Shown: in pieces, positions 1-64,000 of the stretch | Layout of the letters: every line of letters starts with the position of its first letter | Numbering within the stretch: position 1 is the stretch's first letter | Assembly: GCA_964016885.1 (NCBI GenBank) | Contig: OZ024758.1 | Coordinates: 30,814,001 to 30,878,000, forward strand | Reading direction: 5' to 3' | From: Eledone cirrhosa | Lineage: Eukaryota | Length of the DNA: 64,000 bases | Made by a program: the position numbers and the translations under genes | Notes under the pieces: generated by a model | Told to the model about the DNA's origin: nothing | Databases searched by the model: none | Seen by the model: the letters and a program-made list of their open reading frames with translations, nothing else

Positions 1-13
1 TATAAATATACAT

Positions 14-44
<31 letters not shown>

Positions 45-155
45 CATATATATATATATATACACATATACATATATATATATAAATTATATAAATATAT
101 ATATATATTGATGAAAAAGAACAAAGGAACTATTATGACATTATAACAAGTTTAT

Positions 156-202
156 TGCCGACAGCCGTTTCGTCCGACCATATGGTGGGACTTTTCAAGG
201 CA
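156..202 (-). ncRNA. Type I hammerhead ribozyme, U3-A8 core variant
   Basis: Minus strand reads TGCC-TTGAAAA-GTCC(12 nt)GGAC-GAAAC-GGCT-GTC/GGCA, overlapping an AATAAA. Stems I and II pair, the triplet is GUC, and C3-G8 is replaced by U3-A8. Confidence 0.8.
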
Positions 203-525
203 TATAACAGGTAATTGTAAGTTCATTATTTTCATCAACGTTTCACTCAAGATTAGCAGTTTGAAATCGTGGTATACATCAACAGCTCAGCTTGTTTATC
301 TGGGGTCTATATTCTAAAGGGGCTCTTTTATATTAGTTGTAGGAGTTGTAAAAGGGATGGGTTGTAGGGAGTTAAGAGAATTTGAAAAGGGCCTAAAAGT
401 TAGGGATTGAAGGTTAAAAATTAAAGTTACACTGTAATTTAAGTTACACATCAAAAGTAAAAGACTTGGGATCTCTTACAAGCACCTTAAAAAATCCCTC
501 AATATATATATATTGAGGGATATGT

Positions 526-589
<64 letters not shown>

Positions 590-799
590 ACATAGATATA
601 TACCATAATAAAATACTTGGCACACTTTTCACCATCTTTTGATCTTATATTATATATATATAAGCAAAAGGGATATTTAATTTGTTGGTAAGTCAACAAA
701 TATAAATGTTTATAACAGATTCGAAGCACTCGACGGTTTTCTGGAGTATAATATCAATGATATTAATAAATGGAAGCTATATTTATAAAACCATATTTA

Positions 800-856
800 T
801 TCTATTATATATATTTCAAGGGTACCAAAACTTTGGTACGCTATCATCAGATAAAA
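800..856 (-). ncRNA. Type I hammerhead ribozyme
   Basis: TTTTAT-CTGATGA-stem II GTACCAAA/TTTGGTAC-GAAAT-ATAT-ATA/ATAGAA. Confidence 0.75.
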
Positions 857-889
857 TACAAAGTTTGTTTCATAAATATATATATATAA

Positions 890-969
<80 letters not shown>

Positions 970-1010
970 GATATTAAACAAATGGAAACTATATTTATAA
1001 AACCATATTT

Positions 1011-1074
1011 ATTTCATTATACATATTTCAGGGATACCATATTAAAAATATGGCATGCCTTCTTCAGATAAAAT
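1011..1074 (-). ncRNA. Type I hammerhead ribozyme
   Basis: ATTTTAT-CTGAAGA-AGGCATGCCATATT...AATATGGTATCCCT-GAAAT-ATGT-ATA/ATGAAAT. Confidence 0.75.
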
Positions 1075-1187
1075 ACAATATATAAGCAGTTTTATAAATA
1101 AATTTGACGTACCATAAAATATTGATCAACTTCCATTTAAAAAAAGTTGGTTTGGTAGTATAAAAGTTGGTAGCATAAAAGTACGTT

Positions 1188-1232
<45 letters not shown>

Positions 1233-1326
1233 ATATCCAGGAAGAAGATCTTAACGGTTCATGTTTTTCCTGAACCGTTAAGATCTCCTTCCTGGATATG
1301 TCAATATTCATAAAACAAACTTTGTA

Positions 1327-1383
1327 TTTTATCTGATGAGAGTGTACCAAAGTTTTGGTACCCTTGAAATATATATAATAGAA
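1327..1383 (+). ncRNA. Type I hammerhead ribozyme (inverted copy of 800-856)
   Basis: CTGATGA at 1333-1339, GTACCAAA/TTTGGTAC stem II, GAAA at 1366-1369, ATA triplet, stem I TTTTAT/ATAGAA. Confidence 0.75.
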
Positions 1384-1444
1384 TAAATATGGTTTTATAA
1401 ATATAGTTTCCATTTATTAATATCATTGATATATATATCTATCT

Positions 1445-2363
1445 AGGGCGGGTAAAATTCCCGAGTTCTCTCCAGCGGTCTCTGTCCCTCATTATCGCTG
1501 CCATATCCTGCGTCTCCAACAGACCAGTGTCTGTCCTTAGCGCATCAACTTACGTTAACCTTGGTCTTCCGCTTACAGTGTGTCCATGTAGGGGCTCCCA
1601 CAGTAGCACTGAGTGCAATGTCAACTCTGGATGTCGGTGAGCATGTCCAGCTAACCTCAATCTCCTCTGTGTCACTTTTGAGCTGACTCTTGGGAGGCTC
1701 CGATACAGCTCTGAGTTGTTCATCCTCAGTGTATACTGAGTAATGTTCAGAGCCATCCTCAGCATTCTCGTGTAGCACCCATCCACCATCTGAGTGAGTT
1801 TCTTGGTCAGTGTCCAAGTCTCAGGCCGTACAGTAGCACAGACCCCACTACAGCAATGAAGAGGCGGACCTTCAGGTCTTCCCGAAGGTCCGACTTCCAC
1901 ACCGATCTCAAGCTGTGGCACGCCGCCCAGGCTTTGATCTTCCTCTCAACCAGATCATCTTCCGTATTCCCAATCTTTGCTCCCAAATACAGGAAGTCCT
2001 CAACCAATTCTAGCGGCTTGCCGCCTACATTAGTGATCCCCAATGGCCTCTCAACATTCTCTACCAGATATTTTGTTTACACCTGACGGGATGACAGAGT
2101 TCTTTGAGATACTGGCTGGAGTGCTCCACGGAGATACATTGGCTCCCTACCTTTTTATCATCGTATGGGCCTTGCACTGGAGAAACACCAGGACTCTGGC
2201 TTTACTGTAGCACCGACTGAGAGCAGGAGAGTTAAGGCGAAAAAGATATCAGATGCTGAATTTGCCGACGACATAGTCTTGGTGACAAATACAGTGAAGG
2301 AGGCAGAGGATTTGATGCAGGAGGTTGAGACTGTGTCGATGAGTGTGGGGCTGAGAATGAATG

Positions 2364-2365
<2 letters not shown>
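1445..2365 (-). mobile_element. RTE-clade LINE 3' fragment with inverted 5' segment (2081-2365 on +)
   Basis: Minus ORFs encode VEDFLYLG, VLLYG(S)ETWTLTKK and RRLRLAGH (RTE RT C-terminus). The plus segment encodes RT motifs GDTLAPYLF and EFADDI. Both ends abut (TA)n. Confidence 0.9.
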
Positions 2366-2427
<62 letters not shown>

Positions 2428-2428
<1 letters not shown>

Positions 2429-2772
2429 AGTATGTACACGTACATACATATATGTATACAGTAGTATGTATATATATATACATACATGCACACATATATA
2501 TATGCACGCATGGACTCACCGAACATTTATTATAATGCTCGGTGTGTTTGTAAACAAACATCCCGTATTAAGCCATAGTGTCTAGCAACCATCGTTCAAC
2601 ACTGACAAAGGAACGCTGTACTAGTTTCAAGCTTATTAGTTATCGTCAGCAACGTATACCTTCCTGCCAAATTGTTGAACGTATATACTTACCTTATGCC
2701 TATTAACGGCTGAGTAGCCCCATTTGCATATCGAGTGGGTTAATCGGCCGGGTGCACCGAAAACGATAAACT
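2428..2772 (-). mobile_element. Non-autonomous HHR element (ACTAGT family), partial unit
   Basis: Homologous to 13712-14085 and 34015-34345; carries the HHR at 2613-2655. Confidence 0.75.
2613..2655 (-). ncRNA. Minimal type I hammerhead ribozyme
   Basis: ACGTTG-CTGACGA-TAACTAATAAGCTT-GAAAC-TA-GTA/CAGCGT; stem III is the palindrome ACTAGT. Confidence 0.75.
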
Positions 2773-3208
2773 GTAAAGGGACGTAACTATGCTAGAAAGC
2801 ATGGTGTCTGACGCTCTACCGATTCTGTCAATCTACCACCTTAGACAAATAATGTTAGGCTTCTGGTAAGATGATTGAACAAGGAAGTCACTTTCTCAAC
2901 AGGTTTTAGTTCAAGTGCCAGGCAAGGAATGACCGTTACCGATACCCACGTGGGGCTCTACAAGGGAGGCAACCCTTATTTTTGACGGATGAAATTCAGT
3001 ATGTGTATATTATTGCAAAAATGCAAAATATCACAAAACGAATTAGGCTCTCAACAGAATGGTTATAAGTTAACAAAAGCTATTCATCAGTCAATAGAAT
3101 CAACTAAAAAAATCAAGAAAATTAACTGGTCAATAGCTAGACTCTGGAGATTAATACAAATATAAATTAGCGAGAATCGTATTTCGGCTTTGGAATTAGC
3201 GAAAAACG

Positions 3209-3264
<56 letters not shown>

Positions 3265-3333
3265 TATGAAGAGAGAAGAAACATTTAGATATAATTAGTA
3301 ATAAAATGTATCATACCTAAACTGCTCCTAGAT

Positions 3334-3423
3334 TCCTCGACTACGTAGTTTCGTGGCATAAACAAAAACAATACATCATAAAGATATAGAGTCCTTGCGA
3401 GGTCTGCCGACTTATCAAGAGGA
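3334..3423 (-). ncRNA. Type I hammerhead ribozyme, U3-A8 variant with long stem II
   Basis: TCCTC-TTGATAA-GTCGGCA...TGCCAC-GAAAC-TACGTA-GTC/GAGGA. Confidence 0.8.
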
Positions 3424-3926
3424 TACCTCATTTTACTAGTCTCAAGAACGCGTCTACACGACGTGAGAAAGAATCCCAAAAGGCGGAGGGGGAGATAGTC
3501 ACGCGATATAACGGTCGAGAAACAGAGCTAAGCCTCTTATAACCCCGAAGAAAATACCACGGAGGCGGAGGGGGTATTTATATCGAAGCCGTAGAAGAGG
3601 TGGTGAAGGAGGCGAGAAGTATGAGTAATGGGAGCTTTCCAGCAGTCCCCACACTTCAAAGATTGCTCGACCAGAGGGAGTTATTAACAATATATTTAGA
3701 AACACACAGATACATGCGGACACACACATATACATGAATGCATCCGCACCCAACCGTGAGTTAAGGGTGCCAACTTCACCGATGTTGCTCAATGAATGAC
3801 TGGGACAGACCAATCCGGTTGAACTAGACTGAACCAGTATCAGAGTTAAAAATACATTATGAAGAGAGAAGAAAAATTTAGATATAATTAGTAATAAAAT
3901 GTATCATACCTAAACTGCTCCTAGAT

Positions 3927-4016
3927 TCCTCGACTACGTAGTTTCGTGGCATAAACAAAAACAATACATCATAAAGATATAGAGTCCTTGCGAGGTCTGC
4001 CGACTTATCAAGAGGA
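3927..4016 (-). ncRNA. Type I hammerhead ribozyme, U3-A8 variant (second unit)
   Basis: Same sequence as 3334-3423. Confidence 0.8.
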
Positions 4017-4162
4017 TACCTCATTTTACTAGTCTCAAGAACGCGTCGTGTCATTCATTGAGCAACATCGGTGAAGTTGGCACCCTTAACTCACGGTTGG
4101 GTGCGGATGCATTCATGTATATGTGTGTCCCCGCATGTATCTGTGTGTTTCTAAATATATTG

Positions 4163-4231
<69 letters not shown>

Positions 4232-4234
<3 letters not shown>

Positions 4235-4540
4235 CGAAGGAGGTGTGGTAAGGAATCAGATGGACCATAACGCACCAGAATACTCAATACTTAGGGTAGT
4301 AGAGTGGGAATAGGAAAAAGTATGACCCCGACGGCAGAGCTCAAGCCGTTTCGACAGATATTTCTGGAACTCTTATTTTTTTTTTTTTGCGGAAAGGGAT
4401 TCTGGAGAAAATAGAGGGGGGACGTTATAGAGTAGGTTAATCAATTCAGATTAGAAAATAATAAATAAATTAAAAAAATAGTCCAGAAATAGCCGCCGAA
4501 ACGGCTTGAGCTCGGCCATCGGGGTCAAACATTTTCCTAT
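4232..4540. mobile_element. Fold-back 3'-end element family A (half hammerhead GAAACGGC..GCCGTC/GGGG)
   Basis: Same ~130-bp terminus as 5937-6112, 6947-7095, 12475-12662, 50131-50296 and 53971-54138, followed by an inverted short arm; flanked by (TA)n. Confidence 0.75.
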
Positions 4541-4591
4541 ATATATATAGGTTTGGATTCTGTCGATCGATTGGTTATTGATTAGGCGATA

Positions 4592-4701
4592 TCCGCTGAT
4601 GAAGTCGCATAAGCCGATTGTGCATTGTTGCATAATATATGCAGACGGATGGTGCAGTGCACCTTACTGCGGCATTAGTGTGGCCGAAACTCGAGTCCGG
4701 G
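4592..4701 (+). ncRNA. Type I hammerhead ribozyme with ~83-nt extended stem II
   Basis: TCCG-CTGATGA (4596-4602)-AGTCGCATAAGCCG...CGGCATTAGTGTGGCC-GAAAC-TCGA-GTC/CGGG; inner helices GTGCATTGT/GCAGTGCAC and TGCATA/TATGCA. Confidence 0.7.
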
Positions 4702-4864
4702 AACTATTATAGGCACCCGTTTTACATGTGTTGTATTGAAGCGAATAACTATTTGTATACTCTGGGAATGTATCTTACATTACCTATTGAGTACGCTGAG
4801 ATACAACCGGTCCTGGCATTGATAAATATGCTGGGTCCGTCAACTCCTTATTATATATATATAA

Positions 4865-5105
4865 AATATAAAACGAAAAATCAGTGATGCATCTGAACTC
4901 AATTTATTGTGTGTTACAATTGTTTCGCCGGCAGACAGCTCGAGACACGATCATTGTATGGATCTGTCTGATTCTGGACCAGATTTCTAGGTCCAGAATC
5001 AGACAGATCCATACAATGACCGTGTCTCGAGCTGTCTGCCGGCGAAACAATTGTAACACACAATAAATTGAGTTCAGATGCATCACTGATTTTTCGTTTT
5101 ATATT
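4865..5105. repeat. Near-perfect inverted repeat (116-bp arms, 9-bp spacer) carrying a core-deleted hammerhead in each arm
   Basis: Arms 4865-4980 and 4990-5105. 5022-5059 reads GTGT-CTCGA-GCTG..CGGC-GAAAC-AATT-GTA/ACAC. Confidence 0.9.
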
Positions 5106-5182
5106 ATATCACACTCTGCTCTGTAAGAACACAGAGTGCTCAACCGGCATACCGCCTATAGAAGCATCATAGCTACCATCAG

Positions 5183-5225
<43 letters not shown>

Positions 5226-5228
5226 CAT

Positions 5229-5601
5229 ATAAATTAATAAAAACAATGGATAAAAACACAGAAACAATTCCTTATATTAAAAAATTCATCATTTTACGAT
5301 CGTTTCTAGGATATATATGTGTGTGTTGGTATGTATATCATATAGATCTATGTAAACATTTTACAAATTATCAGAGGCAATATACATACCTACACATATA
5401 TATGCTGTCTTCAGAAATAATTTATGAAGACAGCATATAGGTATGTATATTCCCTCTGATAGTTTGTAAAATTTTAACATAGATCTATATGATATACATA
5501 CCAACACACACATATATATCCTAGAAACGATCGTAAAATGAAGAATTTTTTAATATAAGGAACTGTTTCTTTGTTTTTATTCATTGTTTTTATTAATTTA
5601 T
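5229..5601. repeat. Fold-back inverted repeat (~180-bp arms)
   Basis: 5229-5412 is complementary to 5425-5601, with a few mismatches and an indel. Confidence 0.85.
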
Positions 5602-5725
5602 CTTGACTCTGTTTTCCTGTGATTTTCATCGAAAAAAATTGTTGAATACATCTTCTCTTTTCATGATATTTGGATTACATTGAGTTCTCCATACGGATTG
5701 GACACTACCGTATATTTTGGTAGAT

Positions 5726-5831
<106 letters not shown>

Positions 5832-5897
5832 AGGGGGAGAGGTTATGCGTGCGTTTAATAGACGTTTAAATTGCTAAATGTGTGCATATATACATAC

Positions 5898-5936
<39 letters not shown>

Positions 5937-5940
<4 letters not shown>

Positions 5941-6112
5941 AACGAGTAGGACCCCGACGGTTGAGCTCACTGAATCCAGAATTAGCCGTCGAAACGGCTT
6001 GAGCTCAGCCGTCGGGGTCCTACTCGTTCCTATTACTCACTCTACTACCCTAGGTATTGAGTACTTTGGTGCGTTATGGTCCATCTGGTTCCTTACCACA
6101 TTTCCTTCGTTA
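5937..6112 (+). mobile_element. Family A fold-back element
   Basis: The short inverted arm 5937-5969 pairs with 6000-6032; the family A terminus runs to the (TA)n tract. Confidence 0.75.
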
Positions 6113-6132
6113 TATATATATATATATATATA

Positions 6133-6202
<70 letters not shown>

Positions 6203-6695
6203 TGATAGATGTTCAAGTCGTATAGAAAATATTGGTAAGGAGTGATGTTGGTGTATTTGTGGGAAGAATGGTTGCTCAAATTTTTTAATCTGCGATTTGC
6301 GGGATGATACTTAATCGGTTTATGAAAATACTGAGCTGCATTTACTTGAGTGAAAATAGTAAACAGCCTGCGGTTTCAGAGGGACAGAAGCAGTTATGGT
6401 GCAGATAGAAGGGGAAACAAGAGGAAGCCTAGCTGTTGTAATGGGAAATTCAAGTAATATTTACTAATCAGCTCTCTGTTTTGAGATGTATCAGTAGCTT
6501 CACTCCAAAAATTTGGCTACTAATACTCACATACTTACACACATAAATACATACATACTTACATACATATATGTGTGTATTTGTGTATGTTTATGTATAT
6601 TGAAGTATTTCCCTAGGAAAGGTAAAGGAAAAGAGAGTGCTCTATGTAGGCTACAGAGCTTTTTAGTTAAGTAATAAACAGCATTAGATAATTAT

Positions 6696-6752
6696 TTCAT
6701 TTACCAAAGGTTTCACGAAGACAGACGAGCTTGGCACAATCATCAGAATGAA
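6696..6752 (-). ncRNA. Probable type I hammerhead ribozyme (weak stem II)
   Basis: TTCATT-CTGATGA-25 nt-GAAACC-TTT-GGTA/AATGAA; stems I and III pair, stem II is poorly paired. Confidence 0.5.
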
Positions 6753-6757
6753 TTTTA

Positions 6758-7095
<338 letters not shown>

Positions 7096-7264
7096 CATAT
7101 GTATATATAGTTATACTTTGGGAGGGTCATATTGCCAATAAAAAACATACGCACCTGTTTGTTTAATATATATATATAGTTACATATATATATAGTGACA
7201 TATACAGGTACTTAAGTTCGTTGGATTAAGCACCCCAACACATTCAGCCTCTGAGGGTTGCTTA

Positions 7265-7318
7265 TGACAAGCTGAGTGAGTTGGGGTCCAGAACCCAACG
7301 AAACTTATGTACCTGTCA
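7265..7318 (+). ncRNA. Type I hammerhead ribozyme with 1-nt core insertion (CUGAGUGA)
   Basis: TGACAAG-CTGAGTGA-GTTGGG(8 nt)CCCAAC-GAAAC-TTAT-GTA/CCTGTCA; diverged inverted copy at about 7204-7248. Confidence 0.65.
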
Positions 7319-7397
7319 CTGTTGTAACTATTTATACTAAACTCGTCTTATGGACTGAGTGATCTTACCCTTGTTTATTTCTACCAAATCTACCTCA

Positions 7398-7480
<83 letters not shown>

Positions 7481-7610
7481 GAGGTTATATTTAATTTGTT
7501 GGGATTCAAAAGCTTAAACATTTTTATGACTGATATAAAGCACTCAACAAGTTAGTGGAGTAAATACACAATATATTAATAAATGGAAACTATATTTATA
7601 AAACCATAAT

Positions 7611-7676
7611 TATTTTATTATATATATTTCAAGGGCGACCAAGATAAATTATGGTGCGCTTTCATCAGATAAAATA
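7611..7676 (-). ncRNA. Type I hammerhead ribozyme in the PLE 3' pLTR
   Basis: TATTTTAT-CTGATGA-AAGCGCACCA...TGGTCGCCCTT-GAAAT-ATAT-ATA/ATAAAATA (8-bp stem I). Confidence 0.8.
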
Positions 7677-9211
7677 CAAATTTGTTTTATAAATAAATAT
7701 TGACATACCCGGAAAAAATACAACCTCAACGGTTGAAATTTGCTGGATGGTGGAGATAATTGAGGGTGGAGATAATTAGTGAGTGAGTATGCAAATGAGT
7801 GTCGGAAAAATTGAAAAGAACAACGGTTTATTTAAATTAAACTGCTGGAAGAAAATAGATGTAATAGGGAGGGAGACAAAATAGATGTAAAAAGGAGAGA
7901 GACAATAAATTGAGAGGGAGAGAGATAAAGAGAATAGATAAAGAGAATAGAAAGAGAAAGAGAGAGATAGAAGAAAAAGAGAAAAAGAGAAAAAGAGAAA
8001 AAATATAATATTGAGAGAGAGTGAAGAAAGAACAAATAATTGAGATGGGGAGAGAAAGAAAAAAGTATTGTGCGGGAGAGAGAAATGAATGTTGAAAAAA
8101 TATTGGAATAAAGAGCGAGAAAAAAATAGTGAGAGGGAGGGAGAGGAAAAAGAAAGAAGGGCCAAGTGAGACAAGAAATAAATTTCTATAGATGAGTAGT
8201 CACAATGTAAACATATTATTCGTTATGTTGTGTTTTTATTACGTTCAATTATTGATACGAAAACTTTACAAAAGAGTATTGTTATAATTTAGTTAAAAAT
8301 TTATCCAGAAATTTAATTAAAATTTAATCAGAATTTAATTAAAATTTAAATAGTTACAATAAGATATATTACAAAAAGAAGTATTTAAAATTTATTAAGA
8401 TGTATTAATACTATATATGATTAGATGGGTATTTCATGTTATAGGTTATAAAATATTTGAATGTATAATATTTTGCATTGGAAAAAAAACAAGTATAGTT
8501 TAATTGATTAAAGTAAGTTTGGCAAAATTATATTTAGCCAGAGTTTATTAATAGTTTAAGTCAAATTTTAAACATTTATGAAGATTTACGAGAGTTTAGA
8601 AAGGAAAAATAATTTAATTATTTAAACAGTTTACAGTTTCGACTATAAATTAAGACTATAAAGATTGAGATAATAAATACAATAAGAAGGTTTAAAGGAA
8701 GTTAAAACGGGATTTTTTTATAACCCAAATGATTCAAGGATAGATAAAAATCACTATGAAAGTTATAAGAAGTTATAAAAATTCATCTTAAGATATAATT
8801 AAGATATGATTAAAATATAAGACATAATTAGCGTACATATATATAAAAATGATTGAAAATACATAAGTAATAAAAATGGTTGGATATATAAGAAAATACA
8901 TAAGTATTAAGCATGTTTATAATGAATACGGGTAATGGAAATTCATATCATTCAAAAGAACCTTTCAGAAATTTTACAAAAATTCCCAGGAGGTGTTTCG
9001 AAGGAAATTTTTAGAATTTTTCAAAATATTTTCATTCAAAAATTTCTGGTGAGTGCGATAATATAATTATTGGTTTTAAGGAGTAAATTAAAATTAAAAT
9101 TAATAAGTGTACTTTATATATTTAGGAAGGTTAGAATCTATATAATCTGAGGGAAGAGATTATAGGTGTTTGGATTGAGGAAACCGTTTTGTAAGGAAGA
9201 ATGAACATATA

Positions 9212-9625
9212 TTACATTTTATATATATATCTAAAAGTTGAGTTTAACCGATGTTTACAAGAACTAAATAAATTATTCCGCAAATTAACAGAGTTCTTAG
9301 ATTTTAGTATAAAGAATATTTCCTCTACACCAAGACTACAAAAATTGGATAAACCTGTGTAGCATGGTGCTTTGGAGACAATTTTCCAAAATAAAGAGTA
9401 TTTTATATTCTTGGATTTTAAATTCCATAATAAGTTGGATAGAGAAGTTGAAGATTTCTTGTTAATATTCGTAAAGGAACATTTATGGTTATTGAAACGA
9501 GATTTGAAGTCTGTCGAAGTAGAGCCGACATAGTTGAAGGAATTGGTTTTGACATTACAATTGTATATTATATTTTTAACTAAACAGTTATTATTTAGAG
9601 GACAGTTAGATTTATTTCTACAGTT
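9212..9625 (-). pseudogene. PLE GIY-YIG endonuclease domain (fragment)
   Basis: SNCRNKSNCPLNNNCLVKNIIYNCNV...YVGSTSTDFKSRFNNHKCSF...LSNLLWNLK...CSL..EE...CKHR. The first ~80 aa of the track ORF come from an unrelated insertion. Confidence 0.85.
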
Positions 9626-9639
9626 AGATTTATATATAT

Positions 9640-9880
9640 ATAGAAAAAAAGATGAAATCGAAAATGCAACTGGAGTCTTATTTAAAAAAATGTATATATA
9701 TTTATTTGGTTCCTTTACCGGTTTCGCAGTTCTTCTGCTTTTCAAAAGTAGAGTTGAGATGGAGGGTCTGTGGTTTTTCTTACATCTGGTTGGTCTTTGA
9801 ACGTTACTTGTTTTATATGGAAAAAAAGTGGCTCGAAACCCCAGGTTTTTAGAGAAGTAATTTGATTGGTTGGTCAATAA
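9640..9880 (-). mobile_element. Non-autonomous HHR element (ACCGGT family)
   Basis: Reverse complement of 57328-57565; partial copy at 50315-50395. Confidence 0.75.
9713..9748 (-). ncRNA. Minimal type I hammerhead ribozyme, U3-A8 variant
   Basis: CTT-TTGAAAA-GCAG(AAGAA)CTGC-GAAAC-CG-GTA/AAG; stem III is the palindrome ACCGGT. Confidence 0.7.
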
Positions 9881-10259
9881 GTATAATAAATTTCACGCCA
9901 GTTCGCGTTACAAAGTTCTTCAAACAGGGGGGGGGGGGGATCAGGTTGTTTTTTCATATATGAGTGTTTGAATTTCTTTTTACTTAAAAAAGGGGCTAAC
10001 GAAGGCTTTTTAAAAAAAAATGTAATTTGATTGGTTATAAATGAAATTATTGGTGTCACGTGAACATGTTCATTAAATTTCGTGCCCGTATTTGGGAATA
10101 TATTTTGTAGCCTTTTAGAGAATTTTATGACAAGCAAAAGAATGGTCAAGAGAAATGGGATGGGAGAATTGTTCTGGTTCAGTGAGTATGGCTAGTTCGC
10201 TGGGGTGTCAGAGTTCAGATTTTCTATTGAAATAAAGAAAGTAGACATGTATGTTTATT

Positions 10260-10301
<42 letters not shown>

Positions 10302-10889
10302 GGAAGATGATTCTATTGGTAGAAATGGGGGAGGGAGTTGCGCGTGTGTGTATATGGATGTTATGTGTGTGTGTGGGGGGGGGGGTATGTTAAGATGGAG
10401 ATAATATATATATTTTGTGTGTGTGTAGGAAAGTGATTCTATTAGTAGAAATGGGGGAGGGAGTTGTGCGTGTGTGTGTGTGTGTGTGTGGGGGGGGGGG
10501 GCTATGTGTGTGTGTATGGGTGTTATGTGTGTGTGGGAGTATGGTTAGCATGTTAAGATGAAGAGAATATATATTTTGTGTGTGTGTGTGTGTGTGTGTA
10601 TGTGTTTGTAGGAAAATGATTCCGTTAGTAGGAATATTTTTGAATGAACATATTTTCCTTACTTATTCGTATTTGTTCTGTTGTATTGTCAGCGCAAACG
10701 TATGTTAAGTTTTATTTAGTTCGGGTTTTTATTTTCTAAAGTAGAAGGTATTATGTGTGTGTGTGTATGTGTCTGTTTGGATGGTTAGCATGTTATGGTG
10801 TTGACATAATGTATATTAAACCATATTTAATGCTGGTCTATATTTTTGAATAAATATATTTTCCTTATTTATTCGTATTTGTTCTGTTG

Positions 10890-11270
10890 TATTGTCAGCG
10901 CAAAGGTAAAATGGGAAGACTTGGAATTTGGGTGTCTTATTACTTGCGCAAATGTCTAGATGTGCGCTTAGTGGTATGTGTCTCGTGGTTTGGATCTCGT
11001 AATTGTTGGCGATGAACTGTCATTCTATTTCTGAGTGTGAGTTTAGTTTGTCCTATCTAATCTTAATTGCATCCTTTACATTTAATGGCATAAAGCAGAT
11101 TTTTTGGTGAGCAAGTGAAGTGATTTTTTACAGCAAAATTTTGTCCTGAGAGATGAAACAGTTGTGGAGACGGTCTGTATATATATTCTATATCTTACGT
11201 TTGCTTCAGGTTAAATTTATCAAACCAATATGGTACTTCAACCCTCGTAATTTTAGACACAATTTACTTC
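10890..11270 (-). pseudogene. Degenerate PLE GIY-YIG endonuclease with CxxC (Neptune-type)
   Basis: Manual minus-strand translation: HFTCSPKNLLYAIKCKGCN*D*IGQTKLTLRNRMTVHRQQLRDP. Confidence 0.7.
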
Positions 11271-11284
11271 TTTCTACATATATT

Positions 11285-11330
<46 letters not shown>

Positions 11331-11495
11331 AATTAGTATATCTACCAACATATATATACAGATGCATACCTATGCTAGCAAATATATAGGTTTTGTCTTA
11401 GTAACTTTGTGGTTCAATGCAAGGGGATGCAGAACAATTATATGAAAGATGTAAAATAAGAGAATTATAAAAATTAACTTACTTACTAAAATTTC

Positions 11496-11577
11496 ACTCC
11501 AACTAATTAGTTTCTGAAAGGGAATAAACATGGTTTCTGAATGGAAAGCATGGAGAAACCTTTCGTCATCAGGAAGT
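11496..11577 (-). ncRNA. Type I hammerhead ribozyme with long stem II
   Basis: ACTTC-CTGATGA-CGAAAGG...CCTTTCA-GAAAC-TAATTA-GTT/GGAGT. Confidence 0.7.
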
Positions 11578-12024
11578 CTGTTCTCAGCTAAGTTACCAGG
11601 CGATGCGTGGACACAGGGAACTTATTCAAAAATAATTCAGTGGATGGAAAAAAGCAAGCGTGGACTAAATTCCAAGACATTGAAAAAATCACTGCCTACT
11701 TGGTCGGTCGCAAATTCAAAAGAATCAATCACGTGACATCGAGGTTAATCAGTGAGGAGTGGGGTGTTAAAAAGACAGTGGCCGAGCCATTACTATGAAC
11801 AATAGTAGCAGTTTTTGCAAATTTTTGCTCAACAAAATAATTTGGAGATAATTATAAAGAATTAGTATATCTACCAACATATATATACAGATGCATACCT
11901 ATGCTAGCAAATATATAGGTTTTGTCTTAGTAACTTTGTGGTTCAATGCAAGGGGATTCAGAACAATTATATGAAAGACGTAAAATAAGAGAATTATAAA
12001 AATTAACTTACTTACTAAAATTTC

Positions 12025-12092
12025 ACTCCAACTAATTAGTTTCTGAAACATGGTTTTCTGAAGCATGGAGAAACCTTTCGTCATCAGGAAAT
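12025..12092 (-). ncRNA. Type I hammerhead ribozyme (second unit, deletions in stem II)
   Basis: Core, stem I and stem III as in 11496-11577; stem II shortened. Confidence 0.55.
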
Positions 12093-12388
12093 CTGTTCTC
12101 AGCTAAGTTACCAGGCGATGCGTGGACACAGGGAACTTATACAAAAATAATTTAGTGGATGGAAAAAAGCCAGCGTGGACTAAATTCCAAGACATTGAAA
12201 AAATCACTGCCTACTTGGTCGGTCGCAAATTCAAAAGAATCAATCACGTGACATCGAGGTTAATCAGAGACGAAAGGTTTCTCCATGCTTTCCATTCAGA
12301 AACCATATTTATTCCCTTTCAGAAACTAATTAGTTGGAGTGAAATTTTAGTAAGTAAGTTAATTTTTATAATTCTCTTATTTTACGTC

Positions 12389-12474
<86 letters not shown>

Positions 12475-12476
<2 letters not shown>

Positions 12477-12662
12477 CAAAGGAATTGTGGTCAGGAACCA
12501 GATGGACCATAACGCACCAGAGTACTCAATACTTAGGGTAGTAGAGTAGGAAATAGGAAAAAGTATGACCTCGACGGCAGAGCTCTAGCCGTTTCGGCGG
12601 CTATTTCTGGAATAGCCGTCGAAACGGCTAGAGCTCTGCCGTCAGGGTCATACTTTTTCCTA
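12475..12662. mobile_element. Family A fold-back element
   Basis: Terminus 12475-12610 and inverted arm 12611-12662; flanked by (TA)n. Confidence 0.75.
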
Positions 12663-12699
12663 TATATATATAGTCATCTACTTAGGCACCTGCGCACGT

Positions 12700-13330
12700 G
12701 CTCCGTTCCACCCAATCTGTGTGAAAAGGATATGGGTGTAACTTGCAGACATACACAATGATATCTTATATGCATTTCTTATATGCCTTGGGGTATGTAG
12801 CTAATACATTTTATATGAATGTTCATTCAAGTATCCTCTTCCAATACAAGTCAGTCTCTTCCACGTTCAAAAAATCCTTCCTGCTAAATATATTTCTCTT
12901 GTAATTAAATTATCCAGCTTTGATAAACTTCTCAACTACTGCAACATCACCACTTGTTGCCTCGCCTGTTGCTCTCAAATTATGCAGACTTATTCTTTTT
13001 CTCTAACAATTAAACCATCATTTTGGAAAACTTGGAGGTTTTTTCATATACTTATCTTTTTATGAACATGTTAGTTGAGTTACCATACCTATAAAAACAT
13101 GTTGAGATACACCAACTCATACTCCTCTTGCTCCTTCCTTCCAAGTTTCGAAAATATGTAATTCCAGCTTTAGCTTTAATTATTAGTAGGCTTATGGCTA
13201 CACATGTTTGTATCCTGTCTTCCAGAGCAACAACAACTTCTTTATTTACTTGATAGGCTCTTGTTGCTCTTTCGTTATCACCGACTGCATTGTAACTGAA
13301 ACTTTTCCGCACCAGAATTCTTTCATTTCC
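12700..13330 (-). pseudogene. Degenerate pogo/Tigger-like DNA transposase
   Basis: Minus-strand peptides VVALEDRIQTCVAISLLIIKAKA (CENP-B-type HTH), RLHNLRATGEATSGDVAVVEKF and FLNVEETDLYWKR (first catalytic region FNxDETGLxWK), with stops and frameshifts. Confidence 0.7.
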
Positions 13331-13656
13331 CTAAAAGTTAGCTATAAATCAATCCCCCGTAGTATCAATTACTGCTTCTCTGCTTTATGTTGGGTAATTA
13401 TAATTTCACCTTTAAACTCTGGTCTGTTTCTTTCCTCGTGTATTGGTAGATGGAGAAATGTTTCTTTTGTATGACATCTTTGGTAATAGTAAGGCTTCAA
13501 AAGCTAAACAAGCTATTTCTGATGCATTCTGAAGTATTAATGATGTCGAGAGAACACGTGATGATGATGTTATTCGAAGATTCACATAGGTGCGAACGCA
13601 TACATATTTGATTTTAACGGATGCCAACAGAATATATATATATATATATATATATA

Positions 13657-14340
13657 TAAACGGAAAAAATGGAACGAAATTTCATTTCCCACTCTTAGTA
13701 CGGCTGTTACTTAAATATAAGTATGTACACGTACATACATATATGTATACAGACGTACAGTAGTATATATATATATATATATATACATACATGCACACAT
13801 ATATATATGTACGTATGGATTCACCGAACATTTATTATAATGCTCGGTGAGTTTGTAAACAAACATCCCGTATTAAGCCGTAGTGTCTAGCAACCACCGT
13901 TGCTCGTTTGTTCAACACTGACAAAGGAACGCTGTACTAGTTTCAAGCTTGTTAGCTATCGTCAGCAACGTATACCTTCCTGCCAGATAATTGAACGTCC
14001 GAAAGTATATACTTTCCGTATTAACGGCTGAGTAGCCCAATTTGCATATCGAGTGGGTTAATCGGCCGGGTGCACCGAAAACTATAAACGGAAAAAACGA
14101 AACGAAATTTCATTTCCCACTCTTAGTACGGCTGTTACTTAGTGTTGAACAAACGAGCAACGGTGGTTGCTAGACACTACGGCTTAATACGGGATGTTTG
14201 TTTACAAACACACCGAGCATTATAATAAATGTTTGGTGAATCCATACGTACATATATATATGTGTGCATGTATGTATATATATATACATACTACTGTACG
14301 TCTGTAAACATATATGTATGTACGTATACATACTTATATA
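13657..14340 (-). mobile_element. Non-autonomous HHR element (ACTAGT family): 428-bp unit plus 55-bp terminal redundancy plus inverted segment
   Basis: 13657-13712 is repeated at 14085-14140. 14141-14340 is the reverse complement of about 13715-13920. Confidence 0.8.
13929..13971 (-). ncRNA. Minimal type I hammerhead ribozyme
   Basis: ACGTTG-CTGACGA-TAGCT(AACA)AGCTT-GAAAC-TA-GTA/CAGCGT. Confidence 0.8.
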
Positions 14341-14549
14341 TATGTGTGTGTGTGTGTGAACAAAAATATGTATTGTTGCCCCAAAGCCCTGCTGACCTAT
14401 GTTACTATCGAAACACGTATGACAGCGATTGTGTAACAAATAAATCACGTAAATTATTACTTACCGACTTCTACTTCATTGTTACATTGTTATACCAATA
14501 CTCCTGTGTGCAGTAGAGTCGGTTGATTAACTAACACAAAATATACACA

Positions 14550-14603
<54 letters not shown>

Positions 14604-14647
14604 AAGTTAAATAAAAGTCAAATGATCAAAATTTAGCTTCGTTTATT

Positions 14648-14702
14648 ACTGCTATATATATTTCAGTGACAGCCATCTTTGGCTGTCACCTCTTCAGGCA
14701 GT
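14648..14702 (-). ncRNA. Type I hammerhead ribozyme
   Basis: ACTGC-CTGAAGA-GGTGACAGCCA(AAGA)TGGCTGTCACT-GAAAT-ATAT-ATA/GCAGT, then AATAAA; 11-bp stem II. Confidence 0.85.
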
Positions 14703-14812
14703 TTGAATTAGTATGGTGTAGACAAGTACATATGTTGTTTAGGTGTATGATATTGTCAATACTCTGATATGTCCAGTTTCTTGTTGGGTTGTTATTTCAA
14801 TGAGGAACTGGA

Positions 14813-14880
<68 letters not shown>

Positions 14881-15281
14881 ATATGGGTGAGTAGAATACT
14901 GCTGGTTGCACATGGATAACATGTTATAAAATGAGTCCCCCATCAGTGATTTACCAAACGATCATGGGTATTTCATCGCATTAAAAATCATATACCTCAC
15001 GTTGGAGCGATAATAACTAAAATAAGTTATTAGGACAAAAGAAACGCGTAAAGCGAGTGAGACAAGTAAACAACACAGGGGGAAGCTAACCGAAGATGGA
15101 AATAAACACAAGCAACATAGTTATTCTTTCAGCATAAGCTGTGTGAATATATGAGCGAGTCAAGAAAACAGACCTTTCGCTAGTGAATCCGGTATATATA
15201 TATATATATATATACGTTATTCCGGGTTGAATCGGAGGTAACCACAGTAAGTAAGGTACTCAATACATAGCAGAGTATAAC

Positions 15282-15405
15282 AGTTTTAATATAGATGAGA
15301 TTCTACAGGACTAGAACTGTTTCATTCATTTGAAATCATCAGGAATTCCTGATGATTTCAAATGAATGAAACAGTTCTAGTCCTGTAGAATCTCATCTAT
15401 ATTAA

Positions 15406-15409
<4 letters not shown>
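15282..15409. repeat. Perfect 128-bp palindrome centred beside a hammerhead core
   Basis: Centre GGAATTCC (15342-15349). Each strand reads CTGATGA-TTTCAAATGAAT-GAAAC-AGTTCTA-GTC. Confidence 0.9.
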
Positions 15410-15490
<81 letters not shown>

Positions 15491-15799
15491 GTTGCGACAG
15501 TAAACGGAAACCCAAAAAACGTGGAAGCGAAGAGGCAGTAGAAATGTTATTATTAGTTTCACGCTTACCAAACATCTCAATGAAAGAAATCTCTCAGAGA
15601 CGCAATATCATGTATTCAAATTAAATGAGAAAAAACTCTAATCCTGGGAATATAAACAAGATAGACGAAAACATTTTTTCTATTATTTTTCTATTATTGG
15701 AACCAGTAATAATTGCAGAATCCGCTACACTATTCGGGGGAGTATAATCCGTCAAGTTTAAGAGAAATGGAACAAGATATAATACATACTGTTTCCATA

Positions 15800-16439
15800 T
15801 CGTTATATATATCAACTCGAGGATGTCTGTGTGTCTGTGTACAACTTGGCATGCATAAGGCTTTCACAATTACCAACTGAATTTGACCAAATTCTCTGTG
15901 CACGTTGCGCAGGTCGCTAAGATTGTCACATCACAAATATTTTTCAAATCGACCCACGTTGAGCAACAAAAAATCGATATCGAAATTATCGGTAGGAAAA
16001 TTGATGTGAGGGAGATAAAAAACTTTATTGACAATCCTTATAAAGAAGGGAGATAACCTTTTCACCAACCATACACAGCAAAGGATGCTCTCAAAGAATA
16101 GATTTTCTCTTATTCTACTCTCATTGTTTTTTTGTTTGTATACAACTCTGCTTTCATTACAACTTTTTGTACTTTAGCAAAACTGCCTGTTTTTTTTACA
16201 GATTTGCAACGTGTATTGTCTTTAATCATTTGTATAACTACATCCTGTTCAGTGTTTTCCTTCATTATCAGCATAGTTTTATGTGTACAAAGATTGCACT
16301 AAATATTCGTTTGCATTAATTATTGAAGACTTCTGCTTATTTTGACAGGTTGGGGACAAATAATGTTCTTCTTTTACTTCCTAGCTGTATATTCTTAGCA
16401 TAATTTCAAACCCCGAGCAACGCCGGGTAAATCTGCTAG
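15800..16439 (+). mobile_element. Non-autonomous Helitron
   Basis: 5' A|TC start, 3' hairpin CCCGAGCAACGCCGGG followed by CTAG|T; longer relative of 47707-48102. Confidence 0.8.
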
Positions 16440-16934
16440 TATATAATAAAGATAGATATTTAAGTTTGAAATTACCTACTACTAGGTTTTATCGTATGAA
16501 TGAAACGACACCAGCAGTAGTTTGGTGTAACGTTTTGTAATAGGCATCAAAGGATCATGCGAATAATTTAGGAAGGTCGAAATTAATATTGTTTATCAAT
16601 TAATTAGTTATCTTCCTAGTTTCTTTCATGTATCTCTATTGATTTTTAATTTGTTGTCTGCTATTAATTAAGGTCAACTTTGTCTTTCATCCATTCATGG
16701 TCGATAAAAAAAAGTACCAGTTACGTACTGAGATCGATTCTTCTTCTGTGCCTCTTTCTCACTTCCATTCTCTCTCTGGAAGAAATCTACGGTATTTAGG
16801 CATGGAAAGGAGATAGGCTCCGTCAGCTTTTTAAAAACAATGCCCAAGAAACGCCGTATGTCCTTATGGCGGCCCTACCACTCCCCAGGATGTATGGGTT
16901 CATACCATAACATTAATTAAGCTTTTATAAATAA

Positions 16935-17120
16935 TTGTTTATACGTTTGGCACAAGGCCAGCAATTATTCCACTGTATTACTGGTACTTTATTTTATCGT
17001 CCCTGTAAGGATGAAAGGCAAAGTTAATCTCGGCGGGATTTGAACTCAGATCATAAAGGGAGGTAACTCTATGCTTCAAAGCATGACGTCCAACTCTCTA
17101 CCGATACTGCCAATCCACCG
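16935..17120 (-). mobile_element. tRNA-derived Nin-domain SINE
   Basis: Minus strand has A-box-like TGGCAG, B-box GAGTTCAAATCC and Nin-like GCCTTTCATCCTT..GATAAAAT. Confidence 0.75.
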
Positions 17121-17789
17121 TAAATAATGAAGATTTTGAGGAATTCCATTTATGATGATAGTTTTTCTCAGCTAAGGTTTTTTTTACTAGTTTCGTTTCG
17201 AATATTGATGTAATGGCTTCTTGTTACAAATGCATAGTAAACCGATGGAAGAGTGTTACATTTGATTCTGTCGTGAAGATTTATTGTCAAACTAAATGTT
17301 TAGTGAAAAAGATTAATTTCAAACGCGGTTGTGTCTTAAGCACATGTTTGAAAGAAAATCTACGTGTATGATTGTATATGCATCTCTATTTGTGTATGTA
17401 TATATACATTTCGGTGTATATAGACGTACGTATGTAAACTGTAGTTATATATGCATATGTGTGTAACTTTAGGCCTTGCTCACTGCAATCCAAATCTTTA
17501 TCTGAATATATTAGCTGATTATTCAATTAGGCGCTCAAAGGTAATTGTTTAAATTCACTCTGGTAGCAGTTTAACGTAGAGCTCTAATCACCGAAAATAT
17601 TTCTGTAGGGTATTGTTTACAATAGTCAGAATTTGAAATGAATGTGTATTCAAGCTACCCTGTCTATTACAACGAGGTTTCAGGCAAGAAATATGGTAAA
17701 TAATTCTTCAAATACCTATTAAAAAATACTCTTATCTCTCATAACAATTAAATGTGTTAAAATAATAAGAAATAAACGATTCCATGTAT

Positions 17790-18090
17790 TATTACAAAGT
17801 ACCAGTAATGCACTGGGTAATTGCTGACCTTGTGCCTAAAGTAGAAACAATTATTACAATGTCAATAGCAGTAAATTGGCAGAATCGGTAGAACGTCGGA
17901 CACTCTGCTTCATGGCATAGAGGTACGGCCCTTTACGTTCTGAGTTCAATTCCAGACGGGATTAGCTTTGCCTTTCATCCTTACGGGGTCGATAAAATGA
18001 TGTACCAGTCATGTACTGGGGTCGATTTAATCGACTTTTCCCTCCCCAAAAAATTTCTACCATTGAGCCTAAATCAGAAACCATTATTAG
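17790..18090 (+). mobile_element. Nin-domain SINE copies (3' fragment plus near-full copy)
   Basis: tggcagaatcggtag...gagttcaattcc...gcctttcatccttacggggtcgataaaatg. Confidence 0.75.
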
Positions 18091-19893
18091 AGAATGAAAT
18101 GGTCAACTATTTCTAAATGTTAATTGAAGAGATCCTAAGAGGCCCCAAACATGTCCAGAGTTGCCTTACGTACCTTGAAATAATTCAGATTATATTAGTC
18201 ATTGATTAATATTTATTGTTTTTCTTACCCCACAGTCATAACTTCCACTTATTTCAGTCAAACTGGGTCGTTTAATCCCTACTCATTTATAAATGGTGAC
18301 CGATGAGCTAAGCGTCCTTCACTGGTAAGAGCTTCATTTTCCTATAGTGAATCATAGAGCTGTAAAGATGATGATGAAACATATGTAATACATTTACAGC
18401 AGAAACTGATACCATCACGTTCATATCTACAATGTATGATTAGTTGTACTGGCTTCTTCAGCGTTCGGTTCCTTTCAAAGGGGCAGGCTACATACTCTTG
18501 ACACTTTAATAAATGATCAAAGATACTTTCGGCATAAAAAATGATAAAGTCGACATTTATATACTTTATTTAATGTGGCAAAGAATTTAATTAATTAAAA
18601 TTACACTCGTAATATAGAAAAAAATCATTACCTTAATGATTCATTCTGGTTAAGTGAGATAACCGAAGAATTTTAATGAATTTGAATTAAATATAAGAAG
18701 AAAGCAGCAGAAAATTAGTCTGATCTCTGACCGGTTTGAAATCTTTTAAGAAAACTATCACGAATTCATACAGCCCGCAGTAGGATAGACCGTTTGCTCT
18801 AAACTATTAAATTACATATTGATTATCTAAATTAACTAAATTATATGTTACTTAGCTAAAGTAAATTATGTAAATAAGGAAATAGGACCGTCAAATACAT
18901 AAATCTGAATATAGATATACACAGAACAAACACTAAGTAACCCCTGAATATCCTTATACATAAATAATACTCTCCGAAAACAAAGCCAATAATAAACAAA
19001 ACACCCAGTGGATATATATTGTCTTATCTTAGAATATAGTAATTCTGGTGTTCAAATTCTTTCTTTCTATGAATAACAACATTCAAGGTTCGGCAAAACT
19101 GATTCACCTACAAAAACGTTTCAGTGACTGTGTAACAAAAGCTCGATCTTTTAAGAATAAATCGACAGACAACTTATATAGTATATATATTTTTTCATAT
19201 AACATATATCGGCAACCTTTCATCTAGTCTAGATATTGATTCTGAAGTTTGGACTTAAATATTTTAAAGGATTAACTCCAGATCAAATCAGTCATGTTAA
19301 TCTGATATATTTTCGTTTCACAAACATCTTCGGAGGATTTTGTTTTTTCTGATTTGTATTTCGGAATCGGTTGCTATTTTAAGTGCTACAATACCTTATT
19401 TATTTATTTTTGCCTATGCTATTAGCCTATCATAATAGCAAGATAATTCGTTGTTTTTCTATTAAACTAAGACGTCTATTCGTCCTCACCAGTTCTTAGT
19501 ACAATTGCCTCCCAATAAGCTTCTCATGCAGGATATGTTAGATGGAATTAAAATTAATATGGATAGTATCTTCCAGTTTGTGTCAATAACGTAATGGATA
19601 ATTTGTATAAACATTTGATAAAACAACTGTATATTTTAGTTGTAAATACAGATTCATGGTATTTTTTCCTGATTTTGGTTTTCGTTAGATACACATTTCT
19701 CAATTAACTATGAATGTCTCGATTGCTTCTGATTTGGTTTTTATTTATGTCAAATTTAATTACATTTCTAGAAAATATACGCTTTCATCATATTGATACT
19801 TCTCACTTTGTTCTTTAATTATGTTAGGAAGAACGATATATGTTAAGAACATCGGAAAATCTGCCATTTCTATCCATTTTATTATTTTACATA

Positions 19894-21544
19894 GACACCA
19901 CTCAGTGGGCAAGGGCATATGCTAGTTTATTAAATAACTTGACACCACTCAGGGGGCAAGGGTATATGCTAGTTTATTAAATAACTTGACACCACTCAGT
20001 GGGCAAGGGTATATGCTAGTTTATTAAATAACTTGACACCACTCAGTGGGCAAGGGTATATGCTAGTTTATTAAATAACTTGACACAACTCAGTGGGCAA
20101 GGGTATATGCTAGTTTATTAAATAACTTGACACAACTCAGTGGGCAAGGGTATATGCTAGTTTATTAAATAACTTGACACCACTCAGGGGGCAAGGGTAT
20201 ATGCTAGTTTATTAAATGACTTGACACCACTTAGTGGGCAAGGGGATATGCTAGTTTATTAAATAACTTGACACAACTCAGTGGGCAAGGGTATATGCTA
20301 GTTTATTAAATAACTTGACACCACTCAGGGGGCAAGGGTATATGCTAGTTTATTAAATAACTTGACACCACTCAGTGGGCAAGGGTATATGCTAGTTTAT
20401 TAAATAACTTGACACCACTCAGTGGGCAAGGGTATATGCTAGTTTATTAAATAACTTGACACCACTCAGTGGGCAAGGGTATATGCTAGTTTATTAAATA
20501 ACTTGACACCACTCAGGGGGCAAGGGTATATGCTAGTTTATTAAATAACTTGACACCACTCAGTGGGCAAGGGTATATGCTAGTTTATTAAATAACTTGA
20601 CACCACTCAGTGGGCAAGGGTATATGCTAGTTTATTAAATAACTTGACACCACTCAGTGGGCAAGGGTATATGCTAGTTTATTAAATAACTTGACACCAC
20701 TCAGTGGGCAAGGGTATATGCTAGTTTATTAAATAACTTGACACCACTCAGGGGGCAAGGGTATATGCTAGTTTATTAAATAACTTGACACCACTAAGTG
20801 GGCAAGGGCATATGCTAGTTTATTAAATAACTTGACACCACTCAGTGGGCAAGGGTATATGCTAGTTTATTAAATAACTTGACACAACTCAGTGGGCAAG
20901 GGTATATGCTAGTTTATTAAATAACTTGACACCACTAAGTGGGCAAGGGCATATGCTAGTTTATTAAATGACTTGACACCACTAAGTGGGCAAGGGGATA
21001 TGCTAGTTTATTAAATAACTTGACACCACTAAGTGGGCAAGGGGATATGCTAGTTTATTAAATAACTTGACACAACTCAGTGGGCAAGGGTATATGCTAG
21101 TTTATTAAATAACTTGACACCACTCAGGGGGCAAGGGTATATGCTAGTTTATTAAATAACTTGACACCACTCAGTGGGCAAGGGTATATGCTAGTTTATT
21201 AAATAACTTGACACCACTCAGTGGGCAAGGGTATATGCTAGTTTATTAAATAACTTGACACCACTAAGTGGGCAAGGGTATATGCTAGTTTATTAAATGA
21301 CTTGACACCACTAAGTGGGCAAGGGTATATGCTAGTTTATTAAATAACTTGACACCACTCAGTGGGCAAGGGTATATGCTAGTTTATTAAATGACTTGAC
21401 ACCACTAAGTGGGCAAGGGCATATGCTAGTTTATTAAATGACTTGACACCATTTAGTGGGCAAGGGTATATGCTAGTTTATTAAATAACTTGACACCACT
21501 CAGTGGGCAAGGGCATATGCTAGTTTATTAAATGACTTGACACC
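19894..21544. repeat. Minisatellite, 47-bp unit, ~35 copies
   Basis: GACACCACTCAGTGGGCAAGGGTATATGCTAGTTTATTAAATAACTT in head-to-tail copies with no spacers. Confidence 0.95.
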
Positions 21545-22139
21545 AAAAAATTGGGTTTGAATCGAGCACCATAACACTTTTTAAGATACCCTTTTTTTTA
21601 TATAATGTTTAGAAAGTTTTAGTCAATGATAATGTGTCTCCGCGGCCCTTTCGGACTATTCTATTCTCTGTTACTATGGTATACCTCATAGTTTAGTAAT
21701 TTCTCCTGCACTGACCATCTTGTATATTAACTACCTGGTTACTATCAATTCTAAAAATACACACCCCCCCTGATAATAACAAACCTCATTCCTCATTAAT
21801 ATACATAAGAGTAATTCACACTCAACCAAAACATTTCCCATTAGATCTGGATTACCTCCACGAAGAGAGACCTTGGAAGCATTCTTCAATACTAACAAAT
21901 GTAGAAACAAGCTTCTTAACTTCTCTTCCACGAATTTCGTTCCTGAGCCCGTAAATGGAGCACGAGTACTGTGTTTTCTGAGGGTCATCTGGAGTTGTAA
22001 GTCCATTCTGACAACCCATGATAATATATCGTCCTTTGTCATTCTTACGCTGATAACATGCTGAAGTTGTGGAACAAAGGTGAGAAGATACCAAGTTCAA
22101 CTTTGTTCTCGATGTTCCTAACGCCACTCAACCCTTCTG

Positions 22140-22310
22140 ACAGTGGAGACTTCTGGTGTCCTCGGTACTAGGGCTACCTGAGCTGGCCAGCCGCAGGTGT
22201 GAACTCCGCGAGTCGGAGTGGCTTTTCCAGCGCAGCTACCTTTCCGTCCTCCGGAGGAACGCCTTCTCCATCCTGTCCGTCGGGGCTGTGGGGAGGCTCC
22301 ATCCTATAAC
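22140..22310 (+). mobile_element. CRE-clade non-LTR retrotransposon 3' fragment
   Basis: Translates ETSGVLGTRA...RESEWLFQR..LSVLRRNAFSILS, resembling the CRE REL-endonuclease C-terminal motif LFQRLSxAxxRGNA. Confidence 0.55.
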
Positions 22311-22637
22311 ATTCCATATTTAGGTATCCAGATTAATGGTTTTTATATACGCAGTATAGAAGTGTATCAGTAATTATATTCCTTACAATCTCTGCCTACT
22401 TGGGCTTTATGGTTTCACTCAAACATTACACTCACAGCACCTCAAAGGAGAGGGTGTCCTGCCACTCCTCATTTTGAAAGACTCTTTCAATGTTCGTGCA
22501 AGATAAGATACCAATAATATCGATTATTTACCCGCGGGTTAGATCAATATGTACTTTTCATTAAAATTCCCTATCTCCACTGAGTCTTAGAATTTTTAAA
22601 TAACAAACATATTTGAGACATTGATGTCACATGAGTC

Positions 22638-23168
22638 CACACACACACACACACACCGCCCACCATACACACCACACACACCACACACACCACACACACC
22701 ATACACACACCAAACACACACACACACAAACACCGCCCACCATACACACCACACACACCACACACACCACACACACCATACACACACCACACACACCATA
22801 CACACACCACACACACACCACACACACACACCACACACGCGCACATACACCACACCACACACACCACACCACACCACACACACCACACACCACACACCAC
22901 ACCACACACACCACACACACCACACACCACACACACACACAAACACACACCGCCCACCATACACACCACACACACCACACACACCATACACACACCACAC
23001 ACACACCATACACACCACACACACACCACACACACACCACACACACACACCACGCACACACACACACCACACACCACACCACACACACAACACCACACAA
23101 CACACCACACACACACCACACACATCAAATACACACACCACCCACACACACCACCCCCACAATACACA
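22638..23168. repeat. Complex (CA)n/CACCA low-complexity tract
   Basis: Direct inspection. Confidence 0.95.
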
Positions 23169-23270
23169 TATCTATATATATTATATGTGGGAGGTATGTA
23201 ATAATATCAATAATAATAACAACAACAACAACAATAATAACAATAATTTAAGCAAGTGGAGTATGTTCTA

Positions 23271-24472
23271 CTAGCACGTGTAGTGTGTATATTGATATTA
23301 TACACAAGTATATATACATGTAGATATTATATATCTGCTAGCATATGTAGTGTATATATTGATATTTTACACAAGTATATATACATGTAGATATTATATA
23401 TCTGCTGGCATGTGTAGTGTGTATATTGATATTATACACAGGTATATATACATGTAGATATTATATATCTGCTGGCATGTGTAGTGTGTATATTGATATT
23501 ATACACAGGTATATATACATGTAGATATTATATATCTGCTAGCATATGTAGTGTGTATATTGATATTATACGCAGGTATTTATACATGTAGATATTATAT
23601 ATCTGCTGGCATGTGTAGTGTGTATATTGATATTATACACAAGTATATATACATGTAGATATTATATATCTGCTAGCATGTGTAGTGTGTATATTGATAT
23701 TATACGCAGGTATATATACATGTAGATATTATATATATGCTAGCATGTGTAGTGTGTATATTGATATTATACGCAGGTATATATACATGTAGATATTATA
23801 TATATGCTAGCATGTGTAGTGTGTATATTGATATTATACGCTGGTATATATACATGTAGATATTATATATCTACTAGTACATGTAGTGTGTAATATTGAT
23901 ATTATACATAAGTATATATACATGTAGATATTATATATCTACTAGCTCGTGTAGTGTGTATATTGATATTATACACAGGTATATATATACATGTAGATAT
24001 TATATATCAGCTAGCACGTGTAGTGTGTATATTCATATTATACACAAGTATATATACATGTAGATATTATATATCTGCTAGCACGTGTAGTGTGTATATT
24101 GATATTATACGCAGGTATATATACATGTAGATATTATATATCAGCTAGCACGTGTAGTGTGTATATTGATATTATACGCAGGTATATATACATGTAGATA
24201 TTATATATCTACTAGCACGTGTAGTGTGTATATTGATATTATACGCAGGTATATATACATGTAGATATTATATATCTACTAGCACGTGTAGTGTGTAAAT
24301 TGATATTATACGCAGGTATATATACATGTAGATATTATATATCTACTAGCACGTGTAGTGTGTATATTGATATTATACGCAGGTATATATACATGTAGAT
24401 ATTATATATCTGCTGGCATGTGTAGTGTGTATATTGATATTATACACAAGTATATATATACATGTAGATATG
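23271..24472. repeat. Minisatellite, 67-bp unit, ~18 copies
   Basis: CTAGCACGTGTAGTGTGTATATTGATATTATACACAAGTATATATACATGTAGATATTATATATCTG. Confidence 0.95.
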
Positions 24473-24907
24473 ATACATCAAATAAAATCGTAATTGACAA
24501 TATACACAGGAATTGAACAAAGTCTGTTACACTGTCTTCTGTAATCAATAACGTAATCCATGATACATTAAAAAAAGACGATATTATATATAAACTGCAT
24601 TTGGAGAAAATTAGTGACGGAAATATATGCGATTATATGTGTTATAAAATAACGGCCATTAGCCGGAAGTGATGACATTTGACAATTTTAAAGAAGTGAA
24701 TAAATTATATTTAATCAATAGCCATGAAATTTAGTAGATAAATTATGTAATATTCATTAATTATTTATTCAAAGTAATCCAACTTATTTTACAAGCGGGG
24801 TAAACAAAAATATTCTGGATGCAGTCCCGCACTCCTTACTCTATTATAGTTAAGATAGAGAGACCAGCGTGTGTTGACTGATCGATGTTGCTTGGAGGTT
24901 TTATGCA

Positions 24908-25505
24908 CCAGTTGTAGACTTGGTCGTTTTATACTCCAGTTGTAGACTTGGTCGTTTTATACTCCAGTGGTAGACTTGGTCGTTTTATACTCCAGTGGTA
25001 GACTTGGTCGTTTTATACTCCAGTGGTAGGCTTGGTCGTTTTATACTCTAGTGGTAGACTTGGTCGTTTTATACTCCAGTGGTAGACTTGGTCGTTTTAT
25101 ACTCCAGTGGTAGACTTGGTCGTTTTATACTCCAGTGGTAGACTTGGTCATTTTATACTCCAGTGGTAGGCTTGGTCGTTTTATACTCCAGTGGTAGACT
25201 TGGTCGTTTTATACTCCAGTTGTAGACTTGGTCGTTTTATACTCCAGTGGTAGACTTGGTCATTTTATACTCCAGTGGTAGGCTTGGTCGTTTTATACTC
25301 CAGTGGTAGACTTGATCGTTTTATACTCCAGTTGTAGACTTGGTCGTTTTATACTCCAGTGGTAGACTTGGTCGTTTTATACTCCAGTGGTATACTTGGT
25401 CGTTTTATACTCCAGTGGTAGACTTGGTCGTTTTATACTCCAGTGGTAGACTTGGTCGTTTTATACTCCAGTGGTAGACTTGGTCGTTTTATACTCCAGT
25501 GGTAG
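24908..25505. repeat. Minisatellite, 28-bp unit, ~21 copies
   Basis: CCAGTGGTAGACTTGGTCGTTTTATACT. Confidence 0.95.
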
Positions 25506-25759
25506 AGAAAGGACGTCAGCAAATAGAGCTGAAATGCGAAATAGAAAGTGGTATTTCTGCAGAGTTATTCTGATCCCAGTAGAAGTATTAGGGAGAGTGG
25601 CTACAGGTTTCTTGAATATCATAGAAAAGTTAATTTCCTGACTCTACAGAAGGTTTGCTTGCTACAGAGATACTTAAAGGTGCAGCAGATAACTAACAAT
25701 TCAATTCAATTACTGGCTGACCGAGAAATATCAAAATACTGAGTAAAGAGAAGATAATA

Positions 25760-26070
25760 AGAATTGTTTCTAACATTGGCACGAGGCTAGCAATTTGGGA
25801 GAAGAAGTAAATCTATTATATCGACCTCAGTACTTAACTCGTACTGTATTTTATCGACTCCGGATGGATGAAACGCAAAGTCAATCTCGGCGAGATTTGA
25901 AATCAAAACGTTGAAATTCGTAACTAAATGCCGAAAAACATTTTGTCCGACACTCTACTGATACAGCCAATTCACCTCGAGAAAATAATAATAATAATAA
26001 TAATTGTTTCTACTTTTGGCACAAGGCCAGCAATTACCCAGTGCATTACTGGTACTTTATTTTATCGACT
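25760..26070 (-). mobile_element. Nin-domain SINE copies
   Basis: ttatcgac..ggatgaaa..caaagtc..cggcgagatttgaa pattern and the conserved tail aattgtttctacttttggcacaaggccagc. Confidence 0.7.
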
Positions 26071-26312
26071 AATGAAATCAAGGTCGTCCCGATTGTCATA
26101 GGCGCACTAGGTACTATCTCAAAGAGTTTCCAAGGATGGTTAAAGAAGATTAGTCCAGCCCCGCTTTTCGGAACACTTAAAAAAGCATGCTTGCTGGGAA
26201 CAGCAAGAACCCTCCGATACGTCCTGAATGTCTGAGGCTGCAGGTAGCGCCTTGTTATTCATTTCAACAAACTTTCCAGTTAAATAACATCATTGGCTGA
26301 GACTCAAAGAAC

Positions 26313-26342
<30 letters not shown>
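26071..26342 (+). mobile_element. R4/Dong-like (restriction-like endonuclease) non-LTR 3' end with (AAT)n tail
   Basis: EIKVVPIVIGALGTISK...LKKACLLGTARTLRYVLN*, then a short UTR and AAT repeats. Confidence 0.75.
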
Positions 26343-26343
<1 letters not shown>

Positions 26344-26579
26344 TTTTTTTGCAAATTATCGATCACTCATATATGATTTATTATCACTCTGTTGTGAATA
26401 TGATTTTAAACAGATAACGTTCACATGTATAAAGCAAGTGATATACTTGTAACTGTGTAAAGTAGGTGACGTGAACAATCTGGTGTGTACCTATCAATGT
26501 ATGTAGTGAGTTTATCTGCTGCAGGTGTTGGCAACACACATGGAAACCAAACACAAATAATAATAATGATGATAATAAT

Positions 26580-26912
26580 AAGGATTTCTTCGATAGGCAC
26601 AAGGACAGCAATTTGGAGGGAGGGAAAAGTCGATTAACCGACCCCACTGTATTACTGGTACTTTATTATATCGACCCCGTAAAGATGAAAAGCAAAGCTT
26701 AACTTCGGCAGGATTTAAAGTAATAATTGTTTCTACTTTTGGCACAAGGCCAGCAATTATCCAGTGCGTTACTGGGACTTTATTTTATCGACCCCGTAAG
26801 GATGAAAGGCAAAGTTAACCTCGGCGGGATTTGAACTCAGAATGGCAAGGGCCGTAACTCTATGTCAAAGCATGGCGTCCGACCTTCTACCGATACTGCC
26901 AATCCACCGCCC
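26580..26912 (-). mobile_element. Two adjacent Nin-domain SINEs
   Basis: Copy 26720-26912 is near full length, with tRNA-like head and Nin core. Confidence 0.8.
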
Positions 26913-27329
26913 ATTTAAGGTAATAATGATCATTTTTATTTGTCACGAGGGCCCAATTTATTGGGAACAATACAAGGACAAAAACAATATAAAGTGGGGT
27001 TTACATTAAGTAAAGGAAAGGGACCATCACTAACGAGAAAACAAAAGAAATAACACTAATAAAAATTGTACAAAATATACCCAATGATAGAAAACACTAA
27101 CACATGTCAACAAGAATAAGTTCTCCAATGGTGGGGACGGCACATTAGGGTAATTTCAAGGTGACACCCTAAAGAAAACCCCGGATTTCTCTGTACCTCA
27201 TGGGCATTGAACATACGCTCTCCCGGTTTCTTTCATCATCCTGCTTAATTATAATCAGAAGTAGAAGCAGCAGGTGCTTTCAGCGTCCTGAATACCATAG
27301 ATTGCTGTATTGCTATCCAGGGGCGTTTG

Positions 27330-27630
27330 AAGGCGGGTAGCTTTGTGGTATTCGGCTCACAACCGTGAGGTCATGAGTTCGAGTCCCAGCGGCGCGCTGT
27401 GTCCTTGAGCAAAACACTTTATTTCACATTGCTCCAGTCCACTCAGCTGGCAAAAATGAGTTGTACTTGTAATTCGAAAGACTAGCCTTGTCACATTCTG
27501 TGTCACACTGAATCTCCCTGAGAACTATGTTAAGGGTATGCGTTCTGTGGAATGCTCAGCCACTTGCACGTTAATTTCACAAGCAGACTATTCCGTTGAT
27601 CGAATCAACTAGAACACTCCTCGTTGTAAC
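27330..27630 (+). mobile_element. tRNA-derived SINE with CORE/V-like central domain
   Basis: B-box GAGTTCGAGTCCC followed by TGTGTCCTTGAGCAAAACACTTTATTTCACATTGCTCCAGTCCACTCAGC. Confidence 0.7.
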
Positions 27631-27714
27631 AACTGTGGTTCGTAGAATACAAATAGCCGGAAAAATATGGATACTGAGAGGCATTTAGTTTGGCACCCAA
27701 CTGACTCTGCCAGT

Positions 27715-28465
27715 CTATCACTATATATCGATATTAATTTATCACTACATATCGATATTAATCTATCACTATATATCGATATTAATTTATCACTACATAT
27801 CGATATTAATTTATCACTTATATATCGATATTAATTTATCACTACATATCGATATTAATCTATCACTACATATCGATATTAATTTATCACTTATATATCG
27901 ATATTAATTTATCACTACATATCGATATTAATTTATCACTACATATCGATATTAATTTATCACTACATAGCGATATTAATTTATCACTACATATCGATAT
28001 TAATTTATCACTACATATCGATATTAATTTATCACTACATATCGATATTAATTTATCACTACATATCGATATTAATTTATCACTACATATCGATATTAAT
28101 TTATCACTACATATCGATATTAATTTATCACTACATATCGATATTAATTTATCACTTATATATCGATATTCATTTTTCATTACATATCGATATTAATTTA
28201 TCACTACATATCGATATTAATCTATCACTACATATCGATATTAATTTATCACTACATATCGATATTAATTTATCACTACATATCGATATTAATTTATCAC
28301 TACATATCGATATTAATTTTTCATTACATATCGATATTAATTTATCACTACATATCGATATTAATTTATCACTACATATCGATATTAATTTATCACTACA
28401 TATCGATATTAATTTATCACTACATATCGATATTAATTTTTCATTACATATCGATATTAATTTAT
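27715..28465. repeat. Minisatellite, 24-bp unit, ~31 copies
   Basis: ATCACTACATATCGATATTAATTT; source of the spurious SDKLISIC ORF. Confidence 0.95.
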
Positions 28466-29080
28466 GGGGGTGATTGTGTGTGTGTGGGGGGGGGGGGGTA
28501 ACTGTGTGTGTGTTGGGGGGCTGTGTGTGTGTGTGGGGGGGTGACTTTGTGTGTGCGGGGTGGGTGACTGGGGGGGGGTGACTGTGTGGGGGGGTGACTG
28601 TGTGCGTGTGTGCGGCGTGACTGTGTGTGTGGGTGGGTGACTGTGTGTGTGTGGGGGGGGGACTGTGTGTGTGTGGGGGGGGGGATGTGTGTGTGGGTGA
28701 CTGTGTGTGTGTGTGAGGGGGGATATGTGAGTGGGTGACTCTATGTGGGTATGCGTATGTGTGTGTATGTCTATGTGTGTATGTCTCTGCGTGTCTCTAA
28801 GTGTGTGCGTGTGACTCTGTGCGCATGTGTGTGTCTGTTTGTGTGTATGTCTTTGTGTACTTGTGTTTATGTGTGTGCGATTCTGTGTGTGCGTGTGTGT
28901 GTGCATGTGCATGTGTATGTGTGTGCATGTATGTGTGTGCATGTGTATGTGTATGTGTGCGTGTATGTATGTGTGTGTGCATGTGTGTGTGTGTGCATGT
29001 GTGTGTGTGCATGTGTGTTTGTGTGTGCATGTGTGTGTGTCTTGGTGCGGTGGTGTGTGGTTGTCAGCATGTGTATGTAT
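28466..29080. repeat. G/GT-rich low-complexity tract
   Basis: (GT)n and G-runs. Confidence 0.9.
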
Positions 29081-29239
29081 ATACTACGTTGATTAAGTCA
29101 GGCAGTTTGCCAATCTCCTTATTTAAAATCTGCCACGAGAAACTGTTCTCATAAAATTGTGGCCATATTTAAATTTAGAAAGTAAATATTAAGTCCATGA
29201 CCTAAGTTGGTTTTCATGCAACTGTCAATGTCACAGCAC

Positions 29240-31300
29240 ATTAGTTACCTCACACTACCTTAGTTACGTCACATCACCTTAGTTACGTCACATTACCTTA
29301 GTTACGTCACATCATCTTAGTTACGTCATGCAACCTTAGTTAAGTCACACCACCTTAGTTACGTCACACCACCTTAGTTACCTCACACTACCTTAGTTAC
29401 GCCACACTACCTTAGTTACGTCACACCACCTTAGTTACGTCACACTACCTTAGTTACCTCACACTACCTTAGTTACGTCACATCACCTTAGTTACGTCAC
29501 ACTACCTTAGTTACGCCACACTATCTTAGTTACGTCATGCTACCTTAGTTACGTCACACTACGTTAGTTACGTCACACTACGTTAGTTATGCCTCACTAC
29601 CTATTTACGTCACACTACCTTAGTTACATAACATTACCTTAGTTACGTCACACTACCTCAGCTATGTCACACTATCTTAGTTACGTCACATCACCTTAGT
29701 TACGTCACACAACCTTAGTTACGTCACACTGTGTTAGTTACGCCACACAACCTTAGTTACGTCACACTACCTTAGCTACGTCAAACTAGCTTAGTTACGT
29801 CACACTACTTTAGTTACATCACACTACCTTAGTTACGTCACATCGCCTTGGCTACGTCACACTACATTAGTTACATCACACCACCTTAGTTACATCACAC
29901 TACCTTAGTTACGTCACATTACCTTAGTTACGTCACACCACCCTAGTTACGCCACATCACCTTGGTTACGTCACATCACCTTAGTTACGTTACACCACCT
30001 TAGTTACGTCACATTGCCTTAGTTACGTCAGATTGCCTTAGTTACCTCACATCGCCTTAGTTACGTCACATTACCTTAGTTACGTCACATTACCTTAGTC
30101 ACCTCACATCACCTTAGTTACGACACATTACCTTAGTTACCTCACACCACCTTAGTTACGTCACATTACCTTAGTTACGTCACATCATCTTAGTTACGTC
30201 ATGCAACCTTAGTTAAGTCACACCACCTTAGTTACGTCACACCACCTTAGTTACCTCACACTACCTTAGTTACGCCACACTACCTTAGTTACGTCACACC
30301 ACCTTAGTTACGTCACACTACCTTAGTTACCTCACACTACCTTAGTTACGTCACATCACCTTAGTTACGTCACACTACCTTAGTTACGCCACACTATCTT
30401 AGTTACGTCATGCTACCTTAGTTACGTCACACTACGTTAGTTACGTCACACTACGTTAGTTATGCCTCACTACCTATTTACGTCACACTACCTTAGTTAC
30501 ATAACATTACCTTAGTTACGTCACACTACCTCAGCTATGTCACACTATCTTAGTTACGTCACATCACCTTAGTTACGTCACACAACCTTAGTTACGTCAC
30601 ACTGTGTTAGTTACGCCACACAACCTTAGTTACGTCACACTACCTTAGCTACGTCAAACTAGCTTAGTTACGTCACACTACTTTAGTTACATCACACTAC
30701 CTTAGTTACGTCACATCGCCTTGGCTACGTCACACTACATTAGTTACATCACACCACCTTAGTTACATCACACTACCTTAGTTACGTCACATTACCTTAG
30801 TTACGTCACACCACCCTAGTTACGCCACATCACCTTGGTTACGTCACATCACCTTAGTTACGTTACACCACCTTAGTTACGTCACATTGCCTTAGTTACG
30901 TCAGATTGCCTTAGTTACCTCACATCGCCTTAGTTACGTCACATTACCTTAGTTACGTCACATTACCTTAGTCACCTCACATCACCTTAGTTACGACACA
31001 TTACCTTAGTTACCTCACACCACCTTAGTTACGTCACATTACCTTAGTTACCTCACACCACCTTAGTTACGTCACATTACCTTAGTTACCTCACACCACC
31101 TTAGTTACGTCACATTACCTTAGTTACCTCACACCACCTTAGTTACGTCACATTACCTTAGTTACGTCACCTGACCTTAGTTACGTCACATTACCTTAGT
31201 TACGTCACATGACCTTAGTTACGTCACATTACCTTAGTTACGTCACATGACCTTAGTTACGTCACATGACCTTAGTTACGTCACATTACCTTAGTTACGT
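29240..31300. repeat. Minisatellite, 19-bp unit (~108 copies) with an 873-bp higher-order duplication
   Basis: Unit CCTTAGTTACGTCACACTA. The variant string ATCATCTTAGTTACGTCATGCAACC occurs at 29311 and 30184. Confidence 0.95.
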
Positions 31301-31347
31301 CTTCCTACACTATATAGCTGACGAAAGGGATTCATATCGGCAATGCG

Positions 31348-32238
31348 CGTGTATGTGTGTATATATGTGTGTATATATATGTGTATGTGTGTATGTGTAT
31401 GTGTATGTGTGTATATATGTGTGTATATATATGTGTATGTGTGTATGTGTATGTGTATGTGTGTATATATGTGTGTATATATATGTGTATGTGTGTATGT
31501 GTATGTGTATCTGTGTATATATGTGTGTATATATATGTGTGTATGTGTATGTGTGTATATGAGTATGTGTATATGTGTGTGTATGTGTGTATATATGTGT
31601 ATATGTGTATGTGTGTGTATATGTGAGTATACGTGTGTATATGTATGTGTATATGTGTGTATATGTGTGTATATGTGTGTGTATGTGTGTGTATATGTAT
31701 GTGTATATGTGTGTATATGTGTGTATATGTGTGTATATGTGTTCGTATATCTGTGTGTATATAGGTGTGTATATGTGTATATGTACGTGTATGTGTGCAT
31801 ATGTGTGTATATGTGTGCATATGTGTGTGTATATGTGTGTATATGTATGTCTATATGTGTGCATATGCGTGTGTATATGTGTGCACATGTGTGTGTGTAT
31901 ATGTGTGTATATGTATGTTTATATGTGTGCATATGTGTGTGTATATGTGTGTATATATATGTCTATATGTGTGCATATGTATGTGTATATGTGTGCATAT
32001 GTGTGTGTATATGTGTGCATATGTGTGTGTATATGTGTGCATATGTATGTCTATATGTGTGCATATGTGTGTGTATATGTGTGCACATGTGTGTGTATAT
32101 GTGTGCATATGTGTGTATATGTGTGCATATGTGTGTATATGTATGTGTATATGTGTGTATATGTATGTCTATATGTGTGCATATATGTGTGTATATGTGT
32201 GCACATGTGTGTGTGTATATGTGTGCATATATATGTGT
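31348..32238. repeat. (ATATGTGTGT)-type compound microsatellite
   Basis: Direct inspection. Confidence 0.95.
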
Positions 32239-32874
32239 AAATTCCAGGCTGATATTCTCCATCGGTGTGCATCCTTCCCTAGATCAATGGCCACTGGTAT
32301 GTGCTAAAACTTATAATGAAATATCGAGTTATTGTGATATTGAGGTTTAATTGATACCTGACAACAACAACAATCGGTTTGATTGGTTGAGAATCCATTG
32401 AGACGACGGATTTGGAATGTATTCATTTCTCTTTCTTAATACGAACACATCTGAAATGTGACATGATGACACTTGTCACTGGCAGATATGTCTATGGAAA
32501 GGTACAGTGCTTTTATGTAATACTAGATTAAATGTAATGATCGAACGAGAGAGATAAAGCAACTATTATTGACTTTTGTCATAGTTTTTAGACATCTATT
32601 GGTGATAGCAAAAGGAAGGGGAACAAGCACTGAATATTATCTATAACTACTGTAAATTCTGACTTGGAAATACCATAGAGAAAATGACAGGTAGAAACTC
32701 GTTTGAGGATGTGTTGTTGCTGTTGCTGTTGTTGTTGTTGTGGTGGTGGTGTTTTGTTGGTGTTGTTGTCGTTTAGCCCCAACTCAGCTCTGATTGATAA
32801 AAGACTTTCCTGTAACATTAAAACAGAGTAACTAGGATCACATTATAAATATAATCTGAGTTTTTCGAATATTA

Positions 32875-33055
32875 ATAATTGTTTCTAGTTTAGGCACAAG
32901 GCCAGCAATTACCCAGTGCATTACTGGTACTTTATTTTATCGACCCCGTGAGGATGAGAGGCAAAGTCAACCTCGGTGGGATTTGAACTCAGATCGTAAA
33001 GGGACGTAACTATGCTGGAAAGCATGGCGTTCGACCCTCTACCGATACTGCCAAT
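32875..33055 (-). mobile_element. Nin-domain SINE
   Basis: Near-full copy, homologous to 51475-51655. Confidence 0.8.
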
Positions 33056-33242
33056 TCACCATGTGAACAGAACTGCAGACACATGCCAACACAAGATCAA
33101 GAATGAAGTGTTCATTCTACTGACATGGCTATAAAATTGAAGCTTGTTTGCATAATTGCAAACGAATCGAATGTTATTATTAATATTCGAAAAACTCAGA
33201 TTACATTTATTGTATTCAGTCATGTAGAGCGAAATTTTCTTT

Positions 33243-33311
<69 letters not shown>

Positions 33312-33454
33312 GTGTTAAACAATATTCAATGATTATGTCAAAGAATGAGTTTTACAGTAGATTGGAAGCACTCAACGGTAAAAAAAAATTTTTCTGGAGT
33401 TATTAATATTAAAATATAAGTATTAATAAAATAGATGTTCTTTTAATCAATTAC

Positions 33455-33507
33455 ATTTTATTATACATATTTCGGATGTACAACAGTACGTCCTCATCAG
33501 ACAAAAT
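33455..33507 (-). ncRNA. Type I hammerhead ribozyme in a TA-flanked fold-back element (33307-33650)
   Basis: ATTTTGT-CTGATGA-GGACGTAC(TGTT)GTACATCC-GAAAT-ATGT-ATA/ATAAAAT. The inverted arm 33573-33650 starts inside stem II. Confidence 0.8.
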
Positions 33508-34233
33508 ATAATGATACATGACATACCCTGAGATGTTAAATGGTTAAGATTTAATCAAGGTAGTCTACCTGGTGTACATCCGAAATATGTATAATAAAAT
33601 GTAATTGATCAAAAGAACATCTATTTTATTAATACTTATATTTTAATATATATATATATATATAGGCTGCCATTTCTAGCGGCTAGTTCTGTTCATACCA
33701 ACGGTCACTGCCTCGTACACACGCGCTACAGGTCAGTTCCTATAATTACCTTTAGTAGTGGGGAAAATATCATCTTGAGCAGATGCTGATGACCCAACAG
33801 CTGAGTTTCAACCCACTTATAGTGAGTTTCTACAAGTGCGATTTAGTTATGAGGTAGGTTTATCATTTTAATTTATCCTTTTAATTATTCATTTTCTCCT
33901 ACACCTCTCTTAGCTCATATTCTCCTCACGCAGGTGGTTAAAATCCTGTAAATGAAAACACTCTTCTGTGTTTTTCCTCTCTATATTGTATATATGTATA
34001 TATATATATAAATGTAAGTATGTATGTATACGTACATACATATATGTATACAGACGTACAGTAGTATGTATATATATACACACATGCACATATATATATA
34101 TATGCACGAATCGGTTTACCGAACATTTATTATAATGCTCGGTTTGTTTGTTTGTAAACAAATAAACAGCCCGAATTACGCCGTACAGTGTTTAGGCAAC
34201 CACGTCACCTTTCCGTTCAACACTGACACAGGA

Positions 34234-34276
34234 ACGATGTACTAGTTTCAAGCTTATTAGCTATCGTCAGCATCGT
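34234..34276 (-). ncRNA. Minimal type I hammerhead ribozyme
   Basis: ACGATG-CTGACGA-TAGCT(AATA)AGCTT-GAAAC-TA-GTA/CATCGT; perfect 6-bp stem I. Confidence 0.85.
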
Positions 34277-34612
34277 ACACTTTCCTGCCAGATGGTTGAA
34301 CGTCTGAAAGTATATACTTTCCTTATGCATATTAACGGCTGAGCAGCATGTGCATGTATGTATATATATACATACTACTGTACGTCTGTATATATATATA
34401 TATATGTATGTACGTATACATACATACTTACATCTAAGTAAGTGCCGTACTAAGATTGAGAAATGAAATTTCGTTTCATACTATTCCATTTATCGTTTTC
34501 GGTGTGCCCGGCCGACTGAACTCACTCGATATGCAAATTAGGCTGCTCAGCCGTTAATATGCATAAGGAAGGTATATACTTTCAGACGTTCAACCATCTG
34601 GCAGGAAGGTGT

Positions 34613-34655
34613 ACGATGCTGACGATGGCTAACAGGCTTGAAACTAGTACATCGT
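34613..34655 (+). ncRNA. Minimal type I hammerhead ribozyme
   Basis: ACGATG-CTGACGA-TGGCT(AACA)GGCTT-GAAAC-TA-GTA/CATCGT. Confidence 0.8.
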
Positions 34656-35819
34656 TCCTGTGTCAGTGTTGAACGGAAAGGTGACGTGGTTGCCTAAACA
34701 CTGTACGGCGTAATTCGGGCTGTTTGTTTGTTTACAAACAAACACACCGAGCATTATAATAAATGTTCGGTAAACCGATACGTGCATATATATATATATG
34801 TATGTATATATATATACATGCTACTGTACGTCTGTATACATATATGTATGTACGTATACATACATACACACTTACATTTAAGTAACTGCCGTACTAAGAG
34901 TGAGAAATGAGATTTCGTTTCATTCTATTCCATATATATATATATACAGTATATATATATATTTATGCATGTGTGTGCAAAAAGTAACCGGAAACAACAA
35001 TACAATGCTTAACATAGTAGGGAGATAGTCTTTACGTTTCAGAAGATAGATTGAGAAATAAAAGAAAAAGCACAATTATATTCAGCTAGCCATTTGTATA
35101 TCTAAAAAAAAATGAACAATCGTCCCCAACCCTCAAGCGTGAAACTAATACCAACACTGTTCGTAACTGCACTCCTTGTTATTGTTTTTGCATGTATGTC
35201 TGACTATATCTCTCCATGCCTGTGGCTTCAATTGTTTCTTTATGTCGTGTAAGTTAGTAGTTTGTAACAAAAGAAAGTGGTGCCCTAGCATGGCTGCAGT
35301 GAAACGACTAAAATCAGTAAAAGAATAAAATGTACATAATATATAAGTACGTATGTTATCTCTTTCTCTTAATTTCGAGTATTTTTTTTGACCGGCCACC
35401 TTCCTGGTGGCAAGGTTGTAAAAGAAGTCATCCCTTGAATCGCAAGAATGTTTTGCTGGATACCCGATCGCGCGGTTAAACCACTGGGAGTGAAGGACCC
35501 CTAGCCTTTGTCAGGGCATTCTTCTTGGAGAAGGCAACTCAGGAAACTGTGATAACTCCAATATAAAACCTGCGGCTCAGTAGTTACCGAGGATGTTGAT
35601 CTTTTCTTCTTTTCGGGTTATAGCTACTGTCGCTCAGAGAGTGGGATTGGCTCAGTGCACAGTCTTTCCTCACTTATATACATTTAAAAAAATCTTAACG
35701 CACAGGCACTGCACGATAGCATTAATTGATACTTATTAATAATGTTATATCGAGCAATGGCCATACTCGATAACGAGGGGGCAGCCATCATCATGTATGT
35801 ATGGATGGATGTATGCATT

Positions 35820-35855
<36 letters not shown>

Positions 35856-35891
35856 CGTGATATATATGTATCTATATATATATATATGTGC

Positions 35892-35935
<44 letters not shown>

Positions 35936-35936
35936 A

Positions 35937-36230
35937 AGGCGGGTAAAATTCCCGAGATCCATGGACGAGTTCTCTCCAGCGGTCTCTGTCCCTCATTATC
36001 GCTGCCATGTCTCAGAGCTGTATGGGAGCATACCAAAAGTCAGCTCAAAAGTGACACAGAGGAGACTAAGGTTAGCTGGACATGCTCACCGACATCCAGA
36101 GTTGACATTGCACTCAGTGCTCCTTTGGGAGCCCCTACATGGACACACTAGAAGAGGAAGACCAATGTTAACGTATGTTGATGCCCTAAGGACAGACACT
36201 GGTCTGTTGGAGACGCAGGACATGGCAGCG

Positions 36231-36232
<2 letters not shown>
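35937..36232 (-). mobile_element. RTE LINE 3' end with inverted upstream segment (36009-36232 on +)
   Basis: Same 3' terminus GGCGGGTAAAATTCCCGAG as at 1445 and 43778; the plus arm encodes RRLRLAGHAHRHPE. Confidence 0.85.
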
Positions 36233-36284
<52 letters not shown>

Positions 36285-37735
36285 ACGCACACACACGCAC
36301 ACACACACACGCATATATATATATATATAATGTATGTATAAATGTAAAGTGCATATTTGTGTTTATTTGGGTACATATTTGTAAGCTATATATTTGTGAG
36401 ACGGTGATTATGGTATGCATGCGTAAATCTTTATATAAAATCGTGACTGGTATCGAGAATAGCTCATATACAGATGACATTTCCGGTTTGGTTCTAAGAA
36501 AGAGAAACTCGTGCGTAATATTAATTCTACAACTCAAAAAGTCAAACGAAGCCTCTGTCGTAGAAAGTGGTTGAAAAATGTAATTTTATTTATTTGTATT
36601 CTCTTTTGTGACTGCCAGGCGGCCTCAGACAGAAAGTAATTATGTTTCTGAACACTTTTAGTTTTTCATCTATTTACTTTACTCACCGTATTAAAAATAA
36701 CTTTCACGTAACAAACAACGAAACAAACAAACACGCTATGTCAATATCATTATAGTATAATTTCGAAAAAGTAAGCTAAGGGAAATAACAAAAGTGGATT
36801 AATGACATGTATTTACACAATTCAGCTAGATAGTGATGTATTGAACGGCGTACCTAAAATATTCTAAATGCATTACCTCAGAAACGAATGGATTTAATGC
36901 AATCATCAGATGTTGACCATTCAATTATCGTTTTAGATTTCCAGTTTTCTTTCCTATATGATCCCAATAGGAGCAATTTCCATAGCTATTGCATGCACCC
37001 ACAGATAAAATTATATACGGTTTAGTTAGAGATAGAAAGGCAGCTCCACTGTCCCTTTTCTTGACCTTCGAAGACTACTTAATGGAAGGAGGAATTTATT
37101 CTCTGACCTGATATTTAACTTAGCCCGAATGCTTGCAATAGAGTAGCCCTCGACAAAAGGTACCCAACAATCAGTTAGATGTACTTAAATGAATGACAGA
37201 TTAAATAGATATTTGATTAAATCTACCACCTAAAACCAACCCCACGACGGTATTCTACAGTTTTCATCTATCAAGCTTCACAATCTGATGTCTAGTGGAG
37301 ATTTATTCCTTTTTACCAAAACCTCTGAGTAAACAAAATAAACGAACGAATTTAAGAAAGTTACAGTTTGGGAGTCGAAATCTTGTATAAAATGTGTTTA
37401 ATTATATATGTTTGAGTGTGGAAAGAAATATTGAACGAAATATACTTATATTTATATATTGCTACTGATAGCTACATTGACGAATTTTACAAAGTGCTGG
37501 AAGTGAAAGGTAAAGTTAGCTGCACCTGCAAGTAGATTAGTAGATTAACTGTTGTTGTCATGGAAATAATGCAAAATCAGTAACAGGTTATATATAAAGA
37601 AGCACTCCTTCAGGTAGTTGTCCAACTCTGTATCATATCTCTTATCCATTGTTTCATAATATATCTATATTTGTAGATATATACAAGGCGACGAATAGGC
37701 AGAGTCGTAAAGACGTTATGTAGAATGCTTTACGG

Positions 37736-38007
37736 CAGGCATGGGCAATCTGCGGCCCGCGGATCGCATGCGGCTCGCAAAGCTTTCTGAATGGCTCGTC
37801 TAAGTCACCTAAGTAAAATCTTTCTGATTTTATTTACCCCTACTTTTCAGTCGTAATTTATCTTTCTATCATTTTTACGGTCGAGGAAAACAGAGTGTAC
37901 GAATTCTGAAGAAACAAATCAAAACAACCTGAATTGCCGCCCTTTTTTTAATGTGGGCACGAATGTAAATTAGCGCTTGCGGCCCGCCTGATGATGAGCC
38001 ATGCTTG
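37736..38007. mobile_element. hAT-type MITE (degenerate)
   Basis: CAGGCATGGGCAA...GAGCCATGCTTG imperfect TIRs with subterminal GCGGCCCGC motifs. Confidence 0.6.
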
Positions 38008-38374
38008 CTTTACAGTATTCGTCCCACCTCATTGCGCGCTCTGAGTTCAAATCCCATCATGGTCAACTTTGCCTTTCATCCTTTCGAGGTCGATAAGAAA
38101 AGTACCAGTACTGGATTCAATTCTTTCTCTAATGAAAAAAATCGGCTTAAGGGGGTTGGGCTCCGCCAGGTTTAAATGTGCCCTAGACATGCCGTTTGAT
38201 GGTACCTCTACGACTACACAAGGAGCTATGGGATCTTTATCCCTTTTTTTACCCTACATAAGGCAGTGAATTGGTAGAGTCGTTAGAATGTTTGATAGAA
38301 TGTTTTGCGGTATTTCCGATTCGGAGCTCTGAGTTCAAATCCCGCCGATGTCAACTTTACATTTTATCTCTTTG

Positions 38375-38690
38375 AAACCAGCCCACAACTTGGGTCGATT
38401 CTCCCGACATATTAGTCTTGCCCACTCTATCACTCCCTCTCCTCTAGCATGGGAATCCCCCCCTTCTGAAGCCCTCCCTCCTGGCTAAGAAACACCATGG
38501 GTCCAGTAGAAGACACTCAATCGCATGAGAACAGGAATGGGGCAATCAAAAGCTGCTATGGCCAGATGGGGCTCCAAGACCGGCCCAACCATCTGCGGAT
38601 GCGGAGAGGAGGACCACACGATGCAGCACTGCCTTGTTTGCCCTCTACTACCCAACCAGTGCAGCTTAAAAGATCTCGCAGAATTTAATA
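38375..38690 (+). mobile_element. Ingi/Vingi-like LINE 3' fragment (CCHC finger)
   Basis: LNRMRTGMGQSKAAMARWG...CGCGEEDHTMQHCLVCPLLPNQCSLKDLA. Confidence 0.65.
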
Positions 38691-38870
38691 ATAATTGTTT
38701 CTACTTTAGGCACAAGGCCAGCAATTACCCAGTGCATTACTGGTACTTTATTTTATTGACCCCGTAAGGATGAAAGGCAAAGTCAACCTCAGCGGGATTT
38801 GAACTCAGATCGTAAAGAGATGTAACTATGCTGGAAAGCATGGCGTCCGACCCTCTACTGATACTGCCAA
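38690..38870 (-). mobile_element. Nin-domain SINE
   Basis: Homologous to 32875-33055. Confidence 0.8.
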
Positions 38871-39480
38871 AATAATGCAAATGCCCGTGTAAAGAAATGG
38901 GAAACTGTCATATAACCACATGCTTCGAAGATACGAAAAGAAGAAGAAGCAGAGAGATGAAATAGGAAATGCACCCAAAACGCCGATGTCACTACAGCAC
39001 CCCTAAGACTTCACCGGGAGTTACAGGTAAACTAAGTCGAAGAAGATATTTACATAATGTAAGACTTCCGTCGGATACGACGTTCATTGTTCGATTTGTT
39101 TGAACAATGAGTCTGCGTACTCGTTAAATTAACATACACGTGACTGGGCATATACAATATTAACTTAGTTCTCATGGAAATTCAGCATGACACACTGAGT
39201 AACAATGTTGACCCTTTACAGGTACAATTCATTTTATTCAACTTAGTGAATTGGAGCGACGCCATTGTCTTGTTCAAGGATACAAAACCTAACCGGGAAA
39301 ATCTAACTCACGACTTTACGTCCAGAATAGTAGATTTTTAGGGTTTTAGTTTTGCTTTCAGATTTCGGTTGAGAGTTAATCCTCGATGGCGTAGATATTC
39401 TTTATTAAGAATGAAGTTTGTTGCTGTTGGTTTTTGTTTTAATGGACGTTGTTCATTTTTCGTATGAAATACATTTTTAA

Positions 39481-39824
39481 AAAGAATACATTTTCATAGC
39501 TATATTTTCAGCTTGATGTTTCTTTTAGTAATTTTAGTCAAGGCATACTGCATATATATATATAATTCAGTTTTTTTTATATATATATATATATAAAACT
39601 AAATTATATATATATATATATATAACTTAATTATATATATAACTTAATTATATATAACTTAATTATATATATATGCAGTATGCCTTGTCTAAAATTACTA
39701 AAAGAAACATCAAACTGAAAATATAGTTATAAAAATGTATTCTTTAGGATATAAGATCTGCGAAAAGTGGGAAAAATACATAATAATTATGTATTTTCCC
39801 CACTTTGCGTAGATCTTATATCCC
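39481..39824. repeat. Two adjacent inverted repeats, the first straddling a TA tract
   Basis: 39481-39562 pairs with 39666-39745; 39747-39824 is a hairpin (GGATATAAGATCT...AGATCTTATATCC). Confidence 0.85.
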
Positions 39825-39994
39825 TCACTATAGTGGTTCTATACCCCTTGTAACTGTAAACATCCCCCTTTTTGTGTTTTCTTCTCTATATACTGTATTA
39901 TGAAGAGCCCAGAACATTTTCCTTGAACTCATAAAATTACAGGGGATTAACGGGAGTCTTTATCTCTGTTTTTTCATTTGATATTTATCTATCT

Positions 39995-40992
<998 letters not shown>

Positions 40993-41114
40993 GGAGGTGA
41001 GTTTTATTGTAGTACAATAAAGTAATGCAGATATCGGATAAGAAGCACTCTACAGTTTGTAGGACTGGAGTATACATAATATAAGATCAAAAGATGGTTA
41101 AAGGAGTTCCATGT

Positions 41115-41183
41115 ATTTTATTATGCGCATTTCAAAAACAAACATCATCATGCAATAATATTTGTGTTTTCATCAGATAAAAC
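41115..41183 (-). ncRNA. Type I hammerhead ribozyme in TA-flanked element 40990-41260
   Basis: GTTTTAT-CTGATGA-AAACACAAATATTATTGCATGATGATGTTTGTTTTT-GAAAT-GCGC-ATA/ATAAAAT. Confidence 0.8.
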
Positions 41184-41252
41184 AGGAGAACATGATATGA
41201 AGGCTAAAAAACACTTGTGGATAGTGCAGTTTTAAATCAACATATTTGATCT

Positions 41253-41294
<42 letters not shown>

Positions 41295-41298
<4 letters not shown>

Positions 41299-41505
41299 CG
41301 AGTAAATTCCCGAGCTCCACGGACGAGCTCTCTCCAGCGGCCTCTGCCCCTCATCATCGCCGCCATGTCCCGCGTCTCCAACAGACCCAGTGTCCGTCCT
41401 TAGGGCATCAACATACGTCAACCTTGGTCTTCCTCTTCCAGTGTGTTCATGCAGGGGCTCCCACAGGAGCACTGAGTGCAGTGTCAACTCTGGATGTCGG
41501 TGAAC
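41295..41505 (-). mobile_element. RTE LINE 3' end
   Basis: LHSVLLWEPLH..GRGRPRLTYVDALRTDTG; same terminus as the other RTE copies, abutting (TA)n. Confidence 0.85.
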
Positions 41506-42196
41506 ATATATAAACTGAATTATAACTTGGTAACCCTGATCTACTACTCTATTTTTGGCTTACACCTACATTGCATGTATGTATGGTCCCCTAACTCCTG
41601 AGAGAGGGACACCATAATGACATACGGCATTTCTAGTGTGTTTTTAAACCTGGAGCAGCCCATCTCTCTCCGGGTCTGAATACAGCAGATTTCTTCCAGA
41701 GAAGGATAGAGAGAGAGAGAGATAGAGAGAGTGAGAGAGAGGAAGTGAGAGAGAGATACAGAGTAACAATCAACCCCAGTATTAGACTGGTACATCTTTA
41801 TCGAGATCGACTGGATAAAAGGCAAAGTGACATGAACATTGTTATAATATAATATCCAGAGTAGAAAGTAAGTTATTGGTTTATTCTAGCCGTCGGTTTA
41901 ATAACAGCATGAACAATTCTTCTACAAATCTAATACGGATACATTTTCAGTAATGGAGGCTGAAGTATTTATTTTTCTTCTCTCACTTGCGTCTTATATT
42001 GTCATTTAATCACTCAATTATAGAGACTAACTCACCTATCCTCCACTTTTCCATGCACATGCTCATATCTTCACCCACTCACTTACACACTCTCACCCCG
42101 TCTTTCTCACCCACTTTTTCACTCATTCCTTCATTCACCCACTCATTACAGCATTCGATCATTCACTCTTTCTTTTGTTCACCCCCCCCCCCCCCC

Positions 42197-42276
<80 letters not shown>

Positions 42277-42458
42277 GACTCATATACACACACCTACACA
42301 TAAATGCTAGCATATACTCGTAAAGTAGTCAATAAAACTTCAGAAGTTTCTTACTCAGACCTTATTGCCATCCAACCATATATCCTTGAAAAGATATAAA
42401 CGTCACTTCTCCAAGTTTCCGGTTCTGCCGAAGTAAACATGGCTGAGTAACAAAATAA

Positions 42459-42650
42459 ATAGGGTTGGCTGAAAAATTTATAGACTGAAACGTTCATTGG
42501 CTGACCAAGATACTCTCATGAAAAGACCAAATGAGGTTTATTTTTCAACATAATCCCTAGAAAGAAACAATGCAGTTATTAATAAGGAGATTTAACAGCT
42601 CTAGCATCACTCCTTCATAGTCAGCCTATGAACGTTTCAACGGAACCTCG
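42459..42650. mobile_element. Mariner-type MITE (degenerate)
   Basis: Inverted homologue of 59210-59407. Confidence 0.65.
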
Positions 42651-42779
42651 TATTTGAAAGTACCTAACGCTATATAAAAGAAAGAGGGGAATTAGTATTG
42701 AACTCCAAACTAAATATTTTTCAAGTATGTTTGCCGAAAAGGTTCCCTCAAAAATCATTTGCATTTCACATTATTTTTA

Positions 42780-43410
42780 GTGTGTTTTCTGGAACGGCCG
42801 GTTTTGATTGAGCATCATCTATTCGAACAGAAATGATAGGGCATTGTATAGGGACATCAGGCTAACAAAAGTTGACCATTGATTCCATGTTCCTGCAGAA
42901 CCTCCCACATCAATTCCCGTAGAACGCGGTAGTATACCTTTTCAAGATCTACGAAACAAGAATATACCTTTTGGCAATACTGCTAGTGTGATTATTTGCT
43001 CAGTGGCACAGCGTCCGAGGTGAAAACCAGTCAACAATATACCTACATCCCCTTGCTAGTCATTTAGTACAGACTTTACCGAGAAGCTTTAACAAGGAGA
43101 TTCCTCTATAATTAAAACAATCTGTCAAGTCATCATTTCAACCCAATTTTTTGAAAATTGGGTTGATTATTCCTGATTGCCATTTCTTTCCAGAGATCCA
43201 GATCACCATCCACGCATGACTCGGTCAGAGAATATCTTCACTGTTTATGGTCTTTAACATTTCATCCTCCCCAGAGTCCTTGCCACATTTGAGCCCTCTA
43301 ATTGCTCTGGTGACCTCAGCATCCGAGAGGTTAGTAATCGCTCCCAGATACACTTCATTTACACCAGAAGATGTTATTTCTTCGGGGTTTAGGATGTGCA
43401 AGATGAATAT
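42780..43410 (-). pseudogene. Degenerate RTE-type reverse transcriptase fragment (second family)
   Basis: EVTRAIRGLKCGKDSGEDEMLK, then VDLEKVYYRVLRELMWEVL (RT motif FxDxEKAYDRV). Confidence 0.65.
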
Positions 43411-43601
43411 ATTCCCATGCAGAGTTACACACATCTCTCTCTTTGAAAATATACACACACACATACACACACACACAGACATACACAGACATACACAGAC
43501 ACACACAGACACACACACATGCATATATATATTTTTATCTAAAGACATTTTTTCCAATTAAAACCCGCCCGTCCCTTCAATCTATCTTATTTCTCATTCT
43601 T

Positions 43602-43637
43602 TCTTCTGATGAAGGACTAGCGTCCGAAACGTTAGGA
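43602..43637 (+). ncRNA. Minimal Penelope-type hammerhead ribozyme
   Basis: TCTT-CTGATGA-A-GGAC(TAGC)GTCC-GAAAC-GTT/AGGA; stem III is the loopless palindrome AACGTT. Confidence 0.75.
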
Positions 43638-43723
43638 CCCTCTTCCTGTTATATCAAGCGTTAACCTAATATATCCCTTCCATATACTGTACTGATGTGT
43701 TGTTATTTCTGTTTACCTTTTAC

Positions 43724-43777
<54 letters not shown>

Positions 43778-43781
<4 letters not shown>

Positions 43782-45665
43782 CGGGTAAAATTCCCGAGAA
43801 CCATGGACGAGTTCTCTTCAGAAGTCTCTGTCCCTCATCATCGTTGCCATACCCTGCGTCTCCAACAGACCAGTGTCTGTCCTTAGGGCATCAACATATG
43901 TCAACCTCGGTCGCTCTCTTCTAGTGTGTCAATGCAGGGGCTACCTCAGGAGCAGTGAGTGCAATGTCAACTCTGGATGTCGGTGAGCATGTCCAGCTAA
44001 CCTCAATCTCTTCTGTGTCACTTTTGAGCTGACTTTTGGGAGGCTCCCGTACAGCTCTGAGTTCTTCATCCTCAGTATATACTGATTAATGTTCAGAGTC
44101 ATCCTCAGCATTCTCGTGTAGCACTCATCCACCATCTGAGTGAGTTTCTTGGTCAGTGACCAAGTCTCAGACCCGTACAGTAGCACAGCCTCTACTACAG
44201 CAGCGAAGAGACGGATCTTCAGGTCTTTACGGATGTCCGACTTCCACACAGAGCCCAAACTGTTGCACGCCGCCCAGGCTTGCTCTTCCTCACAACCACA
44301 TCATCATCTGTGTTTCCAATCTTTGCTCCCACATACAGGAAGTCCTCAACCAAATCTAGTCGCTTTCCGCCTACATTCTTCTCTGGCTTCTTAATATTCT
44401 CTACCGGATACTTCGTCTCATTCATTCTCAGCCCCACACTCATCGACACAGTCTCCACCTCCTGCATCAACTCTGCCTCCTTCACTATGTTTATCACCAT
44501 ACCTGTCTCCCCGCGGGTGTTGAGGGTGACCTTCAATGGAAACCCAAGTCTGGCAGTCATCTCAGCCTATAGTCCAACCGAGGGAGACAGTGATGTGAGT
44601 GCGGAAGAGTTCCATGAGGAGGTGTGTAGAGCTGTCAACACCACACCAGCTCATAACATCCTGCTTGTTCTGGGGGACTTCAATGCACATCTGAGTAAGG
44701 AGGGCAGTGAAGATCCTTGCTGGTACTTCCATAACAACACAAACCGGAATGGAAGATTACTGAGAGACACCCTGCTGGAGGCGAACTTGATTGTAACCAA
44801 CCTAAGGTTTAGGAAGAATTCGGGGAAGATGTGGACCTACATCTCAGATATGCACTTGTCCAAGTACCAGATTGATTTCATTCTGCTGAGGATAAAGTGG
44901 CGGAATAGTGTTCTGAACACTGAACCATACAACTATTTCGGTACACTGGGTCGTGACCACCGGCTTGTTATGAATGAGGCCAGTGTGAGCTTAAGAAAGA
45001 GTAAGGCTCAGCCCCGGAGAGCAATCTAGGACTGGGGAAATTTCAAGGGAGATGATAAGCTACAGGAGAGGTTCCCAGTAGAATTGAGGAACAGGTTCAG
45101 TGCTATGTGTGGAGAGGAAGAGGAGAGAGAGATTGGAGGGACTGAGGAGAGTGTGACGAGGATGATTCTTAGCAGGATCCTGTCCGAGATGGAGAAGAAG
45201 CTCAGGGACAACCAGAACGGCTTCAGAGAGGGAAGATCAACCACCAGTCACATCCTGATGCTGAGGAGGATATTAGAGGGAGCTAGAGCAAAGAGCCTTC
45301 CTGCTGTCATGGTTTTAATTGACTTTAAGAAGGCCTTTGTGGACCGTCACTGCCTGGTGAACATCTTACCGGGTTATGGAATCCCCAAGAAGATAGTGGA
45401 TCTGATATCACTGCTCTCCACCAACACCAAAGCCCAAGTCATTAGACCTGATGGGATGACGGAGTTCTTTGAGATACTGGCTGGAGTGCTCCAGGGAGAT
45501 ACATTGGCTCCCTACCTTTTTATCATCGCAGTGGACTATTGTATACGCCTTGCACTGGAGAAACACCAGGACTCTGGCTTTATTGTAACACCGGCTCAGA
45601 GCAGGAGAGTTAAGGCGAAAAAGGTATCGGATGCTGAATTTGCCGACGACATAATTATGGTGACA
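43778..45665 (-). mobile_element. RTE LINE: 3' part on minus (43778-44495) with inverted 5' part (APE endonuclease and RT, 44496-45665 on +)
   Basis: APE motifs ISAYSPT, LGDFNAH, QIDFIL and DHRLV. RT motifs QNGFREGRST, LIDFKKAF, GVLQGDTLAPYLF and FADDI. Internal deletion between APE and RT. Confidence 0.95.
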
Positions 45666-45699
45666 CACACATATATATATAATATAATATAATATAATA

Positions 45700-45798
45700 T
45701 AATTGTTTCTACTTTTGGCACAAGGCCAGCAATTACCCAGTACATTACTGGTACTTTATTTTATCGACCCCGTAAGGATGAAAGAAAAAGTTAACCTT
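45700..45798 (-). mobile_element. Nin-domain SINE 3' half
   Basis: Conserved tail and Nin core. Confidence 0.75.
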
Positions 45799-45817
45799 TA
45801 TATATATATATATATAT

Positions 45818-46655
45818 AGAAATTACATGAATCAAAGTTCTGTTTAAATCATTTATTTGCTTACAATTGTTTCCTCCAAACCGAGGTTTGGAGTCTTCGG
45901 AGCAATTATTCAGTTATTTTTTACATACTTGACCTCCTTTTCAACACAAGAGACATATAGAAACATATGTATATATTGAACCACAGTGGGTTGACATCCA
46001 TTATAATAATATAGCATGGCATTTTACAAACAAAGATTACAGTCATATTAAGGACAAAATTAAAGTTAAAATTAAAATTAAAATTAAAATTAAAATTAAA
46101 ATAAAACATTGGCAGTTTACGAATATAAAGCAAGAGGAAAGTTTGGAGTAGCCAGTGTATGCAACAGTCACACGTGAGGCATGCACGCGTGTCCTATTTA
46201 TACAAGATTATAGTGCGGCAGATTGTTACATGTATAACAAGCAGTCAAAGCAGGCAATCAAGAGCATCATGGGGGCTGTACTAGTAAAGCATTTTTCACA
46301 CACACCTGTACGATATAGAAGCCCGTGTGTAGAGAAACACCAAAAATATCAAAAATATTACAAATGAGAAGCAAAACAGCACCACTGTCCTCGCACACAC
46401 CACCACTCTCACAATCCAGGAAACGCAATTTATAGACTACATGTCCATCACACAATCGACGATGATTCAACATTGGGTGCCTGGTGAACCATGTTAGAAC
46501 ATCACAGCTTGTCGTTCTCTAATTCGATTCTATAGAGCAGGTTGTTTTTTTAGTGCAGGTTGTTTTTAGGGTTTAAAATATTTAGGGTTTAAAATATATA
46601 TAACTATAAAAGGTTTTAGTATATACATAACCATAAATAGTATCCTTAATACTAT
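45818..46655. mobile_element. Diverged pLTR of the 59.5-63 kb PLE family with inversion
   Basis: 45825-46500 aligns with about 59540-60200. 46600-46655 matches the terminus at 63025-63068. Confidence 0.7.
45857..45905 (-). ncRNA. Type I hammerhead ribozyme, U4C variant (CCGAAGA)
   Basis: TTGCT-CCGAAGA-CTCCAAAC(CTCG)GTTTGGAG-GAAAC-AATT-GTA/AGCAA. Confidence 0.8.
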
Positions 46656-46687
46656 ATATATATGTATATGTATATATATTTATATAT

Positions 46688-46823
<136 letters not shown>

Positions 46824-46991
46824 ATATATGTATGTAAAAGGTAAACAAAAATAACAGGATCTATTAGGTTAACGCTTGATATAGCAGGAAGACACATCTG
46901 GATGTAACGCATGCGCAAACTAAGCACACAACACACAAAAACAAGATCATGTAGGACAGAACAAAGGAGAAACACACAAAATAAAAGCTTA

Positions 46992-47034
46992 GTCACTGTG
47001 GAGGTCACAGAATGTGTGACGAAAGAACTTTGAC
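46992..47034 (+). ncRNA. Degenerate hammerhead (mutated core)
   Basis: GTCA-CTGTGGAG-GTCACA(GAATG)TGTGAC-GAAAG-AA-CTT/TGAC. Confidence 0.5.
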
Positions 47035-47240
47035 AATATATAAACAACCTTCTGGTTATCGAACCAACCAACCAACCGGAAATTTATAATAAGTTGAAGT
47101 GAAAACCGACAGGTGTGTGTGTTTCTTATTGGCAACATGACCCTCCCAAAGTATAACAACATGACCCTCCCAAAGTATAACAATATCTGTTTCAACACAC
47201 GTTTTCAGATAAGAAATCTCGCAAAACAAATTCAAAAGCG

Positions 47241-47299
<59 letters not shown>

Positions 47300-47706
47300 T
47301 ATACATATATATATATATGCACATATATCTATATATAAATGTGTGTGTGTGTATGTATGTTGTCTTTATTATAATTCCAATACTAATGTTACTCAACTTA
47401 TTTCTCTAGTAAGTTACAGACAGGCAATCAATCGTCTCTTTCAACTTTTCTTTAAAGTAATAAAACAATATGCATTAAGTCAGCCATCTTCAAAATAGAC
47501 CAAATCCAATTGTAGGAAAAAATAGATTTTTTTTTAAAGGAAATCTTCAAAGGTTTTCTTGTCTTTTCTTCCGCGTGTCGTAGTCAACAGTCTACAACCT
47601 ATTCTTTTGTAGTTTATTAATCAGAACCAATTCACAGGAAAAAAGAAATTGTCAATCACCATTGGCTCGGGACTATCCTTTGTTATTTGGTTATGGGATA
47701 TCTAAA

Positions 47707-48102
47707 TCTTTATATATATAAAAGCGAGGATGTGTGTGTGTCTGTGTACAACTTTGGTTACTTAAGGCTTTTACAATTACCAACCGAATTTGACCAAATT
47801 TTCTGTGCACGTTGCACAGGTCGCTAAGATGGTCACATCACAAAAAATTTTCCAATCGACCCACGTTGAGAAATAAAAAATCGATATCAAAATTATCGGT
47901 AGCAATATTGATGTAAGGGAGATAACCAACTTTATTGACAATCCTTATAAAAAAAAGGGAGATAACTAACTTTATCGACAATCCTTATAAAGAGACTGCT
48001 TATTTTGACAGGTTGGGGACAAATAATGTTCTTATTTTACTTCCTAGCTGTATATTCTTAGCATAATTTCAAACCCCGAGCAACGCCGGGTAAATCTGCT
48101 AG
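47707..48102 (+). mobile_element. Non-autonomous Helitron
   Basis: A|TC...hairpin CCCGAGCAACGCCGGG...CTAG|T; no target-site duplication. Confidence 0.85.
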
Positions 48103-48599
48103 TGAGTAATATGACGCAGAATGTTCTTTAACTGCCCCTAGGGAAATATATGGAATCGAAATGAGAAAGTGGTAACTTTATTCGTGGTTAAGGAAATTCT
48201 ACTGTAAATGTTTAATCAGTTAAATTAATTCATACGTGGTTTGAACATATAATGATTTCTACCATAGGCACAAGGCCAGTAATTTTAAAGGATGAAAGGC
48301 AAAGCTAACCTCAGCAGGATTTGAACTTAGAACGTAAAGAACCATAACTCTATGCTGCAAAGCATGGTGTCTGACGCTCTACCGATACTGCCATTCCAGA
48401 CTTCTGTTTCGGATACAAGGCCAGCAACGAGGAAAAGGAAGTCGATTATATCGATCCTAGTTCCACCATCACCACTACCAACCCACAACAATCTATATAT
48501 ATGTATATGTATGTATGTATATCCGGAGTTCAATCGGGGATAACCACAGTAAGTAAGGTACTAAATACATAGTAGAGTATAAACGTTTAATATAGAAAT

Positions 48600-49569
48600 G
48601 GCAATAGGGTTGATCAAATCTGAGCCTGTTTGAAAACATTCGACACTTTGGACTATCAAAATGTTGAAGCTCGCTACAAACATGAGAACATATTTTGGTA
48701 AAGATGAATAATCAGAGCAGTTCGACCAGAATCTAATACTGCTTGAGGTCAGAAGACTTCCTGTTGATATAAAGGGAGCTATTGATATAAGTCCCATAGG
48801 CACGATGATGGAATCATTATTCTAACTCATAGAAAAAATGGTGCCTTAATCTTGAATATTAGTTCGCAAGTCACAAGTGGTCCCGAAAAATGTGACTGTG
48901 AAATTGGTAAATCAAAAGCTGTTAAAAAGTATTCCAAAGGTTTCCAATCTCTATCGATCTGTCGACACTGTGGGGGAACAGTGGGAAGCTGTCAAATATC
49001 TGACAGAGTTCCTCAACACTTTAGAACCATCGTGAATGCCTCTACATGTCCTTCACCTGTTATTGAGAAATCTGGCCCACCAAGGCTATGCAACAGCCCA
49101 CGATTGGTTGTGAAAAATATGTATCCACACGTGCTTCAAGCCACCATTTCAACAGGATGTGGTAGGGGAGAGGATGTGTTCGTTCCAAGAAATCCACTTA
49201 TCCCCACTGATGTACCATTTCAATTCAAACGACTTCAATTTCCAGTGGGTCTTAATTTTGCTAGGATCATCAACAAATCACTAGGAAAAAACATTTTCGG
49301 TTGCTGGTTTACAGGTTGAAGAGCCATGCTTCACCCAAGGTCAGCTGCATGTTGGATGTTCAAGAGTAGGAAGTCAGACAAATCTTTACATCTACGCATC
49401 AGATTGAAAAACAACAAACATTATAAATTGACCCAATTAATAAATAAATCCGTCCTTATCAACGAGACTATGCTTCAGGGAATACATCGTCTGACATGGA
49501 ATAAAACAAAATTTGAACTAGAGGCATACTATTGTGATTATTGCCCGGCAACGACGGACTACTCAGCTA

Positions 49570-49570
<1 letters not shown>
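48600..49570 (+). mobile_element. Helitron 3' fragment with Pif1-like helicase remnant
   Basis: PPRLCN..RLVVK...ATISTGCGRGEDVFVPR.PLIPTDVPFQFKRLQFPV.L.FA..INKS.G and CFTQGQLHVGCSRVG; ends with a hairpin and CTAG|T at 49570. Confidence 0.9.
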
Positions 49571-49639
<69 letters not shown>

Positions 49640-49911
49640 TGTATTAATATATCTGTATTAATACTACTACACCAAACAATCAGCCCTGTCCATTGTTCAA
49701 TTGGTCAAATATAGATTAAAATAGGCACTCCCAAAAATTCTTATTTAGATAAAATAAACCATATACTCATTGTATTCTCATTAGAAACCCTTTATATACT
49801 TGTTTACCAGTAAATAGAATTGCCATCTGTCATATACTATCGCCTCTCTTCTTCCTTTATTACAACTAATATAAATACTTCAATTTTTCTGATTTTTTCC
49901 AATTTATCCAA

Positions 49912-50028
49912 TATCTCTGAAGAAGTGACAACTGATTATACATTTGCTATCAAATACTTGCTAACATTATATGATTACGCAAGCAGCGATACATAGGTAT
50001 TCCGTCTGTTACAGAAACATGTCAATAC
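49912..50028 (+). ncRNA. Probable degenerate hammerhead with ~90-nt stem II
   Basis: CTGAAGA (49917)-AGTGACA...TGTTACA-GAAAC-AT-GTC, with AATAAA downstream; stem I is poor. Confidence 0.45.
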
Positions 50029-50073
50029 CTAATAAATTCCTTTATGAAAGCACTTTCATTTTATATTCATCTT

Positions 50074-50130
<57 letters not shown>

Positions 50131-50133
<3 letters not shown>

Positions 50134-50296
50134 CAAAGGAGGTGTGGTAAGGAACCAGATGGACCATAACGCACCAGAGTACTCAGTACTTAGGGTAGTA
50201 GAGTGGGTAATAGTAAAATGTTTGACCCCGACGGCAGAGCTCAAGCCGTTTCGTAGAAACGGGCTGAGCTCTGCCGTCGGGGTCAAACATTTTCCT
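50131..50296. mobile_element. Family A fold-back element
   Basis: The hairpin turns at TTTCGTAGAAA (50249-50259), directly at the hammerhead GAAA. Confidence 0.8.
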
Positions 50297-50958
50297 CTCT
50301 CTCTATATATATATAGGAAAAAAGAAGTTGAAAATGCAATTAGAGTCTTTAAGACGGTTTATTTACAATAAATTACAACTTTACCGGTTTCGCAAGTTCA
50401 CATAGATGGAGACATGTATGGCTATGCCAGCTTGTAACTCGCATTTATATATATGTTTACATTTAGAGTGTAATTGTCCTTGTATAAGAGAGTGGAGAGT
50501 GATTTGAGGGTGTTTGGTTGGTATTTCTAGCCTATCATCCACAACATTTTGGTTTGTGTTTTAGTAAGGTTTTTGCATTTGATGAGTGTGTATCCGGTGA
50601 AAGGGGATTAGTAACGTTTAAAGGAATTCTATAGTGTTTATATGTAATGTGAAGCTGGAAACAAAATATGCAGGAAATATGGTGGCTTTATAAATAAGAA
50701 TTTCACTTGGGGAGCCATCCTTGTTCCTATGATATTTCGTCGGTTATAAAAGAGAAAGGAAATTCTTAACTGGATTTATTTCCAGTTAACTTTAACGAAT
50801 CCAATCCTAGCAAAGATCAGGTTTATCTTTTATTTCACCCGAGTTTTAATTTTCTGATCTTAAAACTTTTTTTTTTTCTGCATATAAAAGTCAGAAAACT
50901 CATCGCTAGAACATCCGTTAAAACAACTAAACGGTGTCGAAGACAGTAATAGGAAAAA

Positions 50959-51233
50959 GTGGTCAACAGAGACCAGCCGCCAGTGGTCAGCAGAGACCAG
51001 CGGCCAGTAGTCAGCAGAGACCAGCGGCCAGTGTCAGCAGAGACCAGCGGCCAGTGTCAACAGAGACCAGCGGCCAGTGGTCAACAGAGACCAGCGGCCA
51101 GTGGTCAAAAGAGACAAGCGGCCAGTGGTCAGCAGAGACCAGCGGCCAGTGGTCGGCAGAGACCAGCGGCCAGTGGTCAACAGAGACCAGCGGCCAGTGG
51201 TCAGCAGAGACCAGCGGCCAGTGTTAACAGAGA
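50959..51233. repeat. GC-rich minisatellite, 24-bp unit, ~11 copies
   Basis: GTGGTCARCAGAGACCAGCGGCCA. Confidence 0.95.
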
Positions 51234-51474
51234 CAATCCACAAGGTGGGCGACTCTGTTTAGAAATTCCTCCCATCATTAGATTCGCGACAGAGAATTAC
51301 AGAAGATTCACTACGTAAAAGTACATGAAACAAATTCTTGCACCAACAATATTATTGTTAATAAATTGTTAATAAATTGTTTCCATATCTTGGAGGAAAA
51401 TTATATTTTTAGATCGAATATTTAAAAGAACAAATATTTTTATTAAAAATGTCTCGATATCATTATCATTTTCA

Positions 51475-51655
51475 TTGGCAGTATCGGTAGAGGGTCGGAC
51501 GCCATGCTTTCCAGCATTGTTACGTCCCTTTACAATCTGAGTTCAAATCCCGCCGAGGTTGACTTTGCCTTTCATCCTTACGGGGTCGATAAAATAAAGT
51601 ACCAGAAATGCACTGGGTAATTGCTGGCCTTGTGCCTAAAGTAGAAACAATTATC
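51475..51655 (+). mobile_element. Nin-domain SINE
   Basis: TGGCAGTATCGGTAG...GAGTTCAAATCCCGCC...GCCTTTCATCCTTACGGGGTCGATAAAAT. Confidence 0.85.
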
Positions 51656-52509
51656 ATTTTCTTAAGGATGAGTCTTTTTAGTTGTATCGAGATGCGCATT
51701 AGAGATGTTTTATGTCTCTAATAATTGGAATATTATACTAGTAACTATGAGAGCAAACTAACTGTATTTTTTTAAAGAAACGGAGATTCATTCAATTCTC
51801 AAGTATATTGGATAGAATCTAGGTTAATACCGATATCGAAATAGTGATATTGAAAGTACACCTTTGAAAACCTTTCAAATCATATGTTGTAGTTAATAAG
51901 TGAATCATGCTGATTAAAGTGACACGATGTTGATGTAATAGTCATTTCTCTGTCAGTTACACTACAAATATTTATTTCCAATTATTTCCAAGGTGGTAGC
52001 CGAGGTTAAGACTCTCACTGCATTAATTTTCTTCAAAATTATGTTTTTTAGGCAAAATGAAATATATTAATAACTAGCAGTTAATAATATACAGAATTTA
52101 CATGCCTGGGATCCAGTTAATGATAACTAGAACCCAGGGACGTAAATTCTGTAGAATAATACCTTATAAAAAAACAATATTGCGCTAACGGGGATAAGTG
52201 AAATAAATCGATGTCGTGGACATAAAACAAATGTATATGGAAATACTGACTGACGTTCGCAAAACCATTCTTAAATTGAAATTTTCTTTGAATGGAGAAA
52301 GAAGGAAAACATGGTGGCGTTCGTTAGTGACTCGCGGAGGAGAAGGGAGATAACTGCAATAAATTATGATGTAATTGAAATAAATTGTCATGCTTAAGGG
52401 AAAAATTGATGTTTGATATCCGGAAATTACTGTCAATCATTGTTCTAAGATTGAAATATCAGATTTGATTTTGATTGACACGTGATTGTTTGAAACGTGA
52501 CTATCACTT

Positions 52510-52645
52510 GGTTGCTCCAGTATACTCAACTGCAAATGAGTGCCAGTGGTAACTGGAGATTTAACCCTGCGATGGACTGGCCTCCTGTCCTGGGGGGAGG
52601 AGTATTCACAGTCGCTTCAAGTCACAGAAACCGGGATAAGTGAGC
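52510..52645 (+). mobile_element. Ancient SINE fragment (Meta/V-type domain)
   Basis: AACCCTGCGATGGACTGGC..CCTGTCC.GGGGG...AGTCGCTTCA...CAGAAACCGGGATAAG. Confidence 0.55.
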
Positions 52646-53970
52646 TCGAGAGAGATTTTAATATTGCATGGATAATATCCAACAGAGTAAAGTTATGTAA
52701 TGTATTCTATAAGATTGTGCGAGAGGATGGCTTTTGATTTCTGCTTGGAGTCCATTTTAGTACACTGCTGAAGCAAAAATAAAAAAAAATGTTACTTAAC
52801 ATTTTATACGATACTTATTTTGACATAATTTGAATAGTAAAGTAAAAATATACTTAAATAGTGATAGTCATGCTAGACCCTATACATACATTCTGATGAT
52901 GACAGTATCGTTTGCATCAATGGTGAAGTGTTTTGCTCAGAAACACAACACACAACCCAGCCAAGGAATCGAACCTACGACATTACAATCGTAAGTACAA
53001 CACACTTACCACTAGGCCTTACGCTTCCAATGAGCCTAAATTAGTAACCATTATAATCGTGCGAATACATCGGCAATTTTATGTACCTGAATTTCAATAT
53101 ACATGTCTTGATGTGTTTATATATTAACAGATATGATTTCTAAAAGAAAACAAACAAAAAATATTATCGACAAATAACACCTAACGAATTTAGACACCAT
53201 TGGATATGATGAATGCAGAACATATATTCCAGTATGATATTATATATATAACAAGCAAATATTTAGAAATGTCCATTGACATTATATAATTTGTTATATT
53301 TCCTAACATTTCTTCTTACACTGTATATACACTCCATAAGAAAATATTCAATTGTTCGTAATGCCCAAGATATAATTTTCTCATTCGCAAATAAAATATT
53401 CAGTCCTGCCGACAGCAAGCTTGAGTTTTTGTTAACCAAGTCCATTAGCAAGAAATTCGAGTTATGATCGATTGATTCACGTAATCCTTATTCTGAATCT
53501 CGATAAATATGAAATAGAATAAAGAAATATAATAGCGGAGTGGTTATCTCCAATCAATGTGTATTTTATGAGGAGGAAAGATCAAACAAATCACCCAGCA
53601 ATCTATATCTTAAAAACATCTCTCATGGGCGACGCTAATGGAAGGGTTGTGTATGTGTTTATGTATGTATGTTACATCCATTTAATATATATATATTGTT
53701 GTTGTTATTATCATGTATTATATATATATTTATATAGTATATATAATATATTTATATTATACAATATATATAATATGTATATTATATTATAAATAAATAT
53801 ATTATGCATACATACACACCCACCCAGACACACACATATGTATATATATATATATACATAAATATTCATAGATAGATAGATACATATATATATATACATA
53901 TATATGAATGTATATATAGTGTATTTTGCACAATTCTAATTATACACACACATATATATATATATATATA

Positions 53971-54138
53971 TAACAAAGGAATTGTGGTAAGGAACCAGAT
54001 GGACCATAACGCACCAGAGTACTCAATACTTAGGGTAGTAGAGTGGGAAATAGGAAAAGGGTATGACCTCGACGGCAGAGCTCAGAAATAGCCGTCGAAA
54101 TGACTTGAGCTCTGCCGTCGAGGGTCATACTTTTTCCT
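53971..54138. mobile_element. Family A fold-back element
   Basis: Terminus 53971-54083 and inverted arm 54084-54138, within TA tracts. Confidence 0.8.
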
Positions 54139-54174
54139 ATATATATATATACATACATACATACATACATACAT

Positions 54175-54260
<86 letters not shown>

Positions 54261-54326
54261 CTATATATATACATACATACATATATATATGTATATATAT
54301 ATAGAAATATATATATACATACGTAC

Positions 54327-54358
<32 letters not shown>

Positions 54359-54384
54359 ATATATATACATACATATATATATAC

Positions 54385-54419
<35 letters not shown>

Positions 54420-54461
54420 ATATATATATATATAAATATATACATATATATATATATATAA

Positions 54462-54492
<31 letters not shown>

Positions 54493-54778
54493 CATATATA
54501 TATAAATATATACATATATATATATACATACATATATATATAAATATATACATATATATATATATATATACATACATATATAAATATATATATATATATA
54601 TATACATACATATATAAATATATATATATACATATATATATTTATATATATACATATATATATTTATATATATATAAATGAAAGGTATAGAAAATATTGT
54701 AGCAAAAAGCCAATATTTATATATATATGCATACATACATACATACATACATACATACATGCATACATACATGCATAC

Positions 54779-54839
<61 letters not shown>

Positions 54840-55671
54840 ACCATTCACACACATATACAACAAAGTGAGAAAACCAAATAAAATATACTAACGTTACAGT
54901 ACTATGGTTGTATTATATGTCCGAATTAATACTATATCTAACATCACTTTATATTTCTTTCAAGGCGAACCCTTATGAATAAATGACGCATAACAAAACA
55001 AACATAGTATTGTAGTATGTATTTGAAAAGTTTCCGTAATCTTCTGTTATTGCTGTGATGAAAGAAACGCTTGTTCTTATCTTAAAAGACTGTAATTACC
55101 AGGTCGATGAATGTACTAGAAACTCGAATGTTATAATTAGAACTGTATTAGATTGTAAATGTATATATACAGCCGGTCAGCAGCTTTTGTGTGTAATATT
55201 CATGGTGGGAGGGGTTCATTTCTTAAATTGATATCTTTATCAATACAAAGAACGATAAATATATATGTTGTTGTCTAGTGATAGGTCAGCTCTGATTGAG
55301 CTCACCTACGATCAAAGTCATTCTAGCAATGACTACAACGTCTTTCTCACACCTACTGCGTTATCCGATGACCTTTTATTGTAATGCGGTGCCCGGGCAA
55401 GCAGGAAATTGAAAGAGATTCATGAGATATTTCTAGTAGGGGACCACATGGAAGTTGTATTGTTAGGTCCAAATAAGTATGTGGTAGCTCGATGTTACCA
55501 TGGGAGCACAATGATAAGGACCCCCCCCCCCCACACACACACATACACATGCACTGACAATACTCAAACGTTGGACATATCAGCCCAGATGATATGTCCA
55601 ACCGTGACTACTCCTGCCTACACTACAGTTCCCGAAGTGACGAAACTTTTAACATTATTGTGACTTTACAA

Positions 55672-55855
55672 GGGCGGCGGATTGGCAGAGGGTTGGACGC
55701 CGTGCTTTGCAGAAAAGAGTTACGGCCCTTTATGGTCTGATTTCAAATCCTGCCGAGGTTAACTTTGCTTTTCATCCTTACGGGGTCGATAAAATAAAGT
55801 ACCTGTAATGCACTGGGATAATTGCTGGCCTTGTGCCAAAAGTAGAAACAATTAT
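55672..55855 (+). mobile_element. Nin-domain SINE
   Basis: Near-full copy; short flanking direct repeat ATTATTGTGACTTTACAA on both sides (TSD-like). Confidence 0.85.
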
Positions 55856-56340
55856 TGTGACTTTACAAAATAACTCCCACTGAGTAAAATTTTTGATCTG
55901 TCCTTAAGTTTTTATGCCTCTCTTAAAATTTTTCTTCCACGTAAAATTTTTGATCTAAGATAGAATTATATCCATATAAAATGTTTATTTTTCCTATAAA
56001 ATTTTGTCACCCTTTATAAAATTTTTATTCTGGTCTTTAAATTTTTTACAGAATTTAATAATTGTGTTCCTGTAAAGTTTTAGGTAAAACTTTACATTTT
56101 TCAAAATTACTATTTCTACTTAATTTCAACACGTTAGAATTTTATTTCGGTAAAATTTCAACAACATTTATTTTATACCGTTCTGTAAAATTGTAATATC
56201 TTTTGTAACATTTTTAACTGCTGCATAACCTCCAACCACTTCCAATCTTATATAAGGTACGAATCCAAAATATAGATACCCATGGTTAGTTTTCTTATAT
56301 TTGAAATGTCGAATTTGGTTGAAAGCAACCCCAAAGTTTT

Positions 56341-57012
56341 CAAATATATAGAGGACATACACAGATATACACATTATCAAATGTATAGAGGACATACACA
56401 CATACACACATTATCAAATGTATAGAGGACATACACAGATATACACATTATCAAATATATAGAGGACATACACAGATATACACATTATCAAATATATAGA
56501 GGACATACACAGATATACACATTATCAAATATATAGAGGACATAAACAGATATACACATTATCAAATATATAGAGGACATACACAGATACACACATTATC
56601 AAATATATAGAGGACGTACACAGATATACACATTATCAAATATATAGAGGACATACACAGATACACACATTATCAAATATATAGAGGACATACACAGATA
56701 CACACATTATCAAATATATAGAGGACATACACAGATATACACATTATCAAATATATAGAGGACATACACGCATACACACATTATCAAATATATAGAGGAC
56801 GTACACAGATATACACTTTATCAAATATATAGAGGACATACACAGATACACACATTATCAAATATATAGAGGACATACACAGATACACACATTATCAAAT
56901 ATATAGAGGACATACACAGATATACACATTATCAAATATATAGAGGACATACACAGATATACACATTATCAAATATATAGAGGACATACACATATATACA
57001 CATTATCAAATG
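56341..57012. repeat. Minisatellite, 37-bp unit, ~18 copies
   Basis: CAAATATATAGAGGACATACACAGATATACACATTAT. Confidence 0.95.
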
Positions 57013-57456
57013 TAACATTAGCTACCTAAGCCAATGATCTTCCCCATGAAATTGTTCGGAAGATTGTACCTCTTCACATGTTGATGTTATACTTATCTAG
57101 TTTTATGAGATATCAGTGAAGTAAGGATGTAGCTAAAATTAACATGAGGAAATTGGACAGCTCGTCCTGAGGAGCTGGGGAGAGGAACTAGTGGATTTGG
57201 TCAATTTACTTTTAATACTATAATACATATTTCCTATAGGCAGTCATCGCCGACTGCGAACGGACTGTCTATGAGGATAATGACAATGATGATCACATAT
57301 ATATATATGCGCGAAATTTATTATAATTATTGACCAACCAATCAAATTACTTCTCGAAAAACCTGGCATTTCGAGCCACTTTTTCCATATAAAACAAGTA
57401 ACTTTCAGAGACCAACCAGATGTGAGAAAAACCACAGACCCTCCATCTCAACTCTA

Positions 57457-57492
57457 CTTTTGAAAAGCAGAAGAATTGCGAAACCGATAAAG
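57457..57492 (+). ncRNA. Minimal type I hammerhead, U3-A8 variant (ACCGGT family)
   Basis: CTT-TTGAAAA-GCAG(AAGAA)TTGC-GAAAC-CG-ATA/AAG; one substitution in stem III. Confidence 0.6.
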
Positions 57493-57810
57493 GAACCAAA
57501 TAAATATATATATTTTTTTAAAATAAGACTGCAGTTGCATTTTCGATTTCATCTTTTTTTCTCTATACTTTCACTCGTGTAGGTTATTTTTCATTTTGTA
57601 AAAAAAACTCACTTTCTAATATATCTATATATATATATATATATATATAAATTTTAGTACAGCATAGACGAAGCTCTAGTATACGGCCAAGCTAGCGTGT
57701 ATGCTTATTCGGTTTGTAGCTTTAGCACTCAGATGAGGTAAGACCCCAGAGTATAACATTATGTTCAGACAGCTTAGCAAATTAGATATAACAGTCGGCA
57801 GTTCAACCGC

Positions 57811-57851
<41 letters not shown>

Positions 57852-57858
<7 letters not shown>

Positions 57859-58002
57859 ACTAGAAATTGATTGACATATATATATATATATATAAAATAA
57901 ACACATGAAACAATCACAGGGGATAATTTGTATCTGTGATTGTTTCATGTGTTTATTTTATATATATATATATATATGTCAATCTATTTCTAGTTGATAT
58001 AT
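57852..58002. repeat. Inverted repeat whose arms each contain a TA tract
   Basis: TCAACTAGAAATTGATTGAC(AT)nAAAATAAACACATGAAACAATCACAG versus its complement at 57935-58002. Confidence 0.85.
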
Positions 58003-58254
58003 AATGCTCGGATCTATTCATTGGAATCTTTGAGCATATTCTACAGTGGATATGGAGCATCCATTTTATTAAACAATACTGAAGTGTGCCAGTGTCATAT
58101 TGTCGATAGATGATACATAGGTGTAAAATTATTTCATGGATGTTAGTTCTTTACTGAAGTGAAATATTTTTTAGGGGGTGTTATAAAATATATTTTAACC
58201 GAATATTAGTTTTGTTTTATTATTAATAAAACATTAAAATTGCAAATAATATCC

Positions 58255-58328
58255 AAATTTTTCTGCGGACCACCAAACTTTCTTTCGGACCACCAGCGGT
58301 CCACGGACCACCGATTGGCTACCACTGC
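58255..58328. mobile_element. hAT-type element 3' terminus
   Basis: Repeated GGACCAC subterminal motifs ending in ACCACTG. Confidence 0.5.
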
Positions 58329-59209
58329 CTTAGACTATTCTATAAGCCGCATTACAATTTATGAGAGATAAAGTGTTAAGTCTCTAAATAACATCATTGA
58401 TAACCTTTGTCTGTATAACCACAATATATTTACCTATACTCTGTGTCATGAAATTACGAAGAAAGTCGTAACGGATCATTTATGTGGGAAATGTTGTTGG
58501 ATTTGATAAGGTCTTGGGAAAAGTAGAGAAGTGATATTTCATAGCTTTAGGCTTTCAATTAGTGAATCGAAATTTAAAAGCAATTAATCAGGATTCAAAT
58601 TGTGTTGGAGGAGATATTCTAAGCACATACAGAGAGTGTGAGAGGGGGAGGGTGAAAGTATGAGAGAGTATGTGCGGGAGAGAAAGAGTGTTAGAGAGAG
58701 TATGTGTGGTGGAGAAGGAAAAAGATAGAGTATGTATGTGTGTGAGAAGGAGAGGAAGAGAGAGAGAGAGAGAGAGAGTATGTGTGGGAGAGAAAGAGCG
58801 TAAGAGAGAGTATGTGTGGCGGAGAAGGAAAAAGAGAGAGTGAGTATGTGTGTGAGAAAGAAAGGAAGAGAGAGAGAGAGAGTGTGGGAGAGGGAGGGCG
58901 AAAGTATGAGAGAGTATGTGCGGGAGAGAAAGAGCGTAAGAGAGAGTATGTGTGGGGGAGAAGGAAAAAGAGAGAGTGAGTATGTGTGTGAGAAAGAGAG
59001 GAAGAGAGAGAGAGTATGTGTATGGGAGAAAGAGAGTAAGAGAATCACACAAGATCATACGCACGTATCATTTCCACATATGTATGTGTATATAAGTATA
59101 TATGTGTACACACACACACACAAATGCATGTATGTATGTATGTATGTATGAGTGTATGAATGTAGGTGTGTGTGTGTGTGTGCGCGCGCGTGTAAAACAA
59201 ATTTAATTA

Positions 59210-59407
59210 CGAGGGTCGACTGAAAGGTTCATAAGTTGACTTTAAAGGAGTAATGCTAGAGCTGTGAAATCTTGCATGCATTAATTTCAACTCTTCTTAT
59301 TAATAACTGCATTGTTTCTTTCCAGGGACTATGTTGAAAAATAAACCTCATTTGGTCATTCCATGAGAGTATCTTGGTCAGCCTATGAACTTTTCATCTG
59401 ACTCTCG
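59210..59407. mobile_element. Mariner-type MITE
   Basis: TA|CGAGGGTCGACTGAAAGGTTCATAAGTTGAC...GTCAGCCTATGAACTTTTCATCTGACTCTCG|TA; ~30-bp TIRs and TA target-site duplication. Confidence 0.8.
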
Positions 59408-59493
59408 TATATATATAAATGTGTGTATGTGTGTGCAAAGCTACAATAATAACACACATATAGAACGGTATATATATATATTTCTCACTCAAC

Positions 59494-59531
<38 letters not shown>

Positions 59532-59571
59532 ATGAAATATAAGAATCAAAGAACTGTTCAAAACATTATTG

Positions 59572-59618
59572 TGCTTACAGCTGTTTCCTCCAAACCGAGG
59601 TTTGGATTCTTCGGAACA
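59572..59618 (-). ncRNA. Type I hammerhead ribozyme, U4C variant (inverted pLTR)
   Basis: TGTT-CCGAAGA-ATCCAAAC(CTCG)GTTTGGAG-GAAAC-AGCT-GTA/AGCA. Confidence 0.75.
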
Positions 59619-60547
59619 ATTTATTAATGCATGGACAGTTATATGACCTCCTTTTCAGCCGAGAGACATACCAATACATATTCAAACATTGATACATATT
59701 CAAACATTGTGGGTCAACATTCATTACAGAATTTAGAGTGGCAGTACACACTTCGAGATTACATTTATATTAATAGGTACAATCAAAAATCAAAGATATA
59801 GGTTAAAGTACAACATGAAGATAAGTGGTTATATAGTGCAAATGTTATATGTGTGGCACGCATGTGCGTCTTGTTTATATAGTGTGGCAGAGAGATATGT
59901 GTGGTAGAGGCACTTAGGTAGGTAAATAAGAGTGTTAGGTTGGTAGATCTGGTGGCAAAGTCTTTATATGATTGATATAGTCTGTGTGTGGAGAAATATT
60001 ATAAGCATTAAAGATAGTGCAAGCATTAAAAGTGTTATAATTATTGGAGATGCACAGCGCAGGGATGTCAAGTAATTCATGTACTTCGGCATTTTCATGG
60101 TCAAGGGAGTGTATATTTCGATTATATGCCTTTCACACAATCCACGACAATCCAGTTAGAGATCGTAGTCTGGTGTTCTTTAGTTCGATACAGGAGGTTG
60201 TTACGTTTCGAGAAACGCCATTGAATACCGGAAGTGTGTGTGTGGCTAAGGGGAGTTAATGCATGCGGGGAGGTAACTCTGGGGTTTCTATATCTAGCCA
60301 TTAAAATGTGTCCCAATATAGACCCTAAATTCTATGGTGAGGTGCACCTTCCAAGAGAGACTTTTAAAGCATAAAGTGTACTAACTATAGAGTAGTTTAA
60401 CTAAATTATGCTGAAGGTGATCATATTATTATTAAGGTGGATTAACCCATCTTAAGGTGCTACAAATGGAAATTATAGATGATGAGCGAGGATTCTAAAT
60501 TAATGATCTCTGTGGTTGTAGTCTGCTCATATGACCAGGCGCGGTGA

Positions 60548-61372
60548 TTGCAGGATTGCTTCAGCCTAAATGTCTCCACCAACATACCTAGGGCTTTCTT
60601 CTCACTACTAGATAAAAACTTCCCTCTAGGACACAAGTACCACAACCTCTTAAACAAAAACACCATTAAAATCTCATACTCTACGACGCCTAACTTAGCA
60701 TACCACATAGCTAGCAGCAATAATAGTAAAATTAGTTCTTACTTCCAACAAACAAAATCACAACGGGATGCAAACCCTCTAAATACCACTGTAGCAAGCA
60801 ACAATAGCAACGGCAGTAACAATAGAAATAACACTAGTATAAGTAATAACACCAGGGTTGCCAACCCGAACACCCAAAATCCTATATCCACCACACAGAC
60901 TTCCGCATTGCATTATAACCAGCGGACTAACGCACAGAATAATTGTAACTGTAGAGCTAATAGAACCTGCCCTTTAGATAAAAAATGCCTAACCAAGGAT
61001 GTCATATACTCATGCACAGTCACGACTAATAACTCTTCAGAAACCTATGTAGGCTCCACTTCTAACTGCTTCAAAATCAGATATAACTCGCACATCCACT
61101 CGTTCAAAAAGCACAGCCTAGCCAACTCCACCTCACTTTCTAGCTACATACACTATCTAAAATCTAAAAATAAACCATACACACTCAAATGGGAAGTGAT
61201 AGGCAGCGCGACCTCGTACAAACCACCTAATAAATTCTGTAACCTCTGTATACTAGAGACACACAATATTATCTTCTCCAACCGTAACCTACTTAACAAA
61301 AAATCTGAGGTGTTTGCAACTTGCCAGCACCGCCTCAGACATTCCTTCCAAAACTTTAAGCCCTATATATAG
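60548..61372 (+). pseudogene. PLE ORF C-terminus: linker plus intact GIY-YIG endonuclease (RT lost by 5' truncation)
   Basis: FSLNVSTNI...LLDKNFP..HKYH.LLNKNTIKISYS, an Asn-rich linker, then CNCRANRTCPLDKKCL..VIYSC.V...YVGSTS..FKIRYNSH...CNLCILE...CQHR. The ORF start is created by the inversion junction. Confidence 0.9.
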
Positions 61373-62815
61373 CAATGTCGGACTGGAACCTAACACCACA
61401 TCTAGCATCAAACACCAGAGACACACCCTATACTACATACCCAACACTAGCTGATCCATTATAACACAAACAACGACATCCCTCTGGAACCCTTCGCAGG
61501 GAAAATACCCATTTATACCTCTACGGCAGGTGTGACAACATCCACCCACTTGGACGGCACTACACCGCTCTAAGGGTAATTTGAGCATGAATTGATCGGT
61601 TGGATGGTGTTGGGCAGAGGAAACACCTTCCTTAGACAGATGTAAAATGATTTAATCGAGTAGCGCTGTTGACCAGTAGGACCGGGCTGCTGAGCGCAGT
61701 GAGTGAATGCAATGCAACTGCCGTGCGGGTTGTACGTATATGGATGATCTGACGGTCAGAGACGGGTCGCGAGGACTGCGGATTGACCTTTGGCCTGCCT
61801 GGGGACGATTATCTTTCGACATCCAATGTAGCAAGCGATGACCCAGATCTTACCAGAGATCATTGGGTCCTGAAGCAATCCTGCAATCACCGCGCCTGGT
61901 CATATGAGCAGACTACAACCACAGAGATCATTAATTTAGAATCCTCGCTCATCATCTATAATTTCCATTTGTAGCACCTTAAGATGGGTTAATCCACCTT
62001 AATAATAATATGATCACCTTCAGCATAATTTAGTTAAACTACTCTATAGTTAGTACACTTTATGCTTTAAAAGTCTCTCTTGGAAGGTGCACCTCACCAT
62101 AGAATTTAGGGTCTATATTGGGACACATTTTAATGGCTAGATATAGAAACCCCAGAGTTACCTCCCCGCATGCATTAACTCCCCTTAGCCACACACACAC
62201 TTCCGGTATTCAATGGCGTTTCTCGAAACGTAACAACCTCCTGTATCGAACTAAAGAACACCAGACTACGATCTCTAACTGGATTGTCGTGGATTATGTG
62301 AAAGGCATATAATCGAAATATACACTCCCTTGACCATGAAAATGCCGAAGTACATGAATTACTTGACATCCCTGCGCTGTGCATCTCCAATACTTATAAC
62401 ACTTTTAATGCTTGCACTATCTTTAATGCTTATAATATTTCTCCACACACAGACTATATCAATCATATAAAGACTTTGCCACCAGATCTACCAACCTAAC
62501 ACTCTTATTTACCTACCTAAGTGCCTCTACCACACATATCTCTCTGCCATACTATATAAACAAGACGCACATGCGTGCCACACATATAACATTTGCACTA
62601 TATAACCACTTATCTTCATGTTGTACTTTAACCTATATCTTTGATTTTTGATTGTACCTATTAATATAAATGTAATCTCGAAGTGTGTACTGCCACTCTA
62701 AATTCTGTAATGAATGTTGACCCACAATGTTTGAATATGTATCAATGTTTGAATATGTATTGGTATGTCTCTCGGCTGAAAAGGAGGTCATATAACTGTC
62801 CATGCATTAATAAAT

Positions 62816-62862
62816 TGCTCCGAAGAATCCAAACCTCGGTTTGGAGGAAACAGCTGTAAGCA
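62816..62862 (+). ncRNA. Type I hammerhead ribozyme, U4C variant (3' pLTR)
   Basis: TGCT-CCGAAGA-ATCCAAAC(CTCG)GTTTGGAG-GAAAC-AGCT-GTA/AGCA. Confidence 0.8.
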
Positions 62863-63079
62863 CAATAATGTTTTGAACAGTTCTTTGATTCTTATATTTC
62901 ATATAACTGCTCTGTAAATCATCTGATGTTTTTACATTGAGCTACTTAACTTACTGGTAATAAGGTAGTAATACATTATTGCCTACCACTATTTAGGGTG
63001 TGTGTAAAATACTTACAACTGCTTAAGGTTTTGTGTTTACATAACCATAAATAGTATAACTAATACTATATATATATAT

Positions 63080-63095
63080 ATATTTCCCACTCATC

Positions 63096-63144
<49 letters not shown>

Positions 63145-63154
63145 CCCACTCATC

Positions 63155-63233
<79 letters not shown>

Positions 63234-63443
63234 CCCACTCATCGGTATATATATATATATATATTTCCCACTCATCGGTATATATATAAATATATATATT
63301 TCCCACTCATCGGTATATATATATATATATATATTTCCCACTCATCGGTATATATATAAATATATATATTTCCCACTCATCGGTATATATATAAATATAT
63401 ATATTTCCCACTCATCGGTATATATATATATTTCCCACTCAAC

Positions 63444-63510
<67 letters not shown>

Positions 63511-63784
63511 TTTGAGTATATGTTGGTTATATACCAACACCTCAGTAAGCAGGCAGGAGCACTCGATGAAGTGCGCAGGTTGGTTTGGTTACTCCGGAGT
63601 AATGTAAAATAAAGTTAAATAAAAAGTAAAATGTTTAAAATTTAGCTTCGTTTATAACCGAAGCTAAATTTTAAACATTTGACTTTTTATTTAACTTTAT
63701 TTTATATATATATATATATATATTTCTCACTCAACGGTATATATATATATATATATATATATTTCCCACTCAACGGTATATATA

Positions 63785-63828
<44 letters not shown>

Positions 63829-63840
63829 CTCACTCAACGC
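63080..63840. repeat. Compound minisatellite TTTCYCACTCAWCGG-(TA)n, interrupted by a fold-back insert (63508-63705)
   Basis: A 15-bp motif repeated about 12 times with variable TA spacers, also present at 59481. The hairpin 63606-63705 matches the family at 14598-14647. Confidence 0.85.
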
Positions 63841-64000
63841 AGATTATGTAATAACACACAATGCATAGAATCAGTTTCTTTTTCTTGAAAATAATCGAAG
63901 GATTTCTACTTGAAACTTCCTGAAATTTTTCTTGTAGTGTATGAAAGAGGAAGGGTACTATTCATACATCCTCTCTTCTTCTTTTTCTTCTTCTTCTTCT

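Follow-up and report, generated by a model that had tools for sequence, protein, structure and literature searches.

Within the window, the whole 64-kb stretch of Eledone cirrhosa DNA analysed here, five heptamers depart from the canonical hammerhead core CTGANGA at both position 3 and position 8. TTGAAAA is located at 198-192 (minus), 9745-9739 (minus) and 57460-57466 (plus), and TTGATAA at 3418-3412 and 4011-4005 (both minus), so that the minus strand holds four of the five and the plus strand only the 57460 copy. A sequence-only reading had named all five, without strands, and all five are present where it placed them. The heptamer alone says little, as TTGANAA occurs 75 times in the window with both strands summed. 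All five sites carry the letters of a type I hammerhead core, comprising N3-UGA-N7-N8-A, a Watson-Crick 3-8 pair, G12-A13-A14, A15.1-U16.1 and an NUH triplet. The same reading had placed each heptamer in an otherwise complete fold; this holds at four of the five sites (A, B1, C1 and C2), where three helices surround the core with an open stem I and G10.1-C11.1, and fails at the 57460 copy (B2), where the 15.2-16.2 pair is broken. Core letters and fold together mark the sites as type I hammerhead motifs in which the core pair is U3-A8, a change correctly read as compensatory, with cleavage predicted. The features fall into three families, A, B and C:

112..500, minus strand: family A repeat unit, high copy, extending on its 5' side at least to 500 (runs X1 and X10 both give read depth in each of the 28 bins, with loose ends at 111-113)
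156..202, minus strand: family A type I hammerhead motif (fold scan)
3259..4165, minus strand: family C element, direct repeats around a non-coding interior, ending in (TA)n
3334..3423, minus strand: family C hammerhead motif, downstream copy, C1 (fold scan)
3927..4016, minus strand: family C hammerhead motif, upstream copy, C2, identical to the downstream copy and 593 nt apart from it
9212..9634, minus strand: fragment of a GIY-YIG endonuclease, Hydra-clade in type (PF01541 at E=5.8e-4, which does not reach the curated cut-off)
9637..9898, minus strand: family B repeat of 262 nt ending at TA, with 93.5% identity to 57309-57567
9713..9748, minus strand: family B hammerhead motif, copy 1, B1 (fold scan)
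50304..50399, minus strand: diverged third B-like copy (74%), with GAAACCGGUA and the tail kept and no recognisable core upstream
57457..57492, plus strand: family B hammerhead motif, copy 2, B2, damaged, with core UUGAAAA at 57460-57466

Family A is represented in the window by one copy. Its ribozyme comprises stem I UGCC/GGCA (4 bp), the core UUGAAAA at 198-192 (U3 at 198, N7 at 194, A8 at 193), stem II GUCC/GGAC plus ACC/GGU (4+3 bp) followed by GAAA, and a stem III made of the self-complementary ACGGCUGU (168-161), whose self-duplex is predicted at -9.7 kcal/mol. With its GUC triplet, the predicted cut lies between 160 and 159. The 3' end of the repeat, near 112, sits beside a (TA)n run, 47 nt past the predicted cut.

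In family B, the B1 motif is composed of a 3-bp stem I, the core UUGAAAA (9745-9739), stem II GCAG/CUGC (4 bp), stem III ACCGGU and a GUA triplet. This is the weakest fold of the three families, and its RNAfold centroid forms stem II alone. B2 has A57487 where B1 has G, which creates a C.A mismatch at 15.2-16.2 and makes the copy fail the descriptor; furthermore, U57476 gives a G-U pair in stem II. The GIY-YIG fragment at 9212-9634 lies directly downstream of the family B repeat with a short TA run between them, and the two may be parts of the same element or separate insertions. A 226-aa stop-free frame that runs through B1 into the endonuclease was considered and set aside, as B2 has no such continuation.

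In the downstream copy of family C, stem I UCCUC/GAGGA (5 bp) and the core UUGAUAA (3418-3412) are joined to a long extended stem II hairpin and a GUC triplet, and stem III is the palindrome ACUACGUAGU, with a predicted self-duplex of -12.9 kcal/mol. In the minimum-energy fold of an RNA spanning both C copies, the two ACUACGUAGU palindromes pair together over 10 bp. The element is built on direct repeats of 196 nt (4047-3852 and 3454-3259, 99.5% identical), and its segment 4165-4050 is an inverted, 116-nt copy of 3685-3800. After the upstream ribozyme, the minus-strand segment 3909-3829 forms an 81-nt intron-like stretch with a GTATGA start, a TACTAAT branch-like word, a pyrimidine tract and a CAG end; introns are known in terminal repeats of Penelope-like elements.

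Several features point to Penelope-like elements as the setting. A (TA)4 run lies at most 160 nt from the core in all three families, the upstream C copy excepted, and each family is associated with repeats or ends of the expected kind: C lies in the 196-nt direct repeats, A has its 3' end at (TA)n, and B lies in the 262-nt repeat ending at TA. All three carry the short palindromic stem III of dimer-type hammerheads (6-10 nt; ACGGCUGU in A, ACUACGUAGU in C and ACCGGU in B1). The window also holds three mutually similar GIY-YIG fragments of the Hydra type (9212-9634, 39935-40564 and 60548-61372), which match longer proteins of 524-648 residues, one of them annotated with a reverse transcriptase domain. 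Inspected by eye and with no tree, the endonuclease fragments show a CxCX5C linker and CxxC and CxH motifs, features also given for the Hydra clade, whose insertion target is (TA)n (PMC8557442). A tblastn search found no GIY-YIG frame near A or C, and only B1 abuts one; no reverse transcriptase or endonuclease frame is tied to A or C, and B alone adjoins an endonuclease. Elsewhere in the window, a broken non-LTR retrotransposon frame at 44184-45692 (plus) gives endonuclease (PF14529) and reverse transcriptase (PF00078) matches. The Penelope-like assignment is made because of the ends near (TA)n, the paired terminal repeats and the Hydra-type GIY-YIG fragments. The repeats also suggest an animal host. 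We conclude with good confidence that A, B and C are U3-A8 type I hammerheads near the ends of likely Penelope-like terminal repeats, predicted to dimerise through stem III and to cut after GUC or GUA.

As we picture it, two copies would pair through stem III and form a dimer, an arrangement described for Penelope-like hammerheads (PMC4209133), and motifs with a palindromic stem III are reviewed as cleaving as dimers (PMC6765202). The paired copies would cut the element RNA after GUC or GUA and thereby process the transcript, with U3-A8 preserving the tertiary 3-8 pair. Selection for a functional core would have fixed U3-A8 in every active parent, from which retrotransposition would have copied it passively, the present copies being mostly truncated or decaying remnants. 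The double change had been taken as a sign of selection on catalysis; this overstates the case, as any selection would have acted on active parents and not on these genomic copies, of which the one at 57460 is already damaged.

The published evidence on the activity of U3-A8 cores is mixed, and the activity depends on context. Hammerheads covarying at positions 3 and 8 are described as active in vitro, the activity being credited to Przybilski and Hammann 2007 (PMC3088659). In pairwise mutagenesis of a type III hammerhead, the G3-C8 swap alone rescued cleavage, and the other double mutants there were low (PMC9901934). In a Penelope-like element of anole, C3G and G8C each abolish cleavage, the double mutant partly rescues it, cleavage required protein, and hammerhead mutants left in vitro insertion unaffected (PMC11167929).

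A structural scan that left positions 3 and 8 free returned, in the 64-kb window at a score of at least 9, 15 C3-G8 folds, four U3-A8 folds and none mismatched at 3-8, which agrees with the coupling of the two positions that had been proposed; the scan required a palindromic stem III, a filter introduced after hits had been seen, and the four U3-A8 folds amount to three independent sequences, with both C copies counting as one. The stem II limit had to be 90 nt for the family C folds to be recovered, 45 nt being too short. Strict 10.1-11.1 pairing missed canonical copies and was relaxed in later scans, including this census. Under the same score and palindrome filter, 100 local dinucleotide shuffles gave 0.03 U3-A8 folds per shuffled window (at most one in any) versus the four found, with expectations of 0.04 for U3-G8 and 0.03 for C3-A8; at a score of at least 10 (60 such shuffles) the U3-A8 figure was 0.10, again versus four found. 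Clustering gave eight families of C3-G8 with U4, one of C3-G8 with C4 and three of U3-A8, and the coupling counted by family, eight versus three, reaches p=0.006 in a Fisher test that ignores shared descent. Monomer folding energies are no better than those of shuffles (z -0.2 to -1.5).

In total, the window carries 23 hammerhead motifs in 12 sequence families, none of which reach the Rfam gathering score. Rfam returned no hammerhead match at gathering score and none among the matches listed at E<=1 (150 of 190), only microRNA matches driven by microsatellites; since the 15 canonical folds were also missed, the Rfam miss has no power here. Among the canonical motifs is a related C3-G8 pair in the same orientation at 11566-11572 and 12081-12087 (minus), 515 nt apart, with the palindrome ACUAAUUAGU. 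The family with C4 (U4C), a known natural hammerhead variant (PMC3088659), has complete type I folds with the core CCGAAGA at 62820-62826 (plus), 59608-59614 (minus) and 45894-45900 (minus), and A faces G (A.G) where stem II starts, at its base. Two of its copies lie within 1036-nt inverted arms (59529-60564 and 61870-62905) that flank the GIY-YIG frame 60548-61372. At 63070-63445 and 63735-63800 (minus) there is an array of CCGATGAGTGGGAAA (variant CCGTTGAGTGRGAAA), spaced by (TA)n runs of varying length; it resembles a core joined to GAAA without a stem II and is probably a minisatellite. A further long minisatellite, with a 19-nt period and about 100 overlapping registers, occupies 29070-31300.

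The three U3-A8 families had been described as unrelated. They show no alignable similarity to one another, the observed pairwise score being reached by 190 of 200 shuffles for A-B, 143 of 200 for A-C and 37 of 200 for B-C; this part of the claim stands, and independent origin does not follow from it. The C3-G8 families of the window mostly fail to align with one another too, so an absence of alignment does not imply lack of kinship. Likewise, the recurrence of the variant holds as three families with U3-A8, but the five copies trace back to no more than three events, and possibly to a single old one that three lineages inherited. If A, B and C descend from a single ancient U3-A8 ancestor and their non-coding ends have drifted apart past alignment, the whole set reduces to one compensatory event. 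Non-coding ends of such elements diverge fast, their extreme variability being stressed in discussion of related elements (PMC4209133), and the mutual unalignability of the C3-G8 families fits the same picture. Against a common ancestor, stem I, stem II length, palindrome and triplet all vary among A, B and C, and A aligns gap-free over the ribozyme with the C3-G8 family at 62820, 59608 and 45894, beating 200 of 200 shuffles. The tails alone reach 12 of 1000 shuffles, which is not significant among 36 comparisons, and kinship of A with this U4C, C3-G8 family is suggestive on the basis of the alignment. On balance a single origin is a tenable alternative, though not one we would favour; the main explanation could stand alongside it, but the recurrence would be lost.

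A proposal of three separate origins of U3-A8 among the Penelope-like lineages of this genome, with variant cores making up about a third of hammerhead families (U3-A8 in three and U4C in one of the 12 in the 64 kb), is rather doubtful. Three independent families would constitute a natural test of selection for cleavage in Penelope-like elements. If the three origins were true, the repeated two-step compensation would amount to phylogenetic proof that the elements need cleavage in vivo, a need that did not emerge from the published insertion assay in vitro.

Family C could also be a non-autonomous, retrozyme-like unit, in which cuts at both copies would free an RNA of 593 nt for circularisation and for re-insertion with Penelope-like help. 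In favour are the two ribozymes, identical, similarly oriented and spaced 593 nt apart with no long open frame between them, and the predicted inter-copy stem III; a preprint (10.64898/2026.07.22.740005) also derives animal retrozymes from such terminal repeats. However, because the repeated part covers only 196 of the 593 nt, family C is not a head-to-tail tandem array, and ordinary Penelope-like insertions typically have an inverted copy next to them, as family C does (PMC8557442). We regard this origin of family C as unlikely. Non-LTR retrozymes are built of head-to-tail units that each contain a hammerhead, an organisation absent here, with the C repeats limited as above and A and B dispersed.

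Whether the U3-A8 core is ancestral to its family or a product of decay bears on the preferred reading, in which terminal-repeat hammerheads inherited it from active parents, and can be addressed for family A through public reads. Nine public runs contain part of 110-500, with no RNA run listed among them, and family A reads were compared in four of 12 listed runs at a likeness of at least 80%. This comparison covers family A only, with relatives less than 80% alike left out and with assembled contigs that drop rare variants. Run X10, reduced-representation data with many rows from one start, was left out of the variant evidence. In run X1, 213 contigs cover family A with 38 changes, 35 of them listed, and among the changes listed the only ones inside 156-202 are at 180 and 181 (loop II) and at 194 (N7, about 13% of depth). 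Changed places thus number none of 40 at constrained positions versus three of seven at free positions (p=0.002, or 0.035 if the three remaining changes were all at constrained positions), and 31 of 298 places are changed in the 5' flank among the changes listed. No variant of A8 (193) is listed in this run, with all T changes there accounted for, and one A-to-G change outside the 35 listed could be position 3. A single contig in run X7, labelled as another organism, keeps U3 and A8 and has N7 changed. The 46 nt downstream of the ribozyme are equally invariant (0 of 46 changed in run X1, among the changes listed), so the ribozyme is not singled out by the conservation of family A. Just one or two subfamily haplotypes may lie behind the three variable places. 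No switch between C3-G8 and U3-A8 was seen inside any family, the read data being for family A only. Since the family is high-copy, A8 is unchanged and the listed changes within the motif fall only in loop II and N7, it is a fair reading that U3-A8 is the inherited state of family A rather than decay of a single copy.

The read data weigh on the proposal that U3-A8 was reached by drift in dead ribozymes, C-to-T and G-to-A both being transitions toward AT, with no selection on catalysis. The composition of the window (26-45% GC per 2 kb), the damage in B2 and the coreless third B-like copy at 50304-50399 would suit such decay, as would single-change folds, namely C3-A8 at 39505 and U3-G8 at 52030 (score 7-8, where one U3-U8 fold also occurs) and U3-G8 at 18124, added by a looser scan without the palindrome filter. 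Yet the score 7-8 folds match the shuffle background, the weak single-change folds turning up about as often as other odd cores do in shuffles, and neutral decay predicts many single changes for every double one, whereas none is found at a score of at least 9. A, B1 and C moreover keep their palindromes and the remainder of the core intact, and A8 is constant across the family A contigs where N7 varies. Drift is accordingly an improbable source of the variant. That the motifs are chance products of AT-rich repetitive DNA is hardly credible, for all that TTGANAA is common and the family B stem I has just 3 bp within a long stop-free frame, given four U3-A8 folds versus 0.03-0.10 expected per shuffled window and an anatomy and near-(TA)n placement shared with the 15 canonical folds, and for A and C it is already largely refuted.

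The preferred reading, U3-A8 hammerheads of Penelope-like terminal repeats, places A, B and C among known relatives. Perreault 2011 gave the first natural report of U3-A8, with positions 3 and 8 changing together from C-G to U-A in several natural hammerheads (PMC3088659); the covariation is the same as in the window, and the passages on these variants concern families other than A, B and C. Cervera 2014 described U3-A8 in the Cercyon Penelope-like elements of Schistosoma mansoni, noted that the variant was 'not considered in our descriptor', and gave about 1,300 hits after the descriptor change versus about 2,000 with the first (PMC4209133). The core search of Craig 2021 used the string cuganga (PMC8557442). 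The expectation that searches requiring CUGANGA would miss such ribozymes is borne out by the descriptors of both studies. Thus, A, B and C are new examples of a variant published in 2011 and 2014, and the compensatory reading and the descriptor blind spot are also in print.

U3-A8 is rare in phage contigs under the pattern used. There, 28 stretches match the U3-A8 pattern versus about 900 estimated matches to the open pattern, mostly C3-G8, and a fold cut-off of 8 is passed by two and of 7 by five, type II folds falling outside the test. A viral scan gave, in a 132-locus sample, 121 C3-G8, five U3-A8, four U3-G8 and two C3-A8, and the 114 that pass the fold test are all C3-G8. Two phage contig loci, L168 and L169, combine a U3-A8 core with plausible type III and type I folds. 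In a metagenome scan with a family-A-shaped pattern, none of 18 stretches was U3-A8, and no alignable relative of A, B or C appeared. What the window adds is density, with U3-A8 in three of 12 hammerhead families versus its rarity in phage contigs, and the addition is modest.

The closest published parallels are in Penelope-like elements. The Cercyon motifs (PMC4209133) share with A, B and C the core covariation, the type I topology, the animal Penelope-like setting and a mostly single, dispersed occurrence, and they too were missed by a first descriptor. They differ in being minimal, with a bulged base between 9 and 10.1, whereas in A, B and C G10.1 follows straight after A9. Assignment to the minimal hammerheads of Cervera 2014, which lack stem III and loop 3 and carry the 9-10.1 bulge, was therefore set aside, as A, B and C have palindromes and no bulge. 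In their 6-10 nt palindromic stem III they resemble the 'less atypical' group described there (PMC4209133), family C having an unusually long stem II. The layout of family C resembles the pLTR and inverted-copy arrangement of Penelope-like elements (PMC8557442). Hydra-clade elements, as presented in the same source, are alike in endonuclease motifs, in repeats ending at (TA)n and in a type I hammerhead near the 3' end; in the hammerhead table of that source, obtained with the canonical descriptor, 26 of 26 rows are C3-G8, whereas A, B and C are U3-A8. If the link to the Hydra-clade frame is real, U3-A8 in such an element would add a little to what is published on that clade.

Follow-up and report, generated by a model that had tools for sequence, protein, structure and literature searches.

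The stretch of DNA analysed here, hereafter called the window, comprises 64,000 nucleotides of the Eledone cirrhosa genome (assembly GCA_964016885.1, contig OZ024758.1, positions 30,814,001 to 30,878,000 of the forward strand) and consists of microsatellite-rich DNA with PLE and RTE-like relics. It contains an insertion that is bordered on both sides by (TA)n (left tract 3209-3261, right tract 4166-4233), the setting in which any target-site duplication would be read. The insertion corresponds to 1.33 units of a 593-nt repeat, with a main run of 789 nt. A 196-nt direct repeat, the two copies of which (3259-3454 and 3852-4047, both on the minus strand) have a period of exactly 593 and differ by a single mismatch (3282/3875), encloses a single-copy, non-coding unit middle (3455-3851, minus). 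The copy at 3259-3454 is the pLTR-like 3' end of the insertion, and ATA is common to this element end and the left (TA)n tract. The upstream copy at 3852-4047 is partial, being a 5'-truncated second round, and beyond it lies a 116-nt inverted arm (4050-4165, plus strand), which is the reverse complement of 3685-3800 with 98 % identity. At the inversion joint (4045-4052), GTC is found on both arms with two letters between them, as in a microhomology joint.

Each repeat copy contains a type I hammerhead motif on the minus strand, and the two motifs (hammerhead 1, 3334-3423; hammerhead 2, 3927-4016) are identical. In hammerhead 1, a 5-bp helix I (UCCUC/GAGGA, 3423-3419 with 3338-3334) is followed by the core UUGAUAA (3418-3412), a 59-nt helix II (3411-3353), GAAA (3352-3349) and a palindromic helix III. 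Cleavage is predicted after the C of GUC at 3339 (3339|3338) and, in hammerhead 2, at 3932 (3932|3931), and would release a monomer of 593 nt from cut to cut (3339-3931, minus), or a circle if the monomer were ligated. The core is designated U3-A8 according to the usual hammerhead numbering. The initial annotation had described two identical U3-A8 hammerheads at 593-nt spacing, a direct repeat exceeding the unit length and an inverted internal piece, all of which are present as given above.

The active fold of the hammerhead is predicted to be 1.1 kcal/mol less stable than the local minimum. For helix III two forms are possible, either within one motif, with 3 bp and a 4-nt loop, or as a 10-bp duplex between the two motifs (predicted -12.9 kcal/mol). 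The motif was not detected by Rfam at the gathering score (0 matches in the window) or at E values up to 10, and four weak Rfam matches to miRNA/sRNA models over a hairpin were treated as chance. No hammerhead core was found on the plus strand of the unit, and no other ribozyme class was identified in either polarity by Rfam, which also missed the real hammerhead. A tertiary contact between loops 1 and 2 is typical of the canonical hammerhead, though not universal; the motif has a helix II of 59 nt and a U3-A8 core, and Rfam models miss it. The available text of PMC4209133 presents U3-A8 as a covariant of PLE hammerheads, known from the Cercyon elements of Schistosoma, where a palindromic helix III is typical, and mussel retrozymes are likewise described, in the part of PMC7229834 that deals with them, as being without the usual tertiary contact residues.

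The unit does not appear to code for a protein. When the unit is read as a circle, its longest ATG frame has 78 codons (3735-3499, minus) and no Pfam match, and frames of this length arose in 114 of 500 shuffles. Its 11 natural substitutions consist of 9 missense changes, 1 stop and 1 silent change, and the frame was rejected as a gene since its length is that expected by chance and a natural variant stop breaks it. No protein similarity was found in the 593-nt unit. The statement in the initial annotation that there is no ORF thus holds in practice. An RT or GIY-YIG endonuclease ORF, as carried by autonomous EN+ PLEs, is not present in the unit, and the share of contigs extending from it into unlike sequence was 0 in sequencing run X1 (see below). 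On the minus strand, an 81-nt intron-like stretch with GT..AG ends (3909-3829) lies across the main 3' end, with its donor inside a 14-bp hairpin and a badly placed branch motif; its position resembles that of the intron in the Penelope 5' UTR, which spans the pLTR boundary. No splice joint for this candidate was seen in the four runs examined, which are contigs of unrecorded library type. A TATA-like motif at 3582-3575 was considered as a conserved promoter and rejected, since position 3579 differs in approximately 59 % of the depth of run X1 and also in runs X6 and X11.

Matches to part of the stretch were found in 20 rows of a search of public sequencing runs, from 16 studies, and statements about the family rest on four runs from four studies (X1, X5, X6 and X11), which are assembled contigs of unrecorded library type, so that contig depth is not a copy number. 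Steps in summed depth close to 3690 and 3855 were set aside, as contig depth gives no ranking of the unit's parts. Run X1, which has short contigs and is possibly from the source sample, contained 1,681 contigs that were 80 to 100 % alike (654 at 99 % or more, 524 at 95-99 %, 318 at 90-95 % and 185 below 90 %) and covered all 30 bins of the unit. None of the X1 contigs, which are short, extended into 20 or more unlike letters. The unit middle was covered in all four runs, and the unit-internal junction 3854/3855 was found within single contigs in X5, X6 and X11, while in X1 the depth was continuous across it. As the junction was crossed in all four runs, 593 nt is the fixed unit length of the family and not the result of a local truncation, and the family is multi-copy and non-coding. 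The initial annotation had named, as the case against its own reading, that all longer copies would be ordinary pLTRs of a coding PLE; the four runs argue against this, both in the crossing of the junction and in the absence of unlike extensions in X1. No loose end resembling a coding body was present among the six listed for X1 (84 others were outside the listing), although the unit may have a rare coding parent.

Among the X1 loose ends listed, (TA)n recurred at 3852 (6 contigs) and at 3690 (7 contigs), which are the two ends used at the locus: the join of the left tract to the element recurs at 3852, and the inverted arm ends at the second joining site (3685-3690, minus). Measured from the predicted cut, the joining sites are 80 and 242-247 nt downstream, and they are 162-167 nt apart. 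The (TA)n target and the two recurrent joining sites, which are marks of Penelope-type insertion, were absent from the initial annotation.

Folded as a circle, the cut-to-cut monomer (42.8 % GC) is predicted to form a branched structure with 60 % of its nucleotides paired, at -175 kcal/mol. The circular fold had a z score of -7.2 on the ribozyme strand vs -0.2 on the opposite strand (30 shuffles each), and the linear fold had a z score of -5.3. None of 66 control windows of 593 nt (5-6 shuffles each) had one strand at least 35 kcal/mol below its shuffles and the other near neutral. Five of the 66 reached 35 kcal/mol below shuffles on some strand, and all five were at least 28 below on both; the control nearest to the one-strand pattern was a simple-repeat window (-30.8/-0.6), and two simple-repeat or satellite windows showed a similar strand asymmetry (35.5 and 30.2 kcal/mol). 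The natural variants (n=25) did not spare predicted pairs significantly (8.8 expected broken vs 10.5 ± 1.6, P=0.13), and no compensatory changes were found among them. None of the 19 variant places in run X1 fell inside the 90-nt hammerhead (P=0.04). The strand-specific fold, the intact motif near its local minimum and the variant-free hammerhead together suggest that the ribozyme is under selection. A block of approximately 210 nt that contains the hammerhead and is continuous on the circle (3925-4047 plus 3455-3544) is likewise free of the 19 places that commonly vary in X1 and is a candidate cis element, with boundaries chosen post hoc.

Hammerhead-like motifs are common in the surrounding DNA. 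A relaxed descriptor found 18 in the window vs 0-2 in each of five shuffled windows, and none of the matches in shuffled windows had a perfectly palindromic helix III of 6 nt or more. Rfam detected 0 of the 18, and 15 of them have (TA)n 49-173 nt downstream. The motifs belong to several families (e.g. at 850, 1067, 1333, 2649, 4596, 7668, 13965, 14697, 33500, 34270, 34619, 41176 and 43606), in many of them helix II is long (83 nt at the most, at 4596) and helix III palindromic, and those at 850/1333 and 34270/34619 form inverted pairs. At a distance of 8 kb there is a second, unrelated element that is built in the same way (11327-12392, minus), with a unit of 515-529 nt in approximately 1.8 copies, two C3-G8 hammerheads (cores at 12087 and 11572) with palindromic helix III, an inverted arm (12269-12392) and (TA)n on both sides; its longest ATG frame has 68 codons and its fold is weak (z approximately -2 on both strands). 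Given the excess of hammerhead-like motifs over shuffled DNA and this second, unrelated element, the build of the insertion is ordinary for this genome.

Several other repeats are found in the window. The PLE relic at 59529-62905 has at its C-terminal end a GIY-YIG-like frame (60548-61369) inside a 1,036-nt inverted repeat with 99.4 % identity; the descriptor scan found no hammerhead in it. Further PLE relics are located at 9215-9892, 39935-40561 and 57315-57572. The GIY-YIG PLE relics point to potential helpers, and no helper sharing sequence with the unit was found in the 64-kb window. A dispersed repeat family adjoining (TA)n (4231-4540, 5936-6133, 6860-7094, 12473-12660, 50131-50294 and 53972-54136) carries GAAA, then a long palindrome and GUC, an arrangement similar to a hammerhead's 3' half; the 5' core required by the scan is lacking. 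Long, near-perfect palindromes at 4861-5109, 5229-5601 and 15283-15408 are probably the inverted ends of other PLE-type insertions. The broken endonuclease/RT relic of a non-LTR retrotransposon at 44184-45689 (Pfam Exo_endo_phos_2 and RVT_1) is presumably RTE-like.

Non-LTR retrozymes of metazoans are defined by two consecutive hammerhead units, have consensus units of 51-972 bp and derive from pLTRs (Li, Clavereau and Pollet 2026, bioRxiv 10.64898/2026.07.22.740005). The element shares with them a non-coding unit with a type I hammerhead in each of two consecutive units (the second partial in the 1.33-unit insertion), a GC content under 50 %, a highly self-paired and branched predicted RNA, the presence of the whole unit in many copies, co-occurrence with PLEs and a unit size within their range. 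The initial annotation had considered 593 nt to be larger than known for such units. This does not hold against the range of 51-972 bp, although the unit is above the 150-450 bp given for retrozyme units and exceeds the circles of approximately 170-400 nt seen by northern blot in invertebrates, according to the portion of Cervera and de la Pena (2020, PMC7229834) that reports them. It differs from the known metazoan non-LTR retrozymes also in its hammerhead, which is of the PLE variant (U3-A8, palindromic helix III and 59-nt helix II) vs the canonical short-helix form, and in its arrangement, known here from DNA, as 1.33 units at a dispersed site plus an inverted arm rather than a long array.

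With EN+ PLEs and the hammerheads of their pLTRs, as described in the accessible parts of PMC4209133, PMC8557442 and PMC3846280, the element shares the partial tandem with an inverted arm on the 5' side, the bias of insertion to microsatellites, a hammerhead near the 3' end and the U3-A8 core. Unlike them, the unit is without an RT or GIY-YIG frame, and its arm is an internal piece that ends approximately 165 nt past the main 3' end, the joining sites being 162-167 nt apart, whereas the inverted pLTR of PLEs carries a tail of 30-40 nt at one end in the same sources. Chlamys PLEs such as MRC1 include ORF-less derivatives with pLTRs and head-to-tail insertions, but are green algal and mostly without canonical hammerheads, as far as the available text of PMC8557442 states. 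The LTR retrozymes of plants resemble the element in the size of their circles (600-1000 nt) and in two hammerheads that bound a non-coding monomer, but have type III hammerheads in true LTRs, a PBS, a PPT and a 4-bp TSD in the portion of PMC5680766 describing them, in place of the type I hammerhead and (TA)n target found here. By the DNA and sequence features compared, the best reading of the unit is as a metazoan non-LTR retrozyme and not an autonomous PLE, the behaviour of its RNA being proposed by analogy with published retrozymes. The retrozyme-like reading of the initial annotation is retained as the best one for an ORF-less, two-hammerhead, multi-copy unit, its claim of an unusual size is not, and its circular RNA stays a prediction.

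The element is probably a non-autonomous PLE-type element, i.e. a non-LTR retrozyme, which would be cut by its own ribozymes, likely circularised and copied into TA microsatellites by the enzymes of coding PLEs. The minus-strand RNA would fold into the branched structure, leaving the hammerhead free to form, and would be cleaved either as a monomer, helix III then having 3 bp, or in the form of a dimer in which the tandem motifs pair through the 10-nt palindrome. The resulting monomer, bearing a 5'-OH and a 2',3'-cyclic phosphate at its termini, could be closed by a host ligase, by analogy with published retrozymes; animal retrozymes accumulate as circles, and an RtcB-type ligase closes them in vitro, according to the available text of PMC7229834. 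The GIY-YIG nuclease of a PLE would then nick both (TA)n strands. One DNA end may prime approximately 80 nt downstream of the cut, and reverse transcription would run for 1.33 rounds (789 nt), passing twice through the cut site with no scar, while the other DNA end may prime approximately 245 nt downstream of the cut, giving the 116-nt inverted arm. The two cDNAs would be joined via the 3-nt microhomology, and the joining sites may be AU-rich spots able to pair with the nicked (TA)n end. The inverted arm fits twin priming as known from L1, in which the second target strand primes at a second site and a microhomology joint is formed.

The helper is likely a PLE, in view of the partial tandem, the inverted 5' copy and the (TA)n bias, which are recognised PLE marks in the accessible text of PMC8557442, and of the GIY-YIG relics in the window. 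PLEs have been called "a strong candidate" for the mobilisation of animal retrozymes, which is still a hypothesis in the relevant part of PMC7229834, and a PLE origin of retrozymes has phylogenetic support (bioRxiv 10.64898/2026.07.22.740005).

Neither end of the insertion is at the ribozyme cut, so without a jump of the RT the cDNA made from a cut linear monomer would be short: with priming 80 nt from the 5' end of the monomer, it would measure 80 nt. The insert of 789 nt requires that the template was a circle or an uncut multimer, or that template jumps were exact. The most serious alternative, possible but clearly less probable, is that the template of the same non-autonomous PLE derivative was a linear transcript of more than unit length that had not been cut, or that the RT jumped between monomers, with a hammerhead that is slow or dormant and no circle accumulating. 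An uncut tandem transcript accounts equally well for the scarless passage of the cut site, animal PLE hammerheads have low cleavage activity in vitro (as stated in the available part of PMC4209133) and eight of nine Xenopus retrozyme dimers tested did not cut (bioRxiv 10.64898/2026.07.22.740005). In addition, how PLE RTs produce tandem and inverted structures is still debated, with self-priming models among those put forward, in the portion of PMC3846280 that discusses these. A circle is nevertheless favoured over an uncut linear template, since the whole cut-to-cut unit folds in a strand-specific manner, the hammerhead is intact with an active fold near its local minimum and no common variant inside, and circles are published for animal retrozymes. 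A closed, self-overlapping contig of 621 letters in X6 and a joint from 4047 back by 593 to 3455 in all four runs were considered as proof of a circle and rejected, because any 1.33-unit DNA copy gives such a closed contig or joint in an assembly graph, so that they are no evidence of an RNA circle. Similarly, reads spanning a join at the cleavage site would not single out a circle, because the same letters are continuous in genomic DNA and in any uncut transcript. No RNA run containing the unit was present among the run-search matches listed.

It is improbable that the insertion is an ordinary partial tandem of 5'-truncated pLTRs from a coding PLE, its 593-nt period being accidental to the locus or the product of a rare deletion. 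The insertion is built like those of PLEs, and truncated PLE ends with hammerheads are abundant in the window, but the crossing of the unit-to-unit junction in four runs from four studies, the lack of unlike extensions in X1 and of a coding body among the six loose ends listed, and the absence of protein similarity from the unit all speak against it.

The whole unit also occurs at low depth (approximately 2-13) in runs from three further studies that bear the labels of three other organisms; the alleles vary from run to run, some being minor in X1 and most being present in X1 as well. Trace DNA or a related species is the plain reading of this, and transfer is the bold one. In its boldest form, to which we give little credence, a circular RNA parasite would cross animal species, leaving a near-identical whole unit under four organism labels, and the genomic copies would be snapshots of the circle made by Penelope enzymes, primed at two fixed sites other than the cut. 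If true, this would be an animal retrozyme crossing hosts, and its structure would be direct evidence for priming on circles by PLE enzymes. Least probable of all is that a viroid-like RNA, infectious or transmitted horizontally, is now and then reverse-transcribed into the genome. The occurrence under other labels with differing alleles could speak for this, but the opposite strand is without a hammerhead core, a ribozyme in both polarities being expected of a symmetric viroid-like replicon, the alleles of the other runs are mostly in X1 too and come from libraries of unrecorded type, and trace DNA of a very abundant repeat (from a co-sampled animal, library carry-over or a related species) would look identical. 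Viral contigs gave 0 matches to the stretch, and metagenome contigs gave 0 matches in one search and seven loci in another, all of 18-28 nt without a hammerhead and attributable to chance.

With the element read as a non-LTR retrozyme mobilised by PLE enzymes, neither its unit size nor its link to PLEs is new, as both are reported in bioRxiv 10.64898/2026.07.22.740005, and the kind of element is known. Less usual are the U3-A8 hammerhead with a long helix II in an ORF-less unit and the recurrence of two priming sites that lie apart from the cut. The literature yielded no account of the family and none of a (TA)n-inserted retrozyme that carries an inverted arm, which is weak evidence of novelty, as the coverage stopped short of most subscription papers, repeat databases and the supplements of papers. 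The hammerhead is missed by Rfam and, with its 59-nt helix II, exceeds the descriptor spacing quoted in the accessible text of PMC8557442, so such families may be undercounted. In this family an ORF-less unit with two hammerheads bears the marks of PLE insertion and has two recurrent priming sites distinct from the cut site; being young and abundant, the family makes both the use of a circular template by a PLE RT and the origin of the inverted arm testable.

Follow-up and report, generated by a model that had tools for sequence, protein, structure and literature searches.

A 64-kb window of the Eledone cirrhosa genome (GCA_964016885.1, contig OZ024758.1, 30,814,001-30,878,000; positions below are those of the window) contains a short hammerhead-bearing unit at three loci, which raises the question of what kind of element this is and from what RNA it is copied. 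The unit is 428-444 bp long with a GC content of 0.38-0.39 and is free of ORFs, the longest frames over the wrapped unit being 40-55 aa and partly of low complexity. A preliminary description considered it a candidate for a non-autonomous element replicating through a circular or multimeric RNA. The sequence comparisons described here suggest that it is likely a parasite copied by the enzymes of Penelope-like elements (PLEs) from a circular or multi-unit RNA.

The arrangement of the copies was largely as described before: two exceed one unit by unequal amounts, each with an inverted arm, and a third, partial copy lies near 2428. The main body of copy A (13655..14141, minus strand) consists of a 428-bp unit plus 59 nt. 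Its long RNA-sense 3' end, at about 13655-13658, enters a (TA)n target (13631..13658), and similar runs lie beside A's arm, at both ends of B and at C. A tail of about 57-59 nt between the short and the long 3' end (13655..13713, minus) is repeated at 14083..14141 (minus) as a direct repeat with a spacing of 428 and 57/59 identical positions. This second tail copy is the terminal redundancy of A, and the unit is joined to itself at 14082/14083. The inverted, 5'-truncated arm (14141..14345, plus; 205 nt) corresponds to 13919->13709, is identical to the main body at 198 of 205 positions, terminates at the short 3' end and does not include the hammerhead. Copy B has a main body at 34346..34937 (plus) of a 444-bp unit and about 146 nt, a long 3' end at about 34932-34937 that enters (TA)n, and an inverted, 5'-truncated arm of 339 nt (34009..34347, minus) that corresponds to 34542->34880, is 325/335 identical to the main body and also terminates at the short 3' end. 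The two copies differ by about 9% at aligned positions. Copy C (2420..2777, minus) is 5'-truncated to less than one unit, carries neither tail nor arm and passes from the short 3' end into (TA)n; it extends as far as the junction at which A and B are self-joined. The earlier unit length of 446 for B is one reading among several, with three anchors in the tail giving 444 and two in the AT-rich part giving 446 and 440. The earlier end coordinates hold to within the few TA letters that are common to element and target. This AT-rich, self-complementary part of the unit (13714..13811, minus) terminates in a short hairpin; the 5' end at which A's main body begins and the short 3' end both fall in its loop.

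All five segments in the window stop at one of two sites, RNA-sense 3' ends about 57 nt apart. The long end is used by the two main bodies and the short end by the two arms and copy C, the tail being present on the former and missing from the latter. The 5' ends are variable. Circular permutation, which had been anticipated, was not what was found: the 3' ends are fixed at two sites and only the 5' ends vary. Each of the five 3' ends continues into TA repeats, a count that should be read against a background of 8.8% of the window lying within 10 nt of a (TA)n run and against the TA-like ends of the element itself, which blur the boundary.

This insertion anatomy matches the published PLE signature, which comprises a partial tandem, an adjacent inverted 5'-truncated copy, an optional tail and a bias to (TA)n (PMC8557442). 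In the PLE reaction both strands of an AT-rich target are cut and extended, and two internal starts of reverse transcription (RT) define the tail (PMC11167929). The adjacent inverted 5'-truncated copy is present at two of the three loci. As in PLE insertions, those of the Hydra clade especially (PMC8557442; PMC11167929), the partial tandem and the inverted copy are combined with a hammerhead in the repeat, an optional tail between two fixed ends and a (TA)n target that lacks a clear target-site duplication. Unlike PLEs, the unit has no RT/GIY-YIG ORF, measures about 430 bp rather than kilobases and has a tail of about 57 nt, whereas PLE tails in the literature are usually 30-40 nt. The varying length of the terminal redundancy (59 vs about 146 nt) is unlike an LTR. 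No RT and GIY-YIG ORF was found between the repeats, where the unit runs into itself. An upstream RT ORF, linkage to which the preliminary description had named as evidence against its proposal, was looked for and is absent at A and B, and with no ORF attached to the copies the element can be called non-autonomous, as proposed. The claim of a template that is circular or longer than one unit also stands, with template jumping as a further route to the same product, in view of the self-joined unit in A and B and the family-wide presence of the junction in reads. Overall, it is very probable that the unit is a PLE-mobilised, non-autonomous element.

According to public reads the family is large and has both the self-to-self junction and the fixed end. 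The comparison covered unit positions 13812-14141 in the read sets X1, which may be the window's own source sample, X21 and X4; small shares under other organism labels were left out, X4 excepted, and summed contig depth was not taken as copy number. Matches comprised 7,855 contigs in X1 and 45,455 reads in X21, and in X4, which carries another organism label, 18 contigs covered 30/30 bins. The wrap position 14083 is spanned by 3,688 reads in X21, and in 55 contigs of X1 the element stops at 14083 and TA-rich sequence follows. Strand inversions account for 12 of the 15 joints listed (37 in total) and occur at varied places from 13856 to 14059; two of the 12 (13988 and 13989) fall on an AATT site and are possible chimeras. 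Read ends of X21 at 14039, 14042, 14105/14106 and 14109 were rejected as element ends since they coincide with AATT sites, and were treated as artefacts of the RAD library. A joint 14141->13812 was likewise discarded as evidence for multimers, being the normal order within one unit.

Four hammerheads are predicted on the three insertions: in A (13929..13971, minus; cleavage predicted after GUA at 13935, with 280 nt from there to the long 3' end), in B (34613..34655, plus; predicted cut after 34649), in B's arm (34234..34276, minus, opposite to the main-body ribozyme) and in C (2613..2655, minus, where A-C replaces one pair of helix II). All four share the core, stem III and a stem I of 6 bp, stem III is the palindrome ACTAGT that had been reported, and 99% of cells are paired over 25 pairs. 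A strict scan that demanded the 6-bp stem I gave 11 motifs in the window and 0-1 in each of 30 block shuffles. In A and C stem I reads ACGTTG/CAGCGT; B and its arm share ACGATG/CATCGT. Both pairings are as described previously, but since B and its arm belong to a single insertion, the paired change counts as one event, and on four rows the covariation is not significant, with 75/500 shuffles reaching the same level. In the reads, catalytic-core variants among the 40 listed of 135 affect only the variable N7 position (13961). The stem I partners have matched frequencies in X21 (65% at 13932; 55%+10% at 13968) and roughly matched ones in X1 (54% vs 41%), both sets being unphased. A conserved core in a large, diverged family, together with pair-keeping variation in stem I, indicates that cleavage probably matters.

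The hammerheads had been labelled minimal, and this label had to be dropped. The predicted fold is a canonical type I hammerhead with a helix II of 4 bp on a U.U base, a helix I of 6 bp with a predicted closing helix and a helix III of 2 bp. Type I topology and palindromic positions 15.2-16.2 with loop 3 are shared with the minimal hammerheads of metazoan PLE pseudo-LTRs (PMC4209133). Unlike the unit, these have a helix II of 7-8 bp, a helix I of 4-5 bp, a bulge before helix II and G10.1-C11.1; the helix lengths and G10.1-C11.1 of that class were not found in the window motifs. For minimal PLE hammerheads, dimeric cleavage and a circular template for RT beyond one unit have been proposed (PMC4209133). 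Dimeric cleavage at the present loci, as invoked in the preliminary description, does not agree with their structure. Counted from the long end, two same-strand ribozymes require 745 nt or more, and A has 487 and B about 590; none of the three copies carries such a pair, and therefore none can release unit-length RNA. With its U.U base, helix II resembles that of the axolotl HHR_Amex2, which cleaves weakly, and eight of nine Xenopus retrozyme dimers failed to cleave in vitro; both observations weigh against a template cut out by the ribozyme. Of 190 Rfam matches to the whole window, 150 were listed, and neither these nor two local scans included a hammerhead family; apart from a viral UTR model, what was listed consists of microRNA-like models placed on TA repeats, and every match is under the gathering score. 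The exact family pattern had no match in viral or metagenome contigs, and a relaxed core pattern matched metagenome contigs 28 times; these matches were dismissed as chance, none having a stem I of at least 4 bp or a BLAST match to the unit.

In view of the above, the main question is which RNA served as template. We give about an even chance to a non-autonomous element whose template is a circular RNA, cut by the ribozyme and re-ligated, that a PLE RT/GIY-YIG protein copies in trans. A source locus with at least two ribozymes, outside the set of copies in the window, would be transcribed, after which the ribozymes would excise unit-length RNA and a host ligase would circularise it, thereby restoring the genomic order of the sequence. 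The PLE protein, for which the (TA)n-targeting Hydra clade is the most plausible source, would cut both strands of a TA microsatellite and prime RT internally at two positions, which lie 3' of the cut site by about 223 and 280 nt. The cDNA from the far site would pass the ribozyme and its own start and reach 1.1-1.3 units, and that from the near site, made on the other strand, would halt early and become the inverted arm. The main template is not a linear monomer left by cleavage, since all four ribozymes in the window are intact across the cut site and the depth in X1 has no step there. The unit circle is predicted to fold well (z -7.9 and -6.4, 40 shuffles), also without the AT-rich part (z -4.7). 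A good fold is predicted for the antisense strand as well (z -3.8); this counts against a circle, as does the finding of neither a multi-unit array nor a locus with two same-strand ribozymes in the window.

The same PLE-mobilised element could instead be copied from an uncleaved linear multimer transcribed from a tandem array, or as monomers joined by RT template jumps, with the ribozyme inherited from a PLE pseudo-LTR and acting elsewhere in the cycle. This is a reasonable though less probable option, and the DNA anatomy is identical under both models. In the one PLE that was reconstituted, ribozyme mutants left insertion unchanged, and unprocessed RNA was the dominant substrate of this anole enzyme (PMC11167929), which speaks for a multimer, as does the weak U.U base of helix II. 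The redundant segments of A and B point in different directions. Those of A differ at 2/59 positions, no more than its arm does (7/205), which is what a single template predicts. The redundant tails of B differ at 5/64 positions compared with 10/335 for its arm (Fisher p=0.07), and at position 14134 they hold different alleles, each of which segregates in the family; these differences hint at two templates, as a multimer would allow. Against a multimer stand the conservation of the core and of stem I pairing, with the importance of cleavage that this suggests, and the window, which showed no multi-unit array. Retrozymes shown to form circRNAs (PMC7229834) match the unit in size and in type of ribozyme, which also agrees better with a circle.

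Explanations in which the unit is not an independent PLE-mobilised element are harder to reconcile with the data. The copies could be 5'-truncated relics, or solo pseudo-LTRs, of an autonomous PLE with its ORF upstream in full-length copies. The anatomy is of the PLE type, and most PLE insertions are truncated with one terminal repeat kept. Yet A and B, diverged as they are, both join to themselves where the ORF would be expected, C reaches the same junction, and position 14083 is spanned family-wide in the reads. The loose ends examined, the 14 listed of 451, consist of subfamily variants of the unit, TA runs and AATT artefacts rather than ORF-like sequence. With reading frames as short as those given above, and with PLE fragments in the 64-kb window that show no homology to the unit (nhmmer), an origin as relics appears improbable. 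Still more improbable is a DNA-level repeat (foldback, MITE-like or dispersed satellite) or a LINE-moved SINE in which hammerhead and inversions are incidental. Long inverted repeats lie beside A and B, copy C adjoins LINE RT/APE fragments, and (TA)n runs are common in the window. Arm lengths vary, however, as do the inversion joints in the reads, C has no arm, and truncation is polar, affecting the RNA-sense 5' side only; the window together with X1 already indicates fixed 3' ends. The arm here duplicates the 3' end, which a LINE-type 5' inversion is not known to do. The unit has no similarity to LINE fragments of the window, and its ribozyme core is conserved.

The kind of element is already known: animal non-LTR retrozymes, proposed to be PLE derivatives, are in print. 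The unit resembles them (PMC7229834; bioRxiv 10.64898/2026.07.22.740005) in being non-coding, 150-450 bp long and below 50% GC, in having a canonical type I hammerhead whose helix III is short and palindromic, in a circle predicted to be highly self-paired and in co-occurrence with PLEs; the basal U.U of helix II is shared with HHR_Amex2. It differs in forming dispersed insertions of 0.8-1.3 units with inverted arms and a tail instead of head-to-tail arrays, although dispersed monomers are counted in retrozyme families (bioRxiv 10.64898/2026.07.22.740005). It further differs from these circRNA-forming elements in being known here from DNA, with no homologous PLE pseudo-LTR within the 64-kb window. 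Non-autonomous Chlamys PLEs such as MRC1 (PMC8557442) are likewise ORF-less, with pseudo-LTRs and head-to-tail insertions made by PLE machinery. Those are algal, for the most part have no canonical hammerhead, and have 3' sequence in common with an autonomous family, unlike the unit, which has no such partner in the window.

Mobilisation of animal retrozymes by PLEs has been argued from co-occurrence and the phylogeny of terminal repeats (PMC7229834; bioRxiv 10.64898/2026.07.22.740005). Here, insertions of a retrozyme-type unit bear the mechanistic PLE signature, which ties such RNA directly to PLE machinery. The main text of the latter source does not use the word "tail" and has "inverted" in a reference only, "inverted" is absent from the former, and no title or abstract listed in searches of the literature set out such an anatomy for an animal retrozyme. 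In so short an element with a high copy number, the redundant segments of young insertions can distinguish a circular template from a multimer or template jump by DNA alone.

A more specific and rather doubtful proposal is that the retrozyme circle is the direct substrate of a Hydra-clade PLE RT-endonuclease, with two fixed starts, one per target strand, and no shared terminal sequence. The starts would lie 223 and 280 nt downstream of the re-ligated cut, giving rolling-circle bodies and inverted arms, and the helper would be recruited by structural mimicry. If true, this would offer a 430-nt natural model for the origin of PLE pseudo-LTRs, tails and inversions. The Hydra clade is a candidate helper class in view of its endonuclease fragments in the window, which serve as context here. 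A GIY-YIG fragment at 60548..61372 (plus) has the Hydra-clade motifs CxCX5C, CxxC and CxH, a second, Hydra-like one lies at 9212..9892 (minus; Pfam GIY-YIG E=3e-4, under the curated cut-off), and a third, also Hydra-like, at 39935..40564 (plus).

The sequence comparisons indicate that the element would work like an animal non-LTR retrozyme and insert like a Penelope-like element (PLE). It has the predicted hammerhead, the unit size and the lack of coding sequence of retrozymes, its longest ORFs being 40-55 aa. Mobilisation of retrozymes by PLEs has been proposed (PMC7229834) and is supported by co-occurrence and phylogeny (bioRxiv 10.64898/2026.07.22.740005). Non-autonomous PLEs have been described (PMC8557442), and a circular template was proposed for PLE copies of more than unit length (PMC4209133). 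In view of these proposals, the circular or multimeric RNA suggested in the preliminary description is a model already in print. The new contribution of this family is evidence, at the level of its insertions, for PLE mobilisation of a retrozyme-type unit; such evidence was not found in the literature searched, nor by term search of bioRxiv 10.64898/2026.07.22.740005 and PMC7229834, where supplements may show similar structures.

The host is a eukaryote, most likely an animal, with DNA rich in AT and in microsatellites. The three loci recognized earlier, here copies A, B and C, were recovered, with redundancy and inverted arms in A and B. The main body of copy A (13655-14141), the segment exceeding one unit, contains a 59-nt direct repeat at a spacing of 428, and its inverted arm follows at 14141-14345. 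In copy B a main body with a redundancy of about 146 nt (34346-34937) adjoins an arm at 34009-34347, and copy C lies at 2420-2777. The unit of 446 proposed for B is one of two readings from anchors within the AT-rich part, the other being 440, but three anchors in the tail, the stretch between the two 3' ends described below, give a period of 444. Over aligned positions, A is 90.6% identical to the B unit and 94.1% to C, and in both A and B the arm is about 97% identical to its own main body. In the ribozyme sense, the 3' ends of all five segments occupy only two positions, separated by about 57 nt: the main body of A and that of B end at a long site, which lies 280-288 nt 3' of the predicted cut, and both arms and copy C end at a short site. 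All five run into TA repeats; for comparison, 8.8% of the window is no more than 10 nt from a TA run. Random circular permutation is ruled out, as the 3' ends are fixed at two sites and only the 5' ends vary. None of the loci has two ribozymes on the same strand, which requires, measured from the long end, 745 nt or more; these loci alone therefore cannot release a unit-length RNA, and a source locus would have to lie elsewhere.

Four hammerheads occur at the three loci, and their stems I and III have the sequences reported before. A strict scan found 11 hammerhead motifs in the window and at most one in any of 30 block shuffles; a relaxed core pattern had 28 matches in metagenomes, none with a stem I of at least 4 bp. 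No Rfam hammerhead was among the matches listed. The predicted fold has a helix I of 6 bp followed by a bulge and a closing helix, a helix II of 4 bp on a U.U mismatch, and a helix III of 2 bp with a palindromic UA loop. It is thus not the minimal hammerhead first assumed but the canonical metazoan type I, which differs from the minimal PLE motif (architectures defined in PMC4209133). The U.U mismatch recalls the axolotl ribozyme HHR_Amex2, whose monomer is described as cleaving weakly and whose dimer as cleaving better. The paired change noted in stem I is present (U.G versus A-U), but it is a single double change and is not significant on the four window rows (75 of 500 shuffles). Read frequencies, which are unphased, support the pairing: position 13932 varies in 65% and its partner 13968 in 55%+10% of reads from X21, a RAD-seq run of the same species label from another study, and the match is looser in run X1, possibly the source of the window itself, with 54% and 20%+21%. 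Among 40 listed of 135 read variants, N7 alone lies in the catalytic core.

The anatomy of the three insertions is, as judged from sequence, the PLE signature, because it combines a partial tandem, an adjacent inverted 5'-truncated copy, an optional tail and a (TA)n bias, all described for PLE insertions (PMC8557442; PMC8969392). The tail has been explained as the sequence separating two internal start sites of RT, and both target strands were shown to be cut and extended (PMC11167929). The window contains three GIY-YIG fragments. The one at 60548-61372 has the CxCX5C, CxxC and CxH motifs given for the Hydra clade, whose members are described as nearly always inserting at (TA)n, and those at 9212-9892 and 39935-40564 have part of these motifs. 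The first fragment resembles eukaryotic clusters of the Atlas, and in some of these 31% of the members have GIY-YIG. When the unit was compared with the rest of the 64-kb window by a sensitive profile search, no homology emerged; the PLE fragments therefore point to a candidate class of helper and to no particular family.

Stretch 13812-14141 was compared with four public runs, which tests the long 3' end, the short one being at the stretch edge. It was matched by 7,855 contigs of X1, 45,455 raw reads of X21 and 18 contigs of X4, a run of another organism label, which covered 30/30 bins; X20 gave 0 contigs. Pieces of the element are also listed in runs X4-X20, with 16 other organism labels and shares of 0.04-0.28. 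At 14083, which corresponds to the long 3' end, 55 X1 contigs depart from the element and continue into TA-rich sequence, and X1 shows no depth step at the predicted cut site. Position 14083, where the unit joins itself in A, is bridged by 3,688 X21 reads, 95% of which carry the B and C letter, and by two X4 contigs. Strand inversions make up 12 of the 15 listed joints (37 in all); seven of the 12 have one side at 14129-14141, a number that the reference edge possibly inflates, and two are at an AATT site. The short 3' end (13700-13716) and the 5' end of the A main body (14126-14141) lie on the two halves of a small hairpin, which may be favoured for breakage or as a start site of RT; the edge of the compared stretch may also account for the clustering of joints there.

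The ORF-free unit, its self-junction, the fixed ends, the inversions and the target together argue that reverse transcription crossed the ribozyme and its own start. The template would then be circular, or an uncut multimer, or a set of monomers joined by jumps. We favour a circular RNA, with roughly an even chance of being correct, because the catalytic core is conserved, because retrozymes of matching size and ribozyme type have been shown to form circRNAs (PMC7229834), because the unit folds well as a predicted circle (z -7.9 and -6.4, or -4.7 when the AT-rich part is removed), and because the redundancy of A fits one template (differences 2/59 versus 7/205). Several points count against a circle. 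The antisense strand is predicted to fold well too (z -3.8), eight of nine Xenopus dimers did not cleave (bioRxiv 10.64898/2026.07.22.740005), and the main substrate of the anole PLE was uncut RNA (PMC11167929). Moreover, the B tails differ at 5/64 positions compared with 10/335 for the B arm (p=0.07), one of the five being an allele that segregates in the family according to the reads. A multimeric template is a weaker but real contender. That the unit is a truncated autonomous PLE is improbable, none of the 14 loose ends listed, out of a total of 451, carrying ORF-like sequence, and a DNA-level or LINE-driven origin of copies with this anatomy seems more improbable still.

The window has further repeats. 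An element at 3262-4165 has the same anatomy, with a 593-bp period, a 193-nt direct redundancy (99.5%), an inverted arm at 4050-4165 and TA runs on both sides; scans found no hammerhead in it. At 11328-12397 a partial tandem of 529-bp period with TA flanks and an inverted arm (12269-12397) has its own hammerhead-like motif on the minus strand (12093-12024). The Hydra-like PLE endonuclease fragment at 59542-63090 has a 1,023-nt inverted arm of 99.6% identity, indicating a very young insertion, and a relaxed scan found no hammerhead there. Further hammerhead-like motifs lie at 856-800, 1073-1012, 1327-1383, 6752-6696, 7674-7613, 14703-14647, 15343-15393 / 15348-15298, 33506-33456, 41182-41116 and 43600-43639. 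Many have an AT-rich palindromic stem III, several have a U.U at the helix II base, some form inverted pairs, and in 10/11 a TA run follows the cut within about 155 nt. The TA run of copy C adjoins rearranged pieces of a LINE whose fragments at 1440-2363 and 43773-45692 encode APE and RT (Pfam PF14529 and PF00078). The 5' end of copy C adjoins a fragment of a repeat of about 190 bp, many copies of which are dispersed through the window (2773-2838, 16926-17119, 26722-26909, 32870-33060, 38684-38870, 51474-51654 and 55681-55856). A tandem array with a 94-bp period and about 95% identity occupies 19878-21545.
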